The position numbers were made by a program, and so were the translations under genes. A stretch of 50,324 bases of DNA from IMG/VR virus record IMGVR_UViG_2681813429_000008, positions 1 through 50,324 of that record. The stretch is one strand, 5' to 3'. Position 1 is the first letter of the stretch. Every line of letters starts with the position of its first letter. The stretch comes from a virus (Duplodnaviria > Heunggongvirae > Uroviricota > Caudoviricetes). Positions 1 to 50,324 of the stretch are shown one piece after another. The notes beneath the pieces are model-generated. The model worked only from the letters and a program-made list of their open reading frames with translations, did not search any database and was not told the origin of the DNA.

Positions 1-1158
1 ATGCTCACCGTTAAGCAGATTGAAGCAGCAAAGCCGAAAGAAAAACCATACCGCCTACTCGATGGTAATGGCCTGTACCTTTATGTCCCTGTGTCAGGGA
101 AAAAGGTATGGCAGCTTCGCTACAAGATTGACGGTAAGGAGAAAATCCTGACCGTAGGAAAATATCCGCTAATGACTTTGCAGGAGGCAAGAGATAAAGC
201 ATGGACCGCGAGGAAAGACATCTCGGTTGGCATCGATCCGGTAAAAGCGAAAAAGGCTTCGTCTAACAACAATTCCTTTAGTGCGATTTACAAGGAATGG
301 TACGAGCACAAGAAGCAAGTCTGGTCAGTAGGGTATGCGACTGAACTTGCAAAAATGTTTGATGACGACATTTTACCTATCATCGGCGGCCTTGAAATTC
401 AGGATATTGAGCCGATGCAACTGCTGGAAGTAATCCGCAGATTTGAAGATCGCGGTGCAATGGAGCGAGCCAACAAAGCCCGCAGAAGATGCGGCGAGGT
501 TTTCCGTTACGCTATTGTCACTGGTAGGGCTAAATATAACCCGGCACCTGACCTTGCTGACGCCATGAAGGGATACCGCAAGAAGAACTTCCCATTTTTA
601 CCTGCCGACCAGATCCCGGCATTCAACAAAGCACTTGCAACATTTTCAGGAAGTATCGTATCGCTCATTGCGACCAAAGTTTTACGCTACACAGCCCTAA
701 GAACAAAAGAGCTTCGTTCCATGCTATGGAAGAACGTCGATTTTGAAAACAGGATTATCACCATCGACGCCAGTGTGATGAAGGGACGCAAAATTCATGT
801 TGTCCCGATGTCAGACCAGGTGGTTGAACTTCTCACTACACTAAGCTCAATCACTAAACCAGTATCAGAGTTTGTTTTTTCCGGGCGCAACGATAAGAAG
901 AAGCCAATCTGCGAGAACGCGGTGCTACTTGTGATCAAACAAATCGGCTATGAAGGTCTGGAAAGCGGTCACGGATTCAGGCATGAATTCAGCACGATTA
1001 TGAACGAGCACGAATGGCCTGCCGACGCCATTGAAGTGCAACTGGCACATGTCAACGGCGGATCTGTACGTGGAATTTACAACCATGCTCAGTATCTCGA
1101 TAAGCGCAGAGAAATGATGCAATGGTGGGCGGACTGGCTTGATGAAAAGGTGGAGTGA
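1..1158 (+). CDS. int: Tyrosine integrase, P4 family (IntC-like)
   Basis: 385 aa ORF. N-terminal KPKEKPYRLLDGNGLYL arm-binding motif and C-terminal catalytic region (HGFRH ... Y) typical of P4-type integrases. Begins at window base 1, so the true start could lie just upstream. Confidence 0.9.
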   Translation: MLTVKQIEAAKPKEKPYRLLDGNGLYLYVPVSGKKVWQLRYKIDGKEKILTVGKYPLMTLQEARDKAWTARKDISVGIDPVKAKKASSNNNSFSAIYKEWYEHKKQVWSVGYATELAKMFDDDILPIIGGLEIQDIEPMQLLEVIRRFEDRGAMERANKARRRCGEVFRYAIVTGRAKYNPAPDLADAMKGYRKKNFPFLPADQIPAFNKALATFSGSIVSLIATKVLRYTALRTKELRSMLWKNVDFENRIITIDASVMKGRKIHVVPMSDQVVELLTTLSSITKPVSEFVFSGRNDKKKPICENAVLLVIKQIGYEGLESGHGFRHEFSTIMNEHEWPADAIEVQLAHVNGGSVRGIYNHAQYLDKRREMMQWWADWLDEKVE

Positions 1159-1174
1159 ACCATCTTAAAAATCA

Positions 1175-1225
1175 ATGAAAACATGCAAGGCCTGGCACTC
1201 AAGTTACAGGCCTTGCGCATACAAT
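1175..1225. terminator. Bidirectional intrinsic terminator between convergent int and tailspike genes
   Basis: Inverted repeat GCAAGGCCTG...CAGGCCTTGC (~1185-1216) flanked by A/T-rich runs on both sides, between the int stop (1158) and tailspike stop (1267). Confidence 0.6.
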
Positions 1226-1266
1226 TTATCAACTAATAATTTAATTTTTTAAAATATCAATTAATT

Positions 1267-3441
1267 CTATCTAATCCTGAACATTACAATTGGAGCAGAG
1301 CCAGAAGATAAAGGGCCTGACCAATGGTATCTAATTCTGAAAGAAGACTCACTTGGAGTTCCGATAATTTCTATTGGACTTAAAGTTGCACCTTCTGCAG
1401 AACCAGCAGGTTGTCTAAACCCCAACACAGCAATCTGGTTTGGTGTTGGGGCATACAGAAAATTATGCTCAATATCAACCTCGTTAGATTCGCTACCTGT
1501 TGGGTTTGGCATATTCCACTCAATATAATCGTCAGTTGATTTCCCATTTATTGAGTTTCCAACTGTTGCCATAATCGTCCACGTACACGTCCTGTTAAGG
1601 GCTGCCATTCTATCACCTAAAAACCTATTATAACCATTTGCGCCTGAAGTGATTAATCTTATATTCTCTGATGCACATGTGCCAATGCTGTTAAATCCAG
1701 TGCAATCAGAAGAAAGCCCCTTCGCAGTTATATCTACGCTGTTCGCAAAACAAATTGTTGTTGAATTTACTGCATCGCGAATAAGAGCAGAACCCGAAAA
1801 CAAATTATCACACGAACCTCTTATATTATTACCACCGCCGGATAAGTAACATAAATTTCCTTTTATCCTCTTGGATGTAAAAGTAACATTGTTATTGTCA
1901 CCAGTAACAGAAAGAAGCGAGGCTTTAATAGGGGCATTGTCACTCTGCAACTGACCGATTTGGTTTATTGTAACTACATTGTTGTTGCCTGATATAGCTA
2001 TCTGATACCCATCATCATCAATTGAAGGTGAATATCTTTGTGCTTTTATATTGATGTTAAGTGTCCAGATTGTACCGTTATCCAGAAGCATGTCGCGGAG
2101 AGGAGAAATTGAATCGCCAGTGTAGTTATCTGGCATTCTTCCGCACGCCCTGGCTTCTGCGATGGCAACAACACCATGTGCCCCGTTGGTAAACCAGTAA
2201 CCACCTAAACTATTGTCAACACACACGTGCCTCGCATTGAATCGGTTAACACCCAGCGTCTTAAATCCATAGCCATAATACACAGCATATACATGGATGT
2301 AATTTATATCGACATGTCCTGTATAAGGAGACTGATTATCAAGAACAATTCCATGACATGGTTCTCCGGGATAAAGAAGGCTTTGTTGGCTTGTTGCTGT
2401 TAATCTTGCGCTGTAAGGAGGAAGTCCACACAGGCCAAAAACAATATAATCTAGGTTAATATCACCTGGCCCCCTGAACACAACCCCCTCTCTCCCTGAA
2501 ATTCTTCCCGTTATCCTCACTTCAGAGGCGTGTTCCTGATTATCATGAAATGATCCATACCCCTCTGAATAGAGAGCATGTTCTGCAACATTATTAATCT
2601 CAACGTCAATGTGGTACATGCTGCCGAATATTTTAATGGCAGTTCCATAATCATTGTTAACAGTGTCGCAAGTTCTCCATGAGTTTGTATCTCTTTGCAA
2701 GTCAAGATAATTACCATCAATGGTCATATCTTTTATGCTAAATCCATATGGCGCATCAGACAGATTTTCCACAACGCCAAAGCCATGTGTTTTAAATACA
2801 TCTGTATTACTACCTTTTTTAACATACAGAAATGTTGCTCTCTTTCCAGAGCCTTTATGATGAACGCCTGTATAAAGAATGATAGGAGAATCTATTAAAT
2901 AAACACCTGGAGGGTAAAATATTTCCCCGCCACCATTATTAAAAGCAGCTAATGCTGCGGCATTAATGGCATCAGAATCTGATGTCAATCCATCTGCTTT
3001 AGCTCCATAGTATTGAGGTGTTTTCCTGATTGCATCGTAAACCGTTGAAGCGCCGAAACCGATATATTTACTACCATCTGTACCGCCAATAAGTAATTTA
3101 AACTGATCCGGGTCGTACTTCAACACATTAGGAAAATTGAACTGCTGCGCCCCATATGCATCATAAACAGCCATAGAATGGCCTTGCACAGTTACGAACT
3201 TGGCAATCTGTCCGTTATATACCGGGTAACCAGCAGCGTTAATGATGATTGGTTGAGAAACAGGAACGTGAGAGCCGTCTTCGTTCTCCACATAAACCTG
3301 AATCTGGTTTTCTGGATTTACTGGGTCAGTGTCAATTTTACCGATATAAATTTTGCCATTAGCTACGGCTTTAAAAGAGCGGGCCATAGTAAAGAGTTGC
3401 GAAGGCATGCTCACTACAACATTGGCTGTAATGTCTGTCAT
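1267..3441 (-). CDS. Tailspike protein (P22-like N-terminal head-binding domain, divergent receptor-binding beta-helix domain)
   Basis: 724 aa. First ~110 aa ([11 protein letters not shown]...[13 protein letters not shown]...TVQGHSMA) closely resemble the P22 gp9 head-binding domain. The remainder is unrelated to the P22 endorhamnosidase domain. Confidence 0.85.
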
Positions 3442-3499
3442 TTAATTTGCTCCAGATACAAGGAATGGCCGCAGCGATTCATTATTAATCAAAAAATAC

Positions 3500-3512
3500 G
3501 ACCACCGTGGTC
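3500..3512. promoter_or_regulatory. Mnt operator-like palindrome (GACCACCGTGGTC)
   Basis: Near-perfect palindrome resembling the P22 mnt operator core (CCACGGTGG) as recalled, in the 135 bp between the tailspike start and the mnt start. Confidence 0.45.
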
Positions 3513-3576
3513 TTATTGAGGATGCAACCAGCAGATAATAAGATGCCGATCCACTCACAAGAGCGAGGCATCAAGA

Positions 3577-3828
3577 ATGGGAAGAGATGACCCGCAATTT
3601 AATCTGCGGCTACCTTACGAATTAAAGGAAAAACTAAAACAGCGAGCCAAATCCAATGGCCGCTCTCTTAATTCAGAATTAGTTCAGATAGTGACTGATG
3701 CTGTATCAAGGCCATCCAAAATTTCAGGCTATCGAGACGATGCGGAACGCATCGCTGATGAGCAATCAGAGCTTGTTAAGAAGATGGTGTTTGATACGCT
3801 GAAGGATTTGTACAAAAAACCCACCTGA
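3577..3828 (+). CDS. mnt: Mnt repressor (ribbon-helix-helix, Arc/Mnt family)
   Basis: 83 aa. MGRDDPQFNLRLPYELKEKLKQRAKSNGRSLNSELVQIV... closely matches P22 Mnt including the C-terminal ...DEQSELVKKMVFDTLKDLYKK. Confidence 0.9.
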   Translation: MGRDDPQFNLRLPYELKEKLKQRAKSNGRSLNSELVQIVTDAVSRPSKISGYRDDAERIADEQSELVKKMVFDTLKDLYKKPT

Positions 3829-3846
3829 AGGTGGGTCCTATTTATT
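3814..3846. terminator. Bidirectional intrinsic terminator (CCCACC-TGAA-GGTGGG)
   Basis: Perfect 6-bp stem with 4-nt loop, A-run upstream and T-run downstream. Lies between convergent mnt and the minus-strand lipoprotein gene; the mnt stop codon sits in the loop. Confidence 0.7.
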
Positions 3847-4264
3847 AGTCTTGCTTTGTTGATGGTATAAGAGATGCGTTTGCCTCTTTTGGCTTCAAGG
3901 TATACATCCCACCATTAAATGGATCTACAGCAAGCCAACCAATTAACCCACCAAACACAAGGTTCCCACCAATATACCAACCATTAGCATTGGCTTTGAT
4001 TGGCAGGGTAACTGGTTCGTACCCATCCTTCTCCATAGTGATCTGGTAGCTCTTTTTGCCAAAATAACTACCATCTGACTTGGCAAGAGTTACTCCTTGC
4101 GGGGTCTTACCTTGCGCAACAATCACGCCTGATTCGTCTTTTACCTTAAAGCTCGCACCGGAAGGATTGCTGTTCACTTGCACAAGCTGTGTTTCGTCAC
4201 CAACAATAGTTGCGCACCCAGATAACAATATAGCGCCAGCAACGACGCCGATAATCCTCTTCAT
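3845..4264 (-). CDS. Lipoprotein, PEGA-like domain (moron)
   Basis: 139 aa. Signal peptide with lipobox LLSGC. NPSGASFKV motif resembles a PEGA domain. Sits at the sieA/immI position of P22-like genomes. Confidence 0.7.
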   Translation of the reverse strand: MKRIIGVVAGAILLSGCATIVGDETQLVQVNSNPSGASFKVKDESGVIVAQGKTPQGVTLAKSDGSYFGKKSYQITMEKDGYEPVTLPIKANANGWYIGGNLVFGGLIGWLAVDPFNGGMYTLKPKEANASLIPSTKQD

Positions 4265-4398
4265 ATTACTTTCCGTTTTGTTAGAATCAGAAAGATCTTA
4301 ATAATAAAAAGTATTTTCGTGAAGATATTGTCGATTGAGTTAATAACTCATTTACACCCAACAGTGCCATGATGGCAAAGATAAGGAGAGTTATTCAT

Positions 4399-4884
4399 AT
4401 GAAAAAATCACTGTTAATTATCCCGCTTCTGCTGGCAGGGTGTGCAAAGGTTAGCGACTATCAGGCAAGTTGCGAACAACGCTATCCAAAGCTTAGCGAT
4501 ATGGCTAATTGCCTTGATGCCAGTGTGAAGAACGACTCACGCATGGCATCAGCACCAACACCTAAGCTGTATGTCCTTGCTGCAAAGATGCTCGGGCAAA
4601 GTGTCGATGAAGGCAAGATAAGTGACGCACAGGCAAGACTTGAGCTTCAGAATCTTTATGTTCAATTACAAAGCCAAGAACAAGCCCAACAAATAGCGCA
4701 AAGCCAAGCATTCCAGCAGGCTTTATTGAATTATCAGGCTGTAAACACAATGCAAGCGATCGAGCAAAAAGCGAGACAGCCTGTTATAACTCAACCCTAT
4801 CCAACACGCGTTGACACTTACACAAACTGCAATTCAGGGTTTGGAAATACAGTCACATGCAACAGTAGCAGTAACATCAGATAA
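4399..4884 (+). CDS. Lipoprotein, Gln-rich (moron)
   Basis: Start chosen at MKKSLLIIPLLLAGC (lipobox LLAGC) preceded by AAGGAGAG. Q-rich central region. Oriented opposite to the late operon. Confidence 0.7.
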   Translation: MKKSLLIIPLLLAGCAKVSDYQASCEQRYPKLSDMANCLDASVKNDSRMASAPTPKLYVLAAKMLGQSVDEGKISDAQARLELQNLYVQLQSQEQAQQIAQSQAFQQALLNYQAVNTMQAIEQKARQPVITQPYPTRVDTYTNCNSGFGNTVTCNSSSNIR

Positions 4885-4974
4885 CAATCAGCAAAGGTAT
4901 CGCCTATGCAGAGGGATACGATAAACCTCGCGTTCTACATATTTGGTTTTTGCACTTTCCTGGTGTTTGCAAAG

Positions 4975-6972
4975 CTATTCTGACAACGCATCAGACTTAG
5001 CCCCCTGCGTCAGAGCGTTAATTGCCTTTTGTGCCTGCTGCATGGCTTTCTCAAACGCTGTTGATCCGCGTGGGGTGTTTGCCATTCGGAGCATTGCATT
5101 TCTGAATGGTTCGCTCTCATAGGCGCGAGTAAGAAGTCCGTAGCTTACTGCTGCGCCAGTTGTCGCCGGATTCATTGCCGTCCCATACCCAATAATGAAC
5201 GGGATAGTTTGCTGCCCTGTGGGTGTTGTTACTGCCGCTTTTGCAGCCTGCTGCGTGGATTGCAGATAGTTTTTTAATCCTTTCAGATAAGCAGCGTCCT
5301 GCCCCTTAAATGTGATGCCAGTCTGGTTTTGCAGGATGTTAAGCTGCCGAAGGAACTGGTCAGGGGATCCGCCAGATTTCTCCATCGCCTTTCCAATGAT
5401 GCCATTGCGCATTTGCGCCCTGCCAACACGACCAACTGAGTTATACAGCGTCTTAATTTCCGATTTGTTCTTGCTGAATAGCATGTTGTTGACAACTTCC
5501 GGCGTCAGGTCGCCTTTCATGAGAACATTCTTCAGCCTGGTATTCTTTAGTTTCGCCGCTTCGTCAGCGTAGACGGCATTGGCCTGCTGATATTTACGGA
5601 GAGTATCGTTGCCAAGATTCTGACCAATGGCACCATTGATATCGTCAGTCATTGCCTTGTAAACGCGCTGAATGGCAGCATCGGAACGGTTTGGTAACAC
5701 TGGGCGCTCACCCTTCACGTCCATTCTGAACTGGCTGCGCAGGTCGCTTAATTGCTTCAAATCCAGATTTACCGGACCATCAGGACCAGCATTGCGAACA
5801 AGCTCATCACGATATGACTGAAGTTTTGAAATTGTCTCGTTATCAGCTACCTTACCAAGCTTCTGCAGATTAGATATCTCAGTATCAATCTGCTGAATTG
5901 CTCGCGCAGGCTGAATGTTTACTCCAGCCATAGCATTCTGAACCTGCTCCAGTCGATTACCGGCGGCACGACGAATTCCTGATGTTTTCGCTTTAAGGCT
6001 GTCAATAACAACCGCTGGATCATACTCACCAAATTTATCAGCAAATCTCTGCACCAACTGGCTTCTCGCTTCCTGTTGCGTTGCTCTCATTCCGCTTGTG
6101 CCAGCCAGAGGGATATTTTCTGCTGTAGTCTGCGCCATTTTTCCGACGCGGGAAGTTGGTTGTAACAGGTCTGTGGTGTGCAGAGGAACTCCTTCACGCT
6201 CTGCAAATCTGATAGCCTGCTGCGCTTCTGGCGCAATAGAACCACGAACGCCACGATAAGCAGCACCTAATCCACGTCCGGCAGCGTTAATAGCACCGCC
6301 AGCCAGCACACCAACACCTAAATCGGTGGCGAGTGCTTCCGCATCATCTTTCGCACTATTTGCAGCAAGTGATCCAACTGCGTTTTCTGCGAGAAGGCGA
6401 GTTGCCCCCTGAGCAATTCGACCAGCAAGTGTTGGTGCCTGTGTTGCCGCTCTCTCAACGCCAGCAGGAGTGAGGTAAGGCAATGCTTCAGCAAACACCC
6501 TGCCCTCTGTCGTTTGTGGAGTCAGCGCGCCTTGCTGAAGGCCAAAGTCATGCTCTAATCCCTGCGTTGTTACTCGTGGCGCTGGTTGATATGTACCATC
6601 GCCAATGCCGAGTTTACCGCCAGCCCATGCAGCCGCACTTGTTACAGCATCGGCAACTGATGCAGGTATGTTTGCCACGTTCACGCCAGCCTGCACCAGT
6701 CCGCGACCAGTCTCTTTTACTGCTTCGCCAAGATCAGACATAAGTCCACTTTGCTGTGGTTGTTGCTGTGCTACTGGTTGCTGTGTCTCCACTTGCTGCA
6801 CAGATGGCAATGGATAGGCAGCATAGAAAGCTTGCTTAGCCTGCTCTGCATTTTCTCCGGCTTGCGGGGCCACGACTTCATTGAAGTATTGCTCCTGAGC
6901 CTGCGCTTTTTGTTCTGGTGCTAACGCCTGGTACTGTGGAGAGGCGATAACATCTTTCCATGCTTTAGCCAT
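4975..6972 (-). CDS. Ejection (injection) protein, P22 gp16-like
   Basis: 665 aa. Position and size match P22 gene 16. Last gene of the gp7-gp20-gp16 ejection protein block. Confidence 0.7.
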   Translation of the reverse strand: MAKAWKDVIASPQYQALAPEQKAQAQEQYFNEVVAPQAGENAEQAKQAFYAAYPLPSVQQVETQQPVAQQQPQQSGLMSDLGEAVKETGRGLVQAGVNVANIPASVADAVTSAAAWAGGKLGIGDGTYQPAPRVTTQGLEHDFGLQQGALTPQTTEGRVFAEALPYLTPAGVERAATQAPTLAGRIAQGATRLLAENAVGSLAANSAKDDAEALATDLGVGVLAGGAINAAGRGLGAAYRGVRGSIAPEAQQAIRFAEREGVPLHTTDLLQPTSRVGKMAQTTAENIPLAGTSGMRATQQEARSQLVQRFADKFGEYDPAVVIDSLKAKTSGIRRAAGNRLEQVQNAMAGVNIQPARAIQQIDTEISNLQKLGKVADNETISKLQSYRDELVRNAGPDGPVNLDLKQLSDLRSQFRMDVKGERPVLPNRSDAAIQRVYKAMTDDINGAIGQNLGNDTLRKYQQANAVYADEAAKLKNTRLKNVLMKGDLTPEVVNNMLFSKNKSEIKTLYNSVGRVGRAQMRNGIIGKAMEKSGGSPDQFLRQLNILQNQTGITFKGQDAAYLKGLKNYLQSTQQAAKAAVTTPTGQQTIPFIIGYGTAMNPATTGAAVSYGLLTRAYESEPFRNAMLRMANTPRGSTAFEKAMQQAQKAINALTQGAKSDALSE

Positions 6973-8267
6973 TAATCACCCCATAGTGAAGAAAAGTTAC
7001 TGCCAGTAGTAGATTGTTGCCCTGGAATATTCTGCACCGGCTCCTGATAATCAAACTGTTTTTTAACAGTGCTCAACTTGCTTTCAAGCTGATTTCTAAT
7101 CTTTCCGATAGAGTCACGAAAAGCCTTTTCACTCATTTTGGGGCTTAGGGCACCAACCGCATCGGATAATTTTTTACCCTCAGCATCTGAAAGAGCGCCC
7201 ATACCCTTCAGGGACTGCACCATAGGAAGGAATGTTTGAGCTTTAAAGGTGTCGAGCCTTGCTTCAAAGTTAGCCGCATCAGAGCCAGGAACTGTCGGAA
7301 ACGCTGAGCGAATTCCTACTGCTTTTGAAAGGCCGGGGCTTTGCTCTATCTCGTTGAGAGAATCAAGCGCGGTGCTGAACGTATCAACTGCACCCTGAGC
7401 AGCGGCCTGCCTGTCAGCGCGGGCTATGTCAGCCTTTTGCCGAACATCTGCCTGTTTCTGTTTTAGCTCTTCAAGCTTTAACTGATTGCTTTCTCTGGCT
7501 ATTTGTCTGTCCAGAGCCTTTTCTTGTAATTCTGCTCTTTGTATTTCGCGGGAAAGAGCAGCATTCTGTGCGCTGATGTTCTGTCCACGTATCTGGATGT
7601 CCTGACCTCGAGCTGTTAGTGCTTCTCCGGCCTGATTGCTGCGGATTGTCTCTGCCAGTCTGCCTCGGTCAATTTCACGACCAGCCATCTTGTCCTGAAC
7701 ATTGAAGTAATCAATCGGACCAAGCGCAGCCATCCCAAGGTGATCAACAAACTCACCAAATCCTGAAGGATTCTGCTGATACATCTGAGCAACGCTGTTA
7801 GGGTCAACACCGACGCGAGTCAGTTCCTTGGCGTTGTTTTGCAGCCATGATTGCATTGCTTCTGGAGACGATGACGCAAGGCGTGCGCCAGCCGCTAAGG
7901 TGCCGATAGAATTACGCTGGTCTTCATCAATGAATCCCATGCCTTTACGAACGGATTCAATCTGGTCTGGATATTGAGTAGCCAACTGACGCAAAGCACC
8001 GCGATCACCAGACGCATAAGCATTAGCGTACGCCTGCTGGAATTCTTTCTTCCGCTGAGCCTGCTTCTCCTGCTGAAACACCCCCGCAATACCTGAAATG
8101 CCTTGCAAAGCAGTCAGCCCAACATTGTTAGCGCCTGAACGCTCAATATCATTGTTCTGCCTGATAAGCTGAAGCGTATTGCCGATGTCATTTACGCTCG
8201 GAGCGTTTGAGTTGACGCCGCCGATACCAGCCAACAATCCGCCATTTGATCCTTGCCAAGTAGCCAT
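6972..8267 (-). CDS. Ejection protein, P22 gp20-like
   Basis: 431 aa. Synteny with P22 gene 20, coiled-coil central region. Confidence 0.7.
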   Translation of the reverse strand: MATWQGSNGGLLAGIGGVNSNAPSVNDIGNTLQLIRQNNDIERSGANNVGLTALQGISGIAGVFQQEKQAQRKKEFQQAYANAYASGDRGALRQLATQYPDQIESVRKGMGFIDEDQRNSIGTLAAGARLASSSPEAMQSWLQNNAKELTRVGVDPNSVAQMYQQNPSGFGEFVDHLGMAALGPIDYFNVQDKMAGREIDRGRLAETIRSNQAGEALTARGQDIQIRGQNISAQNAALSREIQRAELQEKALDRQIARESNQLKLEELKQKQADVRQKADIARADRQAAAQGAVDTFSTALDSLNEIEQSPGLSKAVGIRSAFPTVPGSDAANFEARLDTFKAQTFLPMVQSLKGMGALSDAEGKKLSDAVGALSPKMSEKAFRDSIGKIRNQLESKLSTVKKQFDYQEPVQNIPGQQSTTGSNFSSLWGD

Positions 8268-8276
8268 GATTACCCC

Positions 8277-8972
8277 TTAAAACAACGATCCAAGCAGGCC
8301 AAGTCCGCCGCCAATTGCCGCACCTAATCCAGTACCAAGTCCTGGAACAATAGAGCCAAGAGCAGCGCCAGTCATAGCTCCTGAAGCTCCGCCACTAATT
8401 GCTGTCTGAAGGCCTGATGGTTTGTTGGCGTTAGCAGCGGCAAGAGTTGCGCTTTGCTGCGCAATGCTGCTCATGTTGTTGGCGTATGTCTGCCCGGCGT
8501 TCGCCTGACCTTGCAGCGCACCAAGGCCAATGTTTGCCAGATTGTTGTAGTTGCTCATCTGGTTCGACAACCACGACTGACCGAGAGTCGGGGCAATCGT
8601 GGCCAGTTGATTGCTTGTGGCTGTCGAGCCAAGTCCTCCCGTCGCCTCCGCAGCAGCAAGACTCTGGTAACGCGCCTGACCTGCAAGGTCTTTATACTGC
8701 TGAGAGTTGTAATACTGATTAAGTGCCTGCCCCTGTCCTTCTAAACTGGAAAGATTCTGAAGCTGGTTAACATACTGCTCCGCAAGCGGCGTGAACGGAG
8801 CAAGGTTTTTCATGATCGTCTGCCACTGTTGATTTTGCAGGTCTGCGGCATACTTCTGAGCTTCTGCGGCATACTTTGCACTTTTATCAGAACTGCCACC
8901 TTTCCCGCCTTTTTCAGGGCAATAAGGTTCCTCGCCGCGCAGTTTTCTGCCCAGCTTAAATGCATATAACAT
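8277..8972 (-). CDS. Ejection protein, P22 gp7-like
   Basis: 231 aa. N-terminus MLYAFKLGRKLRGEEPYCPEKGGKGG resembles P22 gp7. Gly/Ala-rich C-terminus. Confidence 0.75.
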   Translation of the reverse strand: MLYAFKLGRKLRGEEPYCPEKGGKGGSSDKSAKYAAEAQKYAADLQNQQWQTIMKNLAPFTPLAEQYVNQLQNLSSLEGQGQALNQYYNSQQYKDLAGQARYQSLAAAEATGGLGSTATSNQLATIAPTLGQSWLSNQMSNYNNLANIGLGALQGQANAGQTYANNMSSIAQQSATLAAANANKPSGLQTAISGGASGAMTGAALGSIVPGLGTGLGAAIGGGLGLLGSLF

Positions 8973-8974
8973 GG

Positions 8975-9433
8975 CTATCTCCCGTGATTCAGGAAGTCGA
9001 TTAGTTCTTCGCGTGTTGCGCTGTAAAAAGTCACGTCATCCACGCCTTTGAAGTATTTCTTGATGGTTCCTACACGCTTAAGGCCAATCATTGCGCAGTA
9101 CATCTGACCGTGGCGGAATTTGCGTGCAGCAAATGATGTGACGCACTGAACGGTGGTGTTGGTCAAAATGTATCGCCAGAACGCCAGCCCGATTTCCTTG
9201 CTGAATCCACGAACCTCTGGCAGGTACATGGCGTGGCAATCGAATGTAAGCGGCTGAATCTCCTGATAGTAAACAATGCCGCCAAACTGACCGTGCACGT
9301 TAACCTCAAAGTAACGGCATTCAGGCTTGTAGTCGTATCCATCACCGTTGTTGCTCCCGGCAATAATGTCATGGTGATTTCCGACTGCTTCGATCAGGTC
9401 GATGTTTCGCGTTGGTTTGAACTGAATCATCAC
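8975..9433 (-). CDS. P22 gp14-like ejection-protein assembly factor
   Basis: 152 aa, at the gene 14 position between tail needle and gp7. Confidence 0.6.
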
Positions 9434-10383
9434 TGCTCCGCGATTATCTTGATGGTTGTGGCAGTAAACGCCGCCCCATTTGACTGGATGGTTAACGTAC
9501 TGCCATTTGTGGCAAGAAAGCCGTCTTTATCCACGCTGAAGAACGTAGCTAACAGGATGTTATCGGTTGTTGTCGCCGAGTTGCGACTGCTTACCAGTGT
9601 GTCAGGAACAGATCCGGAAAAGGTTAGCTGCATTGACCTGTTTGCGGTTCCGCTGGGCCACGTCCCGACAATCGACAGCTTGAAGAACAGGGTTTTGTTC
9701 TCGTTGAAAACAACCATCTTGTTGTTATCAGTATCGAAGAATGGTGCCAACGTCCCGGATGACGGCGTGAGCGTTTTCAGCAGGCTAACAAGGTTGGTCG
9801 GCGCTGTTGGAATGGTTACCGATACTCCTGAGTAAACAACCTCTGATTTCTTGCGCGTGGTGGCATACTCAAGCGCAGATATTCTTGTTGAGTGATCACC
9901 AACTGTGCTTTGTAGCGTCGAAATACTTCCCTCTGCCGCTGTGAGCCTGGTATCAAGTGCGTCGATATCGGTTGTATTCTGAGTTATGCGCGCATCATGT
10001 TTTGCTAACTCAGATTCATTGGCAGCAATTCTCGTCTCGTGATCAGCCAGCTCTGTTTCAGCAGCCGTAATCCTTGTTTCATGATCTGCAAGAGTGCTTT
10101 CCGCTGCTGCAATTCTATGTTCATGATTGATGAGAGTTGCTTCAGCAGCTTCAATTCTGGATTCATGGTCTGCAAGGGTGACATCCTGCTCATCGTTCCT
10201 GACCTGTGCATCATAAGCGCCCTGCCCTGCTTCGTTGGCCTTGTTCGCCACGTTACCAACATCAGTACCCTGTGCGATAACGTACAGCAGATATGACTGC
10301 GAGAAGATATTGCGTGGAAGAACTGATGTATCGAGCCGCGTAGCCTGGACGATTACCGGCACATTGAGATTCGAATCCGCCAT
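9430..10383 (-). CDS. Tail needle protein (P22 gp26-like) with extended C-terminal domain
   Basis: Start set at internal [18 protein letters not shown]..., matching the P22 gp26 N-terminus. Heptad repeats (ADHE.RI.AAE) form the trimeric coiled coil. About 85 aa longer than P22 gp26. Confidence 0.8.
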
Positions 10384-11801
10384 TACTCGATCCTTATCTG
10401 GCAGCCAGACAGAGTGACAGGTGACTTCGTGATAACGCGCAATTTGAAGCCAATGTTTTTCCTGATGCGCCCGACACGCTTCCACAAAACGCGTTTGTCG
10501 TAAACGAACGGTTCATTCTGCTCAATCATCTGCTCACGTCCGTAATTGATGCCGTCAGTGGTTGCCGATAGGAACAGGCGGTCAGCGTACTGCGCAACGC
10601 CAGTTGAAGATTCAACTTCAAGGTCGAAAACTCTGGCGTTATCTGCTTTGAACAACGGAGTAAACAACAGGTGTTCCTGTTGCTTGTCGTACTGGCTGCT
10701 GATATCGAACTGCAATTTGCCGGTAACCGATTCCAGCTTATCGCCGCACGTTATCTGATTGCCTTCGTAAATGAAATCGATAGCGCGGTACACATCGTCA
10801 TACAGGCCTGTTTTCAGCACACACCATTGCGGACCATTGGCACTTGAAGATGCGTCGTACACGAGTACATGGCGCGGAAGGTGGATAATCAGCAGCTCAT
10901 GAGAATCAAACCGCAGCGATTCCATCACACCATCAGCCAGTTCATCAGCCGTGTAGGAGCGGAGAATTTTCTCAATGCTCGCGCTGGCGATTGGTGACAC
11001 CTGGCCGGAGCCGATGATATATACAGACGGTGCACCTGTTGCCGGATTGCTGATGAACGCATAAGAATCAGCAAACGGCGTTTTGCAGTAAGTCCCGGCG
11101 ATGCCTTTTTGCACCATCAGTGATGGCTGCGCGACATACAAAGCAGCACCAACGGTGGTTGCGCCAGTCAGGGAGAAATATTCAATAGTCGATGAACCAA
11201 AGCAGACGATGAAGTCTCGCCATGTTCCGATGCCGAGGATACCGTCCGGCTGCGATTCTGCGCGATATTGTGCGCTGTAACGGTCAGGATGCGATTCGTC
11301 TTCAAGGTCAGTGATAAACCATGAATCAGAGCCGTCTTTTGACCACGCATAACGCCCACGTAAGCGCGTAATGTCACGAACAGAACCTAACTCATACTGA
11401 GTGAATCCGCTGTCTGTAGGCCAGTTTGAGACGGTTTTAACCGTACCATCATAGCGATACTCGACCAGTTGACCATTAACGCCTACCGCCTGTGATGTTC
11501 GACCATGCGCCATTGATACGCGACCACTTCCGGCAACATTACCGACTTCGCTTTCTCCTTTGTACAGCTTGCCACCACACACGCGATAAACAGCATTCTG
11601 CGCCATGTTGTACTCGACGCCGCGCGATACACCGTTCACATCAGAGCGTTTGGCAATGCCCGGGAATGATCGAAGATATCCGCTGCTGTTGAGGATTTCT
11701 TTGGGTGTAGCCAGCATATTCACTGGCAGATAGTCGATATAGTCGGCGTTTCGAAAGTCTTTGCCGACACCTTTCATAAGCGGAAGTTGCTGAATCGGCA
11801 T
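10383..11801 (-). CDS. Tail accessory/head completion protein, P22 gp10
   Basis: 472 aa, near-identical in length and sequence ([11 protein letters not shown]...CQIRIE) to P22 gp10 as recalled. Confidence 0.9.
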
Positions 11802-11810
11802 TTATTCACC

Positions 11811-12272
11811 TCACGTACTCGGATCATCTTTCTCGATGTAAAACCGATTCCACGTAAACGCGCTTTTGTTACCACTACCGCGAGGCATGTCATTTCGCCG
11901 CTCAAGTGGTGGTATTTTGGTTAAAGCGATGCAGATTGTCTGATATGCACTGTCAGCAGCGGTAAGGAGAGCGTCTGACGGCTGAATGACGTTATCCATG
12001 CACACTTGCACAGCGAGTTTCAAAGCGACGCCATCATTTGCCCATGCAGGGATACCTGAATCATCGTCAGGTAACGGCATGATGCCGTTTTCTGTATCAG
12101 CAAACTGATATCCAAGCTCGATACCTTTAGCCTGCCATGCTGCCATCATGTCTTCGAGGTCATTAATGGCATCTTCAATTGCCTGAGGGTCAGCATCTGT
12201 CAACGTGGCATTGGAATACAGCCCGGCTTTTCGTAAAGCCTTAAGAACGAGATCACCCTTCGTTTTCGCCAT
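11811..12272 (-). CDS. Head completion protein, P22 gp4-like
   Basis: 153 aa. KTKGDLV.AALRK...ATLTD..PQ...DA..DLE.MMA motif shared with P22 gp4. Confidence 0.8.
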   Translation of the reverse strand: MAKTKGDLVLKALRKAGLYSNATLTDADPQAIEDAINDLEDMMAAWQAKGIELGYQFADTENGIMPLPDDDSGIPAWANDGVALKLAVQVCMDNVIQPSDALLTAADSAYQTICIALTKIPPLERRNDMPRGSGNKSAFTWNRFYIEKDDPST

Positions 12273-12441
12273 CTTCTTCCGCCTTAGCCACTTTATGCTT
12301 CGTTGCGGTTTCTTCAGGAGTTTTTACCCAGCCTTTTTTCAGGTGAGATTTAACTTCTTCGTCATCAACAATGATGTAATCGACAGCAAACTGACCACAG
12401 GTGATCATGTTGCCCGGCTTATAGAGCATTGTTCGTGCCAT
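12253..12441 (-). CDS. Hypothetical small protein between coat and gp4 genes
   Basis: Short ORF in the late operon; start chosen at internal MARTMLYKPG. No recognisable domain. Confidence 0.35.
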   Translation of the reverse strand: MARTMLYKPGNMITCGQFAVDYIIVDDEEVKSHLKKGWVKTPEETATKHKVAKAEEDGENEG

Positions 12442-12482
12442 TGTCTTCTCCCAATAAAAATGGGGCCGAAGCCCCACCAAAA

Positions 12483-13736
12483 TTACTGCCCGGCAATAAC
12501 GATGCCCGTATATTCAGGAACAAGTACAGAGCAACCGTACAGAGTGGTGAAACGAGCAGTGGTTACGCCTTTGATGTGATCGAAGGCGTAAGACATGATC
12601 AGCGTAGCGCCCTGCTCGGTGGTTGCTGTCATTACCTGTGGGCCCTGACCAGTCGGGAACGCCAGTTTGCCGTACATCAGCTCAACAGAACCATCAGCCC
12701 AGAACAGGTTCGCAGGTGCTGCGTTCTTGTTGAGAATGGTGATTGCTGCTGATGCTGCCGGTTTGGCATCGACGTTTGCATATGGACGACTCGCAACATC
12801 GGCATTTTCAACAGGGAGAATCTTTGGAGAGATTGTTACGGTAGTTCCGCTAACAGCCAGAACACGGAATACCTGCGGTTGCCCGGTGGTATCTTTTGTG
12901 ATCTGGTGTACGGAATTCACACCGGCAATGGTGAACGCATCACCAACCTGCAAGCCAGATGCAGATACCGTAATAGTCCCCTGTCGGTTATCAACTGGCA
13001 TACCATTTGAATCTTTCGCTTCAACCTTGTGTTCAGGTTGGCCTGATACTGTCAAGGATTCAGTGCTTCCTTTCGGTAATCGACCAGAAATATCGGTCTT
13101 GTAGCTATCAAAGGAAGCAACCGGAGGGATCTGCGCTTTTTCGTATGCTGTCAGGGTTGCGCCCTGAGCGTAGGCACGGTGACCAAGCTCGCCAGCAAGG
13201 TCTTTGTAGTTGAAGGGGTTCCAGAAAGAGCGACGGTTGATCCCCTGAGGTACACCAATCGCCGTCATGGTGGCATCAATATCTGCCGCACCATTCCACA
13301 AGGCAAGGCCCCGTGAGCCATTTTCTGAGGCAGGAATTGCGACCACGTTAGTAGCACGCTGCGTGACCATGGAAATCAGGTCAGAGTCAATCTGTGCAGC
13401 AAGGCGCATGCCTGCGGCTCGACCAGCTTCAGTTTTATGTTCCGGGTCACGCATTTCACGCGCATCCAGAGTGTACAGAATGTTTTTCGGCTCCTTGAAC
13501 ACAGAAGGAACAAGGCGCTGAACCAGTGCTGTTGGCGTTTTGCTGCTGAGATCGAGGCCTTCCTCAATGTTCATGTGGTAATGCTGCGGACGATACAGAA
13601 CATCACCTGCTCGCTGCATTGCTGTATCACCGGGACGGAATTTTTTAGCGTTACGGGAAACTACGCAGGCGGCCTCAAAGCCTTCAACGTAGTTTTCGAA
13701 CATGATTTCAAGGTCTTTTGCTAATTGGTTAGCCAT
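12483..13736 (-). CDS. Major coat protein (P22 gp5-like, HK97 fold with insertion domain)
   Basis: 417 aa, directly downstream of the scaffold gene. Length and position match P22/Sf6-type coat proteins. Confidence 0.8.
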   Translation of the reverse strand: MANQLAKDLEIMFENYVEGFEAACVVSRNAKKFRPGDTAMQRAGDVLYRPQHYHMNIEEGLDLSSKTPTALVQRLVPSVFKEPKNILYTLDAREMRDPEHKTEAGRAAGMRLAAQIDSDLISMVTQRATNVVAIPASENGSRGLALWNGAADIDATMTAIGVPQGINRRSFWNPFNYKDLAGELGHRAYAQGATLTAYEKAQIPPVASFDSYKTDISGRLPKGSTESLTVSGQPEHKVEAKDSNGMPVDNRQGTITVSASGLQVGDAFTIAGVNSVHQITKDTTGQPQVFRVLAVSGTTVTISPKILPVENADVASRPYANVDAKPAASAAITILNKNAAPANLFWADGSVELMYGKLAFPTGQGPQVMTATTEQGATLIMSYAFDHIKGVTTARFTTLYGCSVLVPEYTGIVIAGQ

Positions 13737-13754
13737 GCTTAATGCTCCGATAGG

Positions 13755-14648
13755 TTATTTTTTTGCCTTTTTAGCGGCGAAATACGGCGTCCAGTCACCA
13801 GTTTCCAGCGCCTTGGCTTTCAGTTTGTCGAGGTTGTTGATTACTGCGCCGTTGCTCCCCTTAACTGTCGGGGTTGTGGCTGCCGTGGTTTTTGCTTTTG
13901 GCATGATTCTGGCCTTCGATTCGATACGTTCCAGCAGACGACCAATTGCTACGGGGTTGGTAGCTTCTGCCAGTTGCTTGCGCAGTTCAGCGTTGCGACC
14001 GAGTGCCAGAACAACGATTTCCGGCTTCTCTGACTCAAACAGGATCGCGTTTTGTGTCTCGATGGGGATTTCCTCGAGTACGGCCTGCTCAGCTTCCTGA
14101 TAGCCAGGAACTTTGAGAGCCTTAACACGTTGCTGATATTTGGATAATCGCTCTTGATAGGCAGCCTGAAGCTCCTGCTCCTTCTGCTTGCGAGCCATCT
14201 CCTGTTGCTGGTACTTGCCGTTATCCTCTGCCCACTTAGCCATGCGTTGCTGATAGATTTCTTCATCGAAACCGATGTCCTCATCATCCAGTTTTGGCAT
14301 TCGCGGTGGTTGAGTGATTACCGGCTGCTGCTCGACGGGTTTCTGAGACTGACGCATCAGCTCTTTCAGCTCGCGGTCTTTCTCTTTAATCGTCTTGCGC
14401 AGGTGTTTTACCAGTCCATGCTCTGCGCTATCTTCGCTGGTTGGCGAATCCAGCTTTTCGTCACCAAAGTAGAATTCCTGTTCTGATTCGTCGTCATCAG
14501 TTTCAGTAGCTTCCTCTGCATCATTGCCAGAGGACTCACTGCCATCTTCTGTTTCGACTTCTTCAGCCAGTTCGACATCATCAGGAATCTGCTCTGATGT
14601 ATCGGTTTCGATTTCAACTTCTGGTGTGTTTTCTGCCATCTGGTCCAT
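13755..14648 (-). CDS. Scaffolding protein (P22 gp8-like)
   Basis: 297 aa, highly acidic N-terminus and charged helical protein, between portal and coat genes. Confidence 0.8.
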   Translation of the reverse strand: MDQMAENTPEVEIETDTSEQIPDDVELAEEVETEDGSESSGNDAEEATETDDDESEQEFYFGDEKLDSPTSEDSAEHGLVKHLRKTIKEKDRELKELMRQSQKPVEQQPVITQPPRMPKLDDEDIGFDEEIYQQRMAKWAEDNGKYQQQEMARKQKEQELQAAYQERLSKYQQRVKALKVPGYQEAEQAVLEEIPIETQNAILFESEKPEIVVLALGRNAELRKQLAEATNPVAIGRLLERIESKARIMPKAKTTAATTPTVKGSNGAVINNLDKLKAKALETGDWTPYFAAKKAKK

Positions 14649-14738
14649 TTGTTACCCCTGTTTACTCGATGTTCAGCCCATCGGAAGGCAATAGGGTGCC
14701 AGGCCTCATAAAGACAGCCATTGCACGTTATGGGTTAA

Positions 14739-16937
14739 TTACTGCTGTGGTTGTTGCTGAGTTGATTTTTGCAGGATGCTGCTGATGTCCATGCGCAGCG
14801 CATGGCCCTGTGCCTGACTTTTCAGGACAAGCTCTGCATCAGCACGGGCATTGTCTCCTTGCTGTTGCTGGAACTGTCCGAGCAGTTTCAGCGCCTCACG
14901 GATATCAGATTTCTGCTGACTATCGGCAGATGCGAGTATTTTCACAACATTTGCCGCTGCAACCTGAGCATCAGTCTGTGCCTGGAATGCTTTAACCTGA
15001 ATGGCTGCCTGTTCGTTCTGCGCTTTCTGCAATTCAGCCTGACCAGCAAGAAGCTGACCTTGCGCTGCAACCATAGCCGGATCTGGCTGACTGGCCTGTT
15101 GTTGTTTCGCCTGTTCAACCATCTGCTGTTCTTCTGGCGTTCTCGGCTTGATAACTCCAGACAGAAGCAACTGATTGCGGTTGTATTCTTTAAGGTCGTC
15201 CATCCCTTCGCCGTCCATATTGTCGAGGATCATCGACGATACAAGGTCGTGTTTCGGCGTTCCGGGCGGGATAAGTGCCAGCATGGAAAGTAACGACTTA
15301 ACCGTTGCATCACGGCGAGTAGCGAACGACTGACCAACATCGACAGTCACTTCATAGTTACCCTGCGAAAGGTCGTTAAGCGCGATAACCTGCCCTGTCT
15401 GACGGTCAACCACTTCACCAGTCATTAGCGCCACGTCATCGCTGCCGTCCTCATTAACGATACGCATCGGCGTATCACTGCCATAGACTTCACGAGCCAT
15501 AGAAAGCCACACGACGCCAGCACGGCGCATGGATTTAGCCATGTTGTCCATGTAGATATAGGACTGCGTGTCCATCCGGTTAAAGATGCTATCAACGGTA
15601 TCGGTAGCGACGTTGCTCGGCATGTTCTCAAGCTGCGACGCACCTGTAATTTGCTGAATAGCCGTTCCGGTGTACTGCAATAGCCCGGCAAGAGCAGGAG
15701 GCATTTGTGTCGGAGGTGTCCAGCCAGCAACCTGAGCCTCTGAAATGACCGTTCCGTTTTTGTCCTTCTTGCTGGTCATGGGAAGAACTGCAGGTCTTTT
15801 CTTATTCCTCTCTGCCCAGTGATTCATTAATGGGCCGGGAATGAAATCAACATCCACGATAGGAATGCCATCACCGCCAGCCTGAGTAGCGTTATCTGCA
15901 ATCATGGAAACCATCAGGTTCTCAAGACGCTGTGCATCCATCGCTTTTGCTGCGTGGCCTTCGATTCGCTCCTGATTATCAACAAATGAGCGACGCCCAT
16001 ATACCGGGATGAGAGGAATATGTTCACCCGGAATACGCTTCGGTTCTTCCAGCCATTCAGCGCCAGACAGAAGACCGCAATAAACTCTGCGTTTCTTCAC
16101 TGTCCGCTCGCCAATCAGTTCGAATGCACCATCGGTCAGCTCGTCGACAATATCTTTGATTTGCTCTTCATCATAGATTGCCGTTTCTCCGCTGACAGGA
16201 TTGCGCCACGCCGTGAGCTTCACCTTCTCTATGCGAACTTCGTAGTAGCGTCCAACATAGATGGCATCAGGCGTTGACCAGTCATATTGAGTGCCAGTGT
16301 CATCACGAGGAAGGCTTGCCGCGATGGAATCAGGGTATTCAGCCTCGAACGCTTTAGGCGTCATGGAGAACATTTCCATAGCCCACATAGCATCAGAGCG
16401 GTCATATTGCTTGCTGTCCTGATCGAAGAAGACGCATGTCGCTGGGTCGTAAACAGGAAGAAGGCTGATGCGTCGCTGCTCGTTACTCGGATCCATTTCA
16501 TCTTCGTAATCGGCACACATGCGGAAACAACCGAATCCGCCCGTTACAGCATCATCAAATGCGTTATCACACGCTTCGCCACCGGATGTTTCCTGATAGT
16601 CAGCGCGGAATTTGCCGTTCATCTTTTCGGCTAACGCTTCCGATGCCTTATCGTCCTTCGGCCTGAATTTAACGCTGATGCGATTCTGTCGATACTCGCC
16701 AATGATGCGATCACATTCACGGGCAATCTTATTCAGTTCAAAGCGCGGATAATGCTCAAACCTGCCCTCATCAAACGAGTAACCAGCGTTTGTGCTACCT
16801 TCCCACTGTGCGCCGGACACCCTGACGAAACGTTGAGCCTCAATAATCTGCTCACGCATATCCTGCGTTGCTGACCAGGCATTATCAAAGTTGCACAGCA
16901 CCTTGCGATGCCAGTCAGCCATCTTTTTTTCTGCCAT
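14739..16937 (-). CDS. Portal protein (P22 gp1-like)
   Basis: 732 aa. Extensive similarity to the P22 portal as recalled, including the Gln-rich C-terminal barrel (EEQQ..EQAKQ...DPAMV.AQG.LL.GQAEL.KAQN). Confidence 0.9.
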   Translation of the reverse strand: MAEKKMADWHRKVLCNFDNAWSATQDMREQIIEAQRFVRVSGAQWEGSTNAGYSFDEGRFEHYPRFELNKIARECDRIIGEYRQNRISVKFRPKDDKASEALAEKMNGKFRADYQETSGGEACDNAFDDAVTGGFGCFRMCADYEDEMDPSNEQRRISLLPVYDPATCVFFDQDSKQYDRSDAMWAMEMFSMTPKAFEAEYPDSIAASLPRDDTGTQYDWSTPDAIYVGRYYEVRIEKVKLTAWRNPVSGETAIYDEEQIKDIVDELTDGAFELIGERTVKKRRVYCGLLSGAEWLEEPKRIPGEHIPLIPVYGRRSFVDNQERIEGHAAKAMDAQRLENLMVSMIADNATQAGGDGIPIVDVDFIPGPLMNHWAERNKKRPAVLPMTSKKDKNGTVISEAQVAGWTPPTQMPPALAGLLQYTGTAIQQITGASQLENMPSNVATDTVDSIFNRMDTQSYIYMDNMAKSMRRAGVVWLSMAREVYGSDTPMRIVNEDGSDDVALMTGEVVDRQTGQVIALNDLSQGNYEVTVDVGQSFATRRDATVKSLLSMLALIPPGTPKHDLVSSMILDNMDGEGMDDLKEYNRNQLLLSGVIKPRTPEEQQMVEQAKQQQASQPDPAMVAAQGQLLAGQAELQKAQNEQAAIQVKAFQAQTDAQVAAANVVKILASADSQQKSDIREALKLLGQFQQQQGDNARADAELVLKSQAQGHALRMDISSILQKSTQQQPQQ

Positions 16938-16938
16938 A

Positions 16939-18354
16939 TCAACCTACACCACAAGGAATTGAGTAACTGGAATAGTCGGGTTGCGCAGCCGACTCCGGGC
17001 AATGCATACACATCATCAGCGCATCAGCCAGGTTAGGAGATGGAATACCGAGCTTCTGCTTCATTTCGACCTTAGTCATTAGCTCCAGCTTCCCGTTGTT
17101 ATTGAATTTGCGCTGAATCTGCGTCAGTTCTGCAAACAGCTTCTCCAGCATCTTCTCGCCTATCGCTTCTTTGTCGAAACTCAGCATGTCGTCGGGGTCT
17201 GCATACTCACCATGAACAACCGCCCGATATGTCAGATACAGCCTGTCAGCCAGCGCGTAATAGAATTGCGCTCGCTTATTGCGGAATACATCGCCAATAG
17301 TGCGAACGTTGTCGCCCTGTACGACTTCATCGGCCCATGCTCCGGCCTGATACGGTGCATCTTCATCGAATGGCGATTCGCTGCCCTTGAACATCGTGGC
17401 GGTGATTTTCTTGCCGGAGAACGCTTCCGTTGTCTGTCTGCGTAGCCCGGCACCAACACCATCACCATCCCACAGGTAGTGGTCAGCGCCGTCTTCAATC
17501 GCCAGCGAAGTAGCCCAGTCAGCACCATCGTTGATGTCCATCAGCAGACCTTCGGCAATGCGCTTAACTACCGAACCGTGGCGCGATGCGTAACCTTTAG
17601 CATCTGGCCCTGTATCTGACGGGTCATGTGCAGAAACAACAGCGCCTTTCGCTTTCCATCCGAGTTTCTTGTGCGCATCGGTTGCAGCTTCAAGCCATTC
17701 ACGTTTGATGATTGCCATATCACTTGCGCTTACCGGCTCACCCAGCCAGATGTGACGATACAGTGTCGGATTTCTGCGTTTGCACTCTTCCATCTCCAGA
17801 CGGAGAACTTCAGGAAAGTGCGGGTTGTCGGTGTAGTTCACCGTCAGCAGACAAATATCATCAGGAGGATTTACGACGAATCGCTGATAGGTATCGTCGA
17901 GGATGTTCTTCGGGTTAAAGCTCACCCATATTTCAGAGAACGGCTTACGGATGGTTGGAATCAGGATATCCCATGATTCCTTCGTTACCGCTTCCGCTTC
18001 TTCCACCCAGCAGATATCAATGCCTTCGAGCGATTTAATCTTCGTCGGGTTGTTTTTGATGCCGTAGAACATGAATTCAGCATTCGTTCCGAGATGACGA
18101 ATCATTGAACGCTGAATTTCAAACTCAGCCGAATACCCTTCACGCTCGATGGTATCTTCAAGCAACCGGATTACAGAATCGCTGATACTGTTTTGCAGTT
18201 CACGAGCGCAAAGAATACGCACAGGCTGCCGACGTGCCGCCTCAACAAGCAGCCTCGCAATTGCCCATGATTTACCGCTACCTCGACCGCCTTTGGCGAC
18301 TTTGTAGCGATGCGCCTCAATGAACGGTTCAAAGATAGGATTAATCGAGGTCAT
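16939..18354 (-). CDS. Terminase large subunit
   Basis: 471 aa. Walker A motif (KGGRGSGKS) near the N-terminus and nuclease-type C-terminal half. Immediately upstream of portal. Confidence 0.9.
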   Translation of the reverse strand: MTSINPIFEPFIEAHRYKVAKGGRGSGKSWAIARLLVEAARRQPVRILCARELQNSISDSVIRLLEDTIEREGYSAEFEIQRSMIRHLGTNAEFMFYGIKNNPTKIKSLEGIDICWVEEAEAVTKESWDILIPTIRKPFSEIWVSFNPKNILDDTYQRFVVNPPDDICLLTVNYTDNPHFPEVLRLEMEECKRRNPTLYRHIWLGEPVSASDMAIIKREWLEAATDAHKKLGWKAKGAVVSAHDPSDTGPDAKGYASRHGSVVKRIAEGLLMDINDGADWATSLAIEDGADHYLWDGDGVGAGLRRQTTEAFSGKKITATMFKGSESPFDEDAPYQAGAWADEVVQGDNVRTIGDVFRNKRAQFYYALADRLYLTYRAVVHGEYADPDDMLSFDKEAIGEKMLEKLFAELTQIQRKFNNNGKLELMTKVEMKQKLGIPSPNLADALMMCMHCPESAAQPDYSSYSIPCGVG

Positions 18355-18791
18355 TTTCCGAATAGAGTACTCATCGGTGATGTTTCAATCTGAATTGCGC
18401 CGCCGTCTTTGCCTGTTAGCTCGTGATCAACCTTGTCGCGCCATTTATCCTTCTGTCGGTTCTTAAGCCAGAAGATGGCGGCGGTTGTATCAGGCGGGTA
18501 ATACTTCTCAAGCGGAGTTTCGACAATTCTGTTTTCAATAACACGAATATCGATGTCTGGAGCCACAAAGCCCATAGCGCGTTGATAAAGACGGTCACTA
18601 ACTTCTGCATCAGCGACGGCCTTACCCTTTTTTATGGACTCCGAAAACTTAGGATAATCAAGCTTCCACTTGTTAATAGTTGACTCACTGACTTCAAAGA
18701 AATCAGCAAGTTCTGCATCGGTGTAGCCCAGCAAGCACAGTTTGCGTGCCTGTTCGGCATACGCCTCTTGATACTTTGTTGGGCGCGCCAT
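18351..18791 (-). CDS. Terminase small subunit
   Basis: 146 aa with N-terminal HTH-like region (MARPTKYQEAYAEQARKL...), overlaps the terminase large subunit start. Confidence 0.75.
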   Translation of the reverse strand: MARPTKYQEAYAEQARKLCLLGYTDAELADFFEVSESTINKWKLDYPKFSESIKKGKAVADAEVSDRLYQRAMGFVAPDIDIRVIENRIVETPLEKYYPPDTTAAIFWLKNRQKDKWRDKVDHELTGKDGGAIQIETSPMSTLFGK

Positions 18792-18793
18792 GT

Positions 18794-19036
18794 TTATGCT
18801 CCGGTAGTGAACAGGTCTAACGCTTCCTTCGATTTACGTACCGCTTCGATAGTGCGGGTCGTGATATCTGAATTAGCGCCGCCTGACTGGAAGTGAATTT
18901 TGAATAGCTCAAGCTTCAGCTCGTCAGTACCAATGAACTGAAATGCTTCCTCTGCGGCTGCGTTCTGGTTCATGACCAGTTTGTAAATCTCTAACTGGAA
19001 TTTCTGTTCTTCAGTCATGGGAATAATCTCTGCCAT
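18794..19036 (-). CDS. Hypothetical phage protein
   Basis: 80 aa ORF upstream of the small terminase gene in the same orientation. Confidence 0.5.
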   Translation of the reverse strand: MAEIIPMTEEQKFQLEIYKLVMNQNAAAEEAFQFIGTDELKLELFKIHFQSGGANSDITTRTIEAVRKSKEALDLFTTGA

Positions 19037-19331
19037 TGTTGGCTCCGTTTATCCGTTAAAAGGGATATCAGTTAAGTTATCCCGTGTAGGGTATAAGCCA
19101 TTGTCGAGACCACTCATTGAATGGTCTCTGCAATAACCGATGTCTTTCCATCAGTCCGCCACCACAAAGAATCTTTTTTGCCATCAGGCAGGAGGTTCAT
19201 CTTTCAGTGGCTGCCAGTGTTATTTCCCCACTTACTGGCTTGGGTTGTTTCGCTGTACTGCCGTTAATTAGTGACCAGAAATTAACTCCGGTTTCATTAT
19301 CAAGCCCACCCGTAGATGGGCTTTGTAATGG

Positions 19332-19595
19332 CTACTTCACTTTTGCTTTTGCTTCCGCTCGCTTACGCCGGCGCTCTTCTTTCCTCTCGGCTTTTGCCAT
19401 GTCCATGAATGCCTGCATGATCGAGTTCCGCATCATGTAGCTAACAAAGTGATGATTGACACAGCCGTTGAGGCGCAGCTGCTCGCCAAACTCATCCACC
19501 GAGGCCAATGCTTCCATCATGCCCTTCTCGCCTTTCATGAACTCTGAGAAGTCGCGCCCCGCTCTGGAGGCGCATTCAATAACACGATCACTCAT
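19332..19595 (-). CDS. Hypothetical phage protein (basic C-terminus)
   Basis: 87 aa ORF, translationally coupled to the upstream KilA-N gene. Confidence 0.5.
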   Translation of the reverse strand: MSDRVIECASRAGRDFSEFMKGEKGMMEALASVDEFGEQLRLNGCVNHHFVSYMMRNSIMQAFMDMAKAERKEERRRKRAEAKAKVK

Positions 19596-20089
19596 CCCGG
19601 AAGCCCGGGGATCGTAATCTGCAGCTGGTTAGCCAGGGAGTTAATCTCAGCGACCAACACTGGCTTCGTATAGCGCCATGCTGCCAGCCCTTGTCCGCAG
19701 AAGCTCGCCATGTCTTTCTTCTGGTCAAACTCATGACATTTCATGTTGAGCTGCGCACTTAAGCTGTTGCGATGCTGAAGTTCTCCGGTGAAGTAGTCAT
19801 CGAGAACTTTATAGGCCGCGTACTTGAACCCGGGGTTTAACCAAGCCGCATAATCGTAAGCAACAAACTTCCCGCCATATGTTCCACCGTGTACACCGCG
19901 CTCAGTAAAAACCACAGATTCGTGGTTTTTCTCCAGCTCGGCTAAGAACTCTTTGGTCTGCTTGTTTCGCAGGTAGTGGTAAGGCGATTCAGATTCACTT
20001 TTACCACTGGCTTTCCACATATCAGTGAGGCAGATCATGCCATCTTCACCGATACGAATTGGTTGATTGAAGAGGGTTAATGATTTCAT
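19592..20089 (-). CDS. KilA-N domain protein
   Basis: 165 aa. N-terminal LTLFNQPIRIGEDGMICLTDMWKASG resembles the KilA-N DNA-binding domain. Confidence 0.6.
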   Translation of the reverse strand: MKSLTLFNQPIRIGEDGMICLTDMWKASGKSESESPYHYLRNKQTKEFLAELEKNHESVVFTERGVHGGTYGGKFVAYDYAAWLNPGFKYAAYKVLDDYFTGELQHRNSLSAQLNMKCHEFDQKKDMASFCGQGLAAWRYTKPVLVAEINSLANQLQITIPGLPG

Positions 20090-20233
20090 AGCGTGTACCT
20101 ACTCTTTGAAATGAACCTTTGCCGCACAGGAAACCAGCCCACCGAGGCTCGCCAGCACTAACTGGTATCCTCAAAGGCCCATTCCAAAGGGGCAGGTTCG
20201 GTGTAAAAAACATGCGTTGCGGTACGCATTTAT

Positions 20234-20258
20234 TGCAAAAAGCCCCGCATCGCGAGGC
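20234..20258 (-). terminator. Intrinsic terminator downstream of Rz
   Basis: Hairpin GCCTCGCGATGCGGGGC followed by TTTTT on the minus strand, ~35 nt after the Rz stop. Confidence 0.5.
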
Positions 20259-20290
20259 TCATTAAATTGACTTTGTGATTTGCAAAAAAA

Positions 20291-20728
20291 TTATTTCAGG
20301 CACTGAGTCCTGATGTACTCCTGCAGGTAGTTAACCTGCGCGGTTATCTTGTCGATTCCACTTCGGAGACGGTAATAATTGAGTTCAGCATCTGCTGTAA
20401 GTCTTGGGATTTCTCCATCGCCCATGCTGCTGGCTCCGGTCGTTGACTTTGCACAGGTGGCGGCGACTTGCAGGCGCTTACGCCCAGCAGAAACATCAGC
20501 ACGGAGGCTTTCGATAGTCGCGTTAGCATCAGCAAGCTCCTTTGTGTATCTGGCGTCAAGTTCTGCTACATCACGTTGACGCTTCTGCATGTCAGCGATG
20601 ATGGATGTGGCTTTGTCGCGCTGGGCTTTGTAGGCGATGGCGTTATCCCGGTAATGATTAACAGCCCATGACAGACAGACGATGATGCAGATAACCAGAG
20701 CGGAGATAATCGCGGTGACTCTGCTCAT
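20291..20728 (-). CDS. Rz: i-spanin Rz
   Basis: 145 aa, N-terminal transmembrane segment then coiled coil, downstream of the endolysin gene. Confidence 0.85.
20344..20529 (-). CDS. Rz1: o-spanin Rz1 (embedded in Rz, +1 frame)
   Basis: Embedded ORF with lipobox (LLGVSAC) and Pro-rich region ([13 protein letters not shown]). Start chosen at internal Met. Confidence 0.7.
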
Positions 20729-21201
20729 ACCTCAATCTCTCTGACCGTTCCGCCTGCTTCTTTGAATTTTGCAATCAGGTTGTCAGCCTTATGCTCGAAC
20801 TGACCATAACCAGCACCCGGCAGTGAAGCCCAGATATTGCTGCAACGGTCGATTGCCTGACGGATATCACCGCGATCAATCATCGGTAAAGCGCCACGCT
20901 CTTTAATCTGCTGCAATGCCACAGCGTCCTGGCTTTTCGGAGAGAAGTCTTTCAGGCCAAGCTGCTTACGATAGGCATCCCACCAACGGGAAAGAAGCTG
21001 GTAACGTCCGGCGGCTGTTGATTTGAGTTTTGGGTTTAGCGTGACAAGTTTGCGAGGGTGATCGGAGTAATCAGTGAATAACTCTCCGCCAACAATGACG
21101 TCATAACCATGATTTCTGGTTTTCTGTCGTCCGTTATCAGTTCCCTCTGACCACGCCAGCATATCGAGGAACGCCTTACGTTGATTATTGATTTCCACCA
21201 T
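20725..21201 (-). CDS. R: Endolysin R (lambda-type lytic transglycosylase)
   Basis: 158 aa, matches lambda R as recalled ([24 protein letters not shown]...). Confidence 0.9.
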
Positions 21202-21508
21202 CTTCTACTCCGGCTTTTTTAGCAGCGAAGCGTTTGATAAGCGAACCAATCGAGTCAGTACCGATGTAGCCGATGAACACGCTCGTTATATAAGCGAGAT
21301 TGCTACTTAGTCCGGCGAAGTCGAGAAGGTCACGAATGAACCAGGCGATGATGGCGCACATCGTTGCGTCGATTACTGTTTTTGTAAACGCACCGCCATT
21401 ATATCTGCCGCGAAGGTACGCCATTGCAAACGCAAGGATTGCCCCGATGCCTTGTTCCTTTGCCGCGAGAATGGCGGCTAACAGGTCATGTTTTTCTGGC
21501 ATCTTCAT
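21185..21508 (-). CDS. S: Holin S (lambda S105/S107 type)
   Basis: 107 aa, essentially the lambda S sequence ([22 protein letters not shown]...), with the dual-start MKM motif. Confidence 0.95.
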
Positions 21509-21749
21509 GTCTTACCCCCAATAAGGGGATTTGCTCTATTTAATTAGGAATAAGGTCGATTACTGATAGAACAAATCCAGGCTACTGTGTTTAGTAATCA
21601 GATTTGTTCGTGACCGATATGCACGGGCAAAACGGCAGGAGGTTGTTAGCGCAACCTCATGCCACCCGCTTTCACGAGGTCATGTGTAGAAGGCCGCAGC
21701 GTAACTATCACTGATGAATTCAGGATAGCCAGTGGCTACGGCTCAGTTA

Positions 21750-21825
21750 TGGTGCTGGTTAACGGACTTGAACCGCTACCCATTCGCTTACAAGGCGACT
21801 GCTCTACCATTGGAGCTAAACCAGC
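21750..21825 (-). tRNA. tRNA with anticodon UGU (Thr-like)
   Basis: Hand-folded 76 nt cloverleaf: 7/7 bp acceptor stem (GCTGGTT/AACCAGC), D-arm GCTC/GAGC, anticodon loop CTTGTAA, T-arm with TTCAAGT loop, encoded 3' ACCA. Confidence 0.6.
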
Positions 21826-21830
21826 ATATT

Positions 21831-21905
21831 TGGCGGGACAGCGTGGACTCGAACCACGATAAGAAGGTTAACAGCCTTCCGTAATGACCTTTATACGACT
21901 GACCC
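21831..21905 (-). tRNA. tRNA-like sequence, anticodon GUU (Asn-like), degenerate
   Basis: 75 nt. Good anticodon arm (GAAGG-CTGTTAA-CCTTC) and T-arm (CGTGG-TTCGAGT-CCACG) and 3' GCCA, but acceptor stem has a T-T mismatch and D-stem only 3 bp. Confidence 0.4.
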
Positions 21906-21968
21906 AAATAAAAAAAGCCACCGTTGCAACTTAAGAGTCACTAACGGCAGCTTACCCTCTAATTATGG

Positions 21969-22487
21969 CTAAATGGCTAATTGCATGTCAAGGCTTTTAA
22001 CAGCAACATGCTTAACTTTCTCAACACGTTTACGCATTTTGAAAGCATTTTGCATTGGTTGGTACAAAACAAATAACGACGCTTTCAGGATGTCGTCAAT
22101 TTCGTTTCTACAGGTTGCCAGTGAAGGCTTTCTCCATCCCTCGCCACCACGTCCACACATCTTGCGTGGCTTTGCAGTCGCGTGATAGTAGGATGCAATT
22201 GCTCGCTTAGATGAACCATGAGCGTAGTAGCTGAGGAGGATTCCAAAGGCTTTCTTGTCAATGCACATGACGGAATCGACGACCTGAGAAATCAACATTC
22301 CATCATCATCATTACACATTGGCCTTGTCATAACTCTTCCCGGCTCTACGCTCTCCATGAACTTCGCTATTACGCTGCTCATGCGCTTTTCCAGACGACC
22401 TGAATAAACCCATGCGCCCCACAGTTCAAGCCAGCCATTCAGCCACTCGTGCTGCTCTTTGGTGAGGTTTAGTTCTCTTATGCTCAT
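21969..22487 (-). CDS. Q: Late gene antiterminator Q
   Basis: 172 aa, upstream of the lysis cassette, last gene of the nin region. Resembles Q proteins of the phage 82/21 group rather than lambda Q. Confidence 0.7.
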   Translation of the reverse strand: MSIRELNLTKEQHEWLNGWLELWGAWVYSGRLEKRMSSVIAKFMESVEPGRVMTRPMCNDDDGMLISQVVDSVMCIDKKAFGILLSYYAHGSSKRAIASYYHATAKPRKMCGRGGEGWRKPSLATCRNEIDDILKASLFVLYQPMQNAFKMRKRVEKVKHVAVKSLDMQLAI

Positions 22488-22672
22488 CGTCTTCCCCTCT
22501 TGCCTTGTTTGACCATCAGGACGCCGTTAACTATTACGTGACGCTCACCTTTGCTGTCTCGGTTGTACTTGAGCACTGTTCCTCTTGCGCAGGAAAGCAT
22601 CCTCGCCACTTCGGGCTGATTGCCTCGTGTCTGGATAAGAAGCTCTGGTATCGTTTGAATTGTGGCGTTCAT
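22484..22672 (-). CDS. ninH: NinH
   Basis: 62 aa; TIPELLIQTRGNQPEVARMLSCARGTV...IVNGVLMV resembles lambda NinH. Confidence 0.75.
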   Translation of the reverse strand: MNATIQTIPELLIQTRGNQPEVARMLSCARGTVLKYNRDSKGERHVIVNGVLMVKQGKRGRR

Positions 22673-23031
22673 ACGTTCTCCAGTTCGGTGATTTTTATTC
22701 CAAGCCGTCCGCCTGGTACTTTCACACCACGAATTACGCGAATGTCATCGAATTGCTCGTCGTCTTCCGCAAATCCGGCGTGGATAAGGGAGTCGAGTAA
22801 ACCTTTCAGGATGTTATCGAGGTCGCGGCGGCGGGAGTCTGGAACGTCTGCGATTACTTTGATGCGGAGTCGTGATTTGGTGAAAATGTCTAACTTAAGT
22901 TGGCGGATGATTTGCTGAACGTCTTTTCGGTATTTCTGGCCTTTATCGCTGATGTAGTATTGGCTTCCTCGTCTTCGCCAGTAGGTATTCACCGACGGCG
23001 GGTATGGAAGCACAAACTGATATTCGTTCAT
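22669..23031 (-). CDS. rusA: Holliday junction resolvase RusA
   Basis: 120 aa; LPYPPSVN.YW motif and catalytic DxDN region typical of RusA. Confidence 0.85.
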   Translation of the reverse strand: MNEYQFVLPYPPSVNTYWRRRGSQYYISDKGQKYRKDVQQIIRQLKLDIFTKSRLRIKVIADVPDSRRRDLDNILKGLLDSLIHAGFAEDDEQFDDIRVIRGVKVPGGRLGIKITELENV

Positions 23032-23318
23032 GGCTTAATCTTTCCCTCCTTCAGCAGTATCGCCTGCGTCCTGATCACGCCTTCGAGGTGGTAAAGTCTG
23101 GCGTCTTTGTTGTCGAGATTATGGGTGCGTCGGTCGATTTCATCGTGACACGCGCTACAAGCCCATGCGCCGATCAGGTCGTCAGGCTTCATTCCCGTTC
23201 CGCAAATTCCAGCCATCCGGTAATGTGCCAGAACTGTAGTTTCAGGATTACCATTGCATACGCCGTAAATACGTACCTGGCATTCTCTGCCGCGCGCTTC
23301 TTTGCGTAGGTTAGCCAT
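23028..23318 (-). CDS. YbcO-like (DUF1364) putative nuclease
   Basis: 96 aa; ARGRECQVRI.GVCNGNPETTVLAH...CSACHDEIDRR matches the DLP12 YbcO family as recalled. Confidence 0.7.
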   Translation of the reverse strand: MANLRKEARGRECQVRIYGVCNGNPETTVLAHYRMAGICGTGMKPDDLIGAWACSACHDEIDRRTHNLDNKDARLYHLEGVIRTQAILLKEGKIKP

Positions 23319-23523
23319 TTACCTTCCCTCGCAATTGAAGAATTGACTGAAGGTCTTTTTTAATAAATATGCGAGTGCGAATTGAGCAGTAGTTTTCCTT
23401 CATTCTGGCGTAGTAATAGTCCTTTCTTTGCTTAAGCTTGTTGGCATCCGCTGTCATCCAGTCTTTTACAGCAAACTTAATTAACCAGCGGTGGCAGAGA
23501 TACCATTTCAGGTAATCACTCAT
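23311..23523 (-). CDS. Hypothetical nin-region protein
   Basis: 70 aa AT-rich ORF with ATG start overlapping the NinF stop. Confidence 0.4.
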   Translation of the reverse strand: MSDYLKWYLCHRWLIKFAVKDWMTADANKLKQRKDYYYARMKENYCSIRTRIFIKKDLQSILQLRGKVNG

Positions 23524-23692
23524 CGTCTTCTTCCTCGTACATTGAGCTATTCGGATCGCTCATCAGTTCTGCGCAGCAGTGCTCACACATGTGAACTTCC
23601 AGCACATGCAGCTTCTGACCGCAGTTAGCGCACGTTAAAGCTCGCTCGACGCTTTCTTTCTGGTATTGAAGGGATTGGGATGGGCTAAGCAT
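23516..23692 (-). CDS. ninF: NinF (zinc-ribbon protein)
   Basis: 58 aa ORF below the ORF-track cutoff, found by manual translation: [58 protein letters not shown], near-identical to lambda NinF as recalled. Confidence 0.75.
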   Translation of the reverse strand: MLSPSQSLQYQKESVERALTCANCGQKLHVLEVHMCEHCCAELMSDPNSSMYEEEDDE

Positions 23693-24057
23693 TATTGGAT
23701 TCTCCGCATCATGAGAAAGACAATCATGGCGGCGCGAAGGGGATTTTCATGTATAGCTCGCTTAGATTTACAGTAGGCCACACCGCGTGCACCCCACTCG
23801 TCTTCATCGAGATTGATAATGCTAATCCTGTATTTTTCAATAATCGGCCATGAGTCTGCTGGGTTTGCGCATGGGTTAAAGGATCCGCGCTCAACTTCTA
23901 CTTCAACTGCGTCTCCGTTTACAATGTCTCCCTCAAATGAGACAAACACCATATCGCCATTCTCACCTTCTTTGTAATCCGGTGATCCGTTATGAATGGC
24001 TTCGAATACCGCCACGTTAATTTCAAAATCACTTAACTGTGAATAATCCATTGTCAT
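23692..24057 (-). CDS. Hypothetical nin-region protein
   Basis: Approximately 120 aa ORF between ninE and ninF; start chosen at internal Met to avoid overlap with ninE. Confidence 0.5.
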
Positions 24058-24230
24058 TTCCTCGCACGATGTCTTAGCCACCGGATATCCCACAGGTGAG
24101 CCGTGTAGTTGAAGGTTTTTACGTCAGATTCTTTCGGGATTGGCTTGCGTTTATTTCTGGAGCGTTTCGTTGGAAGGTATTTGCAGTTTTCGCAGATGAT
24201 GTCGGTGAAACTTCGTCGCTGTCGCCTCAT
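24054..24230 (-). CDS. ninE: NinE
   Basis: Start at internal [40 protein letters not shown]..., matching lambda NinE as recalled. Confidence 0.75.
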
Positions 24231-24754
24231 GCCGCCCTTCTGACGCCCTGCCCGATTGCCATCAATGCCGCTTTGGATACGGTAGTAAACATCCGTCGAG
24301 GACTGATGAACGGTCGCCAAATCAGCAGCATGGAGCCTTTGCTGTTTCCCTTCTTCTCCAGCCCTGTCGATGGTTCGATAAAATTAATCCGTCCATCAGT
24401 GATAATGCGAACTTCGTCGACACTCTCCAGAGCCTTGCTGAACCATCCGACTGACATATCCTCTGGCACAAGCATAACTACCGTCTGTCGCTGTTGTATG
24501 CACTGCTCAGCGGCTTTTTCCACCCACGGCCTGATATTGCTGTACGGTGGGTTATTCCAGATTGCACCGTGGCTTACCCACTCAGAATTGAGCGCGTCGT
24601 CGGCCTCAGTTAGCCAGTGAGCGCATAAAGCATTTTTGTCGCTCGCTGCCGAATCCAGCCAGAATCCAAACTCAATATCCAGTGCATCAAAAAGCCAAAG
24701 CGGCGTTTGCCAGCAGTCCTTGTCGTGTGCTGGCGTATTTGATTTGATAGTCAT
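24227..24754 (-). CDS. DNA N6-adenine methyltransferase (phage Dam-like, orphan)
   Basis: Contains the NPPY catalytic motif ([13 protein letters not shown]). Start chosen at [11 protein letters not shown] overlapping the ninB stop. No adjacent restriction gene. Confidence 0.75.
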
Positions 24755-25194
24755 GCAGCCCGATCTCCCCATCTCGCTTTCCACTCCAGAGCCAGTCTCG
24801 CTTCGTCTGACCACTTAACGCCACGCTCTGTACCGAATGCCTGTATAAGCTCTAATAGCTCCGCAAATTCGCTTACACGCATCCTGCTGGTTGACTGGCC
24901 TATTACCACAAAGCCATTCCCGGCAAGGTTAGGAACAACGTCCTGCTGCTTTAATGCTGCGGTAAACACACACTTCCAGCTTTCTGCATCCAGCCAGCGA
25001 CCATGCCATTCAACCTGACGAGAGACGTCACCTAAGCAGGCCCATAGCTTCCTGTTTTGGTCTAAGCTGCGGTTGCGTTCCTGAATGGTTACTACGATTG
25101 GTTTGGTTGGGTCTGGAAGAATTTGCTGGATAGCTTGAATGGCGTTCTGCTGATGGATGGGGCTTCTTAGTTCAAACGTTAGTTTCCTCACCAT
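24751..25194 (-). CDS. ninB: NinB (Orf recombination mediator)
   Basis: 147 aa, near-identical to lambda NinB as recalled (...PTKPIVVTIQERNRSLDQNRKLWACLGDVSRQVEWHGRWLD...). Confidence 0.9.
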   Translation of the reverse strand: MVRKLTFELRSPIHQQNAIQAIQQILPDPTKPIVVTIQERNRSLDQNRKLWACLGDVSRQVEWHGRWLDAESWKCVFTAALKQQDVVPNLAGNGFVVIGQSTSRMRVSEFAELLELIQAFGTERGVKWSDEARLALEWKARWGDRAA

Positions 25195-25338
25195 TTACGC
25201 TCCTGTAATCGTCAAGTGCAGCTGCAATAGTCCCTATCGGGTCATGGTCTTGCCCGATAATCTCATTTACGTTTTCATCTTCTTCCACACCGAAAAAGAA
25301 TCGCAGGGCTAACATGATTTCTTCGTATGCGCTCATAC

Positions 25339-25647
25339 TCACTCCTTCACTTTGATTCCAGCGGCGCGGATAGCCTCTACATCGCTTTCGTATTGCGATT
25401 CTGCACCTGAGTCATAGCCAATGTGATAATCACCGGGAAGTGGGCCTTTCTTTGGCTTTTGCAGCTCAATCTCGATAGCTGCTCGCGATGCCTGCCATAA
25501 AGTCCACCACTCATTTAAGGAGTGACGAATATCCATGCTTGAAAATGCGAAGTACCTATCACCATTTCTTGCCTCGGTTATCATCTCGAATGGTAATCTC
25601 AATTTTTTGGCAACGTATTCCTCAAACTGCTTTCTTGATTCGCCCAT
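25339..25647 (-). CDS. Hypothetical phage protein
   Basis: 102 aa ORF in the replication/nin operon. Confidence 0.5.
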   Translation of the reverse strand: MGESRKQFEEYVAKKLRLPFEMITEARNGDRYFAFSSMDIRHSLNEWWTLWQASRAAIEIELQKPKKGPLPGDYHIGYDSGAESQYESDVEAIRAAGIKVKE

Positions 25648-25658
25648 ATCAATCCCCG

Positions 25659-25859
25659 TTATGACAGGTTAATTTTCACCCAACCCTTCCCACGCACATT
25701 TGCAACAAGCCCTTTCTTTCTCAGGTATTGCATACGGCGATCGATGGTTTCGATATACATTCCATTGCTCCGCCATTTAAGCCAGATATCAAAAACAGGT
25801 GTTGGTCTTTCACTCAGCATTGAAAGAATGTTTTGATCTAATTTTTCGTACTTGCTCAC
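25659..25859 (-). CDS. Hypothetical phage protein
   Basis: 66 aa ORF, basic. Confidence 0.45.
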   Translation of the reverse strand: MSKYEKLDQNILSMLSERPTPVFDIWLKWRSNGMYIETIDRRMQYLRKKGLVANVRGKGWVKINLS

Positions 25860-26182
25860 AAATACCCTCTCTCACTTAATCGCGCCCACGCTTCGTTAAA
25901 CTCTTCTCGAGTTGCGCCGGATTTTCTTTCTTCGAACATCATGCATTCGCTGATGTCTCCCCATGACTTTGGTCGCTTTTCAGCGAACAGATCATCCCAT
26001 TCGAATACCCAGCGGCCTGATTTTCGGTAGTGGTAAATGGTCAGCCATGTTGTGCTGTTCGCTGGATACCCATAGAGAACTTCGACTTTTTGATCACGGT
26101 CTTTATGCTTTTTCAGCAGGATAAAGCCAGCAACCAGCGAAGCTCCGGCAAGAATGATGATTGGAATTTGCCAGTCAGCCAC
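25856..26182 (-). CDS. Hypothetical membrane-anchored protein
   Basis: 108 aa with N-terminal hydrophobic segment (IPIIILAGASLVAGFILL). Confidence 0.5.
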   Translation of the reverse strand: MADWQIPIIILAGASLVAGFILLKKHKDRDQKVEVLYGYPANSTTWLTIYHYRKSGRWVFEWDDLFAEKRPKSWGDISECMMFEERKSGATREEFNEAWARLSERGYL

Positions 26183-26258
26183 ACTTCCCTCTCCCCCAAA
26201 TAAAAAGGCCTGCGATTACCAGCAGGCCTGTTACAAGCTCAGTGATGTAGATGGTCAT

Positions 26259-28139
26259 TTAATACTCCGTCACGTTTTCCTGTCGCCACGCCTCGTCATA
26301 TTCCGATTTCGGCATATTGGCGATGTAGCTATATGGCGATCCTGATTCAAGTTGCAGGAACTGGTGCGATTGCTCGTCAAGGAACAACGGGACACCACCT
26401 TCCCAACCTTCGCCGTTACGTTGTTTTTCAAGCATCAAAACAGATGCCGGAGATGCCAGTAACTGTTCGTCCTTCTCTGACATCTTTTCACCACTCTGAA
26501 CTCTCTGTAACGCTCTCTCGCGAGCCTTGTTACGCCAGATGATGAAAAGGTTGTCTGTCAGGTCTGTTATCGCTCCAGAGCCTTTTACGTCCATTTTCCC
26601 GGTTGGTTTTTCTTCGCTGTCTCCTTTTCGCGAGTGAGTAACGAGAATGACGTGGGAGTTTGTTTTGTTTTTGAAATCGCAAATCGAGTCAACAAACGCC
26701 TTCTGCCCGTTATAGTCATCGTCGCCTATGCCACATTTCATCAGGCTGTCGATGATGAATAACTGGATGCCGTATCGGCGGCGAGCGTAGTCGAATATTT
26801 CGATCAGCCTGTCGGCTTTCGCCGTTCCGGTCAGGCCAAACACCCAAAGTCTTTCGTCATAAAATTTAAATGCAGAGTCAATTTCCAGCACTGGCGGCAT
26901 CTTGCAGCACGTCGCCTGACGGGTAAGGCGCTTAAGGAGAATACCAGGCTTCAGCTCAAGTGACGCGATGCACGTCTTCACACCCTGACGCATTGCCTCA
27001 AGTGCCATATGCCCGACAACCTCCGTTTTTCCGTGACCGTTCACACCATTGACCAGCGTCAACTCTGCCTCACGGAACTGGAATTTATCTGCCAGAGATT
27101 CCCACGGTGGATTAAACAGATACTGCTGCTTGCCGTAGAAAGCGTTGATAGTGTCCTGGTAAAACTCTCGCGCGCTGTAGAGTTCTTCAGGATCGAAGTA
27201 GGATGCCGTGCCGATGTACTGCCAGATTTCATCCTCGGTAACACCGTTCATCAGGCATTCGTTGATGTCTTTGTACGGCAGAGTAACAAGACGGCAACGA
27301 TGTTCACCGAGTCGGCTTGCGATTTCCCTTGCGGCTTCACGACCAACATCATCAACGTCCATCGAGATGAATATTTCCTCAAACCTGTCGAGGTTGTGAT
27401 ACTCAAACTCAATCCACTGCTGCTTAGCGCCTTTCCCGCCACCAAACGGCACGGATAACGCCGAGATGCCGTATTGCGCATAGCTCATACAATCAATTTC
27501 GCCTTCGCAAAGTACAACCGCCCTCACGCCAGCGTCCAGAGCCTGCCATCCGAACAGACAAGGTTCGCAATCACCTTCTGCCATAATGACTTTCTTCCCG
27601 TCCGGGCGCTCAGTGCTGATTCGCTTGACCTGCAACAACTCACCATCGCGTTTGTACGGAATCACCAGAGCATCCAGTTCCCGCTCTCCATTCCACACCT
27701 TGCCGCTGACAACCTCGTAGCGCTTTACGACTTCTGGCGATATGCCACGCGATTGCAGGTACTCAAGATGGGATTCTGTTCTGGTAACGTAGCGGGCGAT
27801 TTTCTTGCGATCAGGTCTGGAGAATTTCTTCTCACGTTTGGCATCGAAATGGTGATCGTCATCCTTGATTCCGAGAAAGGCTTTCGCTTCCTGCATAGCC
27901 TGATGCAGGTTAATTCCACGACATGCCATCCACAAATCAAGCATGTCACCGCCGTCTCCCTCAGCGAAATCAGCCCATTTTTTCTTGCCGCTAAGGTTGA
28001 CCTTAAGGCTGTTTCCCTTGTCACCGTTGACGTTACCGGCAACCCACTCATGCCCCTCTTTCTTGCCGTTTGGCAACAGGTGCGGAGCCACCCTGTCAAC
28101 CTGCGCCCAAAGCAGGTCACTGAGTTCACTTGGCGTCAT
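26259..28139 (-). CDS. Bifunctional DNA primase/helicase (Toprim domain plus DnaB-like RecA-fold domain)
   Basis: 626 aa. Toprim-like acidic motifs (CEGEIDCMS, SMDVDDVGREAA) followed by Walker A (NGVNGHGKTE) and Walker B-like (LFIIDSL) motifs. Occupies the lambda P position. Confidence 0.75.
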   Translation of the reverse strand: MTPSELSDLLWAQVDRVAPHLLPNGKKEGHEWVAGNVNGDKGNSLKVNLSGKKKWADFAEGDGGDMLDLWMACRGINLHQAMQEAKAFLGIKDDDHHFDAKREKKFSRPDRKKIARYVTRTESHLEYLQSRGISPEVVKRYEVVSGKVWNGERELDALVIPYKRDGELLQVKRISTERPDGKKVIMAEGDCEPCLFGWQALDAGVRAVVLCEGEIDCMSYAQYGISALSVPFGGGKGAKQQWIEFEYHNLDRFEEIFISMDVDDVGREAAREIASRLGEHRCRLVTLPYKDINECLMNGVTEDEIWQYIGTASYFDPEELYSAREFYQDTINAFYGKQQYLFNPPWESLADKFQFREAELTLVNGVNGHGKTEVVGHMALEAMRQGVKTCIASLELKPGILLKRLTRQATCCKMPPVLEIDSAFKFYDERLWVFGLTGTAKADRLIEIFDYARRRYGIQLFIIDSLMKCGIGDDDYNGQKAFVDSICDFKNKTNSHVILVTHSRKGDSEEKPTGKMDVKGSGAITDLTDNLFIIWRNKARERALQRVQSGEKMSEKDEQLLASPASVLMLEKQRNGEGWEGGVPLFLDEQSHQFLQLESGSPYSYIANMPKSEYDEAWRQENVTEY

Positions 28140-28246
28140 GATTCCCTCAGATTGAGATTTTTAAACCAGAAATCGACAAACGAAATACTTAACCAGCCGT
28201 GGTTATAACCAGCGACCAGTAGCGATTTGATTTTTGATTTCATGGT

Positions 28247-29107
28247 TCACCTGTCGAAAAACACGTAGCCAGTTTTCGATACGGTGATTGCGGATGATGG
28301 TTTGGATTGTGGTTGAATAGTTTCTGGCTTCTCGTCGTTCCAGCGCTGACCGTTCAGGTAGCTCGATGGTAACAACCTGTCGAATCCGAACTGCTTACCA
28401 TTCCTGCATGCGATGTCTTCTGCCAGCATCGTGGCAAACTCGCTTGCCGTACCCCTGGTAGTTTTACGCCATTCCCTGAACTGTGTTCTGAATGCCGAAG
28501 CTGCGTTTTTCTTCCCGGCTTTCCGCATGCCTGCACACCAGAATATTTCCTCGAATGCCTTGTCGGTTTCTTCGTGACGGTCAGGTGATTTTTCACACTC
28601 CGTCCGAACACTTTCGGACATAGTGTTTTTATTATTTCTTTTTTCTTTTGTAATAGTTTCTTTTGTGTGTCCCTGTTTTGGTGACAGCGCTGTCACCGTT
28701 TTGGTGACACTTTTTGTCACCAATGCAGTGACATTATCACCAGAGTAGTGACACCCTTCGATTTGCCATTCCTCGATGTTCTTGTTAGGCCCGATTTGCT
28801 GGCCTTCGCGAAGGATAACCTTCATCGCGATAAGCTCATTCTTGGCCTTGTTTACCTTCTGTCTTGGCAGCCTGGTAATTTGAGCTAACTGACTATCAGA
28901 GATGCGATCCATCTTTTTACCGTAGCCGTATGTTTTACGGCATATGGCGTGGGCAACCTTGCTCTGATTTTTCGTTAAATCTGCGCCGATAAGCTCTTCA
29001 TACAGGGCATTTGCAAGACGGGTATAACCATCTTCAACTTCTGCCACACGACGCTCCACAGGCCGTTGTGAAGGCCTTAAATGTGTTACGGTTGCAAGAT
29101 TACTCAT
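28247..29107 (-). CDS. Replication initiator O-like protein
   Basis: 286 aa. N-terminal domain resembles lambda O ([49 protein letters not shown]). Gene contains an iteron cluster. Confidence 0.8.
28620..28760. repeat. Phage origin of replication: GGTGACA/TGTCACC iterons plus adjacent AT-rich tract inside the O gene
   Basis: At least six copies of GGTGACA or its complement in alternating orientation (~28679-28754), followed in the O transcription direction by an AT-rich stretch (~28621-28660). Confidence 0.7.
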
Positions 29108-29278
29108 GACCTTTCTCCTTCTGCATCAGCTTCACTTTTTCCAACTCAGCCCGGAATCGACCAGGCTGCTTGAAGCTGGACAGGAAGCGATCACGTAGTA
29201 TGTGTTTGTGAATTTTGTCCTGGTAAGGACTGAGTTGTTTTGTCATAATTACTCCTGTGGATTGATCCAGTAATGACC

Positions 29279-29572
29279 TCAGAATTCCATCTGGATTTGT
29301 TCAGAACGCTCGGTTGCCGCCGGGCGTTTTTTATTGGTGAGAATCGAAGCAACTTGTCGTGCCAATCGAGCCATGTCGTCGTCAACGACACCCCATTCAA
29401 GAACAGCAAGCAGCATTGAGAACTTTGGAATCCAGTCCCTCTTCCACCTGCTGATCTGCGACTTATCAACTCCCACAGCTTCCGCTGTCTTCTCAGTTCC
29501 AAGCATTGCGATTTTGTTAAGCAACGCACTCTCGATTCTTAGAGCCTCGTTGCGTTTGTTTGCACGAACCAT
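29279..29572 (-). CDS. cII: Transcriptional activator cII
   Basis: 97 aa, near-identical to lambda CII as recalled ([51 protein letters not shown]...). Confidence 0.95.
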
Positions 29573-29630
29573 ATGTAAGTATTTCCTTAACTAATAAGGA
29601 GTTATGCGCATCAACTTATGCGCGTTGTAT

Positions 29631-29674
29631 TCCCGCATTTCGGCGGGAATGAGGACCATGACTGTTAAAGAGCG
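29631..29674 (-). promoter_or_regulatory. nutR (boxA CGCTCTTTA plus boxB hairpin)
   Basis: On the minus strand: CGCTCTTTA, then 17 nt, then hairpin CCCGCCGAAATGCGGG, between cro and cII. The identical boxB occurs downstream of PL. Confidence 0.65.
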
Positions 29675-29680
29675 GTGTTA

Positions 29681-29881
29681 CTATTTGTTTTTCTTGTTGC
29701 TTGGGAAAGGACGAACTTCCTCTCCAATCACACTGCCATCAGGCTTTACCGTAACCATAATGTTACGGCCTGCCAGAATGGCCTTGCTGATAGCGCACTG
29801 GATTACACCAAAGTCACTGGCTGCTTTAGCCTGTCCATGGATTTTGGCGTAATCGGCAAGTGTCATTCGAATCATATGCAC
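29681..29881 (-). CDS. cro: Cro repressor
   Basis: Resembles lambda Cro ([53 protein letters not shown]). True start probably 2-5 codons inside the ORF. Confidence 0.9.
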
Positions 29882-29906
29882 TCTCCGTTATTAACCATGA
29901 ATAAAG

Positions 29907-29970
29907 AATACTACAGGTATTCAAAGCAATCAATACTCAGGGTATTTTTAGTTTAAGTACCTTAGCTATT
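29907..29970. promoter_or_regulatory. OR operator region: three 15-bp sites AATAC-N5-GTATT (PR/PRM)
   Basis: Sites at ~29907-29921 (AATACTACAGGTATT), ~29932-29946 (AATACTCAGGGTATT) and a degenerate third ~29956-29970, spaced 24-25 bp, between divergent cro and cI. Confidence 0.65.
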
Positions 29971-29981
29971 AGAATTAAGCT

Positions 29982-30698
29982 ATGGAAAATAAAAAATCAC
30001 TGACGACAGAACAGCTCGAAGACGCTAAGCGGCTTAAGGCTTTGTATGAGTCAAAAAAGAAAGAATTGGGAATAACCCAATACTCAATCGCTGATGAACT
30101 GGGTATCACCCAAGGAGCGGTAGGGCATTATCTTAATGGCAGAAACGCGCTAAACGTTGAGGTCGCATCTGGTTTTGCACGTTTGTTGCAAGTCTCAATT
30201 GCTGATTTTAGCCAGTCAATTGCTGCCAAGGTTGCAGAACAGGCAGAAAGCCTTAAGAGCGATGCCAACGTAAGGTATGCAGGGGAATACAGAGCAGGAA
30301 AGAGGTATCCGGTGTTAAGCAGTATCCAGGCTGGTTCGTGGTGTGAAGCATGCGAACCATACACCATTAAAGACATAGATGTTTGGCTTGAGTCTGACGC
30401 GCATATTCAAGGTAATGCGTTCTGGCTTAAAGTGGAAGGTGATTCAATGACGGCACCGGTTGGGTTAAGTATTCCAGAGGGAACATTCGTTCTTTTCGAT
30501 ACCGGAAGGGAGGCGATCAACGGCAGCTTGGTCATAGCAAAACTTTCTGACTCTAACGAAGCAACATTCAAGAAGCTGATAATCGACGGCGGAAATAAAT
30601 ACCTCAAGGGACTTAATCCTGCATGGCCTCTCGTGCCAATCAATGGAAACTGCAAGATTATAGGCGTTGCAATTGAGACAAAACTCAGACTGGTTTGA
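29982..30698 (+). CDS. CI-type repressor (HTH plus S24 LexA-like peptidase domain)
   Basis: 238 aa. N-terminal HTH (LGITQYSIADELGITQGAVGHYLNG), Ala-Gly cleavage site, catalytic Ser (GDSM) and Lys in the C-terminal domain. Confidence 0.9.
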   Translation: MENKKSLTTEQLEDAKRLKALYESKKKELGITQYSIADELGITQGAVGHYLNGRNALNVEVASGFARLLQVSIADFSQSIAAKVAEQAESLKSDANVRYAGEYRAGKRYPVLSSIQAGSWCEACEPYTIKDIDVWLESDAHIQGNAFWLKVEGDSMTAPVGLSIPEGTFVLFDTGREAINGSLVIAKLSDSNEATFKKLIIDGGNKYLKGLNPAWPLVPINGNCKIIGVAIETKLRLV

Positions 30699-30716
30699 TC
30701 ACGCAAGGGGGCGCTT

Positions 30717-31085
30717 ATGGTTGGAACCGCTATAGCAAGCTTTTTGGGGATGTTGGCAATCTCAACAATTTACGGCTTAGCGCATGCTTTTATTGCGAAA
30801 TCTCTATCAGAAAAAATAAGCCAGGCTTGGGCGCATAGATCAGCTCGTTTCATGATTCTAGTGATCATAGCAATACAAGGGATATCTGCATTTATCCTCT
30901 ATGGATCAAGCTTATACCTATTGTATCAAGGCGCGACATTTACGCCTTACACCAGTGATTACGGAACTCTATACGATGGTAGTGAAGACATCTCTATGGC
31001 TTGGATCGTCTTTGGTTTATCTATGGCCGTGTCTGTTGTAGCAGACATCATTAAGGTAATTCTCGTCTTAACCTTCGCTGACTAA
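30717..31085 (+). CDS. Small multi-pass membrane protein downstream of cI (RexB/SieB-like position)
   Basis: 122 aa with 3-4 predicted hydrophobic helices, 19 nt after the cI stop, so probably co-transcribed from PRM. Confidence 0.6.
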   Translation: MVGTAIASFLGMLAISTIYGLAHAFIAKSLSEKISQAWAHRSARFMILVIIAIQGISAFILYGSSLYLLYQGATFTPYTSDYGTLYDGSEDISMAWIVFGLSMAVSVVADIIKVILVLTFAD

Positions 31086-31172
31086 CCCATAATCCCGGCA
31101 GCAATAGCTATCGGGATCCACTTCACATATCCCGCATAAAAAGCACTGAACAAGCAGACACCGAAAAAAATA

Positions 31173-31257
31173 AATATCCTTTGTATTCATTTGTTTATCA
31201 TTATTTCATCAAAAATAAATACCTTGGGTATTTACACAATAAAATACCTACAGTATT
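31173..31257. promoter_or_regulatory. OL operator region: three AATAC-N5-GTATT-type sites (PL)
   Basis: Sites at ~31173-31187 (AATATCCTTTGTATT), ~31218-31232 (AATACCTTGGGTATT) and ~31243-31257 (AATACCTACAGTATT). Same consensus as OR. Confidence 0.6.
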
Positions 31258-31304
31258 CTTTAGCCATCAGCAGGACGCTGGAAGTCAAACGGAAAAGATT
31301 GGCA

Positions 31305-31345
31305 GGCTCTTTAACATTGATGGGATTGTCCCGCCGAAATGCGGG
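31305..31345 (+). promoter_or_regulatory. nutL (boxA-like GGCTCTTTAA plus boxB hairpin)
   Basis: boxB CCCGCCGAAATGCGGG identical to the nutR boxB, with the same 17-nt boxA-boxB spacing, upstream of N. Confidence 0.65.
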
Positions 31346-31660
31346 AACCAAAGAGTAGTTGGCTTTGGGGTGACGTGAAGTGCAGCTGCACGACGGCAAC
31401 CGGAAGATAAGCACCCGGCGCGTCACCGCCAAAGTCAATTCCATAGGCGTTATGCAGCCGCCACCATATTCAAGAAAGCTGCACAAGAGGTAGGAGGATT
31501 TATGTGAATACTTACATTCAATTGAGAGATTAATTAAATAGAACTGATCGAGCAGAGTCCATAAAGGCTCATAAATGCTCTTCCATCCCCGTCTAATTGG
31601 CGGGGAAGGAAACCACTTTGTAATAAAAAAAATTCCAAAGTTGTTTCATCGGAGGTCAAC

Positions 31661-31960
31661 ATGACAGTAGTCATTACATATCTGGCTGACGATAACGCCA
31701 GAAATCGCCGCAGAGCACGCAGACAGGCTCAACGTGAACAGGCAATGCAAGAACAGCGACTGGCGCGAAAAATTGCGCTAAAGCTCTCTGGTTGCGTCAG
31801 AGCAGATAAAGCAGCATCACTCGGAAGCCTTCGCTGTAAGAAAGCAGAAGAAGTCGAGAGTAAACAGAATCGTATTTACTACCGCAAGCCACGCAGTGAA
31901 ATGGGTGTGACTTGTGTTGGTCGCCAGAAAATGAAATTAGGCAGCAAACCACTTATTTGA
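31661..31960 (+). CDS. N: Antiterminator N (P22 gp24-like)
   Basis: 99 aa. N-terminus MTVVITYLADDNARNRRRARRQAQREQ has an arginine-rich motif and resembles P22 gp24. First gene after nutL. Confidence 0.8.
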   Translation: MTVVITYLADDNARNRRRARRQAQREQAMQEQRLARKIALKLSGCVRADKAASLGSLRCKKAEEVESKQNRIYYRKPRSEMGVTCVGRQKMKLGSKPLI

Positions 31961-31968
31961 GGTGAGAT

Positions 31969-32439
31969 ATGACAAAATCATGGAGCGTACCTTTTCCCGA
32001 ATCAGAAACTGAACATGATGGAATGCCTGTTTTCTGGAGATTCCAGGCGACAGTTGAAGAAGATGGAATCAAAATATTCGCACTTCAATATATAGCTTTT
32101 CATCAGACAGAGCATTATGCATGGTTGGTTCCTGCGCATTGGATTGTTAATTTTAAACCAGCACCAAATCAGTGGTTACAGGAATGGAAACAAAGGAGAA
32201 ATAGATATGCAATTAAGAAAGTAGCAAAAAATGCAGAAAGATCTTTTGCATTCCCAACGAAGAAACTTGCCATTGAGAGTTTATTGCGCCGGAAGAAATA
32301 CCATTTAATGAGAATCAAACAAGATTTGGCTGTTGTATCAACTCTTGTTGATGGGATGAAGAATATTGATACATCAACACCAGATATTGAATATAACTTT
32401 GGACACAACCAAGAAACAGAAAATTGGGTATTCTACTAG
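31969..32439 (+). CDS. Hypothetical early protein
   Basis: 156 aa AT-rich ORF with RBS, immediately after N. Confidence 0.55.
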   Translation: MTKSWSVPFPESETEHDGMPVFWRFQATVEEDGIKIFALQYIAFHQTEHYAWLVPAHWIVNFKPAPNQWLQEWKQRRNRYAIKKVAKNAERSFAFPTKKLAIESLLRRKKYHLMRIKQDLAVVSTLVDGMKNIDTSTPDIEYNFGHNQETENWVFY

Positions 32440-32580
32440 GCCGCATAGTCGGCCTTTATTTTTGGCATAAATAACAGAATAAACACTGCACTGTGTATTC
32501 ATTCCAACGAGTGAATACACGGAGCAATGTCGCTCGTAACTAAACAGGAGCCGACTTGTTCTGATTATTGGAAATCTTCT

Positions 32581-32609
32581 TTGCCCTCCAGTGTGAGGGC
32601 AATTTTTTT
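32581..32609 (+). terminator. Intrinsic terminator within the PL operon (tL-like)
   Basis: Hairpin TTGCCCTC-CAGTG-TGAGGGCAA followed by TTTTTTT, just upstream of the coiled-coil protein gene. Confidence 0.7.
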
Positions 32610-32621
32610 GATGGAGGATAT

Positions 32622-33590
32622 ATGAGTGAAGTAACAGATTTAGTTGTTATTGAAAAAGCAAATGCAATGACTGTATTTCAGTCTGCCGACCAGATTGAAG
32701 AAATCCTTCAAAAGGTTGAACGTGAAGTTATGTCCTTTGTGCCTGATATCACAACGGCAAAGGGCAGAAAGGAGATCGCTTCTCTGGCGTATAAAGTTGC
32801 GCAGACGAAAACATATCTCGATGGTCTTGGCAAAGACCTTGTTGCTGAACTGAAGGAAATTCCAAAGCTAATTGATGCCAACCGCAAGACAGTGCGTGAT
32901 CGCCTTGATGAACTGAAAGCCAAGGCGCGCCAGCCTCTTACTGATTATGAGGAAGAACAGGCGCGGATTAAAGCCGAAGAAGAAGCTAAGGCAGCAGCTG
33001 AAGCTCTCGCAAAGCAAATTGAGTCTGACCATGAAATAGCGATTTTGATGGATCGCGAATTTGACCGCCAAAGAGAAGAGGCAAGACTCAAAGCGGAGCA
33101 GGAAAAGCGAGAGCATGAAGAACGCTTAAAAAGAGAAGCTGAAGAAAAAGCCAGAGCAGAAGCCGAAGCAAAGGCAAAAGCCGAAATTGAAGCAGCAGCA
33201 AGGCGAGAAGCAGAAGCTAAGGCCGCAGCGGAACGTGCAGAGCGTGAACGCATTGAAGCCGAGCAACGAGCACAGCGCGAAGCAAAAGAGGCAGCAGAAC
33301 AAGCTGAAAGAGAAAAGCAGGCGGCAATTGAAGCAGAACGCCGAAAAGCACAGGAGGAGGCTGAACGAATCCGGCGCGAGGCTGAAGCAAAAGAGCAAGC
33401 CAGAATAGCAGAAGAAAAAAGAATCAAGGACGAAGAAGAGCGTAGGGCAAAGGATAAAGCTCACCGGAAAGAAGTAAATAACAAAATACTTGCTGACATT
33501 ATCAAGGTTGGCGCATCAGAAGATGTTGCTAAAAATATCATAACAGCCATCGTAAAAGGCGAAGTATTCGCAACAAAAATAACCTACTAA
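32622..33590 (+). CDS. Coiled-coil protein with long E/A/K/R-rich repeat region
   Basis: Start at ATG after GGAGGA. About 120 aa N-terminal domain, ~150 aa low-complexity charged helix (EAEAKAKAEIEAAARREAEAKAAAE...), ~40 aa C-terminal domain. Confidence 0.6.
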   Translation: MSEVTDLVVIEKANAMTVFQSADQIEEILQKVEREVMSFVPDITTAKGRKEIASLAYKVAQTKTYLDGLGKDLVAELKEIPKLIDANRKTVRDRLDELKAKARQPLTDYEEEQARIKAEEEAKAAAEALAKQIESDHEIAILMDREFDRQREEARLKAEQEKREHEERLKREAEEKARAEAEAKAKAEIEAAARREAEAKAAAERAERERIEAEQRAQREAKEAAEQAEREKQAAIEAERRKAQEEAERIRREAEAKEQARIAEEKRIKDEEERRAKDKAHRKEVNNKILADIIKVGASEDVAKNIITAIVKGEVFATKITY

Positions 33591-33614
33591 TAAAACCAAC
33601 ATAAGGAACCACCC

Positions 33615-33746
33615 ATGATTTACGCAATCGCGGGAGGCGCTCGCATGGGTGCCTTCCAACTAAATGAATCTTTACTTGAACGAATCACCCGTAAATTACG
33701 TGACGGATGGAAAAGAGTTGAGGTCTTATTATGCGCAATGAAATAG
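33615..33746 (+). CDS. cIII: CIII (FtsH inhibitor)
   Basis: 43 aa ORF found manually: MIYAIAGGARMGAFQLNESLLERITRKLRDGWKRVEVLLCAMK. Central ESLLERITRKLRDGWKR matches lambda CIII as recalled. Confidence 0.8.
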   Translation: MIYAIAGGARMGAFQLNESLLERITRKLRDGWKRVEVLLCAMK

Positions 33747-33883
33747 CCATCAATCACCAGATGCTTCGTGCTGCACAGAACAAAGCAGTAATAGCCAGAT
33801 TTATTGGTGATTCAAAAATGTGGCTTGAAGCAAATAAAGCGATGAAATCAGCTATCAACCTTCCGTGGTATCGCAGGAAATGA
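33731..33883 (+). CDS. kil: Kil (FtsZ inhibitor)
   Basis: 50 aa ORF overlapping the cIII 3' end; ...AVIARFIGDSKMWLEANKAMK... resembles lambda Kil. Confidence 0.65.
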   Translation: MRNEIAINHQMLRAAQNKAVIARFIGDSKMWLEANKAMKSAINLPWYRRK

Positions 33884-34050
33884 GTTTTATAGATAACTGG
33901 TCAGACGAGGAATTCATTCGTCAGATGAAAGCATTAATCGGTAACGAAGGAGATATTCATGTCACTTGCAACCACAGTGAAGGAGAGCAAGTTACAGAGA
34001 CGCATGTACACGCAGCAGGCGTTAATGTATCGCCAGAAGGGAGATCGTGA
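33880..34050 (+). CDS. Hypothetical small early protein
   Basis: 56 aa, ATG overlapping the kil stop (ATGA). Confidence 0.4.
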   Translation: MSFIDNWSDEEFIRQMKALIGNEGDIHVTCNHSEGEQVTETHVHAAGVNVSPEGRS

Positions 34051-34137
34051 AGGTGTTCGCGTATTTTTAAATGCGGCAAAGACTGAAGTATTAAATCAGC
34101 GTTATTTCCTTGGGCCATGTCCATTCTGAGGTGAATT

Positions 34138-34845
34138 ATGGATTTGAATAAATTCGATGAGCCATTCAGCCCTGAAGATATCGAATGGCGAATACAGCAA
34201 AGCGGTAAAACACGCGATGGAAAGGTGTGGGCTATGGTGCTGGCTTATGTCACGAACAGGGCAATCATGAAACGCCTGGACGATGTTTGCGGCAAAGCAG
34301 GATGGCGCAATGAATACCGCGATATTCCCAACAACGGCGGCGTTGAATGCGGCATATCAATCAGGATTGATTCCGAATGGGTAACCAAATGGGATGCTGC
34401 TGAAAACACGCAGGTAGAAGCCGTAAAAGGTGGTCGTTCCGGTGCAATGAAGCGCGCTGCCGTTCAATGGGGAATCGGTCGGTATCTGTATAACCTTGAG
34501 GAAGGTTTCGCACAAACATCTCTCGATAAAAAGCAGGGATGGCACAGGGCAAAACTGAAGGATGGAACAGGATTTTACTGGCTCCCTCCATCGCTGCCGG
34601 GATGGGCAATCCCAGCATCAGATAACAAACCATCACCAGAAAATACCAACCAGAAATATCCATCGGTTGACTGCGAACAAATCCTGAAAGACTTCAGCGA
34701 TTATGCGTCAACAGAAACTGACAAGAAAAAACTCATCGAGCGTTATCAGCGTGACTGGCAATTAATGGCTGGCAACGAGGAGGCGCAGGCTAAATGCGTT
34801 CAGGTAATGAACATCAGAGTTAACGAACTAAAACAGGCGGCATAA
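34138..34845 (+). CDS. Single-strand annealing recombinase (Rad52-like N-domain, Erf-like C-terminus)
   Basis: 235 aa. Conserved annealing-protein core (GVECGISIRID..WVTKWDAAE...AVKGGRSGAMKRAAVQWGIGRYLY). C-terminal tail resembles the P22 Erf C-terminus as recalled. Confidence 0.7.
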   Translation: MDLNKFDEPFSPEDIEWRIQQSGKTRDGKVWAMVLAYVTNRAIMKRLDDVCGKAGWRNEYRDIPNNGGVECGISIRIDSEWVTKWDAAENTQVEAVKGGRSGAMKRAAVQWGIGRYLYNLEEGFAQTSLDKKQGWHRAKLKDGTGFYWLPPSLPGWAIPASDNKPSPENTNQKYPSVDCEQILKDFSDYASTETDKKKLIERYQRDWQLMAGNEEAQAKCVQVMNIRVNELKQAA

Positions 34846-35313
34846 ATGTCTCACTTGGACGGAATTATTAAAAGATTCGAGTCCAGCTACAAAGTTAATG
34901 AAACAACAGGTTGCTGGGAGTCTACCTATTCAAAAAACAAAGGAGGATACACAAAATTTGTAGCCTTTGGCGTAACAATGCTTTCTCATCGGGTTGCTTT
35001 TGAGCTTTATCACTCCCCCATTCCATCTGGGAAGATGGTTTGCCACAAATGCGATAACCCATGCTGCGTTAATCCTGAACATCTCTTTTTAGGTAGCGCG
35101 CAAGAAAACATGGACGACAAGATAGCAAAAGGAAGGCATCGTGGAGCCAAGAAAGGTCATGCTCATCATGGTGCAAAATTAACAGAGTGGCAGGTTATAG
35201 AAATTAGGAAAAGACTCTCTGAAAAAGAGAGTCAGTACAAGATAGCAAAAGACATGGGTGTATCTCAATCAATTATAAGCAACATAAAAACTGGAAAGAG
35301 GTGGAGCAAATGA
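34846..35313 (+). CDS. HNH homing endonuclease
   Basis: 155 aa. HNH core (HRVAFELYH...[26 protein letters not shown]) and C-terminal HTH-like DNA-binding region. Inserted between the recombinase and ssb. Confidence 0.8.
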
Positions 35314-35783
35314 GTTCTCGCGGGATAAATAAGGTGATCATTATTGGTCGCCTTGGGCATGATCCAGAAATCAGATATTCACCATCAGGAACGGCATTTG
35401 CAAACCTTACAGTTGCTACGTCAGAACAATGGCGTGATAAGCAAACTGGAGAGCAAAAGGAGCAGACGGAGTGGCACCGCGTGGTAATGAGCGGGAAACT
35501 GGCAGAAATTGCCAGCGAATATCTGCGAAAAGGCTCTGAGGTTTATCTTGAAGGCAAATTGCGGACAAGAAAATGGCAGGATCAAAGCGGACAGGATCGG
35601 TTCACTACCGAAGTTATCGTAGGCGTTGGTGGAACCATGCAAATGCTTGGTGGCAAGCAAGGAGGCAATGAACAGTCTTCACCTCAGCGAAATAACGGTC
35701 AGCAACAAAGACAGCAATCTCAGCAGCAGGGAAATCACAGCGAACCACCTATGAACTTCGACGATTCGGATATTCCGTTCTAA
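35310..35783 (+). CDS. ssb: Single-stranded DNA-binding protein
   Basis: Start at [23 protein letters not shown]. Gly/Gln-rich linker and acidic C-terminal tail (DDSDIPF) as in E. coli SSB. Confidence 0.95.
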
Positions 35784-35792
35784 GAGCTGAAT

Positions 35793-36272
35793 ATGAAAAT
35801 CTGCTCAAGATGCCATCAACAGAAGGAAGAAAGGGACTTTCAAATCAGAAGAGCATCCAGAGATGGATTAACTGCCGCTTGCCGGGCTTTCCTGGCTGAA
35901 TACGACAAAGAGCGCGCGGGATTGCCACATCGAGTATCAGCAAGGAGAGAATATCAATCATCGGAACGCGGCAGAGAACGGTGTAACGCAGCCAAAAAGC
36001 GGTTCATTCAGAGCAACCCATGGAAAAGAAAAGCCCACATCATCGTGGGTAATTTTTTGCGCGACGGTAAGCTAATCCGACCACCACAATGTGAGTGCTG
36101 CGGATCAGAATGTAAACCACAGGCGCACCACTGCGACTACAGCAAACCAACCGATGTGATGTGGCTCTGCAAGTCATGTCATGTCGAGTGGCACAAACAT
36201 AACAAACCTATCTACCCAGACGAGGAGCCAGTAACTCTCCCCTTCCCTCGTCACGCTATTCACGCAATTTAA
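35793..36272 (+). CDS. Zinc-binding HNH-motif protein
   Basis: 159 aa with CxxC...CxxC...HHCDY...CKSCH...WH pattern. Confidence 0.5.
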   Translation: MKICSRCHQQKEERDFQIRRASRDGLTAACRAFLAEYDKERAGLPHRVSARREYQSSERGRERCNAAKKRFIQSNPWKRKAHIIVGNFLRDGKLIRPPQCECCGSECKPQAHHCDYSKPTDVMWLCKSCHVEWHKHNKPIYPDEEPVTLPFPRHAIHAI

Positions 36273-36285
36273 TCAGGAGAAAATC

Positions 36286-36582
36286 ATGCCAGCGCCTCAG
36301 TATGGTGCGGATGACCCGCGCCGCTGTTCCGGCAATTCCGTATCGGAGGTGCTGGATAAATTCAGAAAAAACTACGACCTGATAATGTCGCTACCGCAGG
36401 AAACGAAAGAGGAAAAGGAATTTCGCCACTGCATATGGCTTGCAGAGAAAGAAGAACGAGAGCGAATTTACCAGACATCAATCCGACCATTCCGCAAAGC
36501 CACATATACCCACTTCCCTGAATATATCGACCCACGCCTGCGTAATTACCGCTCACGCTATGGCGCTATCAGTAGTGACTGA
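36286..36582 (+). CDS. Hypothetical early protein (possibly Abc2-like anti-RecBCD)
   Basis: 98 aa ORF in the position occupied by abc genes in P22; the assignment is from uncertain recollection only. Confidence 0.45.
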   Translation: MPAPQYGADDPRRCSGNSVSEVLDKFRKNYDLIMSLPQETKEEKEFRHCIWLAEKEERERIYQTSIRPFRKATYTHFPEYIDPRLRNYRSRYGAISSD

Positions 36583-36592
36583 GGAATTAACA

Positions 36593-36883
36593 ATGAAAAC
36601 AATGAAGCTAAACATCGACCTCGGAAAATACGTTATTACCGGAACCAAACACGACCTGATTCTTAGTGAAAGAGGAATTATCAAAGAAGGTGAGAATGCG
36701 GGGAAAGAAACACTAAGCCGTATCGGTTATTACAGCAAGTTTGAGCATCTGGTTAAAGAATTATGCAACCGTGAAATCCTGTTATCTCAGGCGCAGACGC
36801 TACAGGATATTCAGCAGCATATCGAAACTTTAGGTATGTCACTTAGCATGGCTATTGACCAGTTCATGGAGAGTAAATCATGA
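36593..36883 (+). CDS. Hypothetical early protein
   Basis: 96 aa; ATG at 36593 preceded by GAGGAA. Confidence 0.5.
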   Translation: MKTMKLNIDLGKYVITGTKHDLILSERGIIKEGENAGKETLSRIGYYSKFEHLVKELCNREILLSQAQTLQDIQQHIETLGMSLSMAIDQFMESKS

Positions 36884-37023
36884 GAGGACTTGCATACAAT
36901 CCCCGGCATTCTTCCGGCAGAAATGATTATTCGCCAACGCGTAAAGCCAATGCCATCGAGGGAGGAATTGCTTAAGAGAAATTCTTTTCCATCAGTGAAT
37001 CAAAACAAATATCTGAATGCAAT

Positions 37024-37491
37024 GTGGCGGAGTGGGAAGAAATGAAACAAATGACACTAATTGAGATGGATGGTTTTCTGAAAGGTAAATGCATCCCCCG
37101 AGATTTAAAGGTTAACGAAACAAACGCTGAATATCTGGTGCGTAAGTTCGGTGAACTTGAATCAAAACTAGAAACGGCGTTGCGGGAGTGTCGTTCTGCT
37201 GGAATCACGATTGATAACCTTGAGGCTAAATGCGCGAAGATGGCTGCTGAAAATACCTCGCTTAAGCAATCTGAGAAGGAATTTAATGACTTTTGTCGTG
37301 AGGAGTTTAGCGAATGGGAAGATGATGTTACTGAAACCCCAGCCACCGATGCTTTCCTGGCTGAAGTACGGGCGCAGGGCGTGGAGATGGCTATGGAGCA
37401 TATGCAGTCGAGCGGTTCGTTAACATTTGGAGATTGCTACATATCACTTAACGAGTTCGCCGCAGAGCTTCGCAAAGGAGGTAACCAGTGA
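37024..37491 (+). CDS. Hypothetical early protein (acidic)
   Basis: 155 aa ORF; start may be an internal Met. Confidence 0.45.
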
Positions 37492-37787
37492 GTGTATATC
37501 TCATTGATAAACGCCGACGTGGGCAACAAATACCACCTGTAGGAATTCCGAATCACACATGGTTTTGCGTACTTGATATCGATGGTATGGATACGTTGAT
37601 CGACACTCGTCATTACTGCGATACCGCAACAGCTACTCCGGCGAAAGCAAAGAAAATGGCTGCTCTGATAGAAAACTGGACTCCACCTGATGGTTGGTGC
37701 AATGGGAATGATCGAGATTGGCACGAAAAAATGAAGGGCTATATCTGCGATTTTTTACGTAAATGCAACGGCTTCAGGGTGATGTGA
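37488..37787 (+). CDS. Hypothetical early protein
   Basis: 99 aa, GTG start overlapping the upstream stop. Confidence 0.4.
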   Translation: MSVYLIDKRRRGQQIPPVGIPNHTWFCVLDIDGMDTLIDTRHYCDTATATPAKAKKMAALIENWTPPDGWCNGNDRDWHEKMKGYICDFLRKCNGFRVM

Positions 37788-37788
37788 T

Positions 37789-38448
37789 ATGACCAAAATT
37801 AACTATCAGGCACTGCGTGAGGCGGCAGAACGTGCAATTCCGGCAATGGAACGCCTGTTAATGTTGCCAGTTGATGATGATCTGATAAGCGAACAGGAAC
37901 TTAAAGATTACGGTGTGGATATTGATGCGCTCAACGCCTTCAAATTTCTGGCCGGACCAGAAACCGTGCTGGCACTACTGGATGAGCTGGAAAGAAACCA
38001 GCAATACATAAAACGCCGTGACCAGGAGAACGAGGATATTGCGCTAACGGTAGGGAAGCTGCGCGTTGAGCTGGAAGGCAAAGACAGCAAAATAGCCAAT
38101 CTTACCGCCGAACGCGATGCTCTTCGTGAAGGTGAGATGGGCGACGCTAGGCATAGCAACACACGGGCCGCAGCTGATATCTACTTCCAACTGGTCGAGG
38201 AGTGCGAAATTCCTGCTGGCGGTTCTCTGGTCGAGTACGTTGACGATATGCGCGAGAAGTTGGAAGCCGCAGAGAAGCGCATAGCAGAACTGGAAGCACG
38301 GGAGGTTGTACTGCCGCGTGCGCACGATGTTCACCCATTAGGGCCGCAGTCGGCGAAAATTTTTTGTGAGTTTCACCGGAGTATCGTGAACAGATGCGCC
38401 GATGAGATTCGCAAGGCTGGCGTCAAAGTCAGCATCAAGGGGAATTAG
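37789..38448 (+). CDS. Coiled-coil early protein (possibly Ead/Ea22-like)
   Basis: 219 aa with central coiled coil; family assignment from recollection only. Confidence 0.5.
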   Translation: MTKINYQALREAAERAIPAMERLLMLPVDDDLISEQELKDYGVDIDALNAFKFLAGPETVLALLDELERNQQYIKRRDQENEDIALTVGKLRVELEGKDSKIANLTAERDALREGEMGDARHSNTRAAADIYFQLVEECEIPAGGSLVEYVDDMREKLEAAEKRIAELEAREVVLPRAHDVHPLGPQSAKIFCEFHRSIVNRCADEIRKAGVKVSIKGN

Positions 38449-38452
38449 GGAT

Positions 38453-39094
38453 ATGGCTGAACTAACCAAAGAATGGCTGAAGCAAACTATCGCTGAATAC
38501 GAAGCCAATCGTGATGAATTACCGTTTGGACTGGATACCAACAGTGCCATTGAGCTTCAGGCGTTCAAGTTGGCGCTGGCATCGCTGGAAGCAGAACCAG
38601 TTGCTTATATTTTCAAACATCCGGCCGGAAAATTATTCTGGGCTTTGACGGATGAAAGCAATAAAGATCAATCGGACGTTATTCCTGTTTATGCCGCCCC
38701 TCCAGTGCCAGTAGTACCTGAAGAAAAACCAATGCCTAACCCTCTTAAAATGTACGCGGTCGATGCTGTTGCCGCTATTGCAGAGGTGAGAGGCTGGAAC
38801 TCCTGCCGCGCCGCCATGCTTCATGGTGCCGAACCTGTAAGCCAAACTTACAAGTTGAACGAGCTATCTGGCAACTCTCCGGTAACTCCGGATGGTTGGA
38901 TAAGCTGTAGTGATCGAATGCCGGAAGACACCAAAATGTTACTGGCATTTAGTCAAGGTGAAATCGTGGCCGCATATTGGAACTGGGTTGTAAATCCAAT
39001 TGATTACAAAAAATATAGAGCTTTCACGTATTTATCAGGAAATATCTTGGATGACGTAACTCACTGGATGCCGCTACCAGAGCCTCCACTTTGA
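38453..39094 (+). CDS. DUF551-like protein
   Basis: C-terminal motif (W...DRMPED...THWMPLPEPP) typical of DUF551 proteins in enterobacterial prophages. Confidence 0.55.
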   Translation: MAELTKEWLKQTIAEYEANRDELPFGLDTNSAIELQAFKLALASLEAEPVAYIFKHPAGKLFWALTDESNKDQSDVIPVYAAPPVPVVPEEKPMPNPLKMYAVDAVAAIAEVRGWNSCRAAMLHGAEPVSQTYKLNELSGNSPVTPDGWISCSDRMPEDTKMLLAFSQGEIVAAYWNWVVNPIDYKKYRAFTYLSGNILDDVTHWMPLPEPPL

Positions 39095-39190
39095 AAGCGA
39101 AGCTTATACATATCTTTTACATCAGCAATCTATTGTTAATCTCCAATCAATGTTACGTTGTCATCTCTCTCATGCTTTGGAGGTAGTGAT

Positions 39191-39370
39191 ATGTCTTGTC
39201 CAAAATGCGGTTCTGGAAATATTGCAAAAGAAAAAACAATGCGTGGATGGTCTGATGATTATGTGTGCTGCGATTGCGGATACAACGACTCTAAAGACGC
39301 ATTTGGAGAGCGTGGTAAAAACGATTTTGTCAAAATTAATAAAGAACGCGAAGGCAACGAAAAAAGCTAA
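39191..39370 (+). CDS. Small zinc-ribbon protein
   Basis: 59 aa with CPKCGSGN...CCDCGYND; ATG after GGAGGT. Confidence 0.5.
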   Translation: MSCPKCGSGNIAKEKTMRGWSDDYVCCDCGYNDSKDAFGERGKNDFVKINKEREGNEKS

Positions 39371-39501
39371 TTTATTTATTCATATATGAAAACAATGTAA
39401 CCAATATTCGAATTGAAGAACTGAAAGAACACCAAGCCGCCTGATGGCGGTTTTTTATTGCCTGATTTGCAGGTTCGATTCCCTATTCGGAGATAGCACT
39501 C

Positions 39502-39702
39502 ATGCAACACGAACTACAGCCTGATTCACTGGTTGATTTGAAATTCATCATGGCTGATACTGGCTTTGGTAAAACCTTCATCTACGACCGGATTAAGTCC
39601 GGCGACCTGCCAAAAGCCAAAGTTATCCACGGGCGAGCAAGATGGTTATATCGTGACCATTGTGAATTCAAAAATAAGCTCTTAAGCCGCGCCAATGGGT
39701 AA
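39502..39702 (+). CDS. xis: Excisionase (Xis/AlpA-family winged helix)
   Basis: 66 aa, last gene of the PL operon, directly upstream of the att core. Confidence 0.6.
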   Translation: MQHELQPDSLVDLKFIMADTGFGKTFIYDRIKSGDLPKAKVIHGRARWLYRDHCEFKNKLLSRANG

Positions 39703-39774
39703 AATAGCGGGTAAAATATTTTTCACATCTAAAAAACATCATTCCAATCAATCCCCTGCAACCTCAAGTAGATG

Positions 39775-39790
39775 TCTGCAGGGGACACCA
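39775..39790 (+). other. att core: copy of a tRNA-Arg (argW-like) 3' end, junction between prophage and satellite
   Basis: TCTGCAGGGGACACCA ends in an aminoacyl acceptor 3' end and matches the last ~15 nt of E. coli argW as recalled. Lies between xis and the second integrase, about 160 bp upstream of its start. Confidence 0.55.
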
Positions 39791-39950
39791 TGAACACTTC
39801 TCACTAAGTTCAATTAATTCCATAACTCACTGTTTTAACTGATATCATCTCCTTATACTCGTCCAGCAAAGTACCATTATTTCTAATGGAATCTATACAT
39901 CTTTGCGTATAACATTGTGTATAACTGAGTTCGATCTTTTTTCTATACAC

Positions 39951-41126
39951 ATGCTGCTATCTGACATCCAAATAAAAAGAGCAAAACCGAAGGACAAACC
40001 CTATACGCTTAACGATGGTATGGGGCTATCACTCCTGATCGACACAGCGGGCAGTAAAGGCTGGCGTTTTCGCTATCGCTTTGCAGGTAAGCCTAAGATG
40101 ATTTCCTTTGGCGTATATGGCGATGTGTCGTTGGCACAGGCACGTACCAAACGTGATGAAGCGCGTTCGATGTTAGCCAACGGGATAAACCCAAGTGAAG
40201 CCAGAAAAGCAGATAAGATTGCTTTGCAGTTCGCGCATGAGAACAGCTTTGAGTCTGTGGCCAGAGAATGGCACTCATCGAAAAAAGCCACCTGGTCAGA
40301 GGGTTATGCAAAAGAGGTTCTCAATTGTATGGAAAAGGATATTTTTCCTTTTATCGGCCAGCGCCCAATTGAGCAGATTGAACCATTAGAACTGCTAACC
40401 GTCCTGCAAAAAATAGAGAAAAGAGGTGCGCTAGAGCAAACCAGTAAGATCCGCCGCCGCTGTGGTGAAGTGCTTCGTTATGCTGTTGCCACTGGTAGAG
40501 CAAAGTATAATTTTGCACCCGATTTAGCTATCGCACTCAACAAACCTAAAACCCAACACTTCCCGTTCCTGACTGAAAGCGAGTTGCCCGAGTTCGTTAA
40601 TGCTCTGGATAACTATCAGGGCAGTTTAGTTACCAAATACGCCACGCAGCTGTTGATGCTAACAGGCGTGCGAACAATTGAACTACGTGCAGCGGAATGG
40701 GCTGAGTTTGATTTAGATAATGCCTTATGGGAGATCCCCAAAGAACGGATGAAGAAACGCCGCCCCCATCTGGTTCCGTTATCAACTCAGGCGATCAATA
40801 TCCTGAAAAAGCTGCAAGAAATAACAGGGAATTACAGCCTCGTTTTCCCTGGCCGGAATGACGTCAGTAAACCAATGAGCGAAGCCAGCATCAACAAAGT
40901 GATAAAACTACTGGGTTATCACGGTCGGTTAACGGGTCACGGTTTCAGGCATACCATGAGCACCATCTTGCATGAGCATGGGTTTGAAAGTGCCTGGATT
41001 GAAATGCAGCTTGCGCATGTTGATAAGAACTCTATTCGAGGTACTTACAATCATGCGCAATATATTAAAGATCGACAAGTAATGATGGAATGGTACGCTA
41101 GCTTATTAAATACGACCTGCTATTAA
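39951..41126 (+). CDS. int: Tyrosine integrase, P4 family (second copy)
   Basis: Start chosen at ATG MLLSDIQIKRAKPKDKPYTLNDG. Shares the RRCGEV.RYA..TGRAKYN.APDLA and HGFRHT motifs with the first integrase. Confidence 0.9.
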   Translation: MLLSDIQIKRAKPKDKPYTLNDGMGLSLLIDTAGSKGWRFRYRFAGKPKMISFGVYGDVSLAQARTKRDEARSMLANGINPSEARKADKIALQFAHENSFESVAREWHSSKKATWSEGYAKEVLNCMEKDIFPFIGQRPIEQIEPLELLTVLQKIEKRGALEQTSKIRRRCGEVLRYAVATGRAKYNFAPDLAIALNKPKTQHFPFLTESELPEFVNALDNYQGSLVTKYATQLLMLTGVRTIELRAAEWAEFDLDNALWEIPKERMKKRRPHLVPLSTQAINILKKLQEITGNYSLVFPGRNDVSKPMSEASINKVIKLLGYHGRLTGHGFRHTMSTILHEHGFESAWIEMQLAHVDKNSIRGTYNHAQYIKDRQVMMEWYASLLNTTCY

Positions 41127-42056
41127 ATCCAGCATGAAACAAATATGGTGAGTAATTTGATACTGTTTGTTTTTTGGCAACCCAGGGAAATGCCTTACAG
41201 TTGGTTGACTATTGTAATAATAATAGTTAAGACCAATGTTGCTGCCAAACTGGGTTGGATGTTGGGGAACAAGATTTGTAATTTGATCTGAAACATCTAA
41301 AAATTTTGCAGTAACATTTGAACTTCCTCGTTGCGTGTTGCTTGATACAAAATGACGAATCCAAACTGTATTCGCTTGTAAATTCTTGAACACCAAATGT
41401 GCGGCAACAGCAGAAGGTTGACCACCTCCAAGATCTAGTACCTGGCCAGTAATTGTATAATCGCCAAATCCTAAGTAATTTTGTCCCACGAATTGATGTG
41501 CGTGCGTGAAAAGTTCCGGCCCATTATAATCAGCATTTTTTGCTAACTTTCTAAAGTTATCGCTAATAATAATTAACTTCGACAAAGGAAGAAGAGCGCA
41601 CTGATTAGGAAGCATTTTATTATTTAAAACAACATGATAACTAATCAATTGATTTGTCGCCAACAACTGAATATCAGAGTTGGATAATGATGGATTATCA
41701 TATAGAAGTGCAACTCGTCTATTTAAGTTAGCATTCAACCAATTATTAATATCATTAATCGTTGTATTGGGCTGAATAAGATATCCAGAGATGATATTAT
41801 TTTTATTTGTTAATACACTTGATAAATTTTGATTTAAAGTTAAGACGTTATTGTGTGAAGAAAAATCTTCCTGATAAGGATTAAGGATAACAATTATGTC
41901 AGAATTCCAAACATTTAAACATGTTAATAAATTTCTCGTATTGACGTTAATTGGTTCTAAAATTGGTAGCAGACCATTTAGGCTAACTCCCTTCGCAACG
42001 AGGTCCCTAAGGCATAATAACTCTGTACTTCTCGCATACAAATATGGGCTATACAT
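41106..42056 (-). CDS. Hypothetical protein, AT-rich cargo gene B (downstream gene of a two-gene cassette)
   Basis: 316 aa, Asn/Leu-rich, coding GC far below the surrounding DNA. Its 3' end overlaps the integrase 3' end by ~21 nt. No recognised domain. Confidence 0.6.
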   Translation of the reverse strand: MYSPYLYARSTELLCLRDLVAKGVSLNGLLPILEPINVNTRNLLTCLNVWNSDIIVILNPYQEDFSSHNNVLTLNQNLSSVLTNKNNIISGYLIQPNTTINDINNWLNANLNRRVALLYDNPSLSNSDIQLLATNQLISYHVVLNNKMLPNQCALLPLSKLIIISDNFRKLAKNADYNGPELFTHAHQFVGQNYLGFGDYTITGQVLDLGGGQPSAVAAHLVFKNLQANTVWIRHFVSSNTQRGSSNVTAKFLDVSDQITNLVPQHPTQFGSNIGLNYYYYNSQPTVRHFPGLPKNKQYQITHHICFMLDLIAGRI

Positions 42057-42077
42057 AACTTACAACTCCTGAGGATA

Positions 42078-42959
42078 TCAACAAATTTTAATTTTTACAT
42101 CCATCAAATTCATGATGAATTCTTTTTGCTTTCTTGATAATGGTGTTGCATAACCTAAAACACGTAAACATGCTGGAAGAGAATAAATATAATCCAAAAA
42201 AACTTTATCGTTACATCTTTTTTTCATAGCAGAGATAAAGTATTTATTTGCTATGTTTAATGGCATCTGCATGAATATCTCTTTACAATATTCATAAACC
42301 AATCCGTTAGGCATATTTATTTTAGTTGAAGTGTAATCTTCTATTATAGCTAAGAACTCTTCCTTTCTAAGAACTGAAAACAAGCTGTCACTTTTAATAT
42401 AATCAATATTTGAATCTGCCTCCTTAATGACACTCAATTGATCTTTTTTATTCAAAACCATAACTCCCACTCTGGGGAGATTTAAAGCACAATATTTACT
42501 TGCATACTCTGGATGTGTAACTATATACACTTTATCAAAAACATCCAAATAATCAGGGGCTTGAGTAATCAACCTTTTTGGTGAATCATACTCTGTCTTA
42601 ATCTCGTAAGCTGTAGACGTACCATTAAACACCGCAACATCCACTATAGAGTTTTTAATTGGTAACTCTATGGACGACGAACTTGTTTTTGGGCTGTGCT
42701 TACCGAATATTATTTTATTGACAAGTGCTGTCTTATAAACATATTCATTTCTATAATTCAGACGCAAAAAATCATATAATGATGTAAATAAATCCCTTAG
42801 TGAAATCTCATGTTCATTATTATCATTGTTTGAAAACAGTGTTTCATAGCAGTAAGAATCAAAACTCCCAAATAAATCCGAAATATCCTTACCTTTTGCT
42901 AAGGATGAAAAAATGGGGCGACGGAAAAATTTAGCATATTCCTTTTTATTATGACTCAT
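42078..42959 (-). CDS. Hypothetical protein, AT-rich cargo gene A; possible PD-(D/E)xK nuclease-like motif
   Basis: 293 aa. Motif IVDVAVFNGTSTAYEIKTEYD has the hydrophobic-D ... E-x-K spacing of restriction-endonuclease-like folds. 21 nt upstream of gene B. Confidence 0.6.
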   Translation of the reverse strand: MSHNKKEYAKFFRRPIFSSLAKGKDISDLFGSFDSYCYETLFSNNDNNEHEISLRDLFTSLYDFLRLNYRNEYVYKTALVNKIIFGKHSPKTSSSSIELPIKNSIVDVAVFNGTSTAYEIKTEYDSPKRLITQAPDYLDVFDKVYIVTHPEYASKYCALNLPRVGVMVLNKKDQLSVIKEADSNIDYIKSDSLFSVLRKEEFLAIIEDYTSTKINMPNGLVYEYCKEIFMQMPLNIANKYFISAMKKRCNDKVFLDYIYSLPACLRVLGYATPLSRKQKEFIMNLMDVKIKIC

Positions 42960-43638
42960 TACTCATACTCTATAAACATCATGCAATTTGATAAGTTATG
43001 ACGAATTCTCACCATCCAGTTACTACCTGTACATACTAATCAAAAAAAACGAGTACGCAAGATACGAAAGTACTTTTCTTGTTCACCAGTTAGCTTACCT
43101 TGATCCTCACCAGCGACTGGAAGATAGGTAGCAGTATATGTGGAAACCTTCCCCTAGCTAGGTCTACAAACGTAGTTTGGGCATTTAGGCTCCACGATTC
43201 ACGGTTTGACACGGCCTGATATCTGCACATTCGTTTTGATATGCAGCAATCGTGAAAAAGGAAAATATACGCTCGACAGACCAAAACGGCACTACACCGC
43301 ACCCGCCTGCGGTTTTCATATCACTAAAAATTTTCAGCCTGGATTTTTTACAAACGATACCGCCAGTCCGTGCCAGTCCTCGAGATGTACTGCGATACAG
43401 GAACTGAAAAGAATGAAAAGAAATTCATTTTTTTTCAGTTTTACTGTCCGTCGAATCTATGGCCTGAATACGCAACTCTATGATATTAAATGGATAATTA
43501 ATTTTAGGTGTGTGATTTTATGAAGGTTTGTGAAACATGAAGAAGATAACCAGTTGAAAAATAATAATTTTATGACCGTATAAACTGAAATCCTGTGTTC
43601 AGGTTCCGGGAACAGATCGGCCATTCCCGACGCATACT

Positions 43639-43911
43639 TTACCCATTCTTTTGCGCAGCCAGCAGCAACTTTAAAGCCTTTTCCCGTTCCTCGGGTGGAA
43701 TTGCATCAATCAGCTCTTTAACCCTTCCCTGCCCGTTCAGCGCGCTTGGACTAACGGAATGGGAGAAAGCAACATTCATCACAAACGAGTGACCGCACTC
43801 CACATTAGAGCAATAGCAGTACACATCGTACAGTTGTGGGTGTTTCCTGTTTGTTTTACCTATCCGTGCTACTGCCTGACATGTGGGGCAGTACATTCTC
43901 ATCATCTTCAT
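43639..43911 (-). CDS. ogr: Ogr/Delta-family zinc-finger late-gene activator
   Basis: 90 aa with CPTC...C.C...C.H zinc-finger pattern (MRMYCPTCQAVARIGKTNRKHPQLYDVYCYCSNVECGHSF) characteristic of P2 Ogr / P4 Delta. Confidence 0.85.
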   Translation of the reverse strand: MKMMRMYCPTCQAVARIGKTNRKHPQLYDVYCYCSNVECGHSFVMNVAFSHSVSPSALNGQGRVKELIDAIPPEEREKALKLLLAAQKNG

Positions 43912-43979
43912 CGTTCTGTGCCCTATACTGTTGCCCGCCAGAAGAAGGGATTTGGATCCCTACCTCTTGTTCTGAACGT

Positions 43980-44170
43980 GTAACACTGGTAACACGTGTA
44001 ACGCTATTGATTTAAAAGGATTTAATCTGTTACCAGTTAGCAAAATCAAGAGGTAACGCGTGGTAACACACCATTTTTTGTTACCTCTGTTACCAGTCAG
44101 TATTTTTGACTGGTAACACTGAAGAACCGCATCAGTAACGGGTGTTACCTCTGTTACCAGTGTTACCTCA
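43980..44170. repeat. Iteron array (GGTAACAC / GTGTTACC heptamer-octamers, about 12 copies): putative satellite origin
   Basis: Repeated GGTAAC(A/G)C and complementary GTTACC motifs in both orientations between ogr and the primase gene. Resembles the P4 ori/crr octamer TGTTCACC as recalled. Confidence 0.7.
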
Positions 44171-44193
44171 TAAAAATAAGACTCACGCGATAA

Positions 44194-46881
44194 TCACTCA
44201 GGTTCAGCGCTTCCCAGTACCTGTGTATTGAACTGGTACACACGTTTAAGCCCTATTTCTGGCAGGCGAATGCTGTTTTGCGTCCGGCCATCTTCACCGG
44301 GTTTCAGCCAGCCCGCGTCCACACACAACCTGGCCACCTTACGCGAGTCAAATCCCTTACAGATCTCCTTCCAGCCTGACGGGAGAACGTAGAACGTCAC
44401 AACCGGCTCTGTCACGTTGTCTCCTTTATCGACTTTTCTGAATCCCATCATTGAAACAGGCCGGTTCCTGTCGTCATTCCAGTCAGCAAACCGACTGAAC
44501 TGATTACGCGTCATGAAGTCCCGAACCTGTTCAAGTGCCGCTTTATCTTCCTGATTAGCTGTATGGCCCCGGTCAGCCATCCATGCAGCCAGACAGCTTT
44601 GAGCGGCACGAAAGGCCTCTCCCTCCGGCCATCCTGTGATGCCCGCTTTTGTGGCCAGCTCCCCGGCCATCGCAACCAGAGCAAAACGGGTAACAGCCCG
44701 GCCAACCTGATTCCCGGCATTTTCCGGCGTCAGCCTTCGGGTATACTCTTTCAATAAGGCTTTCGCCTGACTGGTCAGTTCCGGCAGATCAGCGGTCAGG
44801 CAATACAGCCAGTCGCGGAATGGTGCACCATGATAATGCGCTACGTGCTGCTCAAGATGCTCAGCCAGGGTTTTCCCGCTACTGAAGCCATGAAGTTCTT
44901 CAAACACGCCATACTTGCCCGAATCGCTTGGGATCTGGATCATTCTGACCTCAACCCCGGCATACGTACGTTCCCCGGCGCTTGCCGCATGCTCTACCAG
45001 TGACAGTTCCCCGGTAGACAGAAACAACAGATTCCAGCGGTTGGTTTCCCTTACCGAACCATCTGTTCTGGCTCTGGCTTTGCCCTGCCCGTTAGCCAGC
45101 ATATAAGCGATATTTCCCGCCTCCCTGCCGTCAACCTCCCGGATTTCATCCAGCATCAGCGTGGCATCATTGCGGCGGCTCGCCGTTCCTTCTAAGGCAT
45201 TCCCCGTCGCCCGCCACGTATGCCAGAAATCTGTTCCACCACATACTGATGCAGCCACTTTCATCGTCGTGGTTTTACCGTCTGTGGATTCCCCTTTGAG
45301 GTGATAACCTCCACCGCCGATACCAACCAGTTTCAGAAGGGGGGCAGCAAATGCCAGACTCACCGCAAAGGCAAGACGGGCATTCTTTATGCAATAACGG
45401 CCTATATTTTCACGCCAGCCCTCTGATGTGCCGCTGACACGAAAATCACGCCCCTGCACACTCGATGTTTGTAAGATGACTGACTGGGCTTCGCGCCCTA
45501 TCACTTCATCCTGGAGAACGTAAACCCCGCCGTGCCAGCCAGTTTTATTCACACAGGTTACTTTTCTGTCCGGTTTACACAGCGAGATATATTCCATCAG
45601 GAATGCTCTGGCCATGCCGTTAATGTTGATGTAAGAAAGCCCGTTAACCAGCAGAACGCGGCGCAGTTCTTCCCCGCTACCGCCCAGCATCTCCATCGGC
45701 ATTGCCCATTTACGGCTGTTTCCGTTGGTATCTTCCCATTCCAGCAAACGCCCGTAATTACTTCCATCAGCATCACTGGTGATTGCCGTCACCCGCAACG
45801 GACTGCAAATTTTGATATTACGTATCTCTGTATCACCATCAGACTTATTAACCAGCTTGTCGTACCACAAATATTCTTTTGTCAGCCGGAACCCTTCTGG
45901 TAAACGGGTCTGCCCTTTGCCATGCAGCGTCATTTCTTCACGAAAGGCATCTCTCGCCCGTTCTTTCCCCACTTCCTGCCGATAATCATCCCAGTCAGCC
46001 TTATGGCGTACCGGAGGGAGCGTTACCCAGCCATCCACCGCTTTGGCGGCTTTCTCTGCCTGAATACGCCCGGTGTTTTCTTTGCCGTCAGCCAGATCAT
46101 TATCTCCGGCCAGAATGATCCGGGTTTCCGGCCAGCGTTTTCGGATCTGCTCCGTCACCTTCAGTAAATTGGTGGCAGCGACAGCCGCCACGATCCATCC
46201 TTCAGTCAGCAGACTGACGGTAAGCGCCGTGGCAAAACCCTCAGTGATAATCACCTGTTCAGGTGTTTCAGCGGGTATATCGGTCAGGGCAATGAATGCG
46301 CCAGACAGCTGGCTACCGGGCAGCAGACTTTTATCCCCGTCAGGATTGATAAGCTGGCCACCAGTAATATTCCCGGAAATATCCGTCAAAGGCAGCAGTA
46401 ATGAACCGGTGGAAAATGTTATTCCGGCCAGATTCAAAGGCTGTGACAGCAAGGGAAGTGAATACCCGTGTAAGCTCTTATTTGTCAGATAGACCGGCTC
46501 ACCATTGCAGGACTGCTGTCTGAGTCTGGTATATCGCTCCGCGCCCGCTTCTTTTCCTGCGGCCTTTTTCCTGGCTGGCAATGCGGGCTTCTCCTGTATT
46601 TCTGGTAATGCAAGCGCCTCAGATACCATCCCGGCGACTTCTTTTATCTTTCTTCCTGTCACCAGACGAACCAGATCAAGACCATCGCCATGACCGCACT
46701 GATTACAAAACCACGTCCCTCGCCCCGCTTTATCGTCCAGTCGAAAACGATCTTTTCCACCACAGGCAGGGCAAGCCCCATGATGTCCTGCGGACGGTAC
46801 TTTAATACCTAATGCTGACAGGATATAAGGCCAGCGCCCAATTGCAGCTCCGGAAATCGTGGATACAGACGGTGTTTTCAC
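44194..46881 (-). CDS. P4 alpha-type primase-helicase
   Basis: 895 aa. N-terminal zinc-binding primase region (CPACGG...CNQCGHGDGLDLV), central Toprim-like region, C-terminal P-loop NTPase (KGESTDGKTT). Confidence 0.85.
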   Translation of the reverse strand: MKTPSVSTISGAAIGRWPYILSALGIKVPSAGHHGACPACGGKDRFRLDDKAGRGTWFCNQCGHGDGLDLVRLVTGRKIKEVAGMVSEALALPEIQEKPALPARKKAAGKEAGAERYTRLRQQSCNGEPVYLTNKSLHGYSLPLLSQPLNLAGITFSTGSLLLPLTDISGNITGGQLINPDGDKSLLPGSQLSGAFIALTDIPAETPEQVIITEGFATALTVSLLTEGWIVAAVAATNLLKVTEQIRKRWPETRIILAGDNDLADGKENTGRIQAEKAAKAVDGWVTLPPVRHKADWDDYRQEVGKERARDAFREEMTLHGKGQTRLPEGFRLTKEYLWYDKLVNKSDGDTEIRNIKICSPLRVTAITSDADGSNYGRLLEWEDTNGNSRKWAMPMEMLGGSGEELRRVLLVNGLSYININGMARAFLMEYISLCKPDRKVTCVNKTGWHGGVYVLQDEVIGREAQSVILQTSSVQGRDFRVSGTSEGWRENIGRYCIKNARLAFAVSLAFAAPLLKLVGIGGGGYHLKGESTDGKTTTMKVAASVCGGTDFWHTWRATGNALEGTASRRNDATLMLDEIREVDGREAGNIAYMLANGQGKARARTDGSVRETNRWNLLFLSTGELSLVEHAASAGERTYAGVEVRMIQIPSDSGKYGVFEELHGFSSGKTLAEHLEQHVAHYHGAPFRDWLYCLTADLPELTSQAKALLKEYTRRLTPENAGNQVGRAVTRFALVAMAGELATKAGITGWPEGEAFRAAQSCLAAWMADRGHTANQEDKAALEQVRDFMTRNQFSRFADWNDDRNRPVSMMGFRKVDKGDNVTEPVVTFYVLPSGWKEICKGFDSRKVARLCVDAGWLKPGEDGRTQNSIRLPEIGLKRVYQFNTQVLGSAEPE

Positions 46882-47288
46882 AGCAGCACCTCCTGACCTT
46901 CCGGCTTCACAAATTCAAAACCTTCGGGTAGTTCGCCATCAGGTGCTCCGAAAATAATATCCCGGTAAACCTCACGCATCTCTGTGACACCAAAAACTGA
47001 CAGGCGAATATTTTCTGACATAAAGCCTGGTTTAAGCATTTTTTCCAGTTTCTCTGCGGCCAGTATGCAACCAGCATCAGCCCCAAACTCATTCACCCAC
47101 GGCATTTCAATATGGTAAATAATATTACTCACCACTTTTTCGTGGGAGAGTTCTATTCGTTCGCCATCTTCAATATAAACAGGTTCATTATGAACACGCA
47201 CCATTAAGGAAATGAATGCATCAGCAATGTAGTAGCGTAAGACTGCTGTTCGTAAAGCATGCGCCTTTAAATTTTGATTATTATTCAT
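46878..47288 (-). CDS. Hypothetical satellite protein
   Basis: 136 aa ORF overlapping the primase start by 4 nt. Confidence 0.5.
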   Translation of the reverse strand: MNNNQNLKAHALRTAVLRYYIADAFISLMVRVHNEPVYIEDGERIELSHEKVVSNIIYHIEMPWVNEFGADAGCILAAEKLEKMLKPGFMSENIRLSVFGVTEMREVYRDIIFGAPDGELPEGFEFVKPEGQEVLL

Positions 47289-47517
47289 CGCGCATCACTC
47301 CCTTAATTGTGCTGGTTTCCTTAACAACGCCATCCAGTTGTTCGGCAATACAGGCCACTAAAGCCGCAGCGCCTTCCGCTGAAACAGTTCTCGCTCCATT
47401 CACTGTGGGCACGGACAAGACCTCTGCAAGAAACTCACTGGCCAGTGCCGCCCGTAACAGACGACTCTCCCCCTGTTCACTCAATATGCAGCCTTGCTTA
47501 AAATTCATGGATTTCAT
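47281..47517 (-). CDS. Hypothetical satellite protein
   Basis: 78 aa ORF, translationally coupled to its neighbours. Confidence 0.45.
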   Translation of the reverse strand: MKSMNFKQGCILSEQGESRLLRAALASEFLAEVLSVPTVNGARTVSAEGAAALVACIAEQLDGVVKETSTIKGVMRDE

Positions 47518-47717
47518 GCAACCACCTCCCCGGCTCTTTTCACAGGGATACGGGCAGCAAAGCTCAGGATAAATTCAGTGGCAAGTTTAAGGCGTGCAGC
47601 ATGCTCGCATTCTGCGATTACACGCACAGGGCGTGGACGGGCATCACGGTCTGTACGGCGGACAGCCAGAAAGACAAAGGTAAATTCAGGGTGAGATAAA
47701 GCAGGGACTGTAGCCAT
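47514..47717 (-). CDS. Hypothetical small protein
   Basis: Only the last 67 codons of the 196-codon track ORF look genuine: internal ATG (MATVPALSHPEF...) preceded by AAGGAGG at ideal spacing. Confidence 0.45.
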   Translation of the reverse strand: MATVPALSHPEFTFVFLAVRRTDRDARPRPVRVIAECEHAARLKLATEFILSFAARIPVKRAGEVVA

Positions 47718-48149
47718 AATGGCAACCTCCTTCAGATAGCGGGTAACGCTACCACCGGAGTTCCTACGCTCATGGGTGGTAGCCCAGACGGGGGTAGGAA
47801 TACCGGCTCTGAAGGATACCGGCCAGCCCGAAAGCTGCCCCGCCTGGACTACCATAATTCTGATGATGTGGCGTAAAAAATAAAAAAATACAATCAGCCA
47901 CCACACCATAAATTTTAGGTGAGTCAAAGCTGCGACACAAAAAAACACGCCTAGCGCGTGTAGTATCGCCTTCAGATAACACGGGTTCCTACGCCCGGCT
48001 GCCGATTTTGCGGCAACCTTTAAACTATATCCCGCGCATTCCTGGTGAGGCAAGAAATTTATAACCGAAAACTGATCATTGCCTGGATTAATTAACGCTG
48101 GCATGCTTAAGCCTCTGCTTAAAAATAGTTCTTCATTTTTCCTGATGCT

Positions 48150-48182
48150 GTAAACGAGACCCGCCTCTGAGCGGGTCTTTCT
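48150..48182. terminator. Intrinsic terminator (GACCCGC-TCTGA-GCGGGTC)
   Basis: Perfect 7-bp stem with T-rich flank, immediately downstream of the capsid-homolog gene stop. Confidence 0.55.
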
Positions 48183-48191
48183 GTCGCTAAG

Positions 48192-49196
48192 TCAATCCGC
48201 AAACGTCAGGGTGCACTCATCAACAGCCGCGTACAGTTCAGGTTCACCGAGTGCATAACCTTCATTGCGCAGGTAGGAATGCACGTATTCACTGCTTTCA
48301 TCATCAAACTCAGCACGAAACCAGCGTGTTATCGCCTGAGTGTAAATATGCAGATTATCCAGCGTCGTTACTGCCAGACGCTTACCCGGCATAAACGGGG
48401 GAATAAACGCAAAGCGGCCAGCAACAGAACTTGTAGCCATCTGTGCCGCATTCACATCAGACGGGCGGTCTGCGGCATTAAATAACTTCAGGCGTTGATG
48501 TGCTGCCAGCTCTGCCCCAACCAGTACAACCAGACGAGGATCTTCACGAAACTGCTCAGCAATAAGCTCTGTAATCAGATGGTTGGCCAGAGCATCAATA
48601 TTTTTCCAGGTGCCAGTCTCTCCCAGAGTGACAGGCTCAGAGATGATTTGCTTTCCGTTCCCGTAGGCTTTCGCCAGTGCATGCCAGCCAATATTGACAT
48701 CCTCGCCTTTTTTATTGATTTCCGGGTTTGTAGTATTTGCAATCGACACACCGTTGAAACCGACCCGCAGCATGTCCAGCGCATATGCCTGGGCAAAAAA
48801 GCTCTCAACCGTTTTCTCAAACTCATCCGGCACGCCGGTATGGTAAATATGAGACATATCGGAATAGCTGATCCGGGCGCAGGTATCCGTCTCTGTCAGA
48901 AAGAACTCCGTACCATTGATTGCCATTTTTTTGTGGAAACGGCCACCATCCACACGTCCGGTATACAGTTCACTGGCACCAATATTGACGGCATTACCTG
49001 ACACGGCGTTAACATCACGTAGGGTAATATTTTTAATAAGCCACCCGGATTCCAGAATTGAGGTACGCAGTATATTTTCAGTAGGTTCGCTTAATGCAAA
49101 GCGTCTGTTTGATTCTTCCTGATAGTTAGTGCCAGTGACGAATTTATTATGATAACGACGTGCTGCGTCCGGCCTTTCAGTTTTGAAGGCATACAT
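48192..49196 (-). CDS. P2 GpN-family major capsid protein homolog
   Basis: 334 aa, colinear with P2 GpN as recalled (e.g. LRVGFNGV..., EDPRLVVLVGAELAA..., LDNLHIY...). No database search was run. Confidence 0.6.
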   Translation of the reverse strand: MYAFKTERPDAARRYHNKFVTGTNYQEESNRRFALSEPTENILRTSILESGWLIKNITLRDVNAVSGNAVNIGASELYTGRVDGGRFHKKMAINGTEFFLTETDTCARISYSDMSHIYHTGVPDEFEKTVESFFAQAYALDMLRVGFNGVSIANTTNPEINKKGEDVNIGWHALAKAYGNGKQIISEPVTLGETGTWKNIDALANHLITELIAEQFREDPRLVVLVGAELAAHQRLKLFNAADRPSDVNAAQMATSSVAGRFAFIPPFMPGKRLAVTTLDNLHIYTQAITRWFRAEFDDESSEYVHSYLRNEGYALGEPELYAAVDECTLTFAD

Positions 49197-49218
49197 AGTT
49201 TTTCACCTTTTTAAGTAT

Positions 49219-50079
49219 TTAAGAAAAGATTTTATTTTTGTACTCAGTAACCAGATTGTATTTCATTACATGCTCAACATAATCCCGGTCACTTACGACT
49301 GAACGTAATACATAATTATCTGCTCGATAGTACTCCCTGTAAGCCATAGCTCTTGCCATTCCACCGTTATTTAATACATAACGATCAGTTGGAACGCTAC
49401 AACGACTAATAATTTCACTCACGGAATCAGATAAAGACTTGAGTGCATCAGTAATAAATTTAATATCACGGACAACGTCACTGTCATTAAATACAGAAAT
49501 AAAATCAGCAGGGATCTGGCCGGATTGAGGAAATATATTCAGTAAACGCTTATCGATTCCCTTCCCAATGTAGTTTCCTTCATCGGCCAGTACTCCCGGC
49601 AAAAGCTTGATCGTGCTCAATCGACTATGTTGTTCATTCAACCGGGAAACAGCCAGATGGTAATACCGTTCAGCATCCGCTCGTTCAGCATGCCCCATTT
49701 TATTCGTTTTGGCTTCAGCAATGCTACTGACGCCGTTTTTTGAGAATGTGCTTTTCCATGCAACTTCCGCATTTGTCACTTCACGCTGCCGGAAAGATAA
49801 CTCTTCCTCTTCCTGACGACACAACTGGGCATAACGGCTCAGGAGCAGGTTGATCTCATTCGCCACAGTTTCCGTATCAGGTACTGTTAACCCCGTAAGT
49901 GAATACAGCTTTTCACCTTTAGCTCGCAGCTTATTCAGTGAATATATTTCAATAATACGCACAATACAGGCCGTGTCGCTATGAGTCTCTTTAAATGATC
50001 TTACTTTGTAACTATCTAACACCGACACATGTTCGTTCTTAATTGATGCCAATTTCTTCTTAAAAACATTGTCAACCAT
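49219..50079 (-). CDS. Hypothetical protein upstream of the capsid homolog
   Basis: 286 aa, moderately AT-rich. Size matches P2 GpO but no sequence similarity was recognised. Confidence 0.5.
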   Translation of the reverse strand: MVDNVFKKKLASIKNEHVSVLDSYKVRSFKETHSDTACIVRIIEIYSLNKLRAKGEKLYSLTGLTVPDTETVANEINLLLSRYAQLCRQEEEELSFRQREVTNAEVAWKSTFSKNGVSSIAEAKTNKMGHAERADAERYYHLAVSRLNEQHSRLSTIKLLPGVLADEGNYIGKGIDKRLLNIFPQSGQIPADFISVFNDSDVVRDIKFITDALKSLSDSVSEIISRCSVPTDRYVLNNGGMARAMAYREYYRADNYVLRSVVSDRDYVEHVMKYNLVTEYKNKIFS

Positions 50080-50096
50080 ATATTTGCCACCTCAAT

Positions 50097-50324
50097 TTAG
50101 GAGTTTAATTTTCTATTGAGAATATTCTTCTCTATCCATTCATTAACTTCATGCTCCACCCATGCAACAGAACGAGAACCGATAGAAACTTGGTTCGGAA
50201 ATTCATCATTCTTTATCTTTAGATAAATTGTTGACTTGGGTAAGCCAGTCAAATTAATCACTTCTGATATTCTCAGAAGTCTATATCTTTTTTGGGGTGC
50301 GTTTTCCCGAGGCAATAAGCTCAT
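50097..50324 (-). CDS. alpA: AlpA-family transcriptional regulator
   Basis: 75 aa; YRLLRISEVINLTGLPKSTIYLKIKNDEFP...VAWVEHEVNEWI is the canonical AlpA winged helix. ORF starts at the window edge, so the true start may lie beyond. Confidence 0.8.
   Translation of the reverse strand: MSLLPRENAPQKRYRLLRISEVINLTGLPKSTIYLKIKNDEFPNQVSIGSRSVAWVEHEVNEWIEKNILNRKLNS

What the first reader, a model, noticed from the sequence alone, without database searches (positions are those of the whole stretch)
3442..3576. Mnt repressor retained without arc/ant; Mnt operator-like palindrome lies in front of the tailspike gene
In P22 the immI region is mnt, arc, ant and Mnt represses the ant promoter. Here only mnt is present, and a palindrome GACCACCGTGGTC resembling the P22 mnt operator sits ~60 bp upstream of the tailspike start, in the 135 bp between divergent mnt and tailspike genes. 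Mnt may now regulate tailspike transcription or only itself.
Basis: partly seen in the sequence, partly recalled or inferred. Interest (0 to 1): 0.55.

Follow-up and report, generated by a model that had tools for sequence, protein, structure and literature searches.

The report
Mnt repressor-operator cassette beside tailspike
This is the phage L/ST64T-type remnant of the P22 second-immunity region: a small repressor gene (mnt) with its own binding site and promoter, sitting next to the tailspike gene without the antirepressor it controls in P22. The arrangement is already described in the literature, and I found no sign that it drives tailspike transcription.

Summary
Mnt (3577-3828, +) and the tailspike gene (1267-3441, -) are divergent and 135 bp apart. 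A perfect palindrome, GACCACCGTGGTC, lies at 3500-3512. No arc, ant or sar is present in the window.

The arrangement is not new. Phage L, ST64T, ST104, SE1, ST160 and Gally have it, as do 104 of 5426 complete E. coli genomes and 80 of 80 Gln6-type IMG/VR loci. Two papers describe it (PMC2629481, PMC8022706).

The palindrome sits where P22 Omnt sits: next to the -35 of a P22-Pmnt-like promoter (TTGAGG-17-TAAGAT), centred near -45.

The divergent promoter it represses in P22 (Pant) has decayed here to TCGGCA-17-TGCATC. No sigma-70-like promoter above background points at the tailspike.

The repressor's DNA-reading strand (His6 to Gln, PQFNLRLP) and the operator (AGGTCCAC to AAGACCAC) change together with no exception seen. 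Mnt is under purifying selection (dN/dS about 0.1).

Best reading: a live, self-contained Mnt-operator-Pmnt cassette. The tailspike is reached by late-operon read-through. What Mnt does for the phage remains open.

The parts
1267..3441 (-). Tailspike gene (724 aa): P22 gp9-type N-terminal head-binding domain with a different receptor-binding part
   Evidence: ORF. PHROG 8280 matches the full length, and many tailspike PHROGs match residues 1-116/140. The N-terminal DNA is shared with HK620, Sf6 and CUS-3.
3442..3478 (-). Conserved tailspike leader with Shine-Dalgarno GGAG (3450-3453 as CTCC on the + strand); homologous to the sequence just upstream of P22 gene 9
   Evidence: Alignment with P22 L001 3660-3704 and with all L-type loci.
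3479..3497 (.). Variable AT-rich linker between the tailspike leader and the operator; a mosaic junction
   Evidence: Absent in Salmonella phages, of different length in E. coli loci, and replaced by an insertion of about 290 nt in others.
3498..3514 (.). L-type Mnt operator ACGACCACCGTGGTCTT; core palindrome 3500-3512, centre base 3506
   Evidence: Same register as P22 Omnt. In 66 of 72 loci the 6+6 arms are exact, while the centre base is any of the four bases.
3516..3544 (+). Pmnt-like promoter TTGAGG (3516-3521), 17 nt spacer, TAAGAT (3539-3544); predicted start near 3551, which puts the operator centre near -45
   Evidence: PWM score 9.5, in the top 4.6e-5 of all scores in the window. Same register as P22 Pmnt TTGAGA-17-TATCAT. 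Below the 9-of-12 threshold of the simple scan.
3521..3549 (-). Decayed equivalent of P22 Pant: TCGGCA (3549-3544), 17 nt spacer, TGCATC (3526-3521)
   Evidence: Position-for-position alignment with P22 TTGACA-17-TATATT. Phage L has TCGGCA-17-TATATC and ST160 has TGTATC. PWM score is at background level.
3577..3828 (+). mnt, 83 aa, L-type (Gly1, Gln6; strand PQFNLRLP), with a P22-like C-terminal tetramerisation domain
   Evidence: dN/dS is 0.10 against ST160.
3819..3836 (.). Bidirectional intrinsic terminator overlapping the mnt stop codon. It ends mnt transcripts, and it is the barrier that late or moron transcripts must read through to reach the tailspike gene
   Evidence: Fold energies are -12.9 (+) and -14.5 (-) kcal/mol, z about -2.3 to -2.5. 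The same site is annotated as a terminator in epsilon34.

Best explanation
The palindrome is the operator of an L-type Mnt repressor, and with mnt and its promoter it forms a self-contained cassette.

Inferred by homology with P22: a Mnt tetramer binds the 17-bp site AAGACCACnGTGGTCTT through its N-terminal beta-strands.

Shown from sequence: the site abuts the -35 hexamer of the mnt promoter at the same distance as Omnt does in P22, centred near -45. It is therefore placed to set Mnt's own level.

Shown from sequence: the divergent promoter that the operator covers in P22 (Pant, which drives arc-ant and partly gene 9) has lost its key bases here.

Inferred from the P22 precedent: the tailspike gene is not fed by a Mnt-controlled promoter. 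It is reached by late-operon transcription that reads through the terminator at 3819-3836, runs antisense across mnt, and enters the conserved gene 9 leader.

Shown from sequence: mnt is kept by purifying selection, so it is not a dying remnant.

Not resolved: its pay-off to the phage. The most likely candidates are blocking stray rightward-to-tailspike or antisense transcription in the lysogen, or an unlinked target.
For: (1) Homology and register. The operator core CCACnGTGG, the flanking CTCAAT, the Pmnt -35 and -10 hexamers and the 1-bp gap between operator and -35 all align with the annotated P22 Omnt/Pmnt.

(2) Co-variation.
- All 80 Gln6 Mnt loci from IMG/VR carry the GACCACnGTGGTC-type site (74 with exact arms, 6 with one arm mismatch), 79 of them 79 nt upstream of the ATG (one at -117), and all 80 have a tailspike as divergent neighbour. 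The GenBank phages L, ST64T, SE1, ST160, Gally and 720R6 do the same.
- All 12 His6/RMPM loci carry AGGTCCACnGTGGACCT together with arc and ant.

(3) Operator signature. The arms are nearly invariant, with 6 single mismatches in 72 loci, while the centre base takes all four values.

(4) Promoters. The site toward mnt scores 9.5 (top 4.6e-5). The best site toward the tailspike scores 4.8-5.5, which is background. The P22 Pant control scores 15.3, and the simple scan finds nothing either.

(5) Selection.
- dN/dS is 0.10 at dS 0.54 against ST160. Against phage L, synonymous sites are saturated while dN is 0.16.
- 70 of 72 copies are full length.
- The same N-terminal domain is joined to three different C-terminal domains.

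(6) Module boundary. The conserved block runs from the operator to mnt, and the tailspike side is a variable junction.

(7) P22 Pant and Pmnt are divergent, overlapping promoters (PMC2724298).
Against: No binding or transcription data exist for any L-type Mnt.

If the operator only served autoregulation, it is unclear what selects for the gene at all.

A weak -10-like hexamer exists on the tailspike-directed strand inside the Pmnt region: TATTAT here at 3540-3535, TATGAT in phage L. It has a poor -35. Transcripts from it would cross the operator at about +11 to +27, so a weak Mnt-repressed promoter cannot be excluded.

In P22, Mnt binding is reported to stimulate Pmnt by shutting off Pant (my recollection of Vershon et al. 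1987, not checked here). Without Pant, the sign of autoregulation in this cassette is unknown.

There are only two or three independent sequence lineages, so the conservation statistics are weak.
Confidence: 0.6

Rival explanations
1. One reading: with arc and ant gone, the old Pant now directly drives the tailspike gene. Mnt bound at the palindrome represses tailspike transcription in the lysogen.
For: The operator lies between mnt and the tailspike gene, 58 nt from its ATG. In P22, some Pant transcripts reach gene 9 (my recollection of Berget et al. 1983). Villafane et al. speculated that Mnt and Arc influence transcription into the tailspike gene (PMC2629481). A weak -10-like TATTAT/TATGAT exists on that strand.
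Against: The Pant hexamers have decayed stepwise: TATATT in P22, TATATC in L, TGTATC in ST160, TGCATC here; the -35 went from TTGACA to TCGGCA. No promoter scores above background on the tailspike strand in the window, L, ST160 or Gally. The spacing and sequence between operator and tailspike are not conserved.
Confidence: 0.12
2. Roadblock or insulator. Mnt bound at the operator, together with convergent Pmnt transcription, blocks RNA polymerase that escapes the 3819-3836 terminator from reaching the tailspike gene. Such polymerase would come from the prophage-expressed moron gene at 3845-4264 or from late transcripts. The effect would be to keep the tailspike silent in lysogens, or to tune its dose late in infection, including on superinfecting phages with the same operator.
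For: The operator lies on the only path from the late operon to the tailspike gene in every L-type locus. A co-oriented moron gene and a terminator lie just upstream. This would give a selectable role that fits the purifying selection. A similar idea is raised in PMC2629481.
Against: This rests purely on position. Antiterminated late polymerase would be expected to pass such obstacles. Cytoplasmic tailspike in a lysogen has no obvious cost. No data exist.
Confidence: 0.18
3. Mnt acts in trans on something outside this locus, such as an antirepressor gene of a superinfecting phage or a host or other prophage promoter. The local operator serves only for autoregulation.
For: This would explain selection on the protein. 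P22 Mnt's natural role is to silence ant.
Against: There is no second site within 2 mismatches in the 50 kb window. No L-type operator was ever seen with arc or ant. From memory: P22 grows on phage L lysogens through Ant, so L Mnt does not silence P22 ant.
Confidence: 0.08
4. Non-functional remnant of a degraded immI region, one of the two options offered for phage L in PMC8022706.
For: arc, ant and Pant are gone. 2 of 72 copies are truncated and 6 of 72 operators carry a mismatch. Klebsiella phage phiKp_30 keeps the operator and promoter but has lost mnt.
Against: dN/dS is about 0.1, with saturated synonymous divergence against phage L. The DNA-reading strand and operator arms are invariant across E. 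coli and Salmonella phages. The module is present in 104 E. coli genomes.
Confidence: 0.06
5. The palindrome is an intrinsic terminator or attenuator hairpin in front of the tailspike gene, not a protein site.
For: The simple scan flags it on the - strand as a 5-bp stem followed by GTATTTTTTG.
Against: The hairpin is only -6.4 kcal/mol, z -0.8, and 41 of 200 shuffles fold as well. The T-run is absent in Salmonella phages. The site is homologous to P22 Omnt.
Confidence: 0.03

Closest known systems
mnt-only 'ant moron' of Salmonella phages L, ST64T, ST104, SE1 and ST160
   Same: Same gene order: ejection-protein genes, small moron gene(s), mnt, then a divergent tailspike. The intergenic length is the same (about 135 bp). 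The Mnt N-terminal sequence (MGRDDPQFNLRLPYELKEK), the operator core and the Pmnt register are the same. Described in PMC2629481 and PMC8022706.
   Different: The host is E. coli. The Pmnt hexamers are TTGAGG/TAAGAT rather than TTGTGG/TATGAT. There is an extra AT-rich linker on the tailspike side. The C-terminal domain is P22-like rather than L-like. The flanking moron genes and tailspike specificity differ.
P22 immI region (mnt, Omnt, Pmnt/Pant, arc, sar, ant)
   Same: Mnt is 75% identical. The operator has the same core and the same position relative to Pmnt, and it lies between the gene 16 region and gene 9.
   Different: arc, ant, sar and the Arc operator are absent. Pant has decayed. The operator half-site is AAGACCAC rather than AGGTCCAC. 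Mnt residue 6 is Gln rather than His, with further changes in the strand (F9L, M11L, M13Y).
P22 Arc repressor
   Same: Same ribbon-helix-helix fold family. The DNA-reading strand of this Mnt (PQFNLRLP) is nearly that of Arc (PQFNLRWP).
   Different: This protein has the Mnt N-terminal arm (GRDDP) and the Mnt tetramerisation domain. Its site is Omnt-like, not the Arc operator ATGATAGAAGCACTCTACTAT.

Membership tests
Mnt repressor (Arc/Mnt ribbon-helix-helix family) | N-terminal Arc-like ribbon-helix-helix DNA-binding domain | tested here: met
   Pfam PF03869, E 1.1e-21, residues 3-50; PDB 1MNT, E 7e-34.
Mnt repressor (Arc/Mnt ribbon-helix-helix family) | C-terminal Mnt tetramerisation domain | tested here: met
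   Pfam PF11423, E 1.4e-18, residues 53-80; PDB 1QEY, E 3e-12.
Mnt repressor (Arc/Mnt ribbon-helix-helix family) | Cognate 17-bp palindromic operator with CCACnGTGG core next to the -35 of its own promoter | tested here: met
   Site at 3498-3514, 1 bp from TTGAGG, in the same register as the annotated P22 Omnt/Pmnt.
Mnt repressor (Arc/Mnt ribbon-helix-helix family) | Sequence-specific binding of the protein to that operator | not testable with these tools
   Supported only by class-specific co-variation of protein and site.
P22-type immI secondary immunity region | Antirepressor gene ant | tested here: not met
   tblastn with P22 Ant gives a best E of 0.36.
P22-type immI secondary immunity region | arc gene and Arc operator inside Pant | tested here: not met
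   Arc hits only mnt itself. The Arc-operator segment is unrelated in the alignment.
P22-type immI secondary immunity region | Strong Pant promoter overlapped by Omnt | tested here: not met
   The equivalent hexamers are TCGGCA/TGCATC, with a background-level PWM score against 15.3 for P22 Pant.
P22-type immI secondary immunity region | sar antisense RNA | tested here: not met
   No Rfam match.
L/ST64T-type mnt-only ant moron | mnt divergent from the tailspike gene with nothing between, located after the ejection-protein genes | tested here: met
L/ST64T-type mnt-only ant moron | Gln6-type Mnt N-terminus with a GACCACnGTGGTC operator 79 nt upstream of the ATG | tested here: met
Intrinsic terminator | Stable GC-rich hairpin followed by a conserved U-tract | tested here: not met
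   -6.4 kcal/mol, z -0.8; the T-run is not conserved.

The most novel reading that the evidence does not exclude
The L-type Mnt and its operator are a natural altered-specificity pair (His6 to Gln with G-to-A and T-to-A half-site changes). The pair has been re-purposed. Expressed from the prophage, Mnt sits on the single path into the tailspike gene and gates tailspike transcription, on the resident genome and on superinfecting phages that share the operator. It would act by roadblock or through a weak hidden promoter. That would make it a tailspike-directed control or exclusion device rather than an antirepressor regulator.
Probability: 0.15. Interest if true: 0.55.

Novelty: already known. 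Interest (0 to 1): 0.25.

Why it matters
The practical value is mainly in annotation and interpretation. A lone mnt next to a tailspike gene in E. coli and Salmonella prophages should be read as the phage L/ST64T-type cassette. It is not evidence for a hidden antirepressor switch or for a Mnt-controlled tailspike promoter.

Two modest points go beyond what the papers I could read state.

First, the gene is under purifying selection and travels with an intact operator. This argues against the 'degrading remnant' option left open for phage L.

Second, the protein and operator classes co-vary without exception. This offers a natural test case for the residue-6 'master residue' studies of Mnt specificity.

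Why phages keep Mnt without Ant is still a small open question.

Tried and rejected
- GTDB representative genomes: the protein-based scan found no relatives. The operator-plus--35 DNA pattern gave only 8 chance hits in unrelated MAGs. The module appears absent from the one-genome-per-species set.
The 73 hits not next to mnt were unrelated sequence, many of them recurring copies of the same stretches, so it gave no evidence of other targets.
- Rfam, at both E-value and gathering thresholds: nothing in the region.
- The terminator reading of the palindrome was rejected on fold energy and lack of conservation.
- The simple promoter scan found nothing on either strand. A PWM scan with P22 controls was needed to see Pmnt.
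- Primary papers on Mnt-operator contacts (Stormo and Sauer labs; PMC506813, PMC140065, PMC30133, PMC55749) are not held. Statements about which bases His6 contacts, and about Mnt stimulating Pmnt, rest on my memory and are marked as such.
- The Kapi1 lysogen transcriptome (PMC12922286) concerns a mnt-arc-ant phage and is not informative for L-type cassettes.

Full report
**Observation.** The window carries a P22-like (Lederbergvirus) prophage.
- The tailspike gene is at 1267-3441 on the - strand, with a P22 gp9-type N-terminus and a PHROG 8280 match over its full length.
- An 83-aa ORF at 3577-3828 on the + strand diverges from it. They are separated by 135 bp.
- The ORF is a true Mnt. It has the Pfam Arc domain plus the Mnt tetramerisation domain, is 75% identical to P22 Mnt, and matches PDB 1MNT and 1QEY.
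- The palindrome GACCACCGTGGTC is at 3500-3512 and is the only such site in the window, even allowing 2 mismatches.
- tblastn with P22 Arc, Ant, SieA and orf59a finds no arc or ant, and Rfam finds no sar RNA.
A 6-n-6 palindrome alone is not unusual: the window has 17 against about 12 expected. The case for function has to come from homology and conservation.

**The arrangement elsewhere.**
- The same mnt-tailspike layout, with a gap of about 135 bp, occurs in Escherichia phages Gally and vB_EcoP-720R6. It also occurs in Salmonella phages ST160, SE1, SW-70, L, ST64T, ST104 and SPN9CC, among others.
- It occurs in 104 of 5426 complete E. coli genomes.
- It is in the literature. Villafane et al. 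2008 describe the variable 'ant moron' between the ejection-protein genes and the tailspike gene. They note that ST64T, ST104 and Para1 carry only mnt plus a gene of unknown function. They also remark that Mnt and Arc might influence transcription into the tailspike gene (PMC2629481).
- Zaworski et al. [quoted passage not shown] **Comparison with P22.** I oriented the sequences as in P22 and anchored them at the centre of the palindrome.
- The window reads ...CCTCAAT AAGACCACGGTGGTCGT, against P22 ...TCTCAAT AGGTCCACGGTGGACCT.
- The P22 record annotates Omnt, Pant and Pmnt at this position.
- On the mnt-directed strand, the window has TTGAGG (3516-3521), a 17-nt spacer, then TAAGAT (3539-3544). 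This is in exact register with P22 Pmnt, TTGAGA-17-TATCAT.
- In both phages the operator ends 1 bp before the -35 hexamer and is centred near -45.
- On the other strand, the positions of P22 Pant (TTGACA-17-TATATT) read TCGGCA-17-TATATC in phage L. The -10 reads TGTATC in ST160 and SE1, and TGCATC in the window. This is a stepwise loss of the critical bases.
- The Arc-operator segment between the hexamers is unrelated.

**Promoter scan.** I ran a position-weight scan with P22 as the control.

| Site | Score | Rank among window scores |
|---|---|---|
| P22 Pant (control) | 15.3 | above every window score |
| P22 Pmnt (control) | 13.0 | above every window score |
| Window Pmnt-like site (toward mnt) | 9.5 | top 4.6e-5 |
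| Best site toward tailspike, in window, L, ST160 or Gally | 4.8-5.5 | about what chance gives in a region this size |

The built-in consensus scan also found no promoter. The best tailspike-directed candidate has a decent -10 (TATTAT here, TATGAT in L) inside the Pmnt region, but a poor -35. I keep it as a caveat only.

**Module boundary.** I aligned 47 distinct L-type upstream regions.
- One conserved block runs from the operator to the mnt ATG.
- A second conserved block is the tailspike leader, which is shared with P22.
- Between them is a variable junction: a direct join in Salmonella phages, an AT-rich linker of 23-36 nt in most E. coli loci, and an insertion of about 290 nt in others.
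- The operator therefore travels with mnt, not with the tailspike gene.

**Co-variation of protein and site.**
- In IMG/VR, all 80 loci whose Mnt begins MGRDDPQFNLRL (Gln6) carry the GACCACnGTGGTC-type site: 74 with exact arms and 6 with one arm mismatch. In 79 of them it lies 79 nt upstream of the ATG, and in one (L233) at -117. All 80 have a tailspike N-terminus as divergent neighbour.
- All 12 loci with the P22-type MARDDPHFNFRMPM (His6) carry AGGTCCACnGTGGACCT at -74, together with arc and ant.
- The L-type half-site differs from P22 at two symmetric positions: AGGTCCAC becomes AAGACCAC.
- The L-type reading strand PQFNLRLP is almost that of Arc (PQFNLRWP).
- From memory (Knight and Sauer; Stormo lab), residue 6 is the 'master residue' that sets base preference in the outer half-site. 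A His-to-Gln change paired with G-to-A fits the usual Gln-adenine pairing. I could not retrieve those papers.
- Across 72 loci the 12 arm positions show 6 single mismatches, while the centre base takes all four values. This is the expected pattern for a dimer-of-dimers site.

**Selection.**
- Window against ST160 mnt: dS 0.54, dN 0.054, dN/dS 0.10.
- Against phage L, synonymous sites are saturated while dN is 0.16.
- 70 of 72 copies are full length.
- The same N-terminal domain is joined to three different C-terminal domains: P22-like, L-like and a third in L299. The DNA-binding domain plus operator is therefore the conserved unit.
- This argues against a decaying remnant.

**Other readings tested.**
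- As an RNA hairpin on the tailspike strand, the palindrome folds at only -6.4 kcal/mol (z -0.8), and its T-run is absent in Salmonella phages. It is not a terminator.
- The real terminator is the bidirectional one at 3819-3836 (-14.5 and -12.9 kcal/mol), which is annotated at the same place in epsilon34.
- I found no second operator in the window.
- GTDB representative genomes gave nothing useful.

**Mechanism I commit to (confidence about 0.6).** The palindrome is the operator of an L-type Mnt.
- It forms a self-contained cassette with Pmnt and mnt, and it sets Mnt's own level.
- The ant promoter it once covered has decayed.
- The tailspike gene is expressed by late-operon read-through, as in P22.
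- Shown here: positions, homology, co-variation, selection, and the lack of a promoter signal toward the tailspike.
- Inferred: binding, the sign of autoregulation, and read-through.
- Open: what selects for Mnt. The leading candidate is a roadblock or insulator role on the only path into the tailspike gene (0.18). Next come a weak Mnt-repressed tailspike promoter (0.12) and an unlinked target (0.08).

**Verdict.** The window is an E. coli example of it. Interest is low to modest.

Noticed in passing
window 39470-50324: A second mobile element lies in tandem after the P22-like prophage. It starts with a tRNA-like 3' fragment (GGTTCGATTCC...) near 39480, followed by an AlpA-like small ORF. Then come an integrase at 39903-41126 (46% identical to the integrase at 1-1158), a P4-type primase with DUF927 at 44194-46881, C4 antisense RNA at 47772-47859, isrK at 47940-48017, and a P2-family capsid gene at 48192-49196. 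It looks like a P4-like satellite or a P2-related element.
   Followed up: partly
window 1-1266; L002 1040-1120: The integrase at 1-1158 lies directly next to the tailspike gene, convergent with it. This is expected for a prophage only if attP lies upstream of int. Phage Gally has its own, different integrase, plus an 81-nt fragment that is 100% identical in translation to the last 27 residues of this one. That points to int-module exchange or an att site at the 3' end of int. No att repeat was found.
   Followed up: partly
window 3506 and the same column in L012-L091: The centre base of the operator is the most variable column of the whole intergenic region. A, C, G and T all occur among otherwise near-identical sequences. 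Flipping of the palindrome centre by template switching would explain the C/G and A/T pairs.
   Followed up: no
window 3542-3572: The mnt leader contains nested inverted repeats: GATGCC/GGCATC around CACTC-ACAA-GAGCG. The Salmonella version (CACTT-ACAA-AAGTG) differs by one compensatory pair and one mismatch. This may be a leader hairpin near the Shine-Dalgarno sequence (by eye).
   Followed up: no
window 3845-4264 (-) and 4369-4884 (+): Two lipoprotein-like genes of unknown function sit in the 'ant moron' between mnt and the ejection-protein genes, where P22 has sieA. They have signal peptides with a Cys lipobox and match PHROG 6823 and 6067. The first is a homologue of epsilon34 gene 15.
   Followed up: partly
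L011 (Klebsiella phage phiKp_30) about 3000-3100: This phage keeps the L-type operator and the Pmnt region (87% identical) next to its tailspike-like gene, but the mnt coding sequence has been replaced by other DNA. It is an example of the cassette decaying.
   Followed up: partly
L076-L078, L080: A third Mnt class (MARDDPHFNFRMPL, His6) has no CCACnGTGG site within 400 nt upstream. Instead, about 390 nt away, there is a strong divergent promoter with ATGCGTACC direct repeats, followed by a 38%-identical Arc-like gene and a 56%-identical Ant.
   Followed up: partly
window 19592-20089 (-): A KilA-N plus ORF11CD3 protein follows the lysis genes. These domains are common in antirepressor-like and Rha-like phage regulators. 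It has no Mnt operator nearby and is not a P22 Ant homologue.
   Followed up: partly
window 21750-21905 (-): tRNA-Thr(TGT) and tRNA-Asn(GTT) genes lie inside the prophage.
   Followed up: no
RefSeq records NC_002371, NC_011802, NC_014900 and others; PHROG 795: Mnt is mislabelled 'partition protein ATPase' in several RefSeq phage records and in the PHROG annotation.
   Followed up: no

What the first reader, a model, noticed from the sequence alone, without database searches (positions are those of the whole stretch)
3845..4884. Two convergent lipoprotein morons at the sieA position
Between the ejection-protein operon and mnt are two lipoprotein genes with clear lipoboxes (LLSGC and LLAGC). One is PEGA-like and one Gln-rich, and one is oriented against the late operon. 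Prophage lipoproteins at this locus are typically superinfection-exclusion or receptor-blocking factors expressed in the lysogen.
Basis: partly seen in the sequence, partly recalled or inferred. Interest (0 to 1): 0.5.

Follow-up and report, generated by a model that had tools for sequence, protein, structure and literature searches.

The report
Two prophage lipoprotein morons, function untested
A P22-like E. coli prophage carries two small, separately mobile lipoprotein genes between its DNA-ejection genes and its tailspike; a near-identical prophage expresses them during lysogeny, one sits exactly where P22 keeps its exclusion gene sieA, and what they do has never been tested.

Summary
Both genes are real. 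Gene A (3845-4264, minus strand, 139 aa) has lipobox LLSGC. Gene B has lipobox LLAGC and most likely starts at 4399, not 4369 (161 aa, plus strand). They are divergent, not convergent.

The window is a P22-like prophage about 98% identical here to phage Gally of E. coli LF82. In published LF82 RNA-seq these two genes rank second and third after the c2 repressor. The adjacent ejection gene stays at background.

A is a textbook moron. It has a conserved promoter, a beta-sandwich plus a glycine-rich hydrophobic hairpin, and an intrinsic terminator. It recurs in at least four tail-gene slots of unrelated prophages, including the HK97 gene-15 slot.

B is found only in P22-like prophages. It always converges on gene 16, in the slot and orientation of sieA. 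No P22-type or HS1-type SieA was found in any sampled locus.

B has no sequence similarity to SieA, and neither gene matches Cor or any PADLOC family. Superinfection exclusion is therefore supported only by gene position. An envelope or host-fitness role is nearly as likely.

Verdict: uncharacterised members of a known kind, in the known "ant moron" region. Moderate interest.

The parts
3819..3836 (.). Bidirectional hairpin terminator shared by gene A and mnt. On the minus strand it reads GACCCACC-UUCA-GGUGGGU followed by UUUUUUG.
   Evidence: Scan. RNA fold -14.5 kcal/mol, z -2.2 on the minus strand. A homologs in three other phage contexts also have an intrinsic terminator directly after the stop codon.
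3845..4264 (-). Gene A: 139-aa lipoprotein precursor. Lipobox LLSG|C17, Ala at +2. Beta-sandwich at residues 25-93, a conserved Gly-rich hydrophobic hairpin at about 95-120, and a final strand returning to the sandwich. Equals Gally GALLYPH_14, epsilon34 gp15 and phrog_6823.
   Evidence: dN/dS 0.046 against epsilon34.
4295..4323 (-). Predicted promoter of gene A: -35 TTCACG (4323-4318), 17-nt spacer, -10 TAAGAT (4300-4295). Inferred transcription start near 4288. Ribosome-binding site GGAAAG at 4274-4269.
   Evidence: The same -35 / 17 nt / TA(A/G)GAT arrangement and a conserved 5' UTR are found upstream of A in otherwise unrelated flanks. Transcription is independent of the late operon in LF82. 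No transcription start has been mapped.
4265..4398 (.). 134-bp AT-rich (31% GC) divergent control region between A and B. B's promoter must lie here but is not pinned down. Candidates are TTGTTA-16-AATAAT at 4278-4305 and TTCATA-16-TAGAAT at 4260-4287.
   Evidence: The number of consensus matches does not exceed chance (3 found against 2.9 expected). The region is 133/134 identical to LF82, where B is expressed.
4399..4884 (+). Gene B: 161-aa lipoprotein precursor (the ORF opens at 4369). Lipobox LLAG|C15, Ala at +2. Helical N-domain with conserved Cys25/Cys38, a Gln-rich helix of about 50 residues, and a C-terminal hairpin TNCxxxGNxxxC carrying a second Cys pair. Equals Gally GALLYPH_13, VSe13_014 and phrog_6067. 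It occupies the sieA slot.
   Evidence: dN/dS 0.037 against VSe13. No terminator is detected between B and gene 16.
3837..4374 (.). Extent of the exchangeable A cassette in this arrangement. Related prophages with mnt-orf59a-B have a different block of about 660 bp between these same end points.
   Evidence: Homology break-points from blastn of 160 related loci.
3577..3828 (+). Context: mnt repressor gene (Arc and Repressor_Mnt domains). It is an orphan here, with no arc or ant.
4975..6972 (-). Context: gene 16-type ejection protein, the last gene of the ejection-protein cluster. It converges on B with a 90-bp gap.
   Evidence: Its neighbours are gp20 (Inj_translocase) and gp7.

Best explanation
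These are two separate lysogenic-conversion (moron) cassettes. Each encodes a Sec/SPase II-exported lipoprotein that the E. coli +2 rule (Ala, not Asp) sends to the inner leaflet of the outer membrane.

Shown:
- Both proteins are under strong purifying selection.
- Both are swapped in and out independently among P22-like prophages.
- A prophage with a virtually identical control region transcribes both from their own promoters during lysogeny.

Inferred for B:
- B is the alternative occupant of the sieA slot and is confined to P22-like phages.
- It most likely does SieA's job from the other side of the periplasm.
- Anchored under the outer membrane, with a disulfide-stabilised head, a helix of about 50 residues and a disulfide hairpin, it would interfere with assembly or function of the gp7/gp20/gp16 ejection-protein conduit of incoming P22-like phages. 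DNA would then not enter.

Inferred for A:
- A is a portable promoter-gene-terminator unit that hops between tail-gene slots of unrelated phages.
- It most likely alters the outer membrane itself. Its conserved glycine-rich hydrophobic hairpin dips into the leaflet next to the lipid anchor.
- That would give the lysogen a general envelope-level protection. Exclusion at the entry step is one candidate effect.
For: Lipoprotein features:
- Lipobox and invariant Cys.
- Conserved extra Cys pairs in B imply an oxidising compartment.

Expression (LF82 Gally RNA-seq, Misson et al. 2023, PMC9928086, S1/S4 tables; values are log2 fpkm):
- A is 9.8-11.0 and B is 7.9-10.3 in DMEM and in macrophages.
- c2 is 8.9-12.0 across all five conditions; adjacent gene 16 is 3.6-4.2.
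- In LB overnight culture A and B are 3.3x and 4.5x the prophage median.
- The control region is 133/134 identical to the window.

Gene B position:
- B lies immediately beside and convergent with gene 16 in 76 of 80 IMG/VR loci; in the other four no gene-16 match was scored, and gp20 is the next match in three of them. It pairs with three different gene-16 sequence types.
- The same holds in Serratia, Morganella and a further genome.
- P22 sieA and HS1 sieA have the same slot and orientation.
- Neither SieA type occurs in any of 160 A/B loci or in the window.

Gene A portability:
- A has a conserved promoter and terminator in four phage contexts.
- A 68%-identical homolog sits between the tail chaperone and tape-measure genes of HK97-like prophages. 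That is the slot of the HK97 gp15 exclusion moron (PMC3594210).
- Other homologs lie upstream of the tape-measure gene in Proteus prophages and between the lambda I and J homologs.

Selection and other systems:
- dN/dS is 0.04-0.05 for both genes.
- The prophage has no SieA match. There is no room for gtrABC between int and the tailspike.
Against: - There is no functional test anywhere for either family.
- There is no homology to any known exclusion or defence protein and no fold match for B.
- B's model is only moderately confident: pLDDT 64 overall, about 80-86 in the N-domain.
- Position in a moron hot-spot is weak evidence. The same slot also holds unrelated cassettes of unknown function.
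- Very low dN/dS and near-identical alleles across many prophages are not the signature of an arms-race gene.
- Induction in DMEM and macrophages fits a host-adaptation role at least as well.
- Distant relatives of both proteins sit in ordinary chromosomal contexts.
- Outer-membrane sorting and SPase II processing are predicted, not shown.
- A's hydrophobic segment is below the usual transmembrane threshold (15-residue windows average at most 1.2 on the Kyte-Doolittle scale; about 1.1 over 19 residues by hand).
Confidence: 0.4

Rival explanations
1. Host-fitness lysogenic conversion with no effect on phages. One or both lipoproteins strengthen or remodel the envelope under host-associated stress, in the manner of lambda Bor or Lom or the chromosomal glycine-zipper lipoprotein SlyB. 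They would benefit the lysogen in the gut or in macrophages.
For: - In LF82 both genes are induced in DMEM and inside macrophages relative to stationary LB: log2FC 3.84 for A and 2.55 for B, q below 1e-26.
- A is not tied to any phage type. It recurs in podophage and siphophage prophages and has chromosomal relatives.
- Distant B relatives lie among housekeeping genes (a second case in Pectobacterium).
- Strong purifying selection and near-identical alleles suit a housekeeping-like envelope role.
- A CRISPRi preprint reports that Gally is beneficial in the healthy mouse gut, but this was not mapped to these genes.
Against: - B is confined to P22-like prophages at one slot, across genera and down to about 50-60% identity. 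That is hard to explain if its function has nothing to do with P22-type biology.
- The slots used by A and B are those of two proven DNA-entry blockers.
- The SlyB and Bor resemblance is recalled from memory. It is not supported by any profile hit.
Confidence: 0.3
2. The active product of the B unit is RNA. B's transcript has no terminator and runs antisense into the 3' end of gene 16. It would silence the late transcript of an incoming or resident phage, as the antisense RNA STnc6030 does at the same locus of the P22-like prophage BTP1. Alternatively it tunes read-through into the tailspike gene.
For: - STnc6030 lies antisense to the injection-protein and tailspike genes of BTP1 and excludes BTP1 when expressed alone (PMC7067206).
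- No terminator-like structure is found in the 90 bp between B and gene 16: z -0.3 and -0.5.
- The P22 ant moron is known to modulate late transcription into the tailspike gene (PMC2629481).
Against: - B is a conserved protein: dN/dS 0.037, invariant lipobox Cys and four further conserved Cys.
- Homology between B loci stops exactly at B's stop codon when the gene-16 type changes. B also pairs with three unrelated gene-16 types. No antisense target is therefore conserved.
- Gene-16 read counts stay at background in LF82 when B is high.
Confidence: 0.07
3. The genes serve the phage's own lytic cycle, for example as lysis or spanin-like accessories or in virion or injection assembly, rather than the lysogen.
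For: - A is co-oriented with the late operon and would also be transcribed by anti-terminated late transcription.
- Outer-membrane lipoproteins do act in lysis. An Rz1-like ORF exists elsewhere in the window.
Against: - Both are dispensable: most P22-like phages lack one or both. Only 3 phages in the phage-genome collection carry A and 5 carry B, and the cassettes are swapped freely.
- B is antisense to the late operon.
- Both are expressed while late genes are silent.
- The prophage already has its own Rz1-like gene.
Confidence: 0.05

Closest known systems
P22 SieA (types A, B and C), the superinfection-exclusion protein of P22-like prophages
   Same: - Gene B has the same slot and orientation: immediately downstream of and convergent with gene 16, antisense to the late operon.
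- Similar size: 161 aa against 164-212 aa.
- Both are expressed from the prophage.
- SieA and B were never found together in the 160 loci sampled.
   Different: - No sequence similarity.
- SieA is a polytopic inner-membrane protein with the cytoplasmic motif FxRYPxEAxxFNK (PMC10883804).
- B is a lipoprotein with no transmembrane helix and lacks that motif.
- If B excludes phages, it must act from the outer-membrane or periplasmic side.
HK97 gp15, the first described moron: an inner-membrane exclusion protein of the YebO family
   Same: - A 68%-identical homolog of gene A occupies the gp15 slot, between the tail-assembly chaperone and tape-measure genes, in HK97-like E. coli prophages.
- Both are promoter-gene-terminator cassettes with bacterial chromosomal relatives.
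   Different: - No homology.
- gp15 is a small inner-membrane protein.
- A is a 139-aa lipoprotein with a beta-sandwich.
- A also occurs in other slots and in podophages.
Cor (phi80, N15, HK022) and T5 Llp: phage outer-membrane lipoproteins that inactivate the receptor FhuA
   Same: Both are small phage-encoded lipoproteins predicted to reach the outer membrane, and Cor is expressed from the prophage.
   Different: - The only matches to Cor cover the signal peptide: PHROG residues 1-20, and NCBIfam 11.7 bits against a 31-bit cut-off.
- P22-like phages adsorb through O-antigen, not FhuA (my own knowledge).
- No receptor target can be proposed from the sequence.
Ltp of Streptococcus phage TP-J34: an exclusion lipoprotein that targets the tape-measure protein
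   Same: It is the closest precedent for the mechanism proposed for B. A prophage lipoprotein outside the cytoplasmic membrane blocks DNA injection by binding the incoming phage's channel-forming protein (cited in PMC10883804).
   Different: - Gram-positive host and a different fold.
- No homology was tested or expected.
- Its target is a siphophage tape measure, not podophage ejection proteins.
The 'ant moron' / immI region of P22-like phages (Villafane et al. 2008)
   Same: - The window's 3442-4974 interval is this region: the only moron site in the P22-like morphogenetic cluster, with ten gene sets in sixteen genomes.
- epsilon34 gene 15 is gene A at 97.8% identity.
   Different: - That paper listed gene 15 only as matching bacterial genes of unknown function.
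- Gene B was not among the cassettes described there.
- This window has mnt but no arc, ant or sar.
Pfam PEGA domain (PF08308) / carboxypeptidase-regulatory, transthyretin-like beta-sandwiches
   Same: - Gene A residues 25-93 fold as this kind of sandwich (pLDDT above 90).
- UniRef and PGAP label some homologs this way.
   Different: - The sequence score is below Pfam's threshold. Only 5 of 46 homologs reach E below 0.01.
- The most conserved part of the family is not the sandwich. It is the Gly-rich hairpin NGWYIGGN..FGG.IGW..VDPFNGGMY.
- That hairpin is shared only weakly with NCBIfam LEPBI_I2678.
BTP1 STnc6030 antisense RNA
   Same: It has the same locus in a P22-like prophage, is transcribed against the late operon, is highly expressed in the lysogen, and excludes its own phage type.
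   Different: It is non-coding, with no ORF above 60 aa. B is a conserved protein whose homology ends at its stop codon.

Membership tests
Bacterial lipoprotein (PROSITE PS51257-type signal) | N-terminal basic residues, a hydrophobic stretch, and a lipobox [LVI][ASTVI][GAS]C within the first 35 residues | tested here: met
   A: K2, R3 ... LLSG-C17. B: K2, K3 ... LLAG-C15. These are the only such ORFs in the window apart from an Rz1-like ORF. The Cys is invariant in both family alignments.
Bacterial lipoprotein (PROSITE PS51257-type signal) | Lgt acylation and signal peptidase II cleavage (globomycin-sensitive), plus sorting by Lol | not testable with these tools
   Outer-membrane sorting is inferred only from Ala at +2 under the E. 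coli rule. SignalP and LipoP were not available.
Phage moron (Juhala/Hendrix definition) | Present in some and absent from other, otherwise syntenic, related phages | tested here: met
   A is present in about 17 of 80 B loci and B in about 17 of 80 A loci. Break-points are sharp at 3836/3837, 4308, 4375-4398 and 4883/4884.
Phage moron (Juhala/Hendrix definition) | Own promoter, expressed from the repressed prophage | tested here: met
   In LF82 Gally, A and B are 3-5x the prophage median in LB and roughly 16- to 128-fold above adjacent gene 16 in DMEM and macrophages (log2 differences of about 4 to 7). This is published RNA-seq on a control region 133/134 identical to the window. A's -35/-10 is conserved across contexts. 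B's promoter is not located, and the consensus scan does not exceed chance.
Phage moron (Juhala/Hendrix definition) | Own terminator | tested here: inconclusive
   A: yes, a canonical hairpin plus U-run, also present in three other contexts. B: none detected before gene 16.
Phage moron (Juhala/Hendrix definition) | Base composition different from the surrounding genes | tested here: inconclusive
   A is 45% GC, B 44% and the spacer 31%. Gene 16 is 51% and the window 47%. The difference is modest.
SieA family | Sequence homology, several transmembrane helices, and the motif FxRYPxEAxxFNK | tested here: not met
   BLASTP of B against P22 SieA finds nothing at E up to 100. The motif is present in P22 and HS1 SieA and absent from B's sequence as read. 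B has no hydrophobic segment after its signal peptide.
SieA family | Position between gene 16 and gene 9, convergent with gene 16 | tested here: met
   This holds for B only. It is a positional feature, not evidence of homology.
Pfam PEGA (PF08308) | Score at or above the gathering threshold of 20.8 bits | tested here: not met
   17.6 bits, E 0.0037. Only 5 of 46 homologs reach E below 0.01. The fold is compatible.
Cor exclusion lipoprotein (NF047972) | Score at or above 31 bits over the mature protein | tested here: not met
   11.7 bits, covering residues 1-30 only, which is the signal peptide.
Known anti-phage defence proteins (PADLOC-DB 2.0) | Any profile match | tested here: not met
   No family matches at E up to 1 for A or B.
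Superinfection-exclusion protein (functional class) | Expression in a naive host blocks infection at or before DNA entry | not testable with these tools
   No experiment exists for either family in the literature searched.

The most novel reading that the evidence does not exclude
B is a previously unrecognised class of exclusion protein. It would be an outer-membrane-anchored periplasmic lipoprotein that replaces SieA and stops P22-type podophages by blocking assembly of the ejection-protein conduit from the outer-membrane side. A is a promiscuous glycine-zipper lipoprotein moron switched on in host-like conditions. It would harden the outer membrane of pathogenic E. coli such as AIEC LF82 and, in doing so, also limit phage entry.
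Probability: 0.2. Interest if true: 0.6.

Novelty: new member of a known kind. Interest (0 to 1): 0.38.

Why it matters
Only about a third of sequenced P22-like phages carry sieA (22 of 66, PMC10883804). What fills the slot in the others is unknown.

- **Gene B.** It is a conserved alternative occupant of that slot, present in 186 of 5426 complete E. coli genomes, and it is easy to test. If it excludes phages, it would be the first lipoprotein shown to block DNA delivery by a short-tailed phage. It would also be a new handle on how the gp7/gp20/gp16 conduit crosses the periplasm.
- **Gene A.** It is a compact example of a promoter-gene-terminator cassette that has spread among unrelated prophages (124 of 5426 E. 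coli genomes for this allele class).
- **Published record.** Both genes are among the most highly transcribed genes of the Gally prophage in the Crohn's-associated strain LF82 inside macrophages. The published analysis nevertheless concluded that Gally has no morons, because both fell just under a 5-fold cut-off in LB.

If neither gene has a phenotype, the finding is an ordinary pair of hypothetical prophage genes.

Tried and rejected
- **Sequence families.** Pfam, NCBIfam, PHROGs and PADLOC gave only two PHROGs of unknown function, a sub-threshold PEGA hit, and signal-peptide-only or low-complexity matches. The low-complexity case is T2SS GspK on B's Gln-rich helix, which explains a 'GspK' mis-annotation of a Cronobacter homolog.
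- **Solved structures.** Profile searches of both families against PDB sequences found nothing meaningful.
- **Rfam.** Nothing was found in 3300-5200, and there is no sar-like RNA.
- **Promoter scan.** The consensus scan of the spacer did not exceed chance. It missed A's promoter, which only the comparison across contexts revealed.
- **B as a SieA homolog.** Rejected.
- **Linkage of B to one gene-16 type.** Rejected: B pairs with three types.
- **A's Gly-rich segment as a classical transmembrane helix.** Considered unlikely because its hydropathy is sub-threshold.
- **PhoP box in the spacer.** Looked for by eye and not convincing, so not pursued.
- **Literature.** Searches for any functional study of either family found none. 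The LF82 CRISPRi preprint reports Gally effects but none mapped to these genes.
Full report
**What is there**

The window begins with an integrase (1-1158, plus) and a tailspike gene (1267-3441, minus). Next come mnt (3577-3828, plus) and the two ORFs of the finding. After them lie the ejection-protein genes 16 (4975-6972), 20 (6972-8267) and 7 (8277-8972), all on the minus strand. The 1.5 kb around the finding is 98.1% identical to Escherichia phage Gally, the P22-like (Lederbergvirus) prophage of the adherent-invasive E. coli LF82. It is up to 98.5% identical to prophages in other E. coli genomes.

- Gene A (3845-4264, minus, 139 aa) begins MKRIIGVVAGAILLSG-C.
- Gene B is listed as 4369-4884. 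The ATG at 4399 follows an AGGAG ribosome-binding site and gives the 161-aa protein that RefSeq, the PHROG profile and every homolog agree on. That protein begins MKKSLLIIPLLLAG-C.

Both match the lipoprotein signal rule, and both have Ala after the Cys. Under the E. coli sorting rule (established knowledge) that predicts transfer to the outer membrane. A six-frame scan of all 50 kb finds this pattern only in A, B and an Rz1-like 61-aa ORF, so two adjacent hits are not chance. The acceptor Cys is invariant in 46 and 45 homologs respectively.

The genes are divergent: their starts face each other across 134 bp of 31% GC DNA. Each converges on its outer neighbour instead.

**They are real protein genes**

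- For A against epsilon34 gp15, dN/dS is 0.046 (dS 0.20).
- For B against Salmonella phage VSe13, dN/dS is 0.037 (dS 0.51).
- At larger distances dS saturates while the proteins stay 50-80% identical.

**Gene A protein**

- Pfam PEGA is hit only below threshold, at 17.6 against 20.8 bits, and by only 5 of 46 homologs. 'PEGA-like' is therefore a fold label, not a family assignment.
- The best-conserved part of the family is a glycine-rich, moderately hydrophobic stretch, NGWYIGGN-FGG-IGW-VDPFNGGMY (residues 94-121), with many invariant positions.
- The model shows this stretch as a low-confidence helical hairpin looped out between sandwich strands. The chain then returns to the sandwich with high confidence.
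- Its hydropathy is below the usual transmembrane threshold. I read it as a membrane-dipping or oligomerising glycine zipper. That reading is inference. The resemblance to SlyB-type lipoproteins comes from memory and is not backed by any profile hit.

**Gene B protein**

- The mature protein has a helical head (pLDDT about 80-86) with conserved Cys25 and Cys38.
- It continues with a helix of about 50 residues, one third Gln.
- It ends in a beta-hairpin, T-N-C-x3-G-N-x3-C, with a second conserved Cys pair.
- Four conserved Cys in an exported protein argue for a periplasmic, disulfide-bonded fold.
- A profile search of 1.8 billion representative proteins finds 240 relatives. They are mostly 125-140-aa lipoproteins that share the head and often the hairpin. 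None has a Pfam or NCBIfam family.
- No solved structure resembles it.

**Expression**

Misson et al. (PLoS Pathog 2023, PMC9928086) re-analysed strand-specific RNA-seq of LF82. In their tables GALLYPH_14 is gene A (100% identical protein) and GALLYPH_13 is gene B (98%). Values are log2(fpkm+5).

| Condition | A | B |
|---|---|---|
| LB overnight | 6.2 / 4.8 | 6.3 / 6.0 |
| DMEM, 1 h and 6 h | 9.8-10.5 | 7.9-8.2 |
| Macrophage, 1 h | 11.0 | 10.3 |
| Macrophage, 6 h | 9.4-9.5 | 8.5-8.7 |

- The c2 repressor is 8.9-12.0 across these conditions. The adjacent gene 16 is 3.6-4.2 throughout.
- The two genes are therefore the second and third most transcribed genes of the prophage. Their transcription is independent of the late operon.
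- The authors wrote that Gally is devoid of morons. The reason is that in LB the two genes reach 4.5x and 3.3x the prophage median, against a chosen cut-off of 5x.
- The 134-bp control region of LF82 differs from the window at one base, so the result transfers.

**Modular anatomy**

I compared 160 related IMG/VR loci by tblastn and blastn.

- B lies directly beside and convergent with gene 16 in 76 of 80 loci. In the other four no gene-16 match was scored, and gp20 is the next match in three of them. Three unrelated gene-16 sequence types occur. When the type changes, homology stops exactly at B's stop codon.
- The same arrangement holds for 83%, 60% and 53% identical homologs in Serratia, Morganella and another genome.
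- A is present in about a fifth of B loci and B in about a fifth of A loci.
- A is always co-oriented with the late operon, between gene 16 (or B, or an hkcB-like gene) and mnt, ant or the tailspike.
- The block 3837-4374 is exchanged for an orf59a block in mnt-orf59a-B prophages.
- The slot next to gene 16 can instead hold an hkcB-like coiled-coil gene, a 122-aa ORF, or nothing. The two alternative genes are likewise antisense to the late operon.
- This region is the 'ant moron' of Villafane et al. 2008. They listed epsilon34 gene 15 (A) only as matching bacterial genes of unknown function.

**A travels as a complete cassette**

More distant A homologs sit in quite different prophages:

- Between the tail chaperone (G/T) and tape-measure genes of HK97-like E. 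coli prophages, for example in strain ED1a (68% identity).
- Upstream of the tape-measure gene in Proteus prophages.
- Between the lambda I and J homologs in Pseudescherichia and others.
- In a plain chromosomal context for a longer relative.

Several of these contexts keep a similar upstream element: -35 TTCAC(A/G) or TTGAAC, 17 nt, -10 TA(A/G)GAT, and a conserved short leader. I could not identify a -35 with correct spacing in the Proteus locus, and the HK97-like (ED1a) upstream region shows no evident match to the motif. Each of the four contexts examined has an intrinsic terminator within a few bases of the stop codon. In the window the elements are at 4323-4318, 4300-4295 and 3819-3836.

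B has a conserved 40-nt upstream piece in most contexts. The window (and LF82) carries a variant of it. No terminator follows B.

**Relation to known exclusion genes**

- In P22 the order is 9, ant, arc (one direction), then mnt, orf59a, sieA (the other direction), then gene 16 converging on sieA. B therefore has sieA's exact slot and orientation.
- I identified the type-B sieA of E. coli HS prophage HS1 in the same slot. It is 212 aa and carries the motif FNRYPGEARKFNK.
- Neither SieA type occurs in the window or in any of the 160 loci.
- B has no detectable similarity to SieA. SieA is a polytopic inner-membrane protein thought to disturb the gp20/gp16 conduit. Only 22 of 66 sequenced P22-like phages have it (PMC10883804).
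- The chaperone/tape-measure slot used by an A homolog is the slot of HK97 gene 15. That gene was the first moron described and is an inner-membrane blocker of DNA entry (PMC3594210).
- Each lipoprotein family therefore appears somewhere in the place of a proven DNA-entry blocker. This is suggestive, but it is evidence from position only.
- Matches to Cor cover the signal peptide only, and PADLOC has nothing.

**Most likely mechanism and its rivals**

I commit to the following at 0.4 confidence overall. The anatomical and expression parts stand at about 0.9 and the exclusion mechanism at about 0.3.

- Both genes are lysogenic-conversion lipoproteins of the outer-membrane inner leaflet.
- B substitutes for SieA by interfering, from the periplasmic side, with the ejection-protein conduit of incoming P22-like phages.
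- A changes the outer membrane itself through its glycine-rich hairpin and gives a broader, envelope-level protection.

The main rival (0.3) is a role in host fitness only. It is favoured by four observations:
- induction in DMEM and macrophages;
- A's indifference to phage type;
- chromosomal relatives of both families;
- very strong purifying selection, with near-identical alleles across many prophages.

An RNA-based role for B's unterminated antisense transcript is modelled on BTP1's STnc6030 at the same locus. It is unlikely (0.07), because the protein is conserved and no antisense target is conserved. A role in the phage's own lytic cycle is unlikely (0.05), given dispensability, orientation and expression.

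**Prevalence, novelty and verdict**

- Among 5426 complete E. coli genomes, A (this allele class) is in 124 and B in 186. The two together, as in the window, are in 25.
- Among the phage-genome records searched, A is in 3 phages and B in 5.
- Both genes are annotated 'hypothetical' nearly everywhere. I found no functional study of either.
- The locus, the concept and the gene class are known. The two families are uncharacterised members.
- I rate the finding a new member of a known kind with moderate interest (0.38). It is not surprising to a specialist. It is cheap to test, and it touches an open question: what replaces SieA in the majority of P22-like phages.

Noticed in passing
window 3845-4884; LF82 Gally GALLYPH_13/14: [quoted passage not shown] In the paper's own S1 table the two lipoprotein genes are 4.5x and 3.3x the prophage median in LB, against a cut-off of 5x. 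In DMEM and macrophages they are roughly 16- to 128-fold above the neighbouring late gene, second only to c2.
   Followed up: yes
window 3577-3828 and 3442-3576: mnt is an orphan: there is no arc, ant or sar next to it, so it has nothing obvious to repress. In LF82 it is induced about 40-fold in macrophages, together with the tailspike gene and GALLYPH_17, and deleting it had no phenotype (PMC9928086). Transcription leaving the A promoter and reading through the hairpin into the tailspike gene could explain the co-induction. This was not examined.
   Followed up: partly
window 1-3441: The integrase gene abuts the tailspike gene, leaving no room for a gtrABC O-antigen conversion cluster, and no SieA of type A or B is encoded anywhere in the window. 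Two of P22's four exclusion systems are therefore missing. sieB was not checked.
   Followed up: partly
window 20344-20529 (minus): A 61-aa [28 protein letters not shown], is the only other lipobox ORF in the window. It looks like the Rz1 o-spanin of the lysis cassette.
   Followed up: no
L104, L113, L118 and others (IMG/VR), between gene 16 and gene A; L002:3654-3977: The slot next to gene 16 also holds other small genes antisense to the late operon. One is a 122-aa ORF, MFLFISFGATAECWVVGDMRG..., with a possible signal peptide. Another is the hkcB-like 107-aa protein, with an N-terminal hydrophobic segment and then coiled coil. Neither is characterised.
   Followed up: partly
L007, L005-L009 (E. 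coli ED1a and others) 6001-6414; L184-L186 6001-6414; L010-L013 6001-6411: Homologs of gene A sit in classic moron slots of siphophage prophages: the HK97 gene-15 slot between the chaperone and tape-measure genes, the lambda I/J junction, and upstream of the Proteus tape-measure gene. In several ED1a-type loci a porin gene (Porin_1) is inserted a few genes further on, between the tail M and L homologs.
   Followed up: partly
P0143 (Cronobacter dublinensis homolog of B); window 4399-4884, residues 74-124: One B homolog is annotated 'general secretion pathway protein GspK'. This appears to come from a weak low-complexity match of the Gln-rich helix to NCBIfam T2SS_GspK (E 0.001, 18.7 against 130 bits). 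It is a mis-annotation.
   Followed up: yes
L022:6208-6633; L189:6001-6411: Distant relatives of B occur in non-phage chromosomal neighbourhoods: uvrC/EarP/biotin genes in one, dsbB/minCDE in Pectobacterium. In the Pectobacterium locus and in the Morganella prophage loci a DNA_pol3_theta (HolE-like) gene lies nearby. I have no explanation for that recurrence.
   Followed up: no
window 4975-6972: This gene-16 type has no Pfam hit at all. Even so, PGAP labels close copies 'lytic transglycosylase domain-containing protein' in several genomes, and a more distant gene-16 homolog next to a B homolog (L190) does carry an SLT domain. I did not examine whether B could act on such a muralytic domain.
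   Followed up: no

Follow-up and report, generated by a model that had tools for sequence, protein, structure and literature searches.

A conserved tRNA-Asn(GUU)–tRNA-Thr(UGU) cassette in the late-operon leader of a P22/Sf6-like prophage

The window, that is, the whole 50,324-base stretch of DNA analysed here, carries a tRNA-Asn(GUU) and a tRNA-Thr(UGU) gene. The two make up a discrete cassette within the untranslated late-operon leader of a P22/Sf6-like prophage. Judged by sequence, both are genuine phage tRNA genes, already catalogued as such. Probably they form a functional cassette which would provide nuclease-resistant replacement tRNAs and also contribute to codon supply, the two roles being non-exclusive. 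As a genome feature the pair is routine: it has been annotated since the sequences of Sf6 and phage 21, and automatic annotation reports it from hundreds of E. coli genomes. Current interest stems from work on anti-phage tRNases. Of the three isoacceptors that PARIS chiefly cuts, the cassette encodes two, including the Thr(UGU) targeted by P2 OLD, and its tRNAs bear substitutions at the mapped cleavage sites. With two genes behind one Q-dependent terminator, it is a simple temperate-phage system in which codon supply can be set against defence evasion.

Gene calls and fold of the two tRNAs

ARAGORN called exactly two tRNAs in the window, both on the minus strand and both with an encoded CCA: tRNA-Asn(GUU) (21831-21905, 75 nt) and tRNA-Thr(UGU) (21750-21825, 76 nt). 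Both also matched the Rfam family RF00005 (gathering score 29), tRNA-Thr with 61.5 bits (E 5.5e-11) and tRNA-Asn with 55.3 bits (E 2.7e-9), and in near-identical E. coli prophages the NCBI annotation has tRNA-Thr and tRNA-Asn for the two genes. A preliminary description, made from the letters alone, had placed two tRNA genes between Q and the holin on the late-transcript strand, in agreement with ARAGORN, Rfam and Pfam. Its lengths, anticodons and boundaries (76 nt with UGU, 75 nt with GUU) and its 5-nt spacing are those of the sequence and of the ARAGORN and Rfam calls; ARAGORN, one of the checks it had named, neither missed a gene nor gave other ends or anticodons. It had the UGU tRNA followed by the second gene. 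The spacing stands but the order does not: on the minus-strand transcript tRNA-Asn comes first and tRNA-Thr lies 5 nt downstream, separated from it in our reading of the sequence by the AU-rich spacer AAUAU (21826-21830, minus strand).

The mismatched acceptor stem and weak D-stem ascribed to the second gene were readily located. The acceptor stem of tRNA-Asn contains a single mismatch, U4.U69, and its D-stem consists of three Watson-Crick pairs and U13.U22; further phage-type traits are a 4-nt variable loop and the discriminator G73. tRNA-Thr departs from the consensus as well, at C14, at the non-pair G27.A43 and at the wobble G50.U64, and begins with the acceptor pairs G1-C72 and C2-G71. All near-universal positions (U8, A14, G18-G19, A21, U33, G53, U54-U55-C56, A58, C61) are present in tRNA-Asn, and the same set is complete in tRNA-Thr but for A14, replaced by C14. 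Asparaginyl-tRNA synthetase (AsnRS) recognizes G34, U35, U36 and G73, and threonyl-tRNA synthetase (ThrRS) G1-C72, C2-G71, G35 and U36. Read against these E. coli rules, the two tRNAs of the window contain all of these identity elements.

Position within the late operon

Upstream of the tRNA genes lies an open reading frame for a late antiterminator Q of the phage-21 type (21969..22487, minus strand, 172 aa; Pfam Phage_antitermQ, E 1.3e-25), whose homologue in Sf6 is annotated as "similar to phage 21" Q. A promoter scan placed the late promoter PR' at 21962..21991 (minus strand), overlapping the 3' end of Q, with a -35 element TTGACA, an 18-nt spacer and a -10 element CATAAT (11/12 consensus matches). 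Save for a weak 9/12 site within Q, this is the sole minus-strand promoter site upstream of the tRNAs in the interval 21100-22600. Its counterpart is called PR' in the annotation of Sf6, and in that of phage 21 the pQ promoter. PR' is followed by the qut region and the intrinsic terminator tR' (21906..21958, minus strand), assigned from RNA folding and from the annotation of Sf6 and phage 21. The terminator is a long hairpin followed by UUUUUUUAUUU, which stops one base ahead of tRNA-Asn; it folds with -20.4 kcal/mol (z -4.24), and none of 200 shuffled sequences was equally stable. The Sf6 annotation names tR' and qut in the corresponding leader; that of phage 21 has here an 'aRNA' of ~50 nt, whose end coincides with the tRNA start.

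Downstream of the cassette, the rest of the late leader up to the holin start (21509..21749, minus strand) is common to relatives without tRNAs. Where a locus has the same Q but no tRNAs, its homology to the window picks up again 1-2 nt past the CCA of tRNA-Thr. The first late protein gene is a holin/antiholin of the lambda S family with the dual start ATGAAGATG (21185..21508, minus strand; open reading frame, Pfam Phage_holin_3_1, E 2.4e-30), and its Sf6 counterpart is annotated S107/S105.

Thus, the tRNA pair has no promoter of its own and sits directly after the T-run of tR' in a phage-21-type Q/PR' module. From this placement, synthesis of the tRNAs should need antitermination by Q. RNA polymerase modified by Q would pass tR', and the bulk of the tRNA output would be expected only late in infection. 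The leader would presumably be cut by host RNase P, RNase E and 3' exonucleases, and the tRNAs so freed would then be charged by host AsnRS and ThrRS. A search of the literature on BTP1, on prophage tRNA-Asn/Thr and on the antiterminator turned up no specific expression data.

The position of the genes also bears on the idea that they compensate for a host tRNA gene broken by prophage integration. Many temperate phages insert into tRNA genes. Such a compensation was proposed for HK446 in the preprint on OLD (bioRxiv 10.64898/2026.07.10.737580). For the cassette described here we judge it extremely improbable. ARAGORN and Rfam revealed no further tRNA in the window (att-site fragments would escape both), and a near-identical prophage adjoins ybhC, not a tRNA gene. 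The integrases of the window (1-1158 and 39951-41126) are both distant from the tRNA genes, which are located within the late operon behind a terminator. Moreover, the acceptor and anticodon stems differ throughout from those of host asn and thrU, and the same cassette recurs both in lytic phages and in phages whose integrases differ.

Conservation of the tRNA-Asn gene

The preliminary description had called one gene canonical and the other degenerate, perhaps decaying, which would leave tRNA-Thr as the only functional tRNA. The mismatches U4.U69 and U13.U22 and an Rfam score 6 bits below that of tRNA-Thr are what one would expect of such a pseudo-tRNA. Some relatives do carry rare inactivating variants (C61A, U33C, G73U or the anticodon change GUU->GAU) or an Asn/Gly chimera. 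We analysed the covariation of the stems in a phage-wide tRNA-Asn family. Standard pairs made up 92.3% of the pair cells, and compensatory double changes were detected at 15 of the 21 pairs, a result matched by none of 500 shuffles, while slid controls were paired to 35-50%. Both apparent defects are conserved within the lineage. U13.U22 is shared by 35 of the 36 distinct sequences in the family, and U4.U69 is retained in the temperate sub-lineages GGGUCAG, GGGUCGA and GGGUAGG, which differ from one another by compensatory changes around it (5:68, 6:67, 7:66, 28:42 and other pairs). G34-U35-U36-A37-A38 is invariant in the family and G73 occurs in at least 90% of the sequences. For tRNA-Thr, 95.2% were paired, nine pairs were compensated, and G1-C72 together with C2-G71 was found in 17 of 18 sequences. 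Hence, the cloverleaf folds of both tRNAs have covariation support.

Nucleotide diversity was determined in 43 Q-anchored relatives. The Q-anchored IMG/VR loci are all at least 97% identical in Q; they served for diversity and for presence or absence, being too close for deep covariation. Diversity was 0.0144 for tRNA-Asn and 0.0165 for tRNA-Thr, both below the 0.033-0.054 of the downstream non-coding DNA, and the AAUAU spacer was the most variable segment (pi 0.093). In a separate sample anchored on the D-arm, the major allele of tRNA-Asn was identical in 62 of 119 loci. Phages L and ST64T do have a degraded gene, but it is the one in second place, the Thr position, and their Asn gene is intact. 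Since covariation and population diversity both speak against it, and the conserved positions, GUU anticodon, identity elements and CCA are all in place, we rejected decay of tRNA-Asn as an explanation. The comparative data largely refute it, and we regard it as very improbable. Nor does the contrast of a canonical with a degenerate gene hold, given the off-consensus positions of tRNA-Thr itself. The alternative wording of the preliminary description, a non-canonical tRNA, is the better one and fits both genes. From these comparisons, the odd features of tRNA-Asn are lineage traits of a conserved phage type.

Occurrence of the cassette and its relatives

The tRNA pair was found in 369 of 5,426 complete E. 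coli genomes. A comparison with the cassettes of other phages, as proposed in the preliminary description, recovered the same pair between Q and the lysis genes of phage 21, Sf6, SfI, HK446 and BTP1. Over the 156 nt of the pair these are 99.4-100% identical to the window (100% in HK446), and there is no difference of substance. The annotation of Sf6 records the pair as "similar to phage 21" and gives the same order as in the window (PR', qut, tR', tRNA-Asn, tRNA-Thr, holin), and the window copy is, like that of Sf6, followed by a lambda-S holin, in its case in an E. coli prophage. In Salmonella relatives, similarity to the window stops near the holin start. tRNA-Asn is annotated in Sf6, SfI, BTP1 and E. 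coli RefSeq genomes. SfI was described as having Asn(GUU) and Thr(UGU) in tandem after Q, one or both genes being listed also for Sf6, ST64T, PS3 and p21 (PMC3636060).

The cassette is missing in 32 of 81 phages with nearly identical Q and is therefore dispensable. In one third of the same-Q phages the slot is filled by a non-tRNA module with a long hairpin, of the lambda type, which suggests that the slot favours structured RNA. Together with the position in an untranslated leader straight after tR', this might point to a non-decoding role, in which the tRNAs act as punctuation for processing by RNase P and RNase E or as a stabilizing or structural element of the late leader. We consider such a role highly unlikely. 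Processing alone would need neither an invariant anticodon, nor G73, nor the acceptor pairs for ThrRS, nor an encoded CCA; the same tRNA families are present in the large tRNA arrays of lytic phages, and an identical tRNA-Thr works in trans from a plasmid. A search of the alternative non-tRNA cassettes from this slot against Rfam gave no family at the gathering score. One slot-filling variant showed a sub-threshold match to the hammerhead type I ribozyme (24.7 bits vs 34).

To obtain a rough view of the host range, genome contigs were scanned with the D-arm pattern GTATAAAGGTNATTACGG. The scan gave 61 matches, of which 11 were tRNA-Asn-like. By our own estimate (17 specified bases, 596 Gb, two strands) ~70 matches are expected by chance, and the scan serves only as a rough check. 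The tRNA-Asn-like matches came mostly from Enterobacterales (Escherichia, E. albertii, Shimwellia, Phytobacter, Mixta).

P1, an N4-like phage and Klebsiella phage Mulock also have Asn(GUU) together with Thr(UGU). The Asn/Thr tandem of P1 and the Asn-Ser-Thr genes of the N4-like phage contain both anticodons of the window, adjacent and in the same order. Their Thr genes are ~80-86% identical to that of the window, with G39 common to both sides. In contrast, their Asn genes fall into a different sequence family (GAUGGUG...), one with a canonical D-arm, P1 Asn has UAAUCA at positions 36-41, unlike the Asn of the window, and neither set of genes lies in a Q-dependent late leader. Stx phages such as 933W carry the tRNA genes ileZ-argN-argO between Q and stx. 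These occupy the same lambdoid slot, between Q/PR' and the lysis genes, and their classic explanation is the supply of tRNAs for rare codons. They are, however, Ile and Arg isoacceptors of other sequence, with no link to Thr or Asn.

Codon supply

The same explanation can be applied to the pair studied here. In the late genes ACA occurs at 18.4 per 1000 codons, compared with 5.7 in host core genes (3.2 times), and ACA, ACG and ACU together at 47.2 versus 26.3. As the host reference comprises only 35 core genes, all from a single E. coli strain, these and the following ratios are approximate. Host Thr(UGU) is single-copy (a median of one place per genome), and the Q-dependent late position fits a peak in the demand for structural proteins. 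An ACA bias was likewise reported for SfI and the same argument made (PMC3636060). In its pure form, this explanation holds that functional tRNAs serve only to boost translation of those late structural genes in which ACA and Asn codons abound, any resistance to nucleases being incidental. Asn codons, however, are enriched only 1.3 times (48.8 vs 36.9 per 1000) and the host has four Asn genes; the SfI study could not account for the Asn gene by codon use (PMC3636060). Furthermore, AGA and AGG are enriched 9.3 and 7.9 times, above ACA, yet the cassette contains no Arg tRNA, and these rare codons and ATA, likewise more strongly enriched, are without a phage tRNA. The pair would add decoding capacity for ACA, and less so for AAC and AAU. 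As the sole explanation, codon supplementation appears unlikely, and the results on tRNA-cutting nucleases given below weigh further against it.

Resistance to anti-phage tRNases

The reading that we favour combines this decoding capacity with a role in counter-defence: the phage pair would replace host tRNAs destroyed by anti-phage nucleases. P2 OLD cuts Thr(UGU) after nt 27-29. A plasmid-borne Thr(UGU) of HK446 restored plating of the OLD-sensitive phages HK97, HK542 and Bas34, whereas Thr(UGU) of E. coli gave no rescue (bioRxiv 10.64898/2026.07.10.737580). The tRNA-Thr of the window is identical in sequence to the HK446 tRNA used in this assay. Rescue by the phage but not by the E. coli tRNA argues that sequence matters and not dose alone, contrary to what pure codon supplementation would predict. 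HK446 also encodes a protein inhibitor of OLD, Oad2, and the authors of the preprint doubt that its tRNA is primarily directed against OLD; Asn(GUU) is not among the OLD targets (bioRxiv 10.64898/2026.07.10.737580).

The nuclease AriB of PARIS has Lys(UUU), Thr(UGU) and Asn(GUU) as main targets, Lys(UUU) being the prime and Asn(GUU) a secondary one. It cuts between nt 40 and 41 in the motif U36-A-A-U39-C40, and the exchange U39->A in tRNA-Lys abolishes cleavage (PMC12409363). That the cassette holds two of these three isoacceptors is a further point against codon supplementation alone. Counter-defence would also give a concrete rationale for the Asn gene, the purpose of which earlier authors called unclear.

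We compared the two phage tRNAs with host Thr and Asn reference sequences that had been confirmed across more than 5,420 E. coli genomes. At positions 36-41 the window has UAAGCG in Thr and UAACCU in Asn, where the host has UAAUCA and UAAUCC. U39 is thus missing from both phage tRNAs, and with it the UAAU motif of AriB. Stem positions 27-31 differ at four of five positions in Thr (ACUGA in the host, GUCGC in the window) and at three of five in Asn (GCGGA and GAAGG). G39 was present in all six phage Thr(UGU) examined, including the experimentally active one of T5. By analogy with U39->A in tRNA-Lys, the changes U39->G and U39->C might block AriB, although this extrapolates to another base and another tRNA. 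Lys(UUU) is absent from the cassette and from every temperate cassette sampled; as it is the prime target of AriB, the pair alone should not defeat characterized PARIS. Thr(UGU) is also a target of HepS. Escape from loop-cutting nucleases of the HepS type by mutation of the loop was considered and discarded, as both phage anticodon loops are identical to those of the host.

The isoacceptors Thr(UGU) and Asn(GUU) are shared with nuclease-resistant phage tRNAs that counteract these systems, namely tRNA-Lys/Thr/Asn of T5 against PARIS and Thr(UGU) of T4, Bas32, Bas33 and HK446 against OLD. Akin to these, the tRNAs of the window are altered in the anticodon stem at the mapped sites, Thr having G39 as in T5 and Asn C39. 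They differ in forming a two-gene cassette of a temperate phage, without Lys(UUU), and in lying behind a Q-dependent terminator, not in a large tRNA array. The Asn of the window belongs to a different sequence family from that of T5, and the rescue from OLD was obtained with Thr.

A broader view, which we put forward tentatively and hold to be somewhat less probable than its opposite, is that the Asn(GUU)-Thr(UGU) cassette and its expanded forms (with Gly(UCC), Arg(UCU) and Phe(GAA)) in temperate phages of the phage-21/Sf6/HK446 type constitute a dedicated, swapping counter-defence module. Selection would come from TOPRIM tRNases (PARIS AriB, P2 OLD) that reside on P2 prophages and P4-like satellites of those same hosts, and the oddities of the tRNAs would be adaptive. 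U4.U69, U13.U22 and the 4-nt variable loop of Asn, and C14, A16 and G27.A43 of Thr, would then serve to dodge nucleases while synthetase recognition is kept. The Thr half of the counter-defence view was already demonstrated in the 2026 preprint. What concerns Asn, and the idea of a module, would be new but incremental. Related cassettes add Gly(UCC), which is another target of OLD.

Two tRNA genes in the late leader

In the whole 50,324-base window, ARAGORN calls two tRNA genes and no others, tRNA-Asn(gtt) at 21831-21905 and tRNA-Thr(tgt) at 21750-21825, both on the minus strand. The Rfam tRNA model (gathering score 29) likewise detects both, with 55.3 bits (E 2.7e-9) for Asn and 61.5 bits (E 5.5e-11) for Thr, and the boundaries and anticodons of the preliminary description are thus confirmed. 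As both genes lie on the minus strand, the order in the transcript is Asn followed by Thr. On that strand each gene encodes its own 3' CCA, and a 5-nt spacer (AAUAU) separates them. RNA folding yielded a cloverleaf-like minimum-energy fold for both sequences. In the Asn gene, U4·U69 is the single mismatch of the acceptor stem and the D-stem comprises U13·U22 besides three Watson-Crick pairs, in agreement with the irregularities first described. The Thr gene had been regarded as the canonical partner of a degenerate one, but it is likewise not fully canonical: position 14 is C instead of the nearly universal A, G27 and A43 at the top of the anticodon stem do not pair, and G50·U64 is a wobble. 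Hence, the oddities of Asn stand, while the canonical status of Thr does not.

The cassette is a known, routinely annotated element. The 156-nt pair is 100% identical to that of HK446 and 99.4% identical to those of phage 21, Sf6 and SfI, and the records of many Escherichia and Salmonella phages annotate it as tRNA-Asn and tRNA-Thr. Of 5,426 complete E. coli genomes, 369 contain the pair, and NCBI annotation calls both genes there.

Position and predicted expression of the cassette

Annotation of a near-identical E. coli prophage shows that the window holds a P22/Sf6-like (Lederbergvirus-type) prophage with its late genes on the minus strand; those of the annotated prophage include portal, P22-type capsid, tail needle and tailspike. 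As described before, the tRNA genes lie on this strand between Q and the holin. The Q antiterminator (172 aa, Pfam Phage_antitermQ) is encoded upstream at 21969-22487, and a promoter scan located a near-consensus promoter (TTGACA, 18 nt, CATAAT) at 21991-21962, overlapping the 3' end of Q. Over the next ~50 nt, RNA folding gave a long hairpin and, after it, UUUUUUUAUUU (-20.4 kcal/mol, z -4.24), the T-run ending one base upstream of G1 in tRNA-Asn. Thr is followed by ~240 nt of leader and then by a lambda-S-family holin (Pfam) with the dual start ATGAAGATG at 21508-21185. The Sf6 record lists the same series: PR', qut site, tR' ('late mRNA leader terminator'), tRNA-Asn, tRNA-Thr and holin/antiholin, the tRNAs being annotated as 'similar to phage 21'. 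Akin to this, a short 'aRNA' in the phage 21 record ends at the base preceding the tRNA. The promoter scan found no promoter-like site between tR' and the tRNAs. Because of this result and the layout of Sf6 and phage 21, we infer that the tRNAs would be made by Q-dependent read-through of tR', late in infection. They would then be cut out of the transcript by host tRNA-processing enzymes, as is general in E. coli tRNA maturation.

About ten relatives carry an insertion at the start of this region. At locus L041 of one relative, ~704 nt (3027-3730) separate the PR' -10 hexamer from the late leader, at the counterpart of window ~21955-21961, and include an ORF (3214-3726) for a 170-aa HNH_3+AP2 homing endonuclease (Pfam E 2e-18 and 2e-8). 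The loci L006, L048, L050, L059, L065, L077, L078 and L080 also have the insertion, and L081 shows a related rearrangement. Since the insertion parts the promoter from the qut/tR' leader, it may change Q-dependent control in its carriers.

Conservation of the Asn gene

Its irregular stems had led to the suggestion that the Asn gene is perhaps decaying. An IMG/VR scan with a D-arm pattern retrieved 119 loci, comprising 38 distinct 75-nt sequences; the allele of the window is the major one (62 of these 119 D-arm-anchored loci). After a false hit, an Asn/Gly chimera and a deletion variant had been dropped, sequences were trimmed to 72 nt and four GenBank phage sequences were added, resulting in 36 distinct 72-nt sequences from temperate enterobacterial, T4-like, jumbo and other large lytic phages with tRNA arrays. 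Standard pairs occupy 92.3% of the cloverleaf pair cells, compared to 35-50% with partners slid by 1-3 columns. Changes on both sides were observed in 15 of 21 pairs, and the observed covariation was reached by none of 500 shuffles. The D-arm served as search anchor, so that D-stem variation was impossible in this sample, and U13·U22, found in 35 of the 36 sequences, is a family trait. At 4:69, lytic-phage members have U-A, U-G or C-G. U·U occurs in 19 sequences, all from a temperate GGGU-type clade in which two more members have U·C. The U4·U69 mismatch is kept in sub-lineages with the acceptor 5' strands GGGUCAG, GGGUCGA and GGGUAGG, which show compensatory changes at 5:68, 6:67 and 7:66, as well as in the anticodon and T stems. 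G34, U35, U36, A37 and A38 do not vary, and at least 90% of the sequences have the discriminator G73; these are the identity elements of E. coli AsnRS.

A second sample of 43 loci was picked by Q-protein similarity and is hence unbiased with respect to tRNA sequence. Nucleotide diversity was 0.0144 for Asn and 0.0165 for Thr, 0.033-0.054 for the downstream non-coding leader and 0.030 for the 3' end of Q. Thus, the Asn gene is constrained as much as the Thr gene. Damaging variants (C61A, U33C, G73U, anticodon GUU to GAU, an Asn/Gly chimera) do occur in relatives at low frequency, as is expected for prophages. Covariation, retained identity positions and Thr-like diversity contradict decay of the Asn gene, which we regard as very improbable. 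The Thr family also covaries (95.2% of cells paired, nine compensated pairs), and a change from G5-C68 to U5-A68 is seen among close relatives. In relatives with one aberrant member of the pair, that member is the second gene. On these comparative grounds, both are very likely functional tRNA genes rather than pseudogenes.

In two of the loci L002-L081 from relatives, the Asn gene has the anticodon GAU instead of GUU together with C25U and C61U, and is called Ile by ARAGORN; this could be an anticodon-shifted tRNA or merely an inactivated copy. In the Salmonella phages L cII-101 (L082:1281-1352), ST64T and ST160, Asn is intact and a 72-nt tRNA-like sequence, annotated as tRNA-Leu(TAA), takes the second position. 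This sequence is not called by ARAGORN, scores 42.1 bits with Rfam and has an anticodon arm without the normal 7-nt loop. Overall identity to the pair of the window is 88.6%, and the second gene could be a Thr gene that has degenerated or been repurposed.

A discrete module in the tRNA slot

Of the 81 loci whose Q shows at least 97% identity to that of the window, 49 carry the cassette or a variant and 32 have no tRNA. In the latter, homology to the window ends at the tR' T-run and restarts 1-2 nt past the Thr CCA; the cassette is a discrete module. Other occupants of the slot in relatives are Asn alone, Asn-Gly(UCC), Asn-Phe-Thr, Asn-Thr-Arg(UCU), Asn-Phe-Thr-Arg-Gly and, in Klebsiella phage Mulock, Asn-Phe-Thr-Arg(UCU). 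Asn(GUU) and Thr(UGU) are also neighbours in P1, and in an N4-like phage they are found with Ser between them.

The 32 phages without tRNA carry a non-coding module in place of window 21750-21905 (L003:3083-3374, L018:3078-3240, L025:3083-3259, L026:3083-3232, L028:3078-3510 and L047:3079-3278, for example). In its ~18-bp stem, CACAACAGGUAAGAGCAYU pairs with AGUGCUCUUAUCGUUGUG; the hypervariable insert at the apex measures ~30 nt in short variants and considerably more than 100 nt in the longest. Folding gave -34 to -36 kcal/mol (z about -4.5 to -5.4), and the right-hand (3') flank is 100% identical to the phage lambda late leader. No Rfam family matched the module at gathering score; L003:3104-3150 has a sub-threshold hammerhead type I match (24.7 bits versus 34, E 7e-4).

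Hybrid genes were also observed. An E. albertii locus (L242:~5552-5710) contains a Thr(UGU) gene with a phage 5' half and a near-host-thrU 3' half, followed by Gly(UCC), and at L103 and five other IMG/VR loci the 5' part of Asn is joined at the T-loop to the 3' end of Gly(UCC). These hybrids suggest recombination between tRNA genes via their conserved T-arms.

Possible benefits: codon supply and evasion of tRNases

Codon usage of the late genes (window 1267-21508) was compared with 35 core genes of an E. coli ST131 chromosome. ACA is 3.2 times as frequent (18.4 versus 5.7 per 1000 codons), UGU-readable codons amount to 47.2 versus 26.3 and Asn codons to 48.8 versus 36.9 per 1000; the host has one gene copy for Thr(UGU) and four for Asn. 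Codon supply thus suits Thr reasonably and Asn weakly. AGA, AGG and ATA are enriched 9.3, 7.9 and 2.5 times, yet the phage has no Arg(UCU) or Ile tRNA; related Klebsiella cassettes, unlike that of the window, do have Arg(UCU). Supply of codons as the only benefit appears rather unlikely.

P2 OLD is a tRNase that cleaves after nt 27-29 and depletes Thr(UGU), Gly(UCC), fMet, Val(UAC) and Pro(UGG), Asn not being among its targets (bioRxiv 10.64898/2026.07.10.737580, July 2026 preprint). Plasmid-encoded Thr(UGU) of T4, Bas32, Bas33 and HK446 brought plating of OLD-sensitive phages back near wild type, and E. coli Thr(UGU) had no effect on OLD restriction; HK446 also has a protein OLD inhibitor, and a lifestyle-related role was proposed for the tRNA (bioRxiv 10.64898/2026.07.10.737580). 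Since the HK446 pair is identical to that of the window, the rescue is direct experimental evidence on the window's Thr sequence, and for the Thr half the connection with anti-phage tRNases has already been published. This activity in trans, together with the invariant anticodon, the identity elements and the CCA, argues against a processing or structural role without decoding, for which we see only a slight chance.

For AriB, the tRNase of PARIS, a conserved U36-A-A-U39 motif adjoins the cut site, U39 to A abolishes cleavage of tRNA-Lys, and U16 is proposed to be read (PMC12409363). Full PARIS rescue requires the T5 Lys, Thr and Asn variants jointly (PMC12409363; PMC11464382). We compared verified host sequences with phage sequences at positions 36-41 and stem 27-31. 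Thr(UGU) reads UAAUCA and ACUGA in the host, and UAAGCG and GUCGC in the window; Asn(GUU) reads UAAUCC and GCGGA in the host, and UAACCU and GAAGG in the window. G39 is found in all six phage Thr(UGU) genes compared (window, Mulock, P1, N4-like, KpF5 and T5), and the window's Thr has A16. The cassette thus encodes two of the three main AriB targets and the Thr(UGU) target of OLD, each changed at the mapped sites. That G or C at position 39 would block AriB is extrapolated from U39 to A in tRNA-Lys. Related cassettes add Gly(UCC), another OLD target. Lys(UUU), the main target of AriB, is absent from every temperate cassette sampled, so the pair alone should not defeat the characterised PARIS system. 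The anticodon loops equal those of the host, and loop-cutting nucleases such as HepS would consequently not be evaded. Absence of the cassette from a third of the same-Q phages also counts against counter-defence. We consider the chances evenly balanced that defence evasion is a main selective reason for the cassette. The tRNase link has some topical interest and offers a plausible reason for the presence of the Asn gene. Both genes probably encode functional, late-expressed tRNAs whose benefit would combine nuclease-resistant replacement with codon supply.

Integrases and a satellite-like element

Two P4-type tyrosine integrases (Arm-DNA-bind_3, Phage_int_M, Phage_integrase) flank the P22-like prophage at 1-1158 (+), directly adjoining the tailspike gene, and at 39951-41126 (+). 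No tRNA attachment-site gene was detected in the window. The near-identical prophage of another strain has a different integrase and ybhC as its neighbour. Integration at the attachment site could have disrupted a host tRNA for which the tRNA genes compensate, but this is extremely improbable, given that the window contains no further tRNA, that the near-identical prophage adjoins ybhC and that the cassette is embedded in the late operon.

A separate integrated element resembling a satellite occupies the right 10 kb of the window (~41100-50324), with the integrase at 39951-41126 at its left boundary. It encodes a Toprim+DUF927 primase-like protein (44194-46629) and a P2-family major capsid protein (48192-49196), as well as genes that carry the annotation sce7725/sce7726 where E. 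coli ST131 genomes have the identical sequence. C4 antisense RNA (47772-47859, Rfam 81.1 bits) and the Hfq-binding RNA isrK (47940-48017, 68.9 bits) are both on the minus strand, and a 196-aa ORF called across them (47514-48104) is probably spurious.

Follow-up and report, generated by a model that had tools for sequence, protein, structure and literature searches.

Dyad-symmetric sites occupy the gap between the divergent genes cro and cI and recur over pL, ahead of nutL and N. Judged from their sequence, positions and relatives, they are in all likelihood the cI/Cro operators of a bistable switch like that of lambda, with immunity of the HK620 type. The DNA analysed (the window, 50,324 bp in full) represents a P22-like prophage: its tailspike carries the P22 head-binding domain, and it also encodes a P22 portal and, at 39903–41126, an integrase. 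The original prediction had described triplicated sites at both OR and OL, and both triplets are real, but only two sites in each are exact. The operator set is not new: since the HK620 immunity region with the same operators is already annotated, the finding is an ordinary one.

When positions 29600–31700 of the window were used as a megablast query, the immunity region matched that of HK620 with 98.7% nucleotide identity (over cro-cI-hkaS-OL-nutL), those of mEpX2, HK630, HF4s and phi296/phi367 with about 99%, and that of HK140 with 95.8% over full length; the same region is also found in some Stx2c phages and in 146 of 5,426 complete E. coli genomes. Coliphage HK620 was reportedly described by Clark, Inwood, Cloutier and Dhillon (J Mol Biol 2001), and its operators have been in GenBank since the 2001 record. 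The features of that entry (AF335538) comprise OR1–3, OL1–3, pR, pL, nutL, nutR and tIMM. OR1, OR2, OR3, OL1 and OL2 of the window are base-for-base the same as in HK620, and pR, pL and nutL coincide. The cI protein is 99.6–100% identical to those of the HK620 group (99.6% to HK620 cI itself), and its recognition helix region, which the original prediction had proposed to compare with known immunity groups, is identical to that of HK620 cI; that is, both repressor and operators are essentially HK620's. Within the group, substitutions fall nearly all outside the half-sites, the exceptions being one relative with a change in OL1 (L049) and one with a change in OR3 (L050). The claim that the sites define the immunity specificity of this phage amounts in practice to its carrying the HK620 immunity region, which had been described already. 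A search of the accessible literature found no published binding experiments for HK620-type cI/Cro operators.

The 100-bp gap 29882–29981 separates minus-strand cro (29681–29875) from plus-strand cI (29982–30698). Its organisation is that of a lambda-type immunity region: divergent cI and cro, a short (~100 bp) control region and, in OR, three ~17-bp dyads 23–25 bp apart. HK620 has its annotated cro start at the ATG corresponding to 29875, but an in-frame GTG further upstream, at 29881, could also serve. The three dyads proposed to lie 24–25 bp apart in this gap are indeed there, with centres at 29914, 29939 and 29963 and hence centre distances of 25 and 24 bp; they had been described as 15-bp sites, and while the dyad was confirmed, the natural operator unit is the 17-mer nAATAC-N5-GTATTn rather than the 15-mer. 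OR1 (GAATACTACAGGTATTC, 29906–29922) and OR2 (CAATACTCAGGGTATTT, 29931–29947) carry the exact motif and equal the annotated HK620 OR1 and OR2, the latter being kept in relatives. OR3 (AAGTACCTTAGCTATTA, 29955–29971), equal to HK620 OR3, is weak and asymmetric, with two mismatches to the motif in its core 15-mer (AGTACCTTAGCTATT, 29956–29970). Measured from the cI ATG, the centres of OR3, OR2 and OR1 lie at 19, 43 and 68 bp, as compared to 19, 42 and 66 bp in lambda.

The overlaps with the predicted promoters are also lambda-like. pR (29905–29933, minus strand) coincides with HK620 pR and consists of a −35 hexamer TTGATT (29933–29928), a 17-bp spacer and a −10 hexamer TATTCT (29910–29905); OR1 overlaps the −10, and the TT of the −35 comes from the cro-distal edge of OR2. 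With 8 of 12 consensus positions, pR is under the threshold of the promoter scan and was read directly from the sequence; its transcript is predicted to start near 29898. On the plus strand, a putative pRM-like promoter (29947–29975), not annotated in HK620, has a −10 hexamer TAGAAT (29970–29975) that directly follows OR3, overlapping its edge, and ends 6 nt before the cI ATG (29982). Its −35, TTTAGT (29947–29952), is weak; a poor −35 is expected of an activated promoter. The operator-overlapping hexamers at pR and pRM are conserved, though they are consensus matches only. Before the cI ATG no Shine-Dalgarno sequence is present, and therefore a leaderless cI transcript, as from lambda pRM, is predicted, its first nucleotide being the A of the ATG (29982) or an immediate neighbour.

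The second operator cluster lies over pL. OL2 (AAATACCTTGGGTATTT, 31217–31233) and OL1 (AAATACCTACAGTATTC, 31242–31258) both carry the exact motif, equal the annotated HK620 OL2 and OL1, and overlap the −35 and the −10 of pL, respectively. pL itself (31231–31259, plus strand; TTTACA, 17-bp spacer, TATTCT) scored 9 of 12 in the promoter scan and coincides with HK620 pL; transcription from it is predicted to begin near 31266. As in lambda, nutL and N follow downstream: nutL (31305–31346, plus strand; HK620 annotation transferred by alignment) has a boxA-like element, GCTCTTTAACA (31306–31316), and a boxB hairpin CCCGC-CGAAAT-GCGGG (31330–31345) that is present in the minimum-free-energy fold, and the N antiterminator gene (31661–31960, plus strand) belongs to PHROG 271 (E 1e-36), has a weak Pfam N_peptide match and is annotated as N in HK620 and HK140. 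Some 210 bp that separate nutL from the start of N (about 31440–31650) are present here, diverged in HK140 and absent in HK620. Of the three OL sites predicted upstream of nutL and N, OL1 and OL2 are 25 bp apart (24 bp in lambda), but the spacing is uneven: the third site, with one mismatch, lies an atypical 45 bp from OL2, compared to 20 bp in lambda.

Between cI and OL, unlike in lambda, a gene annotated as hkaS in HK620 (30717–31085, plus strand; PHROG 6534) takes the place of rexAB and is co-oriented with cI. Directly past its stop codon there is a stable hairpin, AUCCCGG...CGGGAU (31092–31117), and the 85-nt stretch containing it folds at −15.3 kcal/mol (z = −2.8); lacking a U-run, the hairpin does not qualify as a canonical intrinsic terminator, and scanning the plus strand from hkaS to pL turned up no terminator either.

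Across the 50,324-bp window, exact AATAC-N5-GTATT occurs four times (at 29907, 29932, 31218 and 31243), twice in the cro–cI gap and twice ahead of nutL and N, always inside the two control regions. The expectation is 0.02 copies, and none of 100 dinucleotide-preserving shuffles contained four or more. The whole-window motif scan that had been suggested as a check of uniqueness therefore returned no exact copy outside OR and OL. Allowing up to one mismatch gave 7 matches in the whole window against 1.25 expected, the added ones being 31173 (AATATCCTTTGTATT, the third OL site of the original prediction) and the isolated 41358 and 46063. These last two were dropped as operators: they are single sites outside the prophage early region and within the chance expectation of 1.25. 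We also scored all 50,308 17-mers with a half-site weight matrix trained solely on the four exact sites, which ranked the distal OL3 (31172–31188) 7th and OR3 8th, slightly below the unrelated 46062 and 26838. Because these two unrelated sites score higher, OR3 and the distal OL3 convince through position and conservation and not through score; uniqueness, which was to be checked for all six sites, holds for the exact ones, but OR3 and OL3 are no better than the best chance matches elsewhere in the window.

The third OL site is where we depart from the HK620 record, reading OL3 at 31172–31188 and not at the annotated OL3. This distal dyad, AAATATCCTTTGTATTC, has one mismatch, its 17-mer is unchanged in HK140, and in HK620 it lies inside the feature labelled 'tIMM'. 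The equivalent of the GenBank OL3, TTATCATTATTTCATCA (31195–31211), mismatches at 8 of 10 half-site positions, ranks 21,677th of 50,308 in the matrix scan and differs in HK140 by two substitutions and one deletion; it is not supported. From this comparison, the OL3 and tIMM features of HK620 in GenBank probably need correction, with OL3 placed at 31172–31188. An IHF-like site within the GenBank 'OL3' 17-mer, WATCAANNNNTTR, was considered and set aside, having two mismatches by eye and being unconserved in the other relatives of the 45-bp class.

Third OL sites were surveyed in 17 representative diverged lineages, counting a site at up to two mismatches and giving its offset relative to OL1. 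The site lies at −70 (45 bp from OL2) in 8 lineages, at −46 (21 bp from OL2) in 6 and at −55 (30 bp from OL2) in 2; at up to two mismatches, none was found in 2 lineages (L068 and L095). The −70 site is exact in a Kluyvera lineage (L107), which has an additional weak two-mismatch site at −55. The background is 4e-4 per position at up to two mismatches, and 0 of 91,201 positions matched at up to one mismatch. No lineage combines a −70 with a −46 site.

A competing account, which we consider unlikely but which has to be taken seriously, holds that the dyad at 31172–31188 is not an operator: OL would have two functional operators, or a third at the GenBank position 31195–31211, and the dyad would belong to the end of the immunity transcript ('tIMM') or to a conserved A-rich element upstream of pL. 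The HK620 record favours it by putting tIMM over 31172–31188 and by spacing OL3 in the manner of lambda, at 22 bp from OL2; yet the RNA of 31163–31212 folds at only −2 kcal/mol (z = −0.04), equal to shuffles, on which grounds we rejected the terminator reading, and the GenBank OL3 has the mismatches, rank and HK140 mutations described above. An A-rich block, AAAAATAAAT (31163–31176), 75–85 bp upstream of OL1, is kept in nearly all relatives (L065–L140 equivalents), and it is conserved in all third-site classes, that is, even where the third site is elsewhere; by analogy with lambda pL, a distal UP-element role was considered for the block as a candidate. Since the block overlaps the left half of the −70 site, part of the conservation of that site may have another cause. 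Several 45-bp-class relatives match at only 8 of 10 positions, and the two lineages without any third site point the same way. Set against this are the recurrence of the site at exactly −70 in 8 lineages, far above the per-position background, its exact form in the Kluyvera lineage, and the mutual exclusion of the −70 and −46 classes, as expected if one third site is kept per lineage.

A joint reading, which as a whole is somewhat less likely than not, would have the HK620-type OL3 mis-annotated and the distal dyad as the functional site, third sites in the family at offsets of 21, 30 or 45 bp, and the operator/helix pair unchanged down to 43% cI identity. Cooperative or looped use of the distal OL3 is uncertain because its 45-bp distance differs from the 20 bp of lambda and is a non-integral number of helical turns. 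If the distal OL3 is real, any long-range OL3–OR3 loop would have a register unlike lambda's, whose OL3 contributes to the repression of pRM from a distance; the three discrete third-site offsets, if true, might be what is left of an ancestral OL with four sites. The suggested correction of OL3 and tIMM concerns a reference record, from which later annotations may have inherited these features.

Both proteins are homologous to those of lambda. cI (Pfam HTH_3 and Peptidase_S24, E 5e-24) is a full-length homologue of lambda cI, with 43% identity and a match to the intact lambda repressor 3bdn (E 2.9e-52, residues 3–232). Its QAG (residues 116–118, with Ala117-Gly118), Ser155 and Lys197 align with lambda Ala111-Gly112, Ser149 and Lys192, and so by alignment the C-terminal domain is of the LexA-like self-cleaving kind, with an Ala-Gly site and a Ser/Lys dyad. 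The recognition helix reads T-Q-G-A-V-G-H-Y-L-N-G-R; in the alignment cI keeps the equivalents of lambda Gln33, Gln44, Asn52, Asn55 and Lys4, and its recognition residues differ from lambda's by Ser45Gly, Gly46Ala, Ala49His and Ile54Arg. Cro (Pfam Cro PF09048, E 3.6e-26; PDB 1cop, E 4.7e-19) is 63% identical to lambda Cro. Within its recognition helix Q-C-A-I-S-K-A-I-L, the segment Q-C-A-I-S-K aligns to lambda Q27–K32, keeping Gln27, Ala29 and Lys32 and changing Ser28Cys and Asn31Ser.

The half-site nAATAC shares positions 2, 5 and 6 (A, A and C) with lambda TATCAC and differs at positions 3–4, and the residues changed in cI and Cro are probably those that read base pairs 3–4 in the lambda co-crystals. 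The Cro 'evolutionary code' is said to come from studies by Hall et al. (2005, 2011) in the Cordes laboratory. In this code Gln at H1 pairs with A+2, Ala at H3 with A+5 and Lys at H6 with C+6 (PMC6649833, Cordes laboratory). The Cro of the window and its half-site n-A-A-T-A-C satisfy all three pairings (A+2, A+5 and C+6), an agreement that may not be independent if HK620 Cro was among the sequences from which the code was derived.

To follow the operator beyond the HK620 group, we drew on viral and genome collections for 160 loci with a gene for a cI relative. Those with the helix (T/S)QGAVGHY carry the exact motif upstream of cI, at ~75 and/or ~50 bp, with a single exception, a Tatumella locus (L086) whose three OR sites have one mismatch each. 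Where the flank permits, same-helix relatives also have a second pair of sites 0.8–3 kb downstream, spaced 24–25 bp and including one or two exact copies. These cI relatives go down to 43% identity and span more than 12 genera (Lelliottia, Siccibacter, Enterobacter, Lonsdalea, Tatumella, Serratia, Pantoea, Providencia, Proteus, Yersinia, Pectobacterium, Scandinavium, Kluyvera and Microbulbifer). By contrast, among ~50 relatives with a different N-terminal domain, which share the C-terminal domain alone, no exact motif was found except for a single isolated copy at +1364 in one locus (L118). When 20 diverged intergenic regions are compared, each half-site position of OR1 is conserved in 19–20 of them, while spacer and flanks vary; most relatives have a site 23–24 bp from OR2, in the place of OR3, with a right half GTATT conserved in 18–20 of 20 and a degenerate left half; and TAnnAT directly follows the OR3 half-site, 6–7 nt before the ATG, in all 20.

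This survey bears on which proteins would use the sites. It is improbable, in our view, that a different regulator (a host factor, or one phage protein only) binds them in place of both cI and Cro. Three Microbulbifer relatives (L141, L143 and L144) do lend this some weight: they combine the cI helix ITQGAVGHYLN and AATAC-N5-GTATT at OR and OL with a cro-position gene of another HTH family, whose helix ITQGMVSAW resembles that of cI, and the operator therefore appears to track cI more strictly than Cro. Yet in all Enterobacterales relatives where it is readable the cro-position gene is of lambda type, with a helix Q-(C/T/M)-A-I-S-(K/Q), and the code positions fit the half-site; moreover, the layout of the sites is that of lambda, where cI and Cro use the same sites. 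That the dyads are chance occurrences or by-products of A+T-rich promoters and bind no protein is scarcely credible: although the regions are A+T-rich and the half-sites overlap the TATTCT, TTGATT and TTTACA hexamers, no shuffle reached four exact copies, each genome keeps the same 10 bases at five or six sites, in genera whose promoter spacers and flanks diverge, and the motif vanishes where the cI DNA-binding domain has been replaced.

Taking the sites as cI/Cro operators, the switch would work much as follows, with binding, cooperativity, activation, looping and induction all being what we infer from the sequence. Dimers of cI and of Cro would bind the 17-bp dyads. At OR1 and OR2, 25 bp apart, cI would cover the −10 and −35 of pR and turn off cro and the early-right operon; at OL1 and OL2 it would turn off pL, and with it N and the early-left operon. 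From OR2, whose centre is 43 bp ahead of its own start codon, cI would activate the weak pRM-like promoter. Cro or excess cI would shut pRM through the weaker operators, namely OR3 and, probably, the distal OL3. RecA-stimulated self-cleavage of cI at Ala117-Gly118 would then lead to prophage induction.

Beyond the immunity region, the cII gene (29279–29572) is of lambda type (Pfam Phage_CII, E 1.7e-48), whereas those of HK620 (195–473 of its locus, L001) and HK140 are P22 C1-like, and this difference in cII type places a mosaic junction just downstream of cro/nutR. The prophage also contains tRNA-Thr(TGT) and tRNA-Asn(GTT) within 21750–21905. Two tyrosine integrases (1–1158 and 39903–41126), 46% identical and of the same domain architecture, flank it; the first ends beside the tailspike end of the prophage, which suggests that elements integrated in tandem, and the two junctions next to the integrases share no att repeat of at least 12 bp. 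Past the prophage integrase on the right, 41106–50324 belongs to a different mobile element, as seen especially in 44194–46881 and 47772–48017: it encodes a primase-helicase of DUF927/Toprim/zinc-ribbon type, and Rfam models for C4 antisense RNA (47772–47859, 81 bits) and isrK (47940–48017, 69 bits) match there, which points to an RNA-based immunity system of P4/P1 type beside the protein-repressor one.

That a P22-like E. coli prophage has the immunity type of HK620 matters little beyond annotation in itself. It does make the exclusion of phages by repressor immunity predictable, and the prophage should be SOS-inducible. The ~20 diverged operator/repressor/Cro triplets would provide a natural data set for lambda-type recognition at half-site positions 3–4. 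Finally, an operator/helix pair that stays unchanged from Enterobacterales to Microbulbifer would be unexpected if immunity specificity were under constant diversifying pressure.

What the first reader, a model, noticed from the sequence alone, without database searches (positions are those of the whole stretch)
30717..31085. Small polytopic membrane protein co-transcribed with cI
A 122 aa protein with several hydrophobic helices starts 19 nt after the repressor stop. This position mirrors lambda rexAB and P22 sieB, which mediate exclusion or abortive infection in the lysogen.
Basis: inference. Interest (0 to 1): 0.45.

Follow-up and report, generated by a model that had tools for sequence, protein, structure and literature searches.

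The report
Orphan membrane gene hkaS after cI
The ORF is real: it is hkaS, a small three-helix inner-membrane protein gene of unknown function. It always sits directly behind one family of phage repressor genes, where lambda keeps rexAB. Nothing yet shows that it excludes other phages.

Summary
Observation confirmed. ORF 30717-31085 (+, 122 aa) starts 18 nt after the stop of a cI-type repressor (29982-30698) and has its own Shine-Dalgarno. It is hkaS of coliphage HK620, annotated "unknown" (PHROG 6534, unknown).

It is a real gene:
- It is intact and 122 aa in all 81 further loci.
- dN/dS is 0.15-0.2.
- The Shine-Dalgarno is kept although the spacer diverges.

It is predicted to have three TM helices (AF2 pLDDT 91.6), N-out/C-in, with a basic loop 1 and an acidic loop 2 in all lineages.

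The family is tiny: one full-length representative among 1.84 billion proteins, Enterobacterales prophages only. It has no Pfam, NCBIfam, PADLOC, PDB or informative fold match, and no similarity to RexB, SieA or SieB.

hkaS follows the 3' half of cI even where the DNA-binding domain is swapped. The cro-cI-hkaS cassette is one cluster while its flanks are mosaic, so there is no conserved partner gene.

The position mirrors lambda rexAB but not P22 sieB. I conclude it is a lysogeny-expressed moron trapped in the immunity cassette. A single-protein exclusion or defence role at the inner membrane is the most likely function but is unproven. This is an ordinary kind of element with a functionally uncharacterised family. 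Interest is modest.

The parts
29906..29971 (.). OR1-OR2-OR3 operators (17-bp AAATACC-N3-GGTATTT-like sites at 29906-29922, 29931-29947, 29955-29971). The divergent pR/pRM region lies between cro and cI. A TAGAAT -10-like hexamer at about 29969-29974 would start pRM transcripts at or near the cI ATG (inference).
   Evidence: Pattern scan. The positions agree with the OR1-3 annotation of HK620.
29982..30698 (+). cI repressor, 238 aa (HTH_3 N-terminal domain, Peptidase_S24 C-terminal domain). It is 99.6% identical to HK620 cI.
30699..30716 (+). 18-nt cI-hkaS spacer with Shine-Dalgarno AAGGGGG (30705-30711). There is no terminator or promoter match. An SD (AAGGA or AGGGA) is kept in all lineages although the spacer sequence differs.
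30717..31085 (+). hkaS, 122-aa predicted inner-membrane protein. TM1 is aa 2-29 (30720-30803). The basic cytoplasmic loop with a short helix is aa 30-40. TM2 is aa 41-74 (30837-30938). The acidic periplasmic loop with a small beta-hairpin is aa 75-88. TM3 plus the conserved C-terminal tail K-x-I-L-V-L-T-F-A-D is aa 89-122 (30981-31082).
   Evidence: phrog_6534; hkaS of HK620.
31092..31117 (+). Stable hairpin (UCCCGGC-AGC...GCU-AUCGGGA) 7 nt after the hkaS stop codon. Each diverged lineage has a different hairpin at this place. It is a candidate 3' end or stabiliser of the cI-hkaS transcript. It has no good U-tract in the window, so intrinsic termination is uncertain.
31172..31258 (.). Left operator region: operator-like sites at 31172-31188, 31217-31233 and 31242-31258. 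The pL-like promoter (TTTACA-17-TATTCT, 31231-31259) fires away from hkaS towards N. This marks the end of the immunity cassette.
   Evidence: HK620 annotation.
29681..29881 (-). cro (lambda Cro family), the divergent partner of cI. It is part of the same conserved cassette.

Best explanation
hkaS is a genuine accessory ('moron') gene that lies inside the immunity cassette of HK620-type lambdoid and P22-like prophages.

Expression (inferred): it is transcribed with cI as the second cistron of the maintenance (pRM) and establishment (pRE) transcripts. It is translated from its own Shine-Dalgarno.

Location and topology (predicted): the product inserts into the inner membrane as a compact three-helix protein. 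The N-terminus is in the periplasm, a basic loop is in the cytoplasm, an acidic aromatic-rich hairpin loop is in the periplasm, and the C-terminus is in the cytoplasm.

Inheritance (shown): because it sits between cI and OL, it is inherited with the 3' half of cI wherever the cassette moves.

Function (inferred by analogy, not shown): it works alone, with no phage-encoded partner, as a prophage-expressed defence or exclusion factor at the inner membrane. Most probably it interferes with genome entry of superinfecting phages, as the unrelated small inner-membrane proteins P22 SieA, HK97 gp15 and T4 Imm do. Less probably it collapses membrane function on infection.

Shown here: the gene is real and under purifying selection, the linkage to cI is strict, no partner is conserved, and the sequence is an orphan. 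Inferred: co-transcription, membrane topology and the exclusion function.
For: Gene reality:
- Conserved 122-aa length.
- dN/dS 0.15-0.2, against 0.03 for cI.
- 81/81 intact copies.
- SD conserved in a diverging spacer.

Operon:
- 17-20 nt gap behind cI in 80/80 loci that include upstream DNA, and in E. coli, Salmonella, Hafnia-type and Buttiauxella lineages.
- No promoter or terminator match in the gap or in the cI 3' end.
- A lineage-specific hairpin lies after the stop, followed by OL.
- The HK620 record places the end of the cI transcript after hkaS.

Membrane protein:
- Three hydrophobic helices.
- Loop 1 has net charge +3 to +5 and loop 2 has -1 to -4 in all five lineages.

Acts without a phage partner:
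- The cro-cI-hkaS cassette is one cluster in 65 loci, while flanks fall into 8-31 clusters.

Slot precedent:
- Lambda has rexAB in the same slot.
- bstA of BTP1 is transcribed from the cI promoter, and the cI-N interval is described as a common moron site (PMC7067206).

Functional precedent (small inner-membrane proteins expressed from prophages that block DNA entry):
- SieA: three TM helices, acts alone (PMC10883804).
- HK97 gp15 (PMC3594210).

Other:
- This P22-like prophage has no SieA at the canonical place.
- HkaS diverges about four times faster than cI at the protein level. This fits a protein that faces changing targets, but it also fits weak constraint.
Against: - There is no experimental result of any kind for this family.
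- There is no match to any PADLOC defence model and no similarity to RexB, SieA or SieB.
- SieA and gp15 are encoded next to the virion genes whose relatives they exclude. hkaS instead travels with the repressor through P22-like podoviruses, lambda-like siphoviruses and Stx2c phages, so no target class can be inferred.
- dN/dS is well below 1 and variation is spread over all segments rather than focused on the periplasmic loop. There is therefore no arms-race signature.
- Strict linkage to cI is explained by physical position alone.
Confidence: 0.4

Rival explanations
1. Lysogenic-conversion or host-physiology factor. HkaS is a small membrane protein that binds a host inner-membrane protein (transporter, sensor kinase, protease or secretion component). 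It changes host fitness (stress, nutrient uptake, colicin or antibiotic tolerance) rather than defending against phages.
For: It has the same expression logic as lambda lom and bor and other morons (PMC7067206; PMC3594210). Conserved intramembrane polar residues (Q54, S106, D110, K113) and the invariant C-terminal tail suggest a specific protein contact. No phage partner is conserved. The cassette is spread through commensal and pathogenic E. coli, in 146 of 5426 complete genomes.
Against: No homologue exists among host chromosomal proteins, unlike gp15/YebO. No family or fold hint points to any host pathway.
Confidence: 0.25
2. Lysogeny-control accessory. HkaS tunes the switch itself. For example, it could modulate FtsH or Clp proteolysis of CII, O or antitoxins, as reported for RexB alone (my own knowledge, not checked in a paper here). 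It could also affect repressor level or RecA-dependent cleavage through the cI C-terminal domain with which it is always inherited.
For: hkaS follows the cI C-terminal (S24) half even when the DNA-binding domain, cro and the operators are replaced. In Buttiauxella the cI NTD is 23% identical, the CTD 88% and HkaS 55%. pRE transcripts would make HkaS at the time of the lysis-lysogeny decision (inference). The conserved cytoplasmic loop KISQAWAHRxARF forms a short helix.
Against: Adjacency alone explains linkage to the CTD. Close cI relatives do without it (Serratia OS31 and Cronobacter ENT39118 have no gene there; Erwinia Eho49 and 434 have unrelated genes). It is therefore not needed for this repressor type to work. 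There is no similarity to cIII, HflKC, YccA or RexB.
Confidence: 0.15
3. Rex-like abortive infection. HkaS is a RexB-type channel or effector that depolarises the membrane when a sensor detects an infecting phage.
For: It has the same slot and orientation as rexAB. It is a small polytopic membrane protein with conserved charged residues inside TM3 (D110, K113).
Against: There is no RexA-like gene next to it or anywhere conserved with it. It has three, not four, hydrophobic segments. Bit scores against RexB are negative and there is no Pfam RexB hit. A constitutively made effector would need a trigger, and none is visible.
Confidence: 0.1
4. Not functional: a hitch-hiking ORF or remnant kept only because it lies between cI and its operators.
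For: Its inheritance is fully explained by position. The family is narrow.
Against: dN/dS is 0.15-0.2 with saturated dS. The length is invariant at 122 aa. 81/81 copies are intact. The SD is conserved. The C-terminal residues are invariant despite synonymous changes.
Confidence: 0.03

Closest known systems
hkaS of coliphage HK620 (AAK28867.1; PHROG 6534; RefSeq WP_000233129.1 'hypothetical protein')
   Same: It is the same gene. It is 96.7% identical in protein and has the same place between cI and OL. It is also found in HK140, HK630, mEpX2, HF4s, HZ41, 611R6, phi296/phi367 and two Stx2c phages.
   Different: Only a few substitutions. The window's prophage has different replication genes and an extra ~205 bp in the N leader. 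No function is assigned in any record.
Lambda rexA-rexB (Rex abortive-infection/exclusion system)
   Same: It occupies the slot between cI and tIMM/OL, is co-oriented with cI, and is expressed from the repressor promoters in the lysogen. RexB is a small polytopic inner-membrane protein (PMC7067206; PMC11436027).
   Different: There is no sequence similarity. HkaS has 3 hydrophobic segments against RexB's 4, and 122 aa against 144. There is no RexA-like sensor gene. It is one gene instead of two.
P22 SieA (inner-membrane blocker of DNA injection)
   Same: It is a small protein with three predicted TM helices. It is made from the prophage and acts without other phage proteins (PMC10883804).
   Different: It is unrelated in sequence and lacks the FxRYPxEAxxFNK motif. 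sieA lies between genes 16 and 9 of P22-like prophages, not next to the repressor. The long cytoplasmic loop of SieA is absent.
HK97 gp15, T4 Imm, lactococcal Sie2009 and TP-J34 Ltp (membrane-anchored superinfection-exclusion proteins)
   Same: They are small envelope proteins expressed in the lysogen or early in infection that stop genome entry (PMC3594210, PMC10883804, PMC11436027). From my own knowledge, the lactococcal and streptococcal genes also sit next to the repressor in the lysogeny module.
   Different: They are unrelated families with one or two TM helices or a lipid anchor. gp15 derives from the host YebO family, whereas HkaS has no host homologue.
BstA of Salmonella prophage BTP1
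   Same: The gene lies directly downstream of cI and is transcribed from the cI promoter in all conditions. It is a moron in the cI-N interval (PMC7067206).
   Different: From my own knowledge, BstA is a large soluble DNA-binding abortive-infection protein, not a membrane protein. There is no similarity.

Membership tests
Lambda RexB | Sequence membership in the RexB family | tested here: not met
   No Pfam hit at E<=0.1 other than two sub-threshold spurious TM matches. The HkaS profile scores -1.9 bits against lambda RexB.
Lambda RexB | Four transmembrane segments | tested here: not met
   HkaS has three helices. RexB shows four hydrophobic blocks with the same hydropathy script.
Lambda RexB | Encoded with a RexA sensor partner | tested here: not met
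   hkaS follows cI directly and OL follows hkaS. No conserved neighbour exists outside cro-cI-hkaS in 65 loci.
Lambda RexB | Located between cI and OL and co-oriented with cI | tested here: met
Lambda RexB | Membrane depolarisation or abortive infection on superinfection | not testable with these tools
   Needs infection assays.
P22 SieA | Sequence similarity or the cytoplasmic motif FxRYPxEAxxFNK | tested here: not met
   The motif is absent. The best blastp match to SieA is 6 residues at E=29, and the profile score is -3.5 bits. The motif is taken from PMC10883804.
P22 SieA | Gene between homologues of P22 genes 16 and 9 in a P22-like prophage | tested here: not met
   hkaS is in the immunity region. 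The 16-to-9 interval of this prophage (3845-4884) holds two lipoprotein genes instead.
P22 SieA | Small inner-membrane protein with three TM helices | tested here: met
   By prediction only.
P22 SieA | Blocks DNA injection | not testable with these tools
   Needs K+ efflux and DNA-entry assays.
P22 SieB | Sequence similarity to SieB | tested here: not met
   -0.9 bits. No Pfam hit.
P22 SieB | Position beyond N (gene 24), on the opposite strand, with its own promoter | tested here: not met
   P22 map. hkaS lies on the cI side of OL, on the cI strand.
Class I holins (lambda S type) | Three TM helices, N-out/C-in | tested here: met
   Positive-inside analysis. By prediction only.
Class I holins (lambda S type) | Highly charged C-terminal cytoplasmic tail, and a gene in the lysis cassette next to the endolysin | tested here: not met
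   The C-terminus is hydrophobic (ILVLTFAD). The gene is in the immunity cassette. No holin Pfam family matched.
Lysogeny-expressed moron of the cI-N interval | Lies between the repressor gene and N and is dispensable for the repressor type (present or absent among relatives) | tested here: met
   cI relatives at 65-77% CTD identity have no gene or an unrelated gene there.
Lysogeny-expressed moron of the cI-N interval | Transcribed in the lysogen from the repressor promoter | not testable with these tools
   Inferred from the 18-nt gap, the absence of a promoter or terminator match, and the downstream hairpin. No transcriptome was available.
Known anti-phage defence systems (PADLOC-DB 2.0) | Match to any defence-protein model | tested here: not met
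   0 families at E<=1.

The most novel reading that the evidence does not exclude
HkaS founds a new family of single-protein, repressor-linked inner-membrane effectors. Either it is a stand-alone anti-phage protein whose target is independent of virion type, since it travels with the repressor through podo-, sipho- and Stx-type phages. Or it is functionally coupled to the cI C-terminal domain it is always inherited with, for example as a membrane factor that modulates repressor cleavage or stability and hence induction, including induction of Stx2c prophages.
Probability: 0.12. Interest if true: 0.6.

Novelty: new member of a known kind. Interest (0 to 1): 0.3.

Why it matters
The interval after the repressor gene is where temperate phages keep genes that act in the lysogen (rexAB, bstA). 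HkaS is an uncharacterised orphan occupant of that slot. It is present in about 2.7% of complete E. coli genomes (146 of 5426), including O145:H28 outbreak strains and Stx2c-converting phages, and in model phages that are easy to work with (HK620, mEpX2, HK140). A one-gene deletion and expression experiment could reveal a new exclusion or defence protein, or a modulator of prophage induction. If it turns out to be only a fitness moron, the result is ordinary.

Tried and rejected
- Pfam, NCBIfam, PADLOC and PHROG scans gave only PHROG 6534 ('unknown') and two sub-threshold TM artefacts, Cation_ATPase_C and TssN.
- The word-indexed search of 5.8 billion proteins found 11 clusters, all close relatives.
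- The exhaustive profile search of 1.84 billion representatives found one full-length hit, one 44-aa fragment, and a 5949-aa repeat protein that matches only the loop segment. I treated the last as low-complexity noise.
- The PDB sequence profile search found nothing.
- Direct profile and BLAST comparison with RexA, RexB, SieA, SieB, P22 gp17, HK620 hkaP and the 434 post-cI protein was negative throughout.
- Literature searches for hkaS, HK620, mEpX2, 'repressor protection protein' and 'downstream of cI' found nothing on this gene.
- I rejected the antisense 40-aa Cys-rich ORF 31068-31190 as a gene, because the DNA there is not conserved between lineages.
- I rejected an internal promoter for hkaS within the cI 3' end. 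The best match is 8/12.
- I found no arms-race signature focused on the periplasmic loop. Variation is spread evenly.

Full report
**1. Observation**

The preceding ORF, 29982..30698, is a cI-type repressor (HTH_3 plus Peptidase_S24; PHROG 4 'transcriptional repressor'). It is flanked by a lambda-type cro (29681..29881, -) and cII (29279..29572, -).

The cI stop ends at 30698, so 18 nt separate the genes. A Shine-Dalgarno AAGGGGG lies 5 nt before the ATG.

Kyte-Doolittle hydropathy shows three hydrophobic segments. AlphaFold2, run on a six-sequence alignment, gives a confident model (mean pLDDT 91.6, pTM 0.78) with these elements:
- helices at aa 2-29, 41-74 and 89-121;
- a short helix (31-38) in the first loop;
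- a small beta-hairpin (78-86) in the second loop.

**2. Identity**

Megablast against phage records shows that the region is the HK620-type immunity region. In the HK620 record the gene is hkaS, product 'unknown'. It lies between cI and the features annotated tIMM, OL3-OL1 and pL. In HK140 it is a 'hypothetical protein'. It is PHROG 6534, 'unknown function', and 'hypothetical protein' in RefSeq E. coli genomes.

The window itself is a P22-like prophage (portal, coat, ejection proteins, tailspike) that carries this cassette.

**3. Is it a real gene?**

Homologues were recovered from E. coli, a Hafnia-type lineage (82% identity), Salmonella (60%), a metagenome (54%) and Buttiauxella (55%). All are exactly 122 aa.
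- Nei-Gojobori dN/dS is 0.15 (window vs Hafnia-type) to 0.2 where dS is not saturated. For cI over the same comparisons it is 0.03.
- In 81 further loci (80 IMG/VR contigs plus Buttiauxella) the ORF is intact in 81/81, with 25 protein alleles.
- The spacer sequence differs between lineages, but each keeps an SD (AAGGGGG, AAGGA or AGGGA).
- The last ten residues are nearly invariant although their codons carry synonymous differences.

A chance ORF is excluded.

**4. Operon structure**

In every locus with upstream DNA (80/80), hkaS starts 17-20 nt after a cI gene on the same strand.
- The consensus scan finds no promoter or terminator in the gap. A relaxed scan of the cI 3' end gives nothing better than 8/12.
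- Seven nucleotides after the stop codon there is a stable hairpin (31092-31117). The diverged lineages have different hairpins at the same place.
- Conserved operator-like sites (31172-31188, 31217-31233, 31242-31258) and the pL-like promoter follow.
- The OR sites are at 29906-29971.

The unit OR - cI - hkaS - hairpin - OL therefore looks like lambda's OR - cI - rexA - rexB - tIMM - OL. Co-transcription is a strong inference, but I had no transcript data.

A TAGAAT hexamer just upstream of the cI ATG suggests a leaderless cI message, as in lambda. In that case hkaS would be the cistron with the canonical ribosome-binding site. This is inference.

**5. Topology**

Loop 1 carries net +3 to +5 and loop 2 carries -1 to -4 in all five lineages. 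The N-terminus is uncharged. By the positive-inside rule, the N-terminus and the acidic, Tyr/Gly-rich hairpin loop face the periplasm. The basic loop (KISQAWAHRxARF) and the C-terminus face the cytoplasm.

Invariant polar residues sit inside the helices: Q54, S106, D110 and K113. The most conserved stretch is the C-terminal K-x-I-L-V-L-T-F-A-D, with 88% mean pairwise identity.

**6. How isolated the family is**

- The word-indexed search of 5.8 billion proteins found 11 clusters, all close relatives.
- The exhaustive profile search of 1.84 billion representatives found one full-length representative.
- One species-representative genome outside the known hosts carries it, a Buttiauxella.
- There is no Pfam, NCBIfam, PADLOC or PDB-sequence match.
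- Fold searches return only generic helical bundles.
- Unlike HK97 gp15, which derives from host YebO (PMC3594210), HkaS has no host homologue.

**7. Linkage**

In the phage collection, the same 16 records carry a cI of at least 99% identity and HkaS.

| Locus | cI NTD identity | cI CTD identity | Gene after cI |
|---|---|---|---|
| Salmonella | 86% | 88% | hkaS (60% identical) |
| Buttiauxella | 23% (unrelated DNA-binding domain, different cro) | 88% | hkaS (55% identical) |
| Serratia phage OS31 | 85% | 74% | none |
| Cronobacter ENT39118 | 49% | 77% | none |
| Erwinia Eho49 | 69% | 68% | unrelated soluble protein |
| Phage 434 | 34% | 72% | unrelated secreted-looking protein |
| Lambda | 53% | 41% | rexAB |

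hkaS is therefore tied to the 3' half of cI, not to immunity specificity, and relatives of this repressor do without it. The simplest reading is physical trapping between cI and OL.

Across 65 loci with 2.5 kb on both sides, the cro-cI-hkaS block forms one cluster, whereas the flanks form 8 to 31 clusters. There is no conserved partner gene.

The cassette occurs in P22-like podoviruses (HK620, this window), lambda-like siphoviruses (HK140, HK630, mEpX2) and Stx2c phages. It is present in 146 of 5426 complete E. coli genomes.

**8. Comparison with known systems**

- Position: it matches rexAB and bstA of BTP1, which is transcribed from the cI promoter. The cI-N interval is described as a common moron site (PMC7067206). 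It does not match P22 sieB, which lies beyond gene 24 on the other strand with its own promoter. P22 has nothing between c2 and OL.
- Sequence: the HkaS profile gives negative bit scores against RexB, RexA, SieA, SieB, P22 gp17, HK620 hkaP and the 434 protein.
- RexB: it has four hydrophobic blocks and needs RexA. HkaS has three and has no such neighbour.
- SieA: it is a ~163-aa, three-TM inner-membrane protein that alone blocks DNA injection. It is defined by its place between genes 16 and 9 and by the motif FxRYPxEAxxFNK (PMC10883804). HkaS has neither. It resembles SieA only in being a small three-TM protein that could act alone.
- Local context: the window's own 16-to-9 interval holds two lipoprotein genes and no sieA.
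- Holins: HkaS shares the three-TM N-out/C-in layout of class I holins. It lacks the charged C-terminal tail and the lysis-cassette context.

**9. Mechanism**

What is shown:
- a selected, repressor-linked gene;
- a predicted three-helix inner-membrane product;
- no phage partner.

What is inferred:
- expression with cI in the lysogen and during establishment;
- a function exerted in the lysogen.

I rank the candidate functions as follows.
1. A stand-alone inner-membrane exclusion or defence role is most likely (0.4). The reasons are the slot, the precedents of SieA, gp15 and Imm, and the faster protein divergence (dN about four times that of cI).
2. A host-physiology moron (0.25).
3. A switch-tuning accessory linked to proteolysis or to the cI C-terminal domain (0.15).
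4. A Rex-like depolarising effector (0.1).

None of these can be separated by sequence analysis. The points against the defence reading are:
- no defence-model hit;
- no arms-race signature;
- linkage to the repressor rather than to a virion module.

**10. Verdict**

The rexAB analogy is apt as to position, and the sieB analogy is not. The exclusion function remains a reasonable but untested guess.

The gene has been annotated since the HK620 genome record. No function is given in any record examined, and none was found in the searchable literature. It is a new, uncharacterised member of a well-known kind of element: lysogeny-expressed morons next to the repressor. Interest is modest. The experiments that would settle the question are simple.

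Noticed in passing
window 3845-4264 (-) and 4369-4884 (+): Two predicted lipoprotein genes (lipoboxes LLSGC and LLAGC; 139 and 171 aa). They lie between the tailspike gene (1267-3441) and the gene-16-like ejection-protein gene (4975-6972), the slot where P22 carries sieA-mnt-arc-ant. No SieA is present. They are candidate envelope morons or exclusion lipoproteins.
   Followed up: partly
window 31441-31645: About 205 bp are inserted in the N leader between nutL and N. The insert is absent from HK620 and present in diverged form in HK140. It contains an SD followed by a start-stop minigene (AGGAGGATTTATGTGA) and a GC-rich hairpin (CCCCGTC-TAATT-GGCGGGG). The HK140 counterpart of the hairpin keeps its stem through changes on both sides. 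It might affect N expression.
   Followed up: partly
window 31172-31188 versus about 31195-31211: The site conserved across all lineages, which resembles the operator consensus (AAATATCCTTTGTATTC), lies where the HK620 record annotates tIMM. The record's OL3 position is not conserved between lineages. The left operator and terminator annotation of HK620 may need revision.
   Followed up: partly
window 31068-31190 (-): A 40-aa Cys-rich antisense ORF overlaps the hkaS 3' end. The underlying DNA is not conserved in the Salmonella, Hafnia-type or metagenome lineages, so it is probably not a gene.
   Followed up: yes
window 47772-47859 (-) and 47940-48017 (-): Rfam matches above gathering score to C4 antisense RNA (81 bits) and isrK Hfq-binding sRNA (69 bits). 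This pairing suggests a P1/P7-type antirepressor-control locus. It lies beyond the integrase-like ORF at 39903-41126, so it may belong to a second element.
   Followed up: no
window 21753-21825 and 21834-21905 (-): Two tRNA genes lie near an ORF (21969-22487) whose position matches the antiterminator Q gene of a related prophage.
   Followed up: no
L013 2409-2813 (phage 434, OL657227.1): The gene after 434 cI encodes a 134-aa protein with a signal-peptide-like N-terminus. It is labelled 'repressor protection protein'. No paper explaining the name was found. It is another uncharacterised occupant of the post-cI slot.
   Followed up: partly
L019 1833-2869 (Buttiauxella contig CBCPKK010000004.1): A hybrid repressor: the N-terminal DNA-binding domain and cro are unrelated to the window's, but the C-terminal domain is 88% identical and is followed by hkaS. 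This is a clear case of recombination within cI between its two domains.
   Followed up: yes
window 31969-32439 (+): A 156-aa ORF lies directly after N (PHROG 1636, unknown function). It has low GC (0.37, GC3 0.30) compared with its neighbours and is probably another moron.
   Followed up: no
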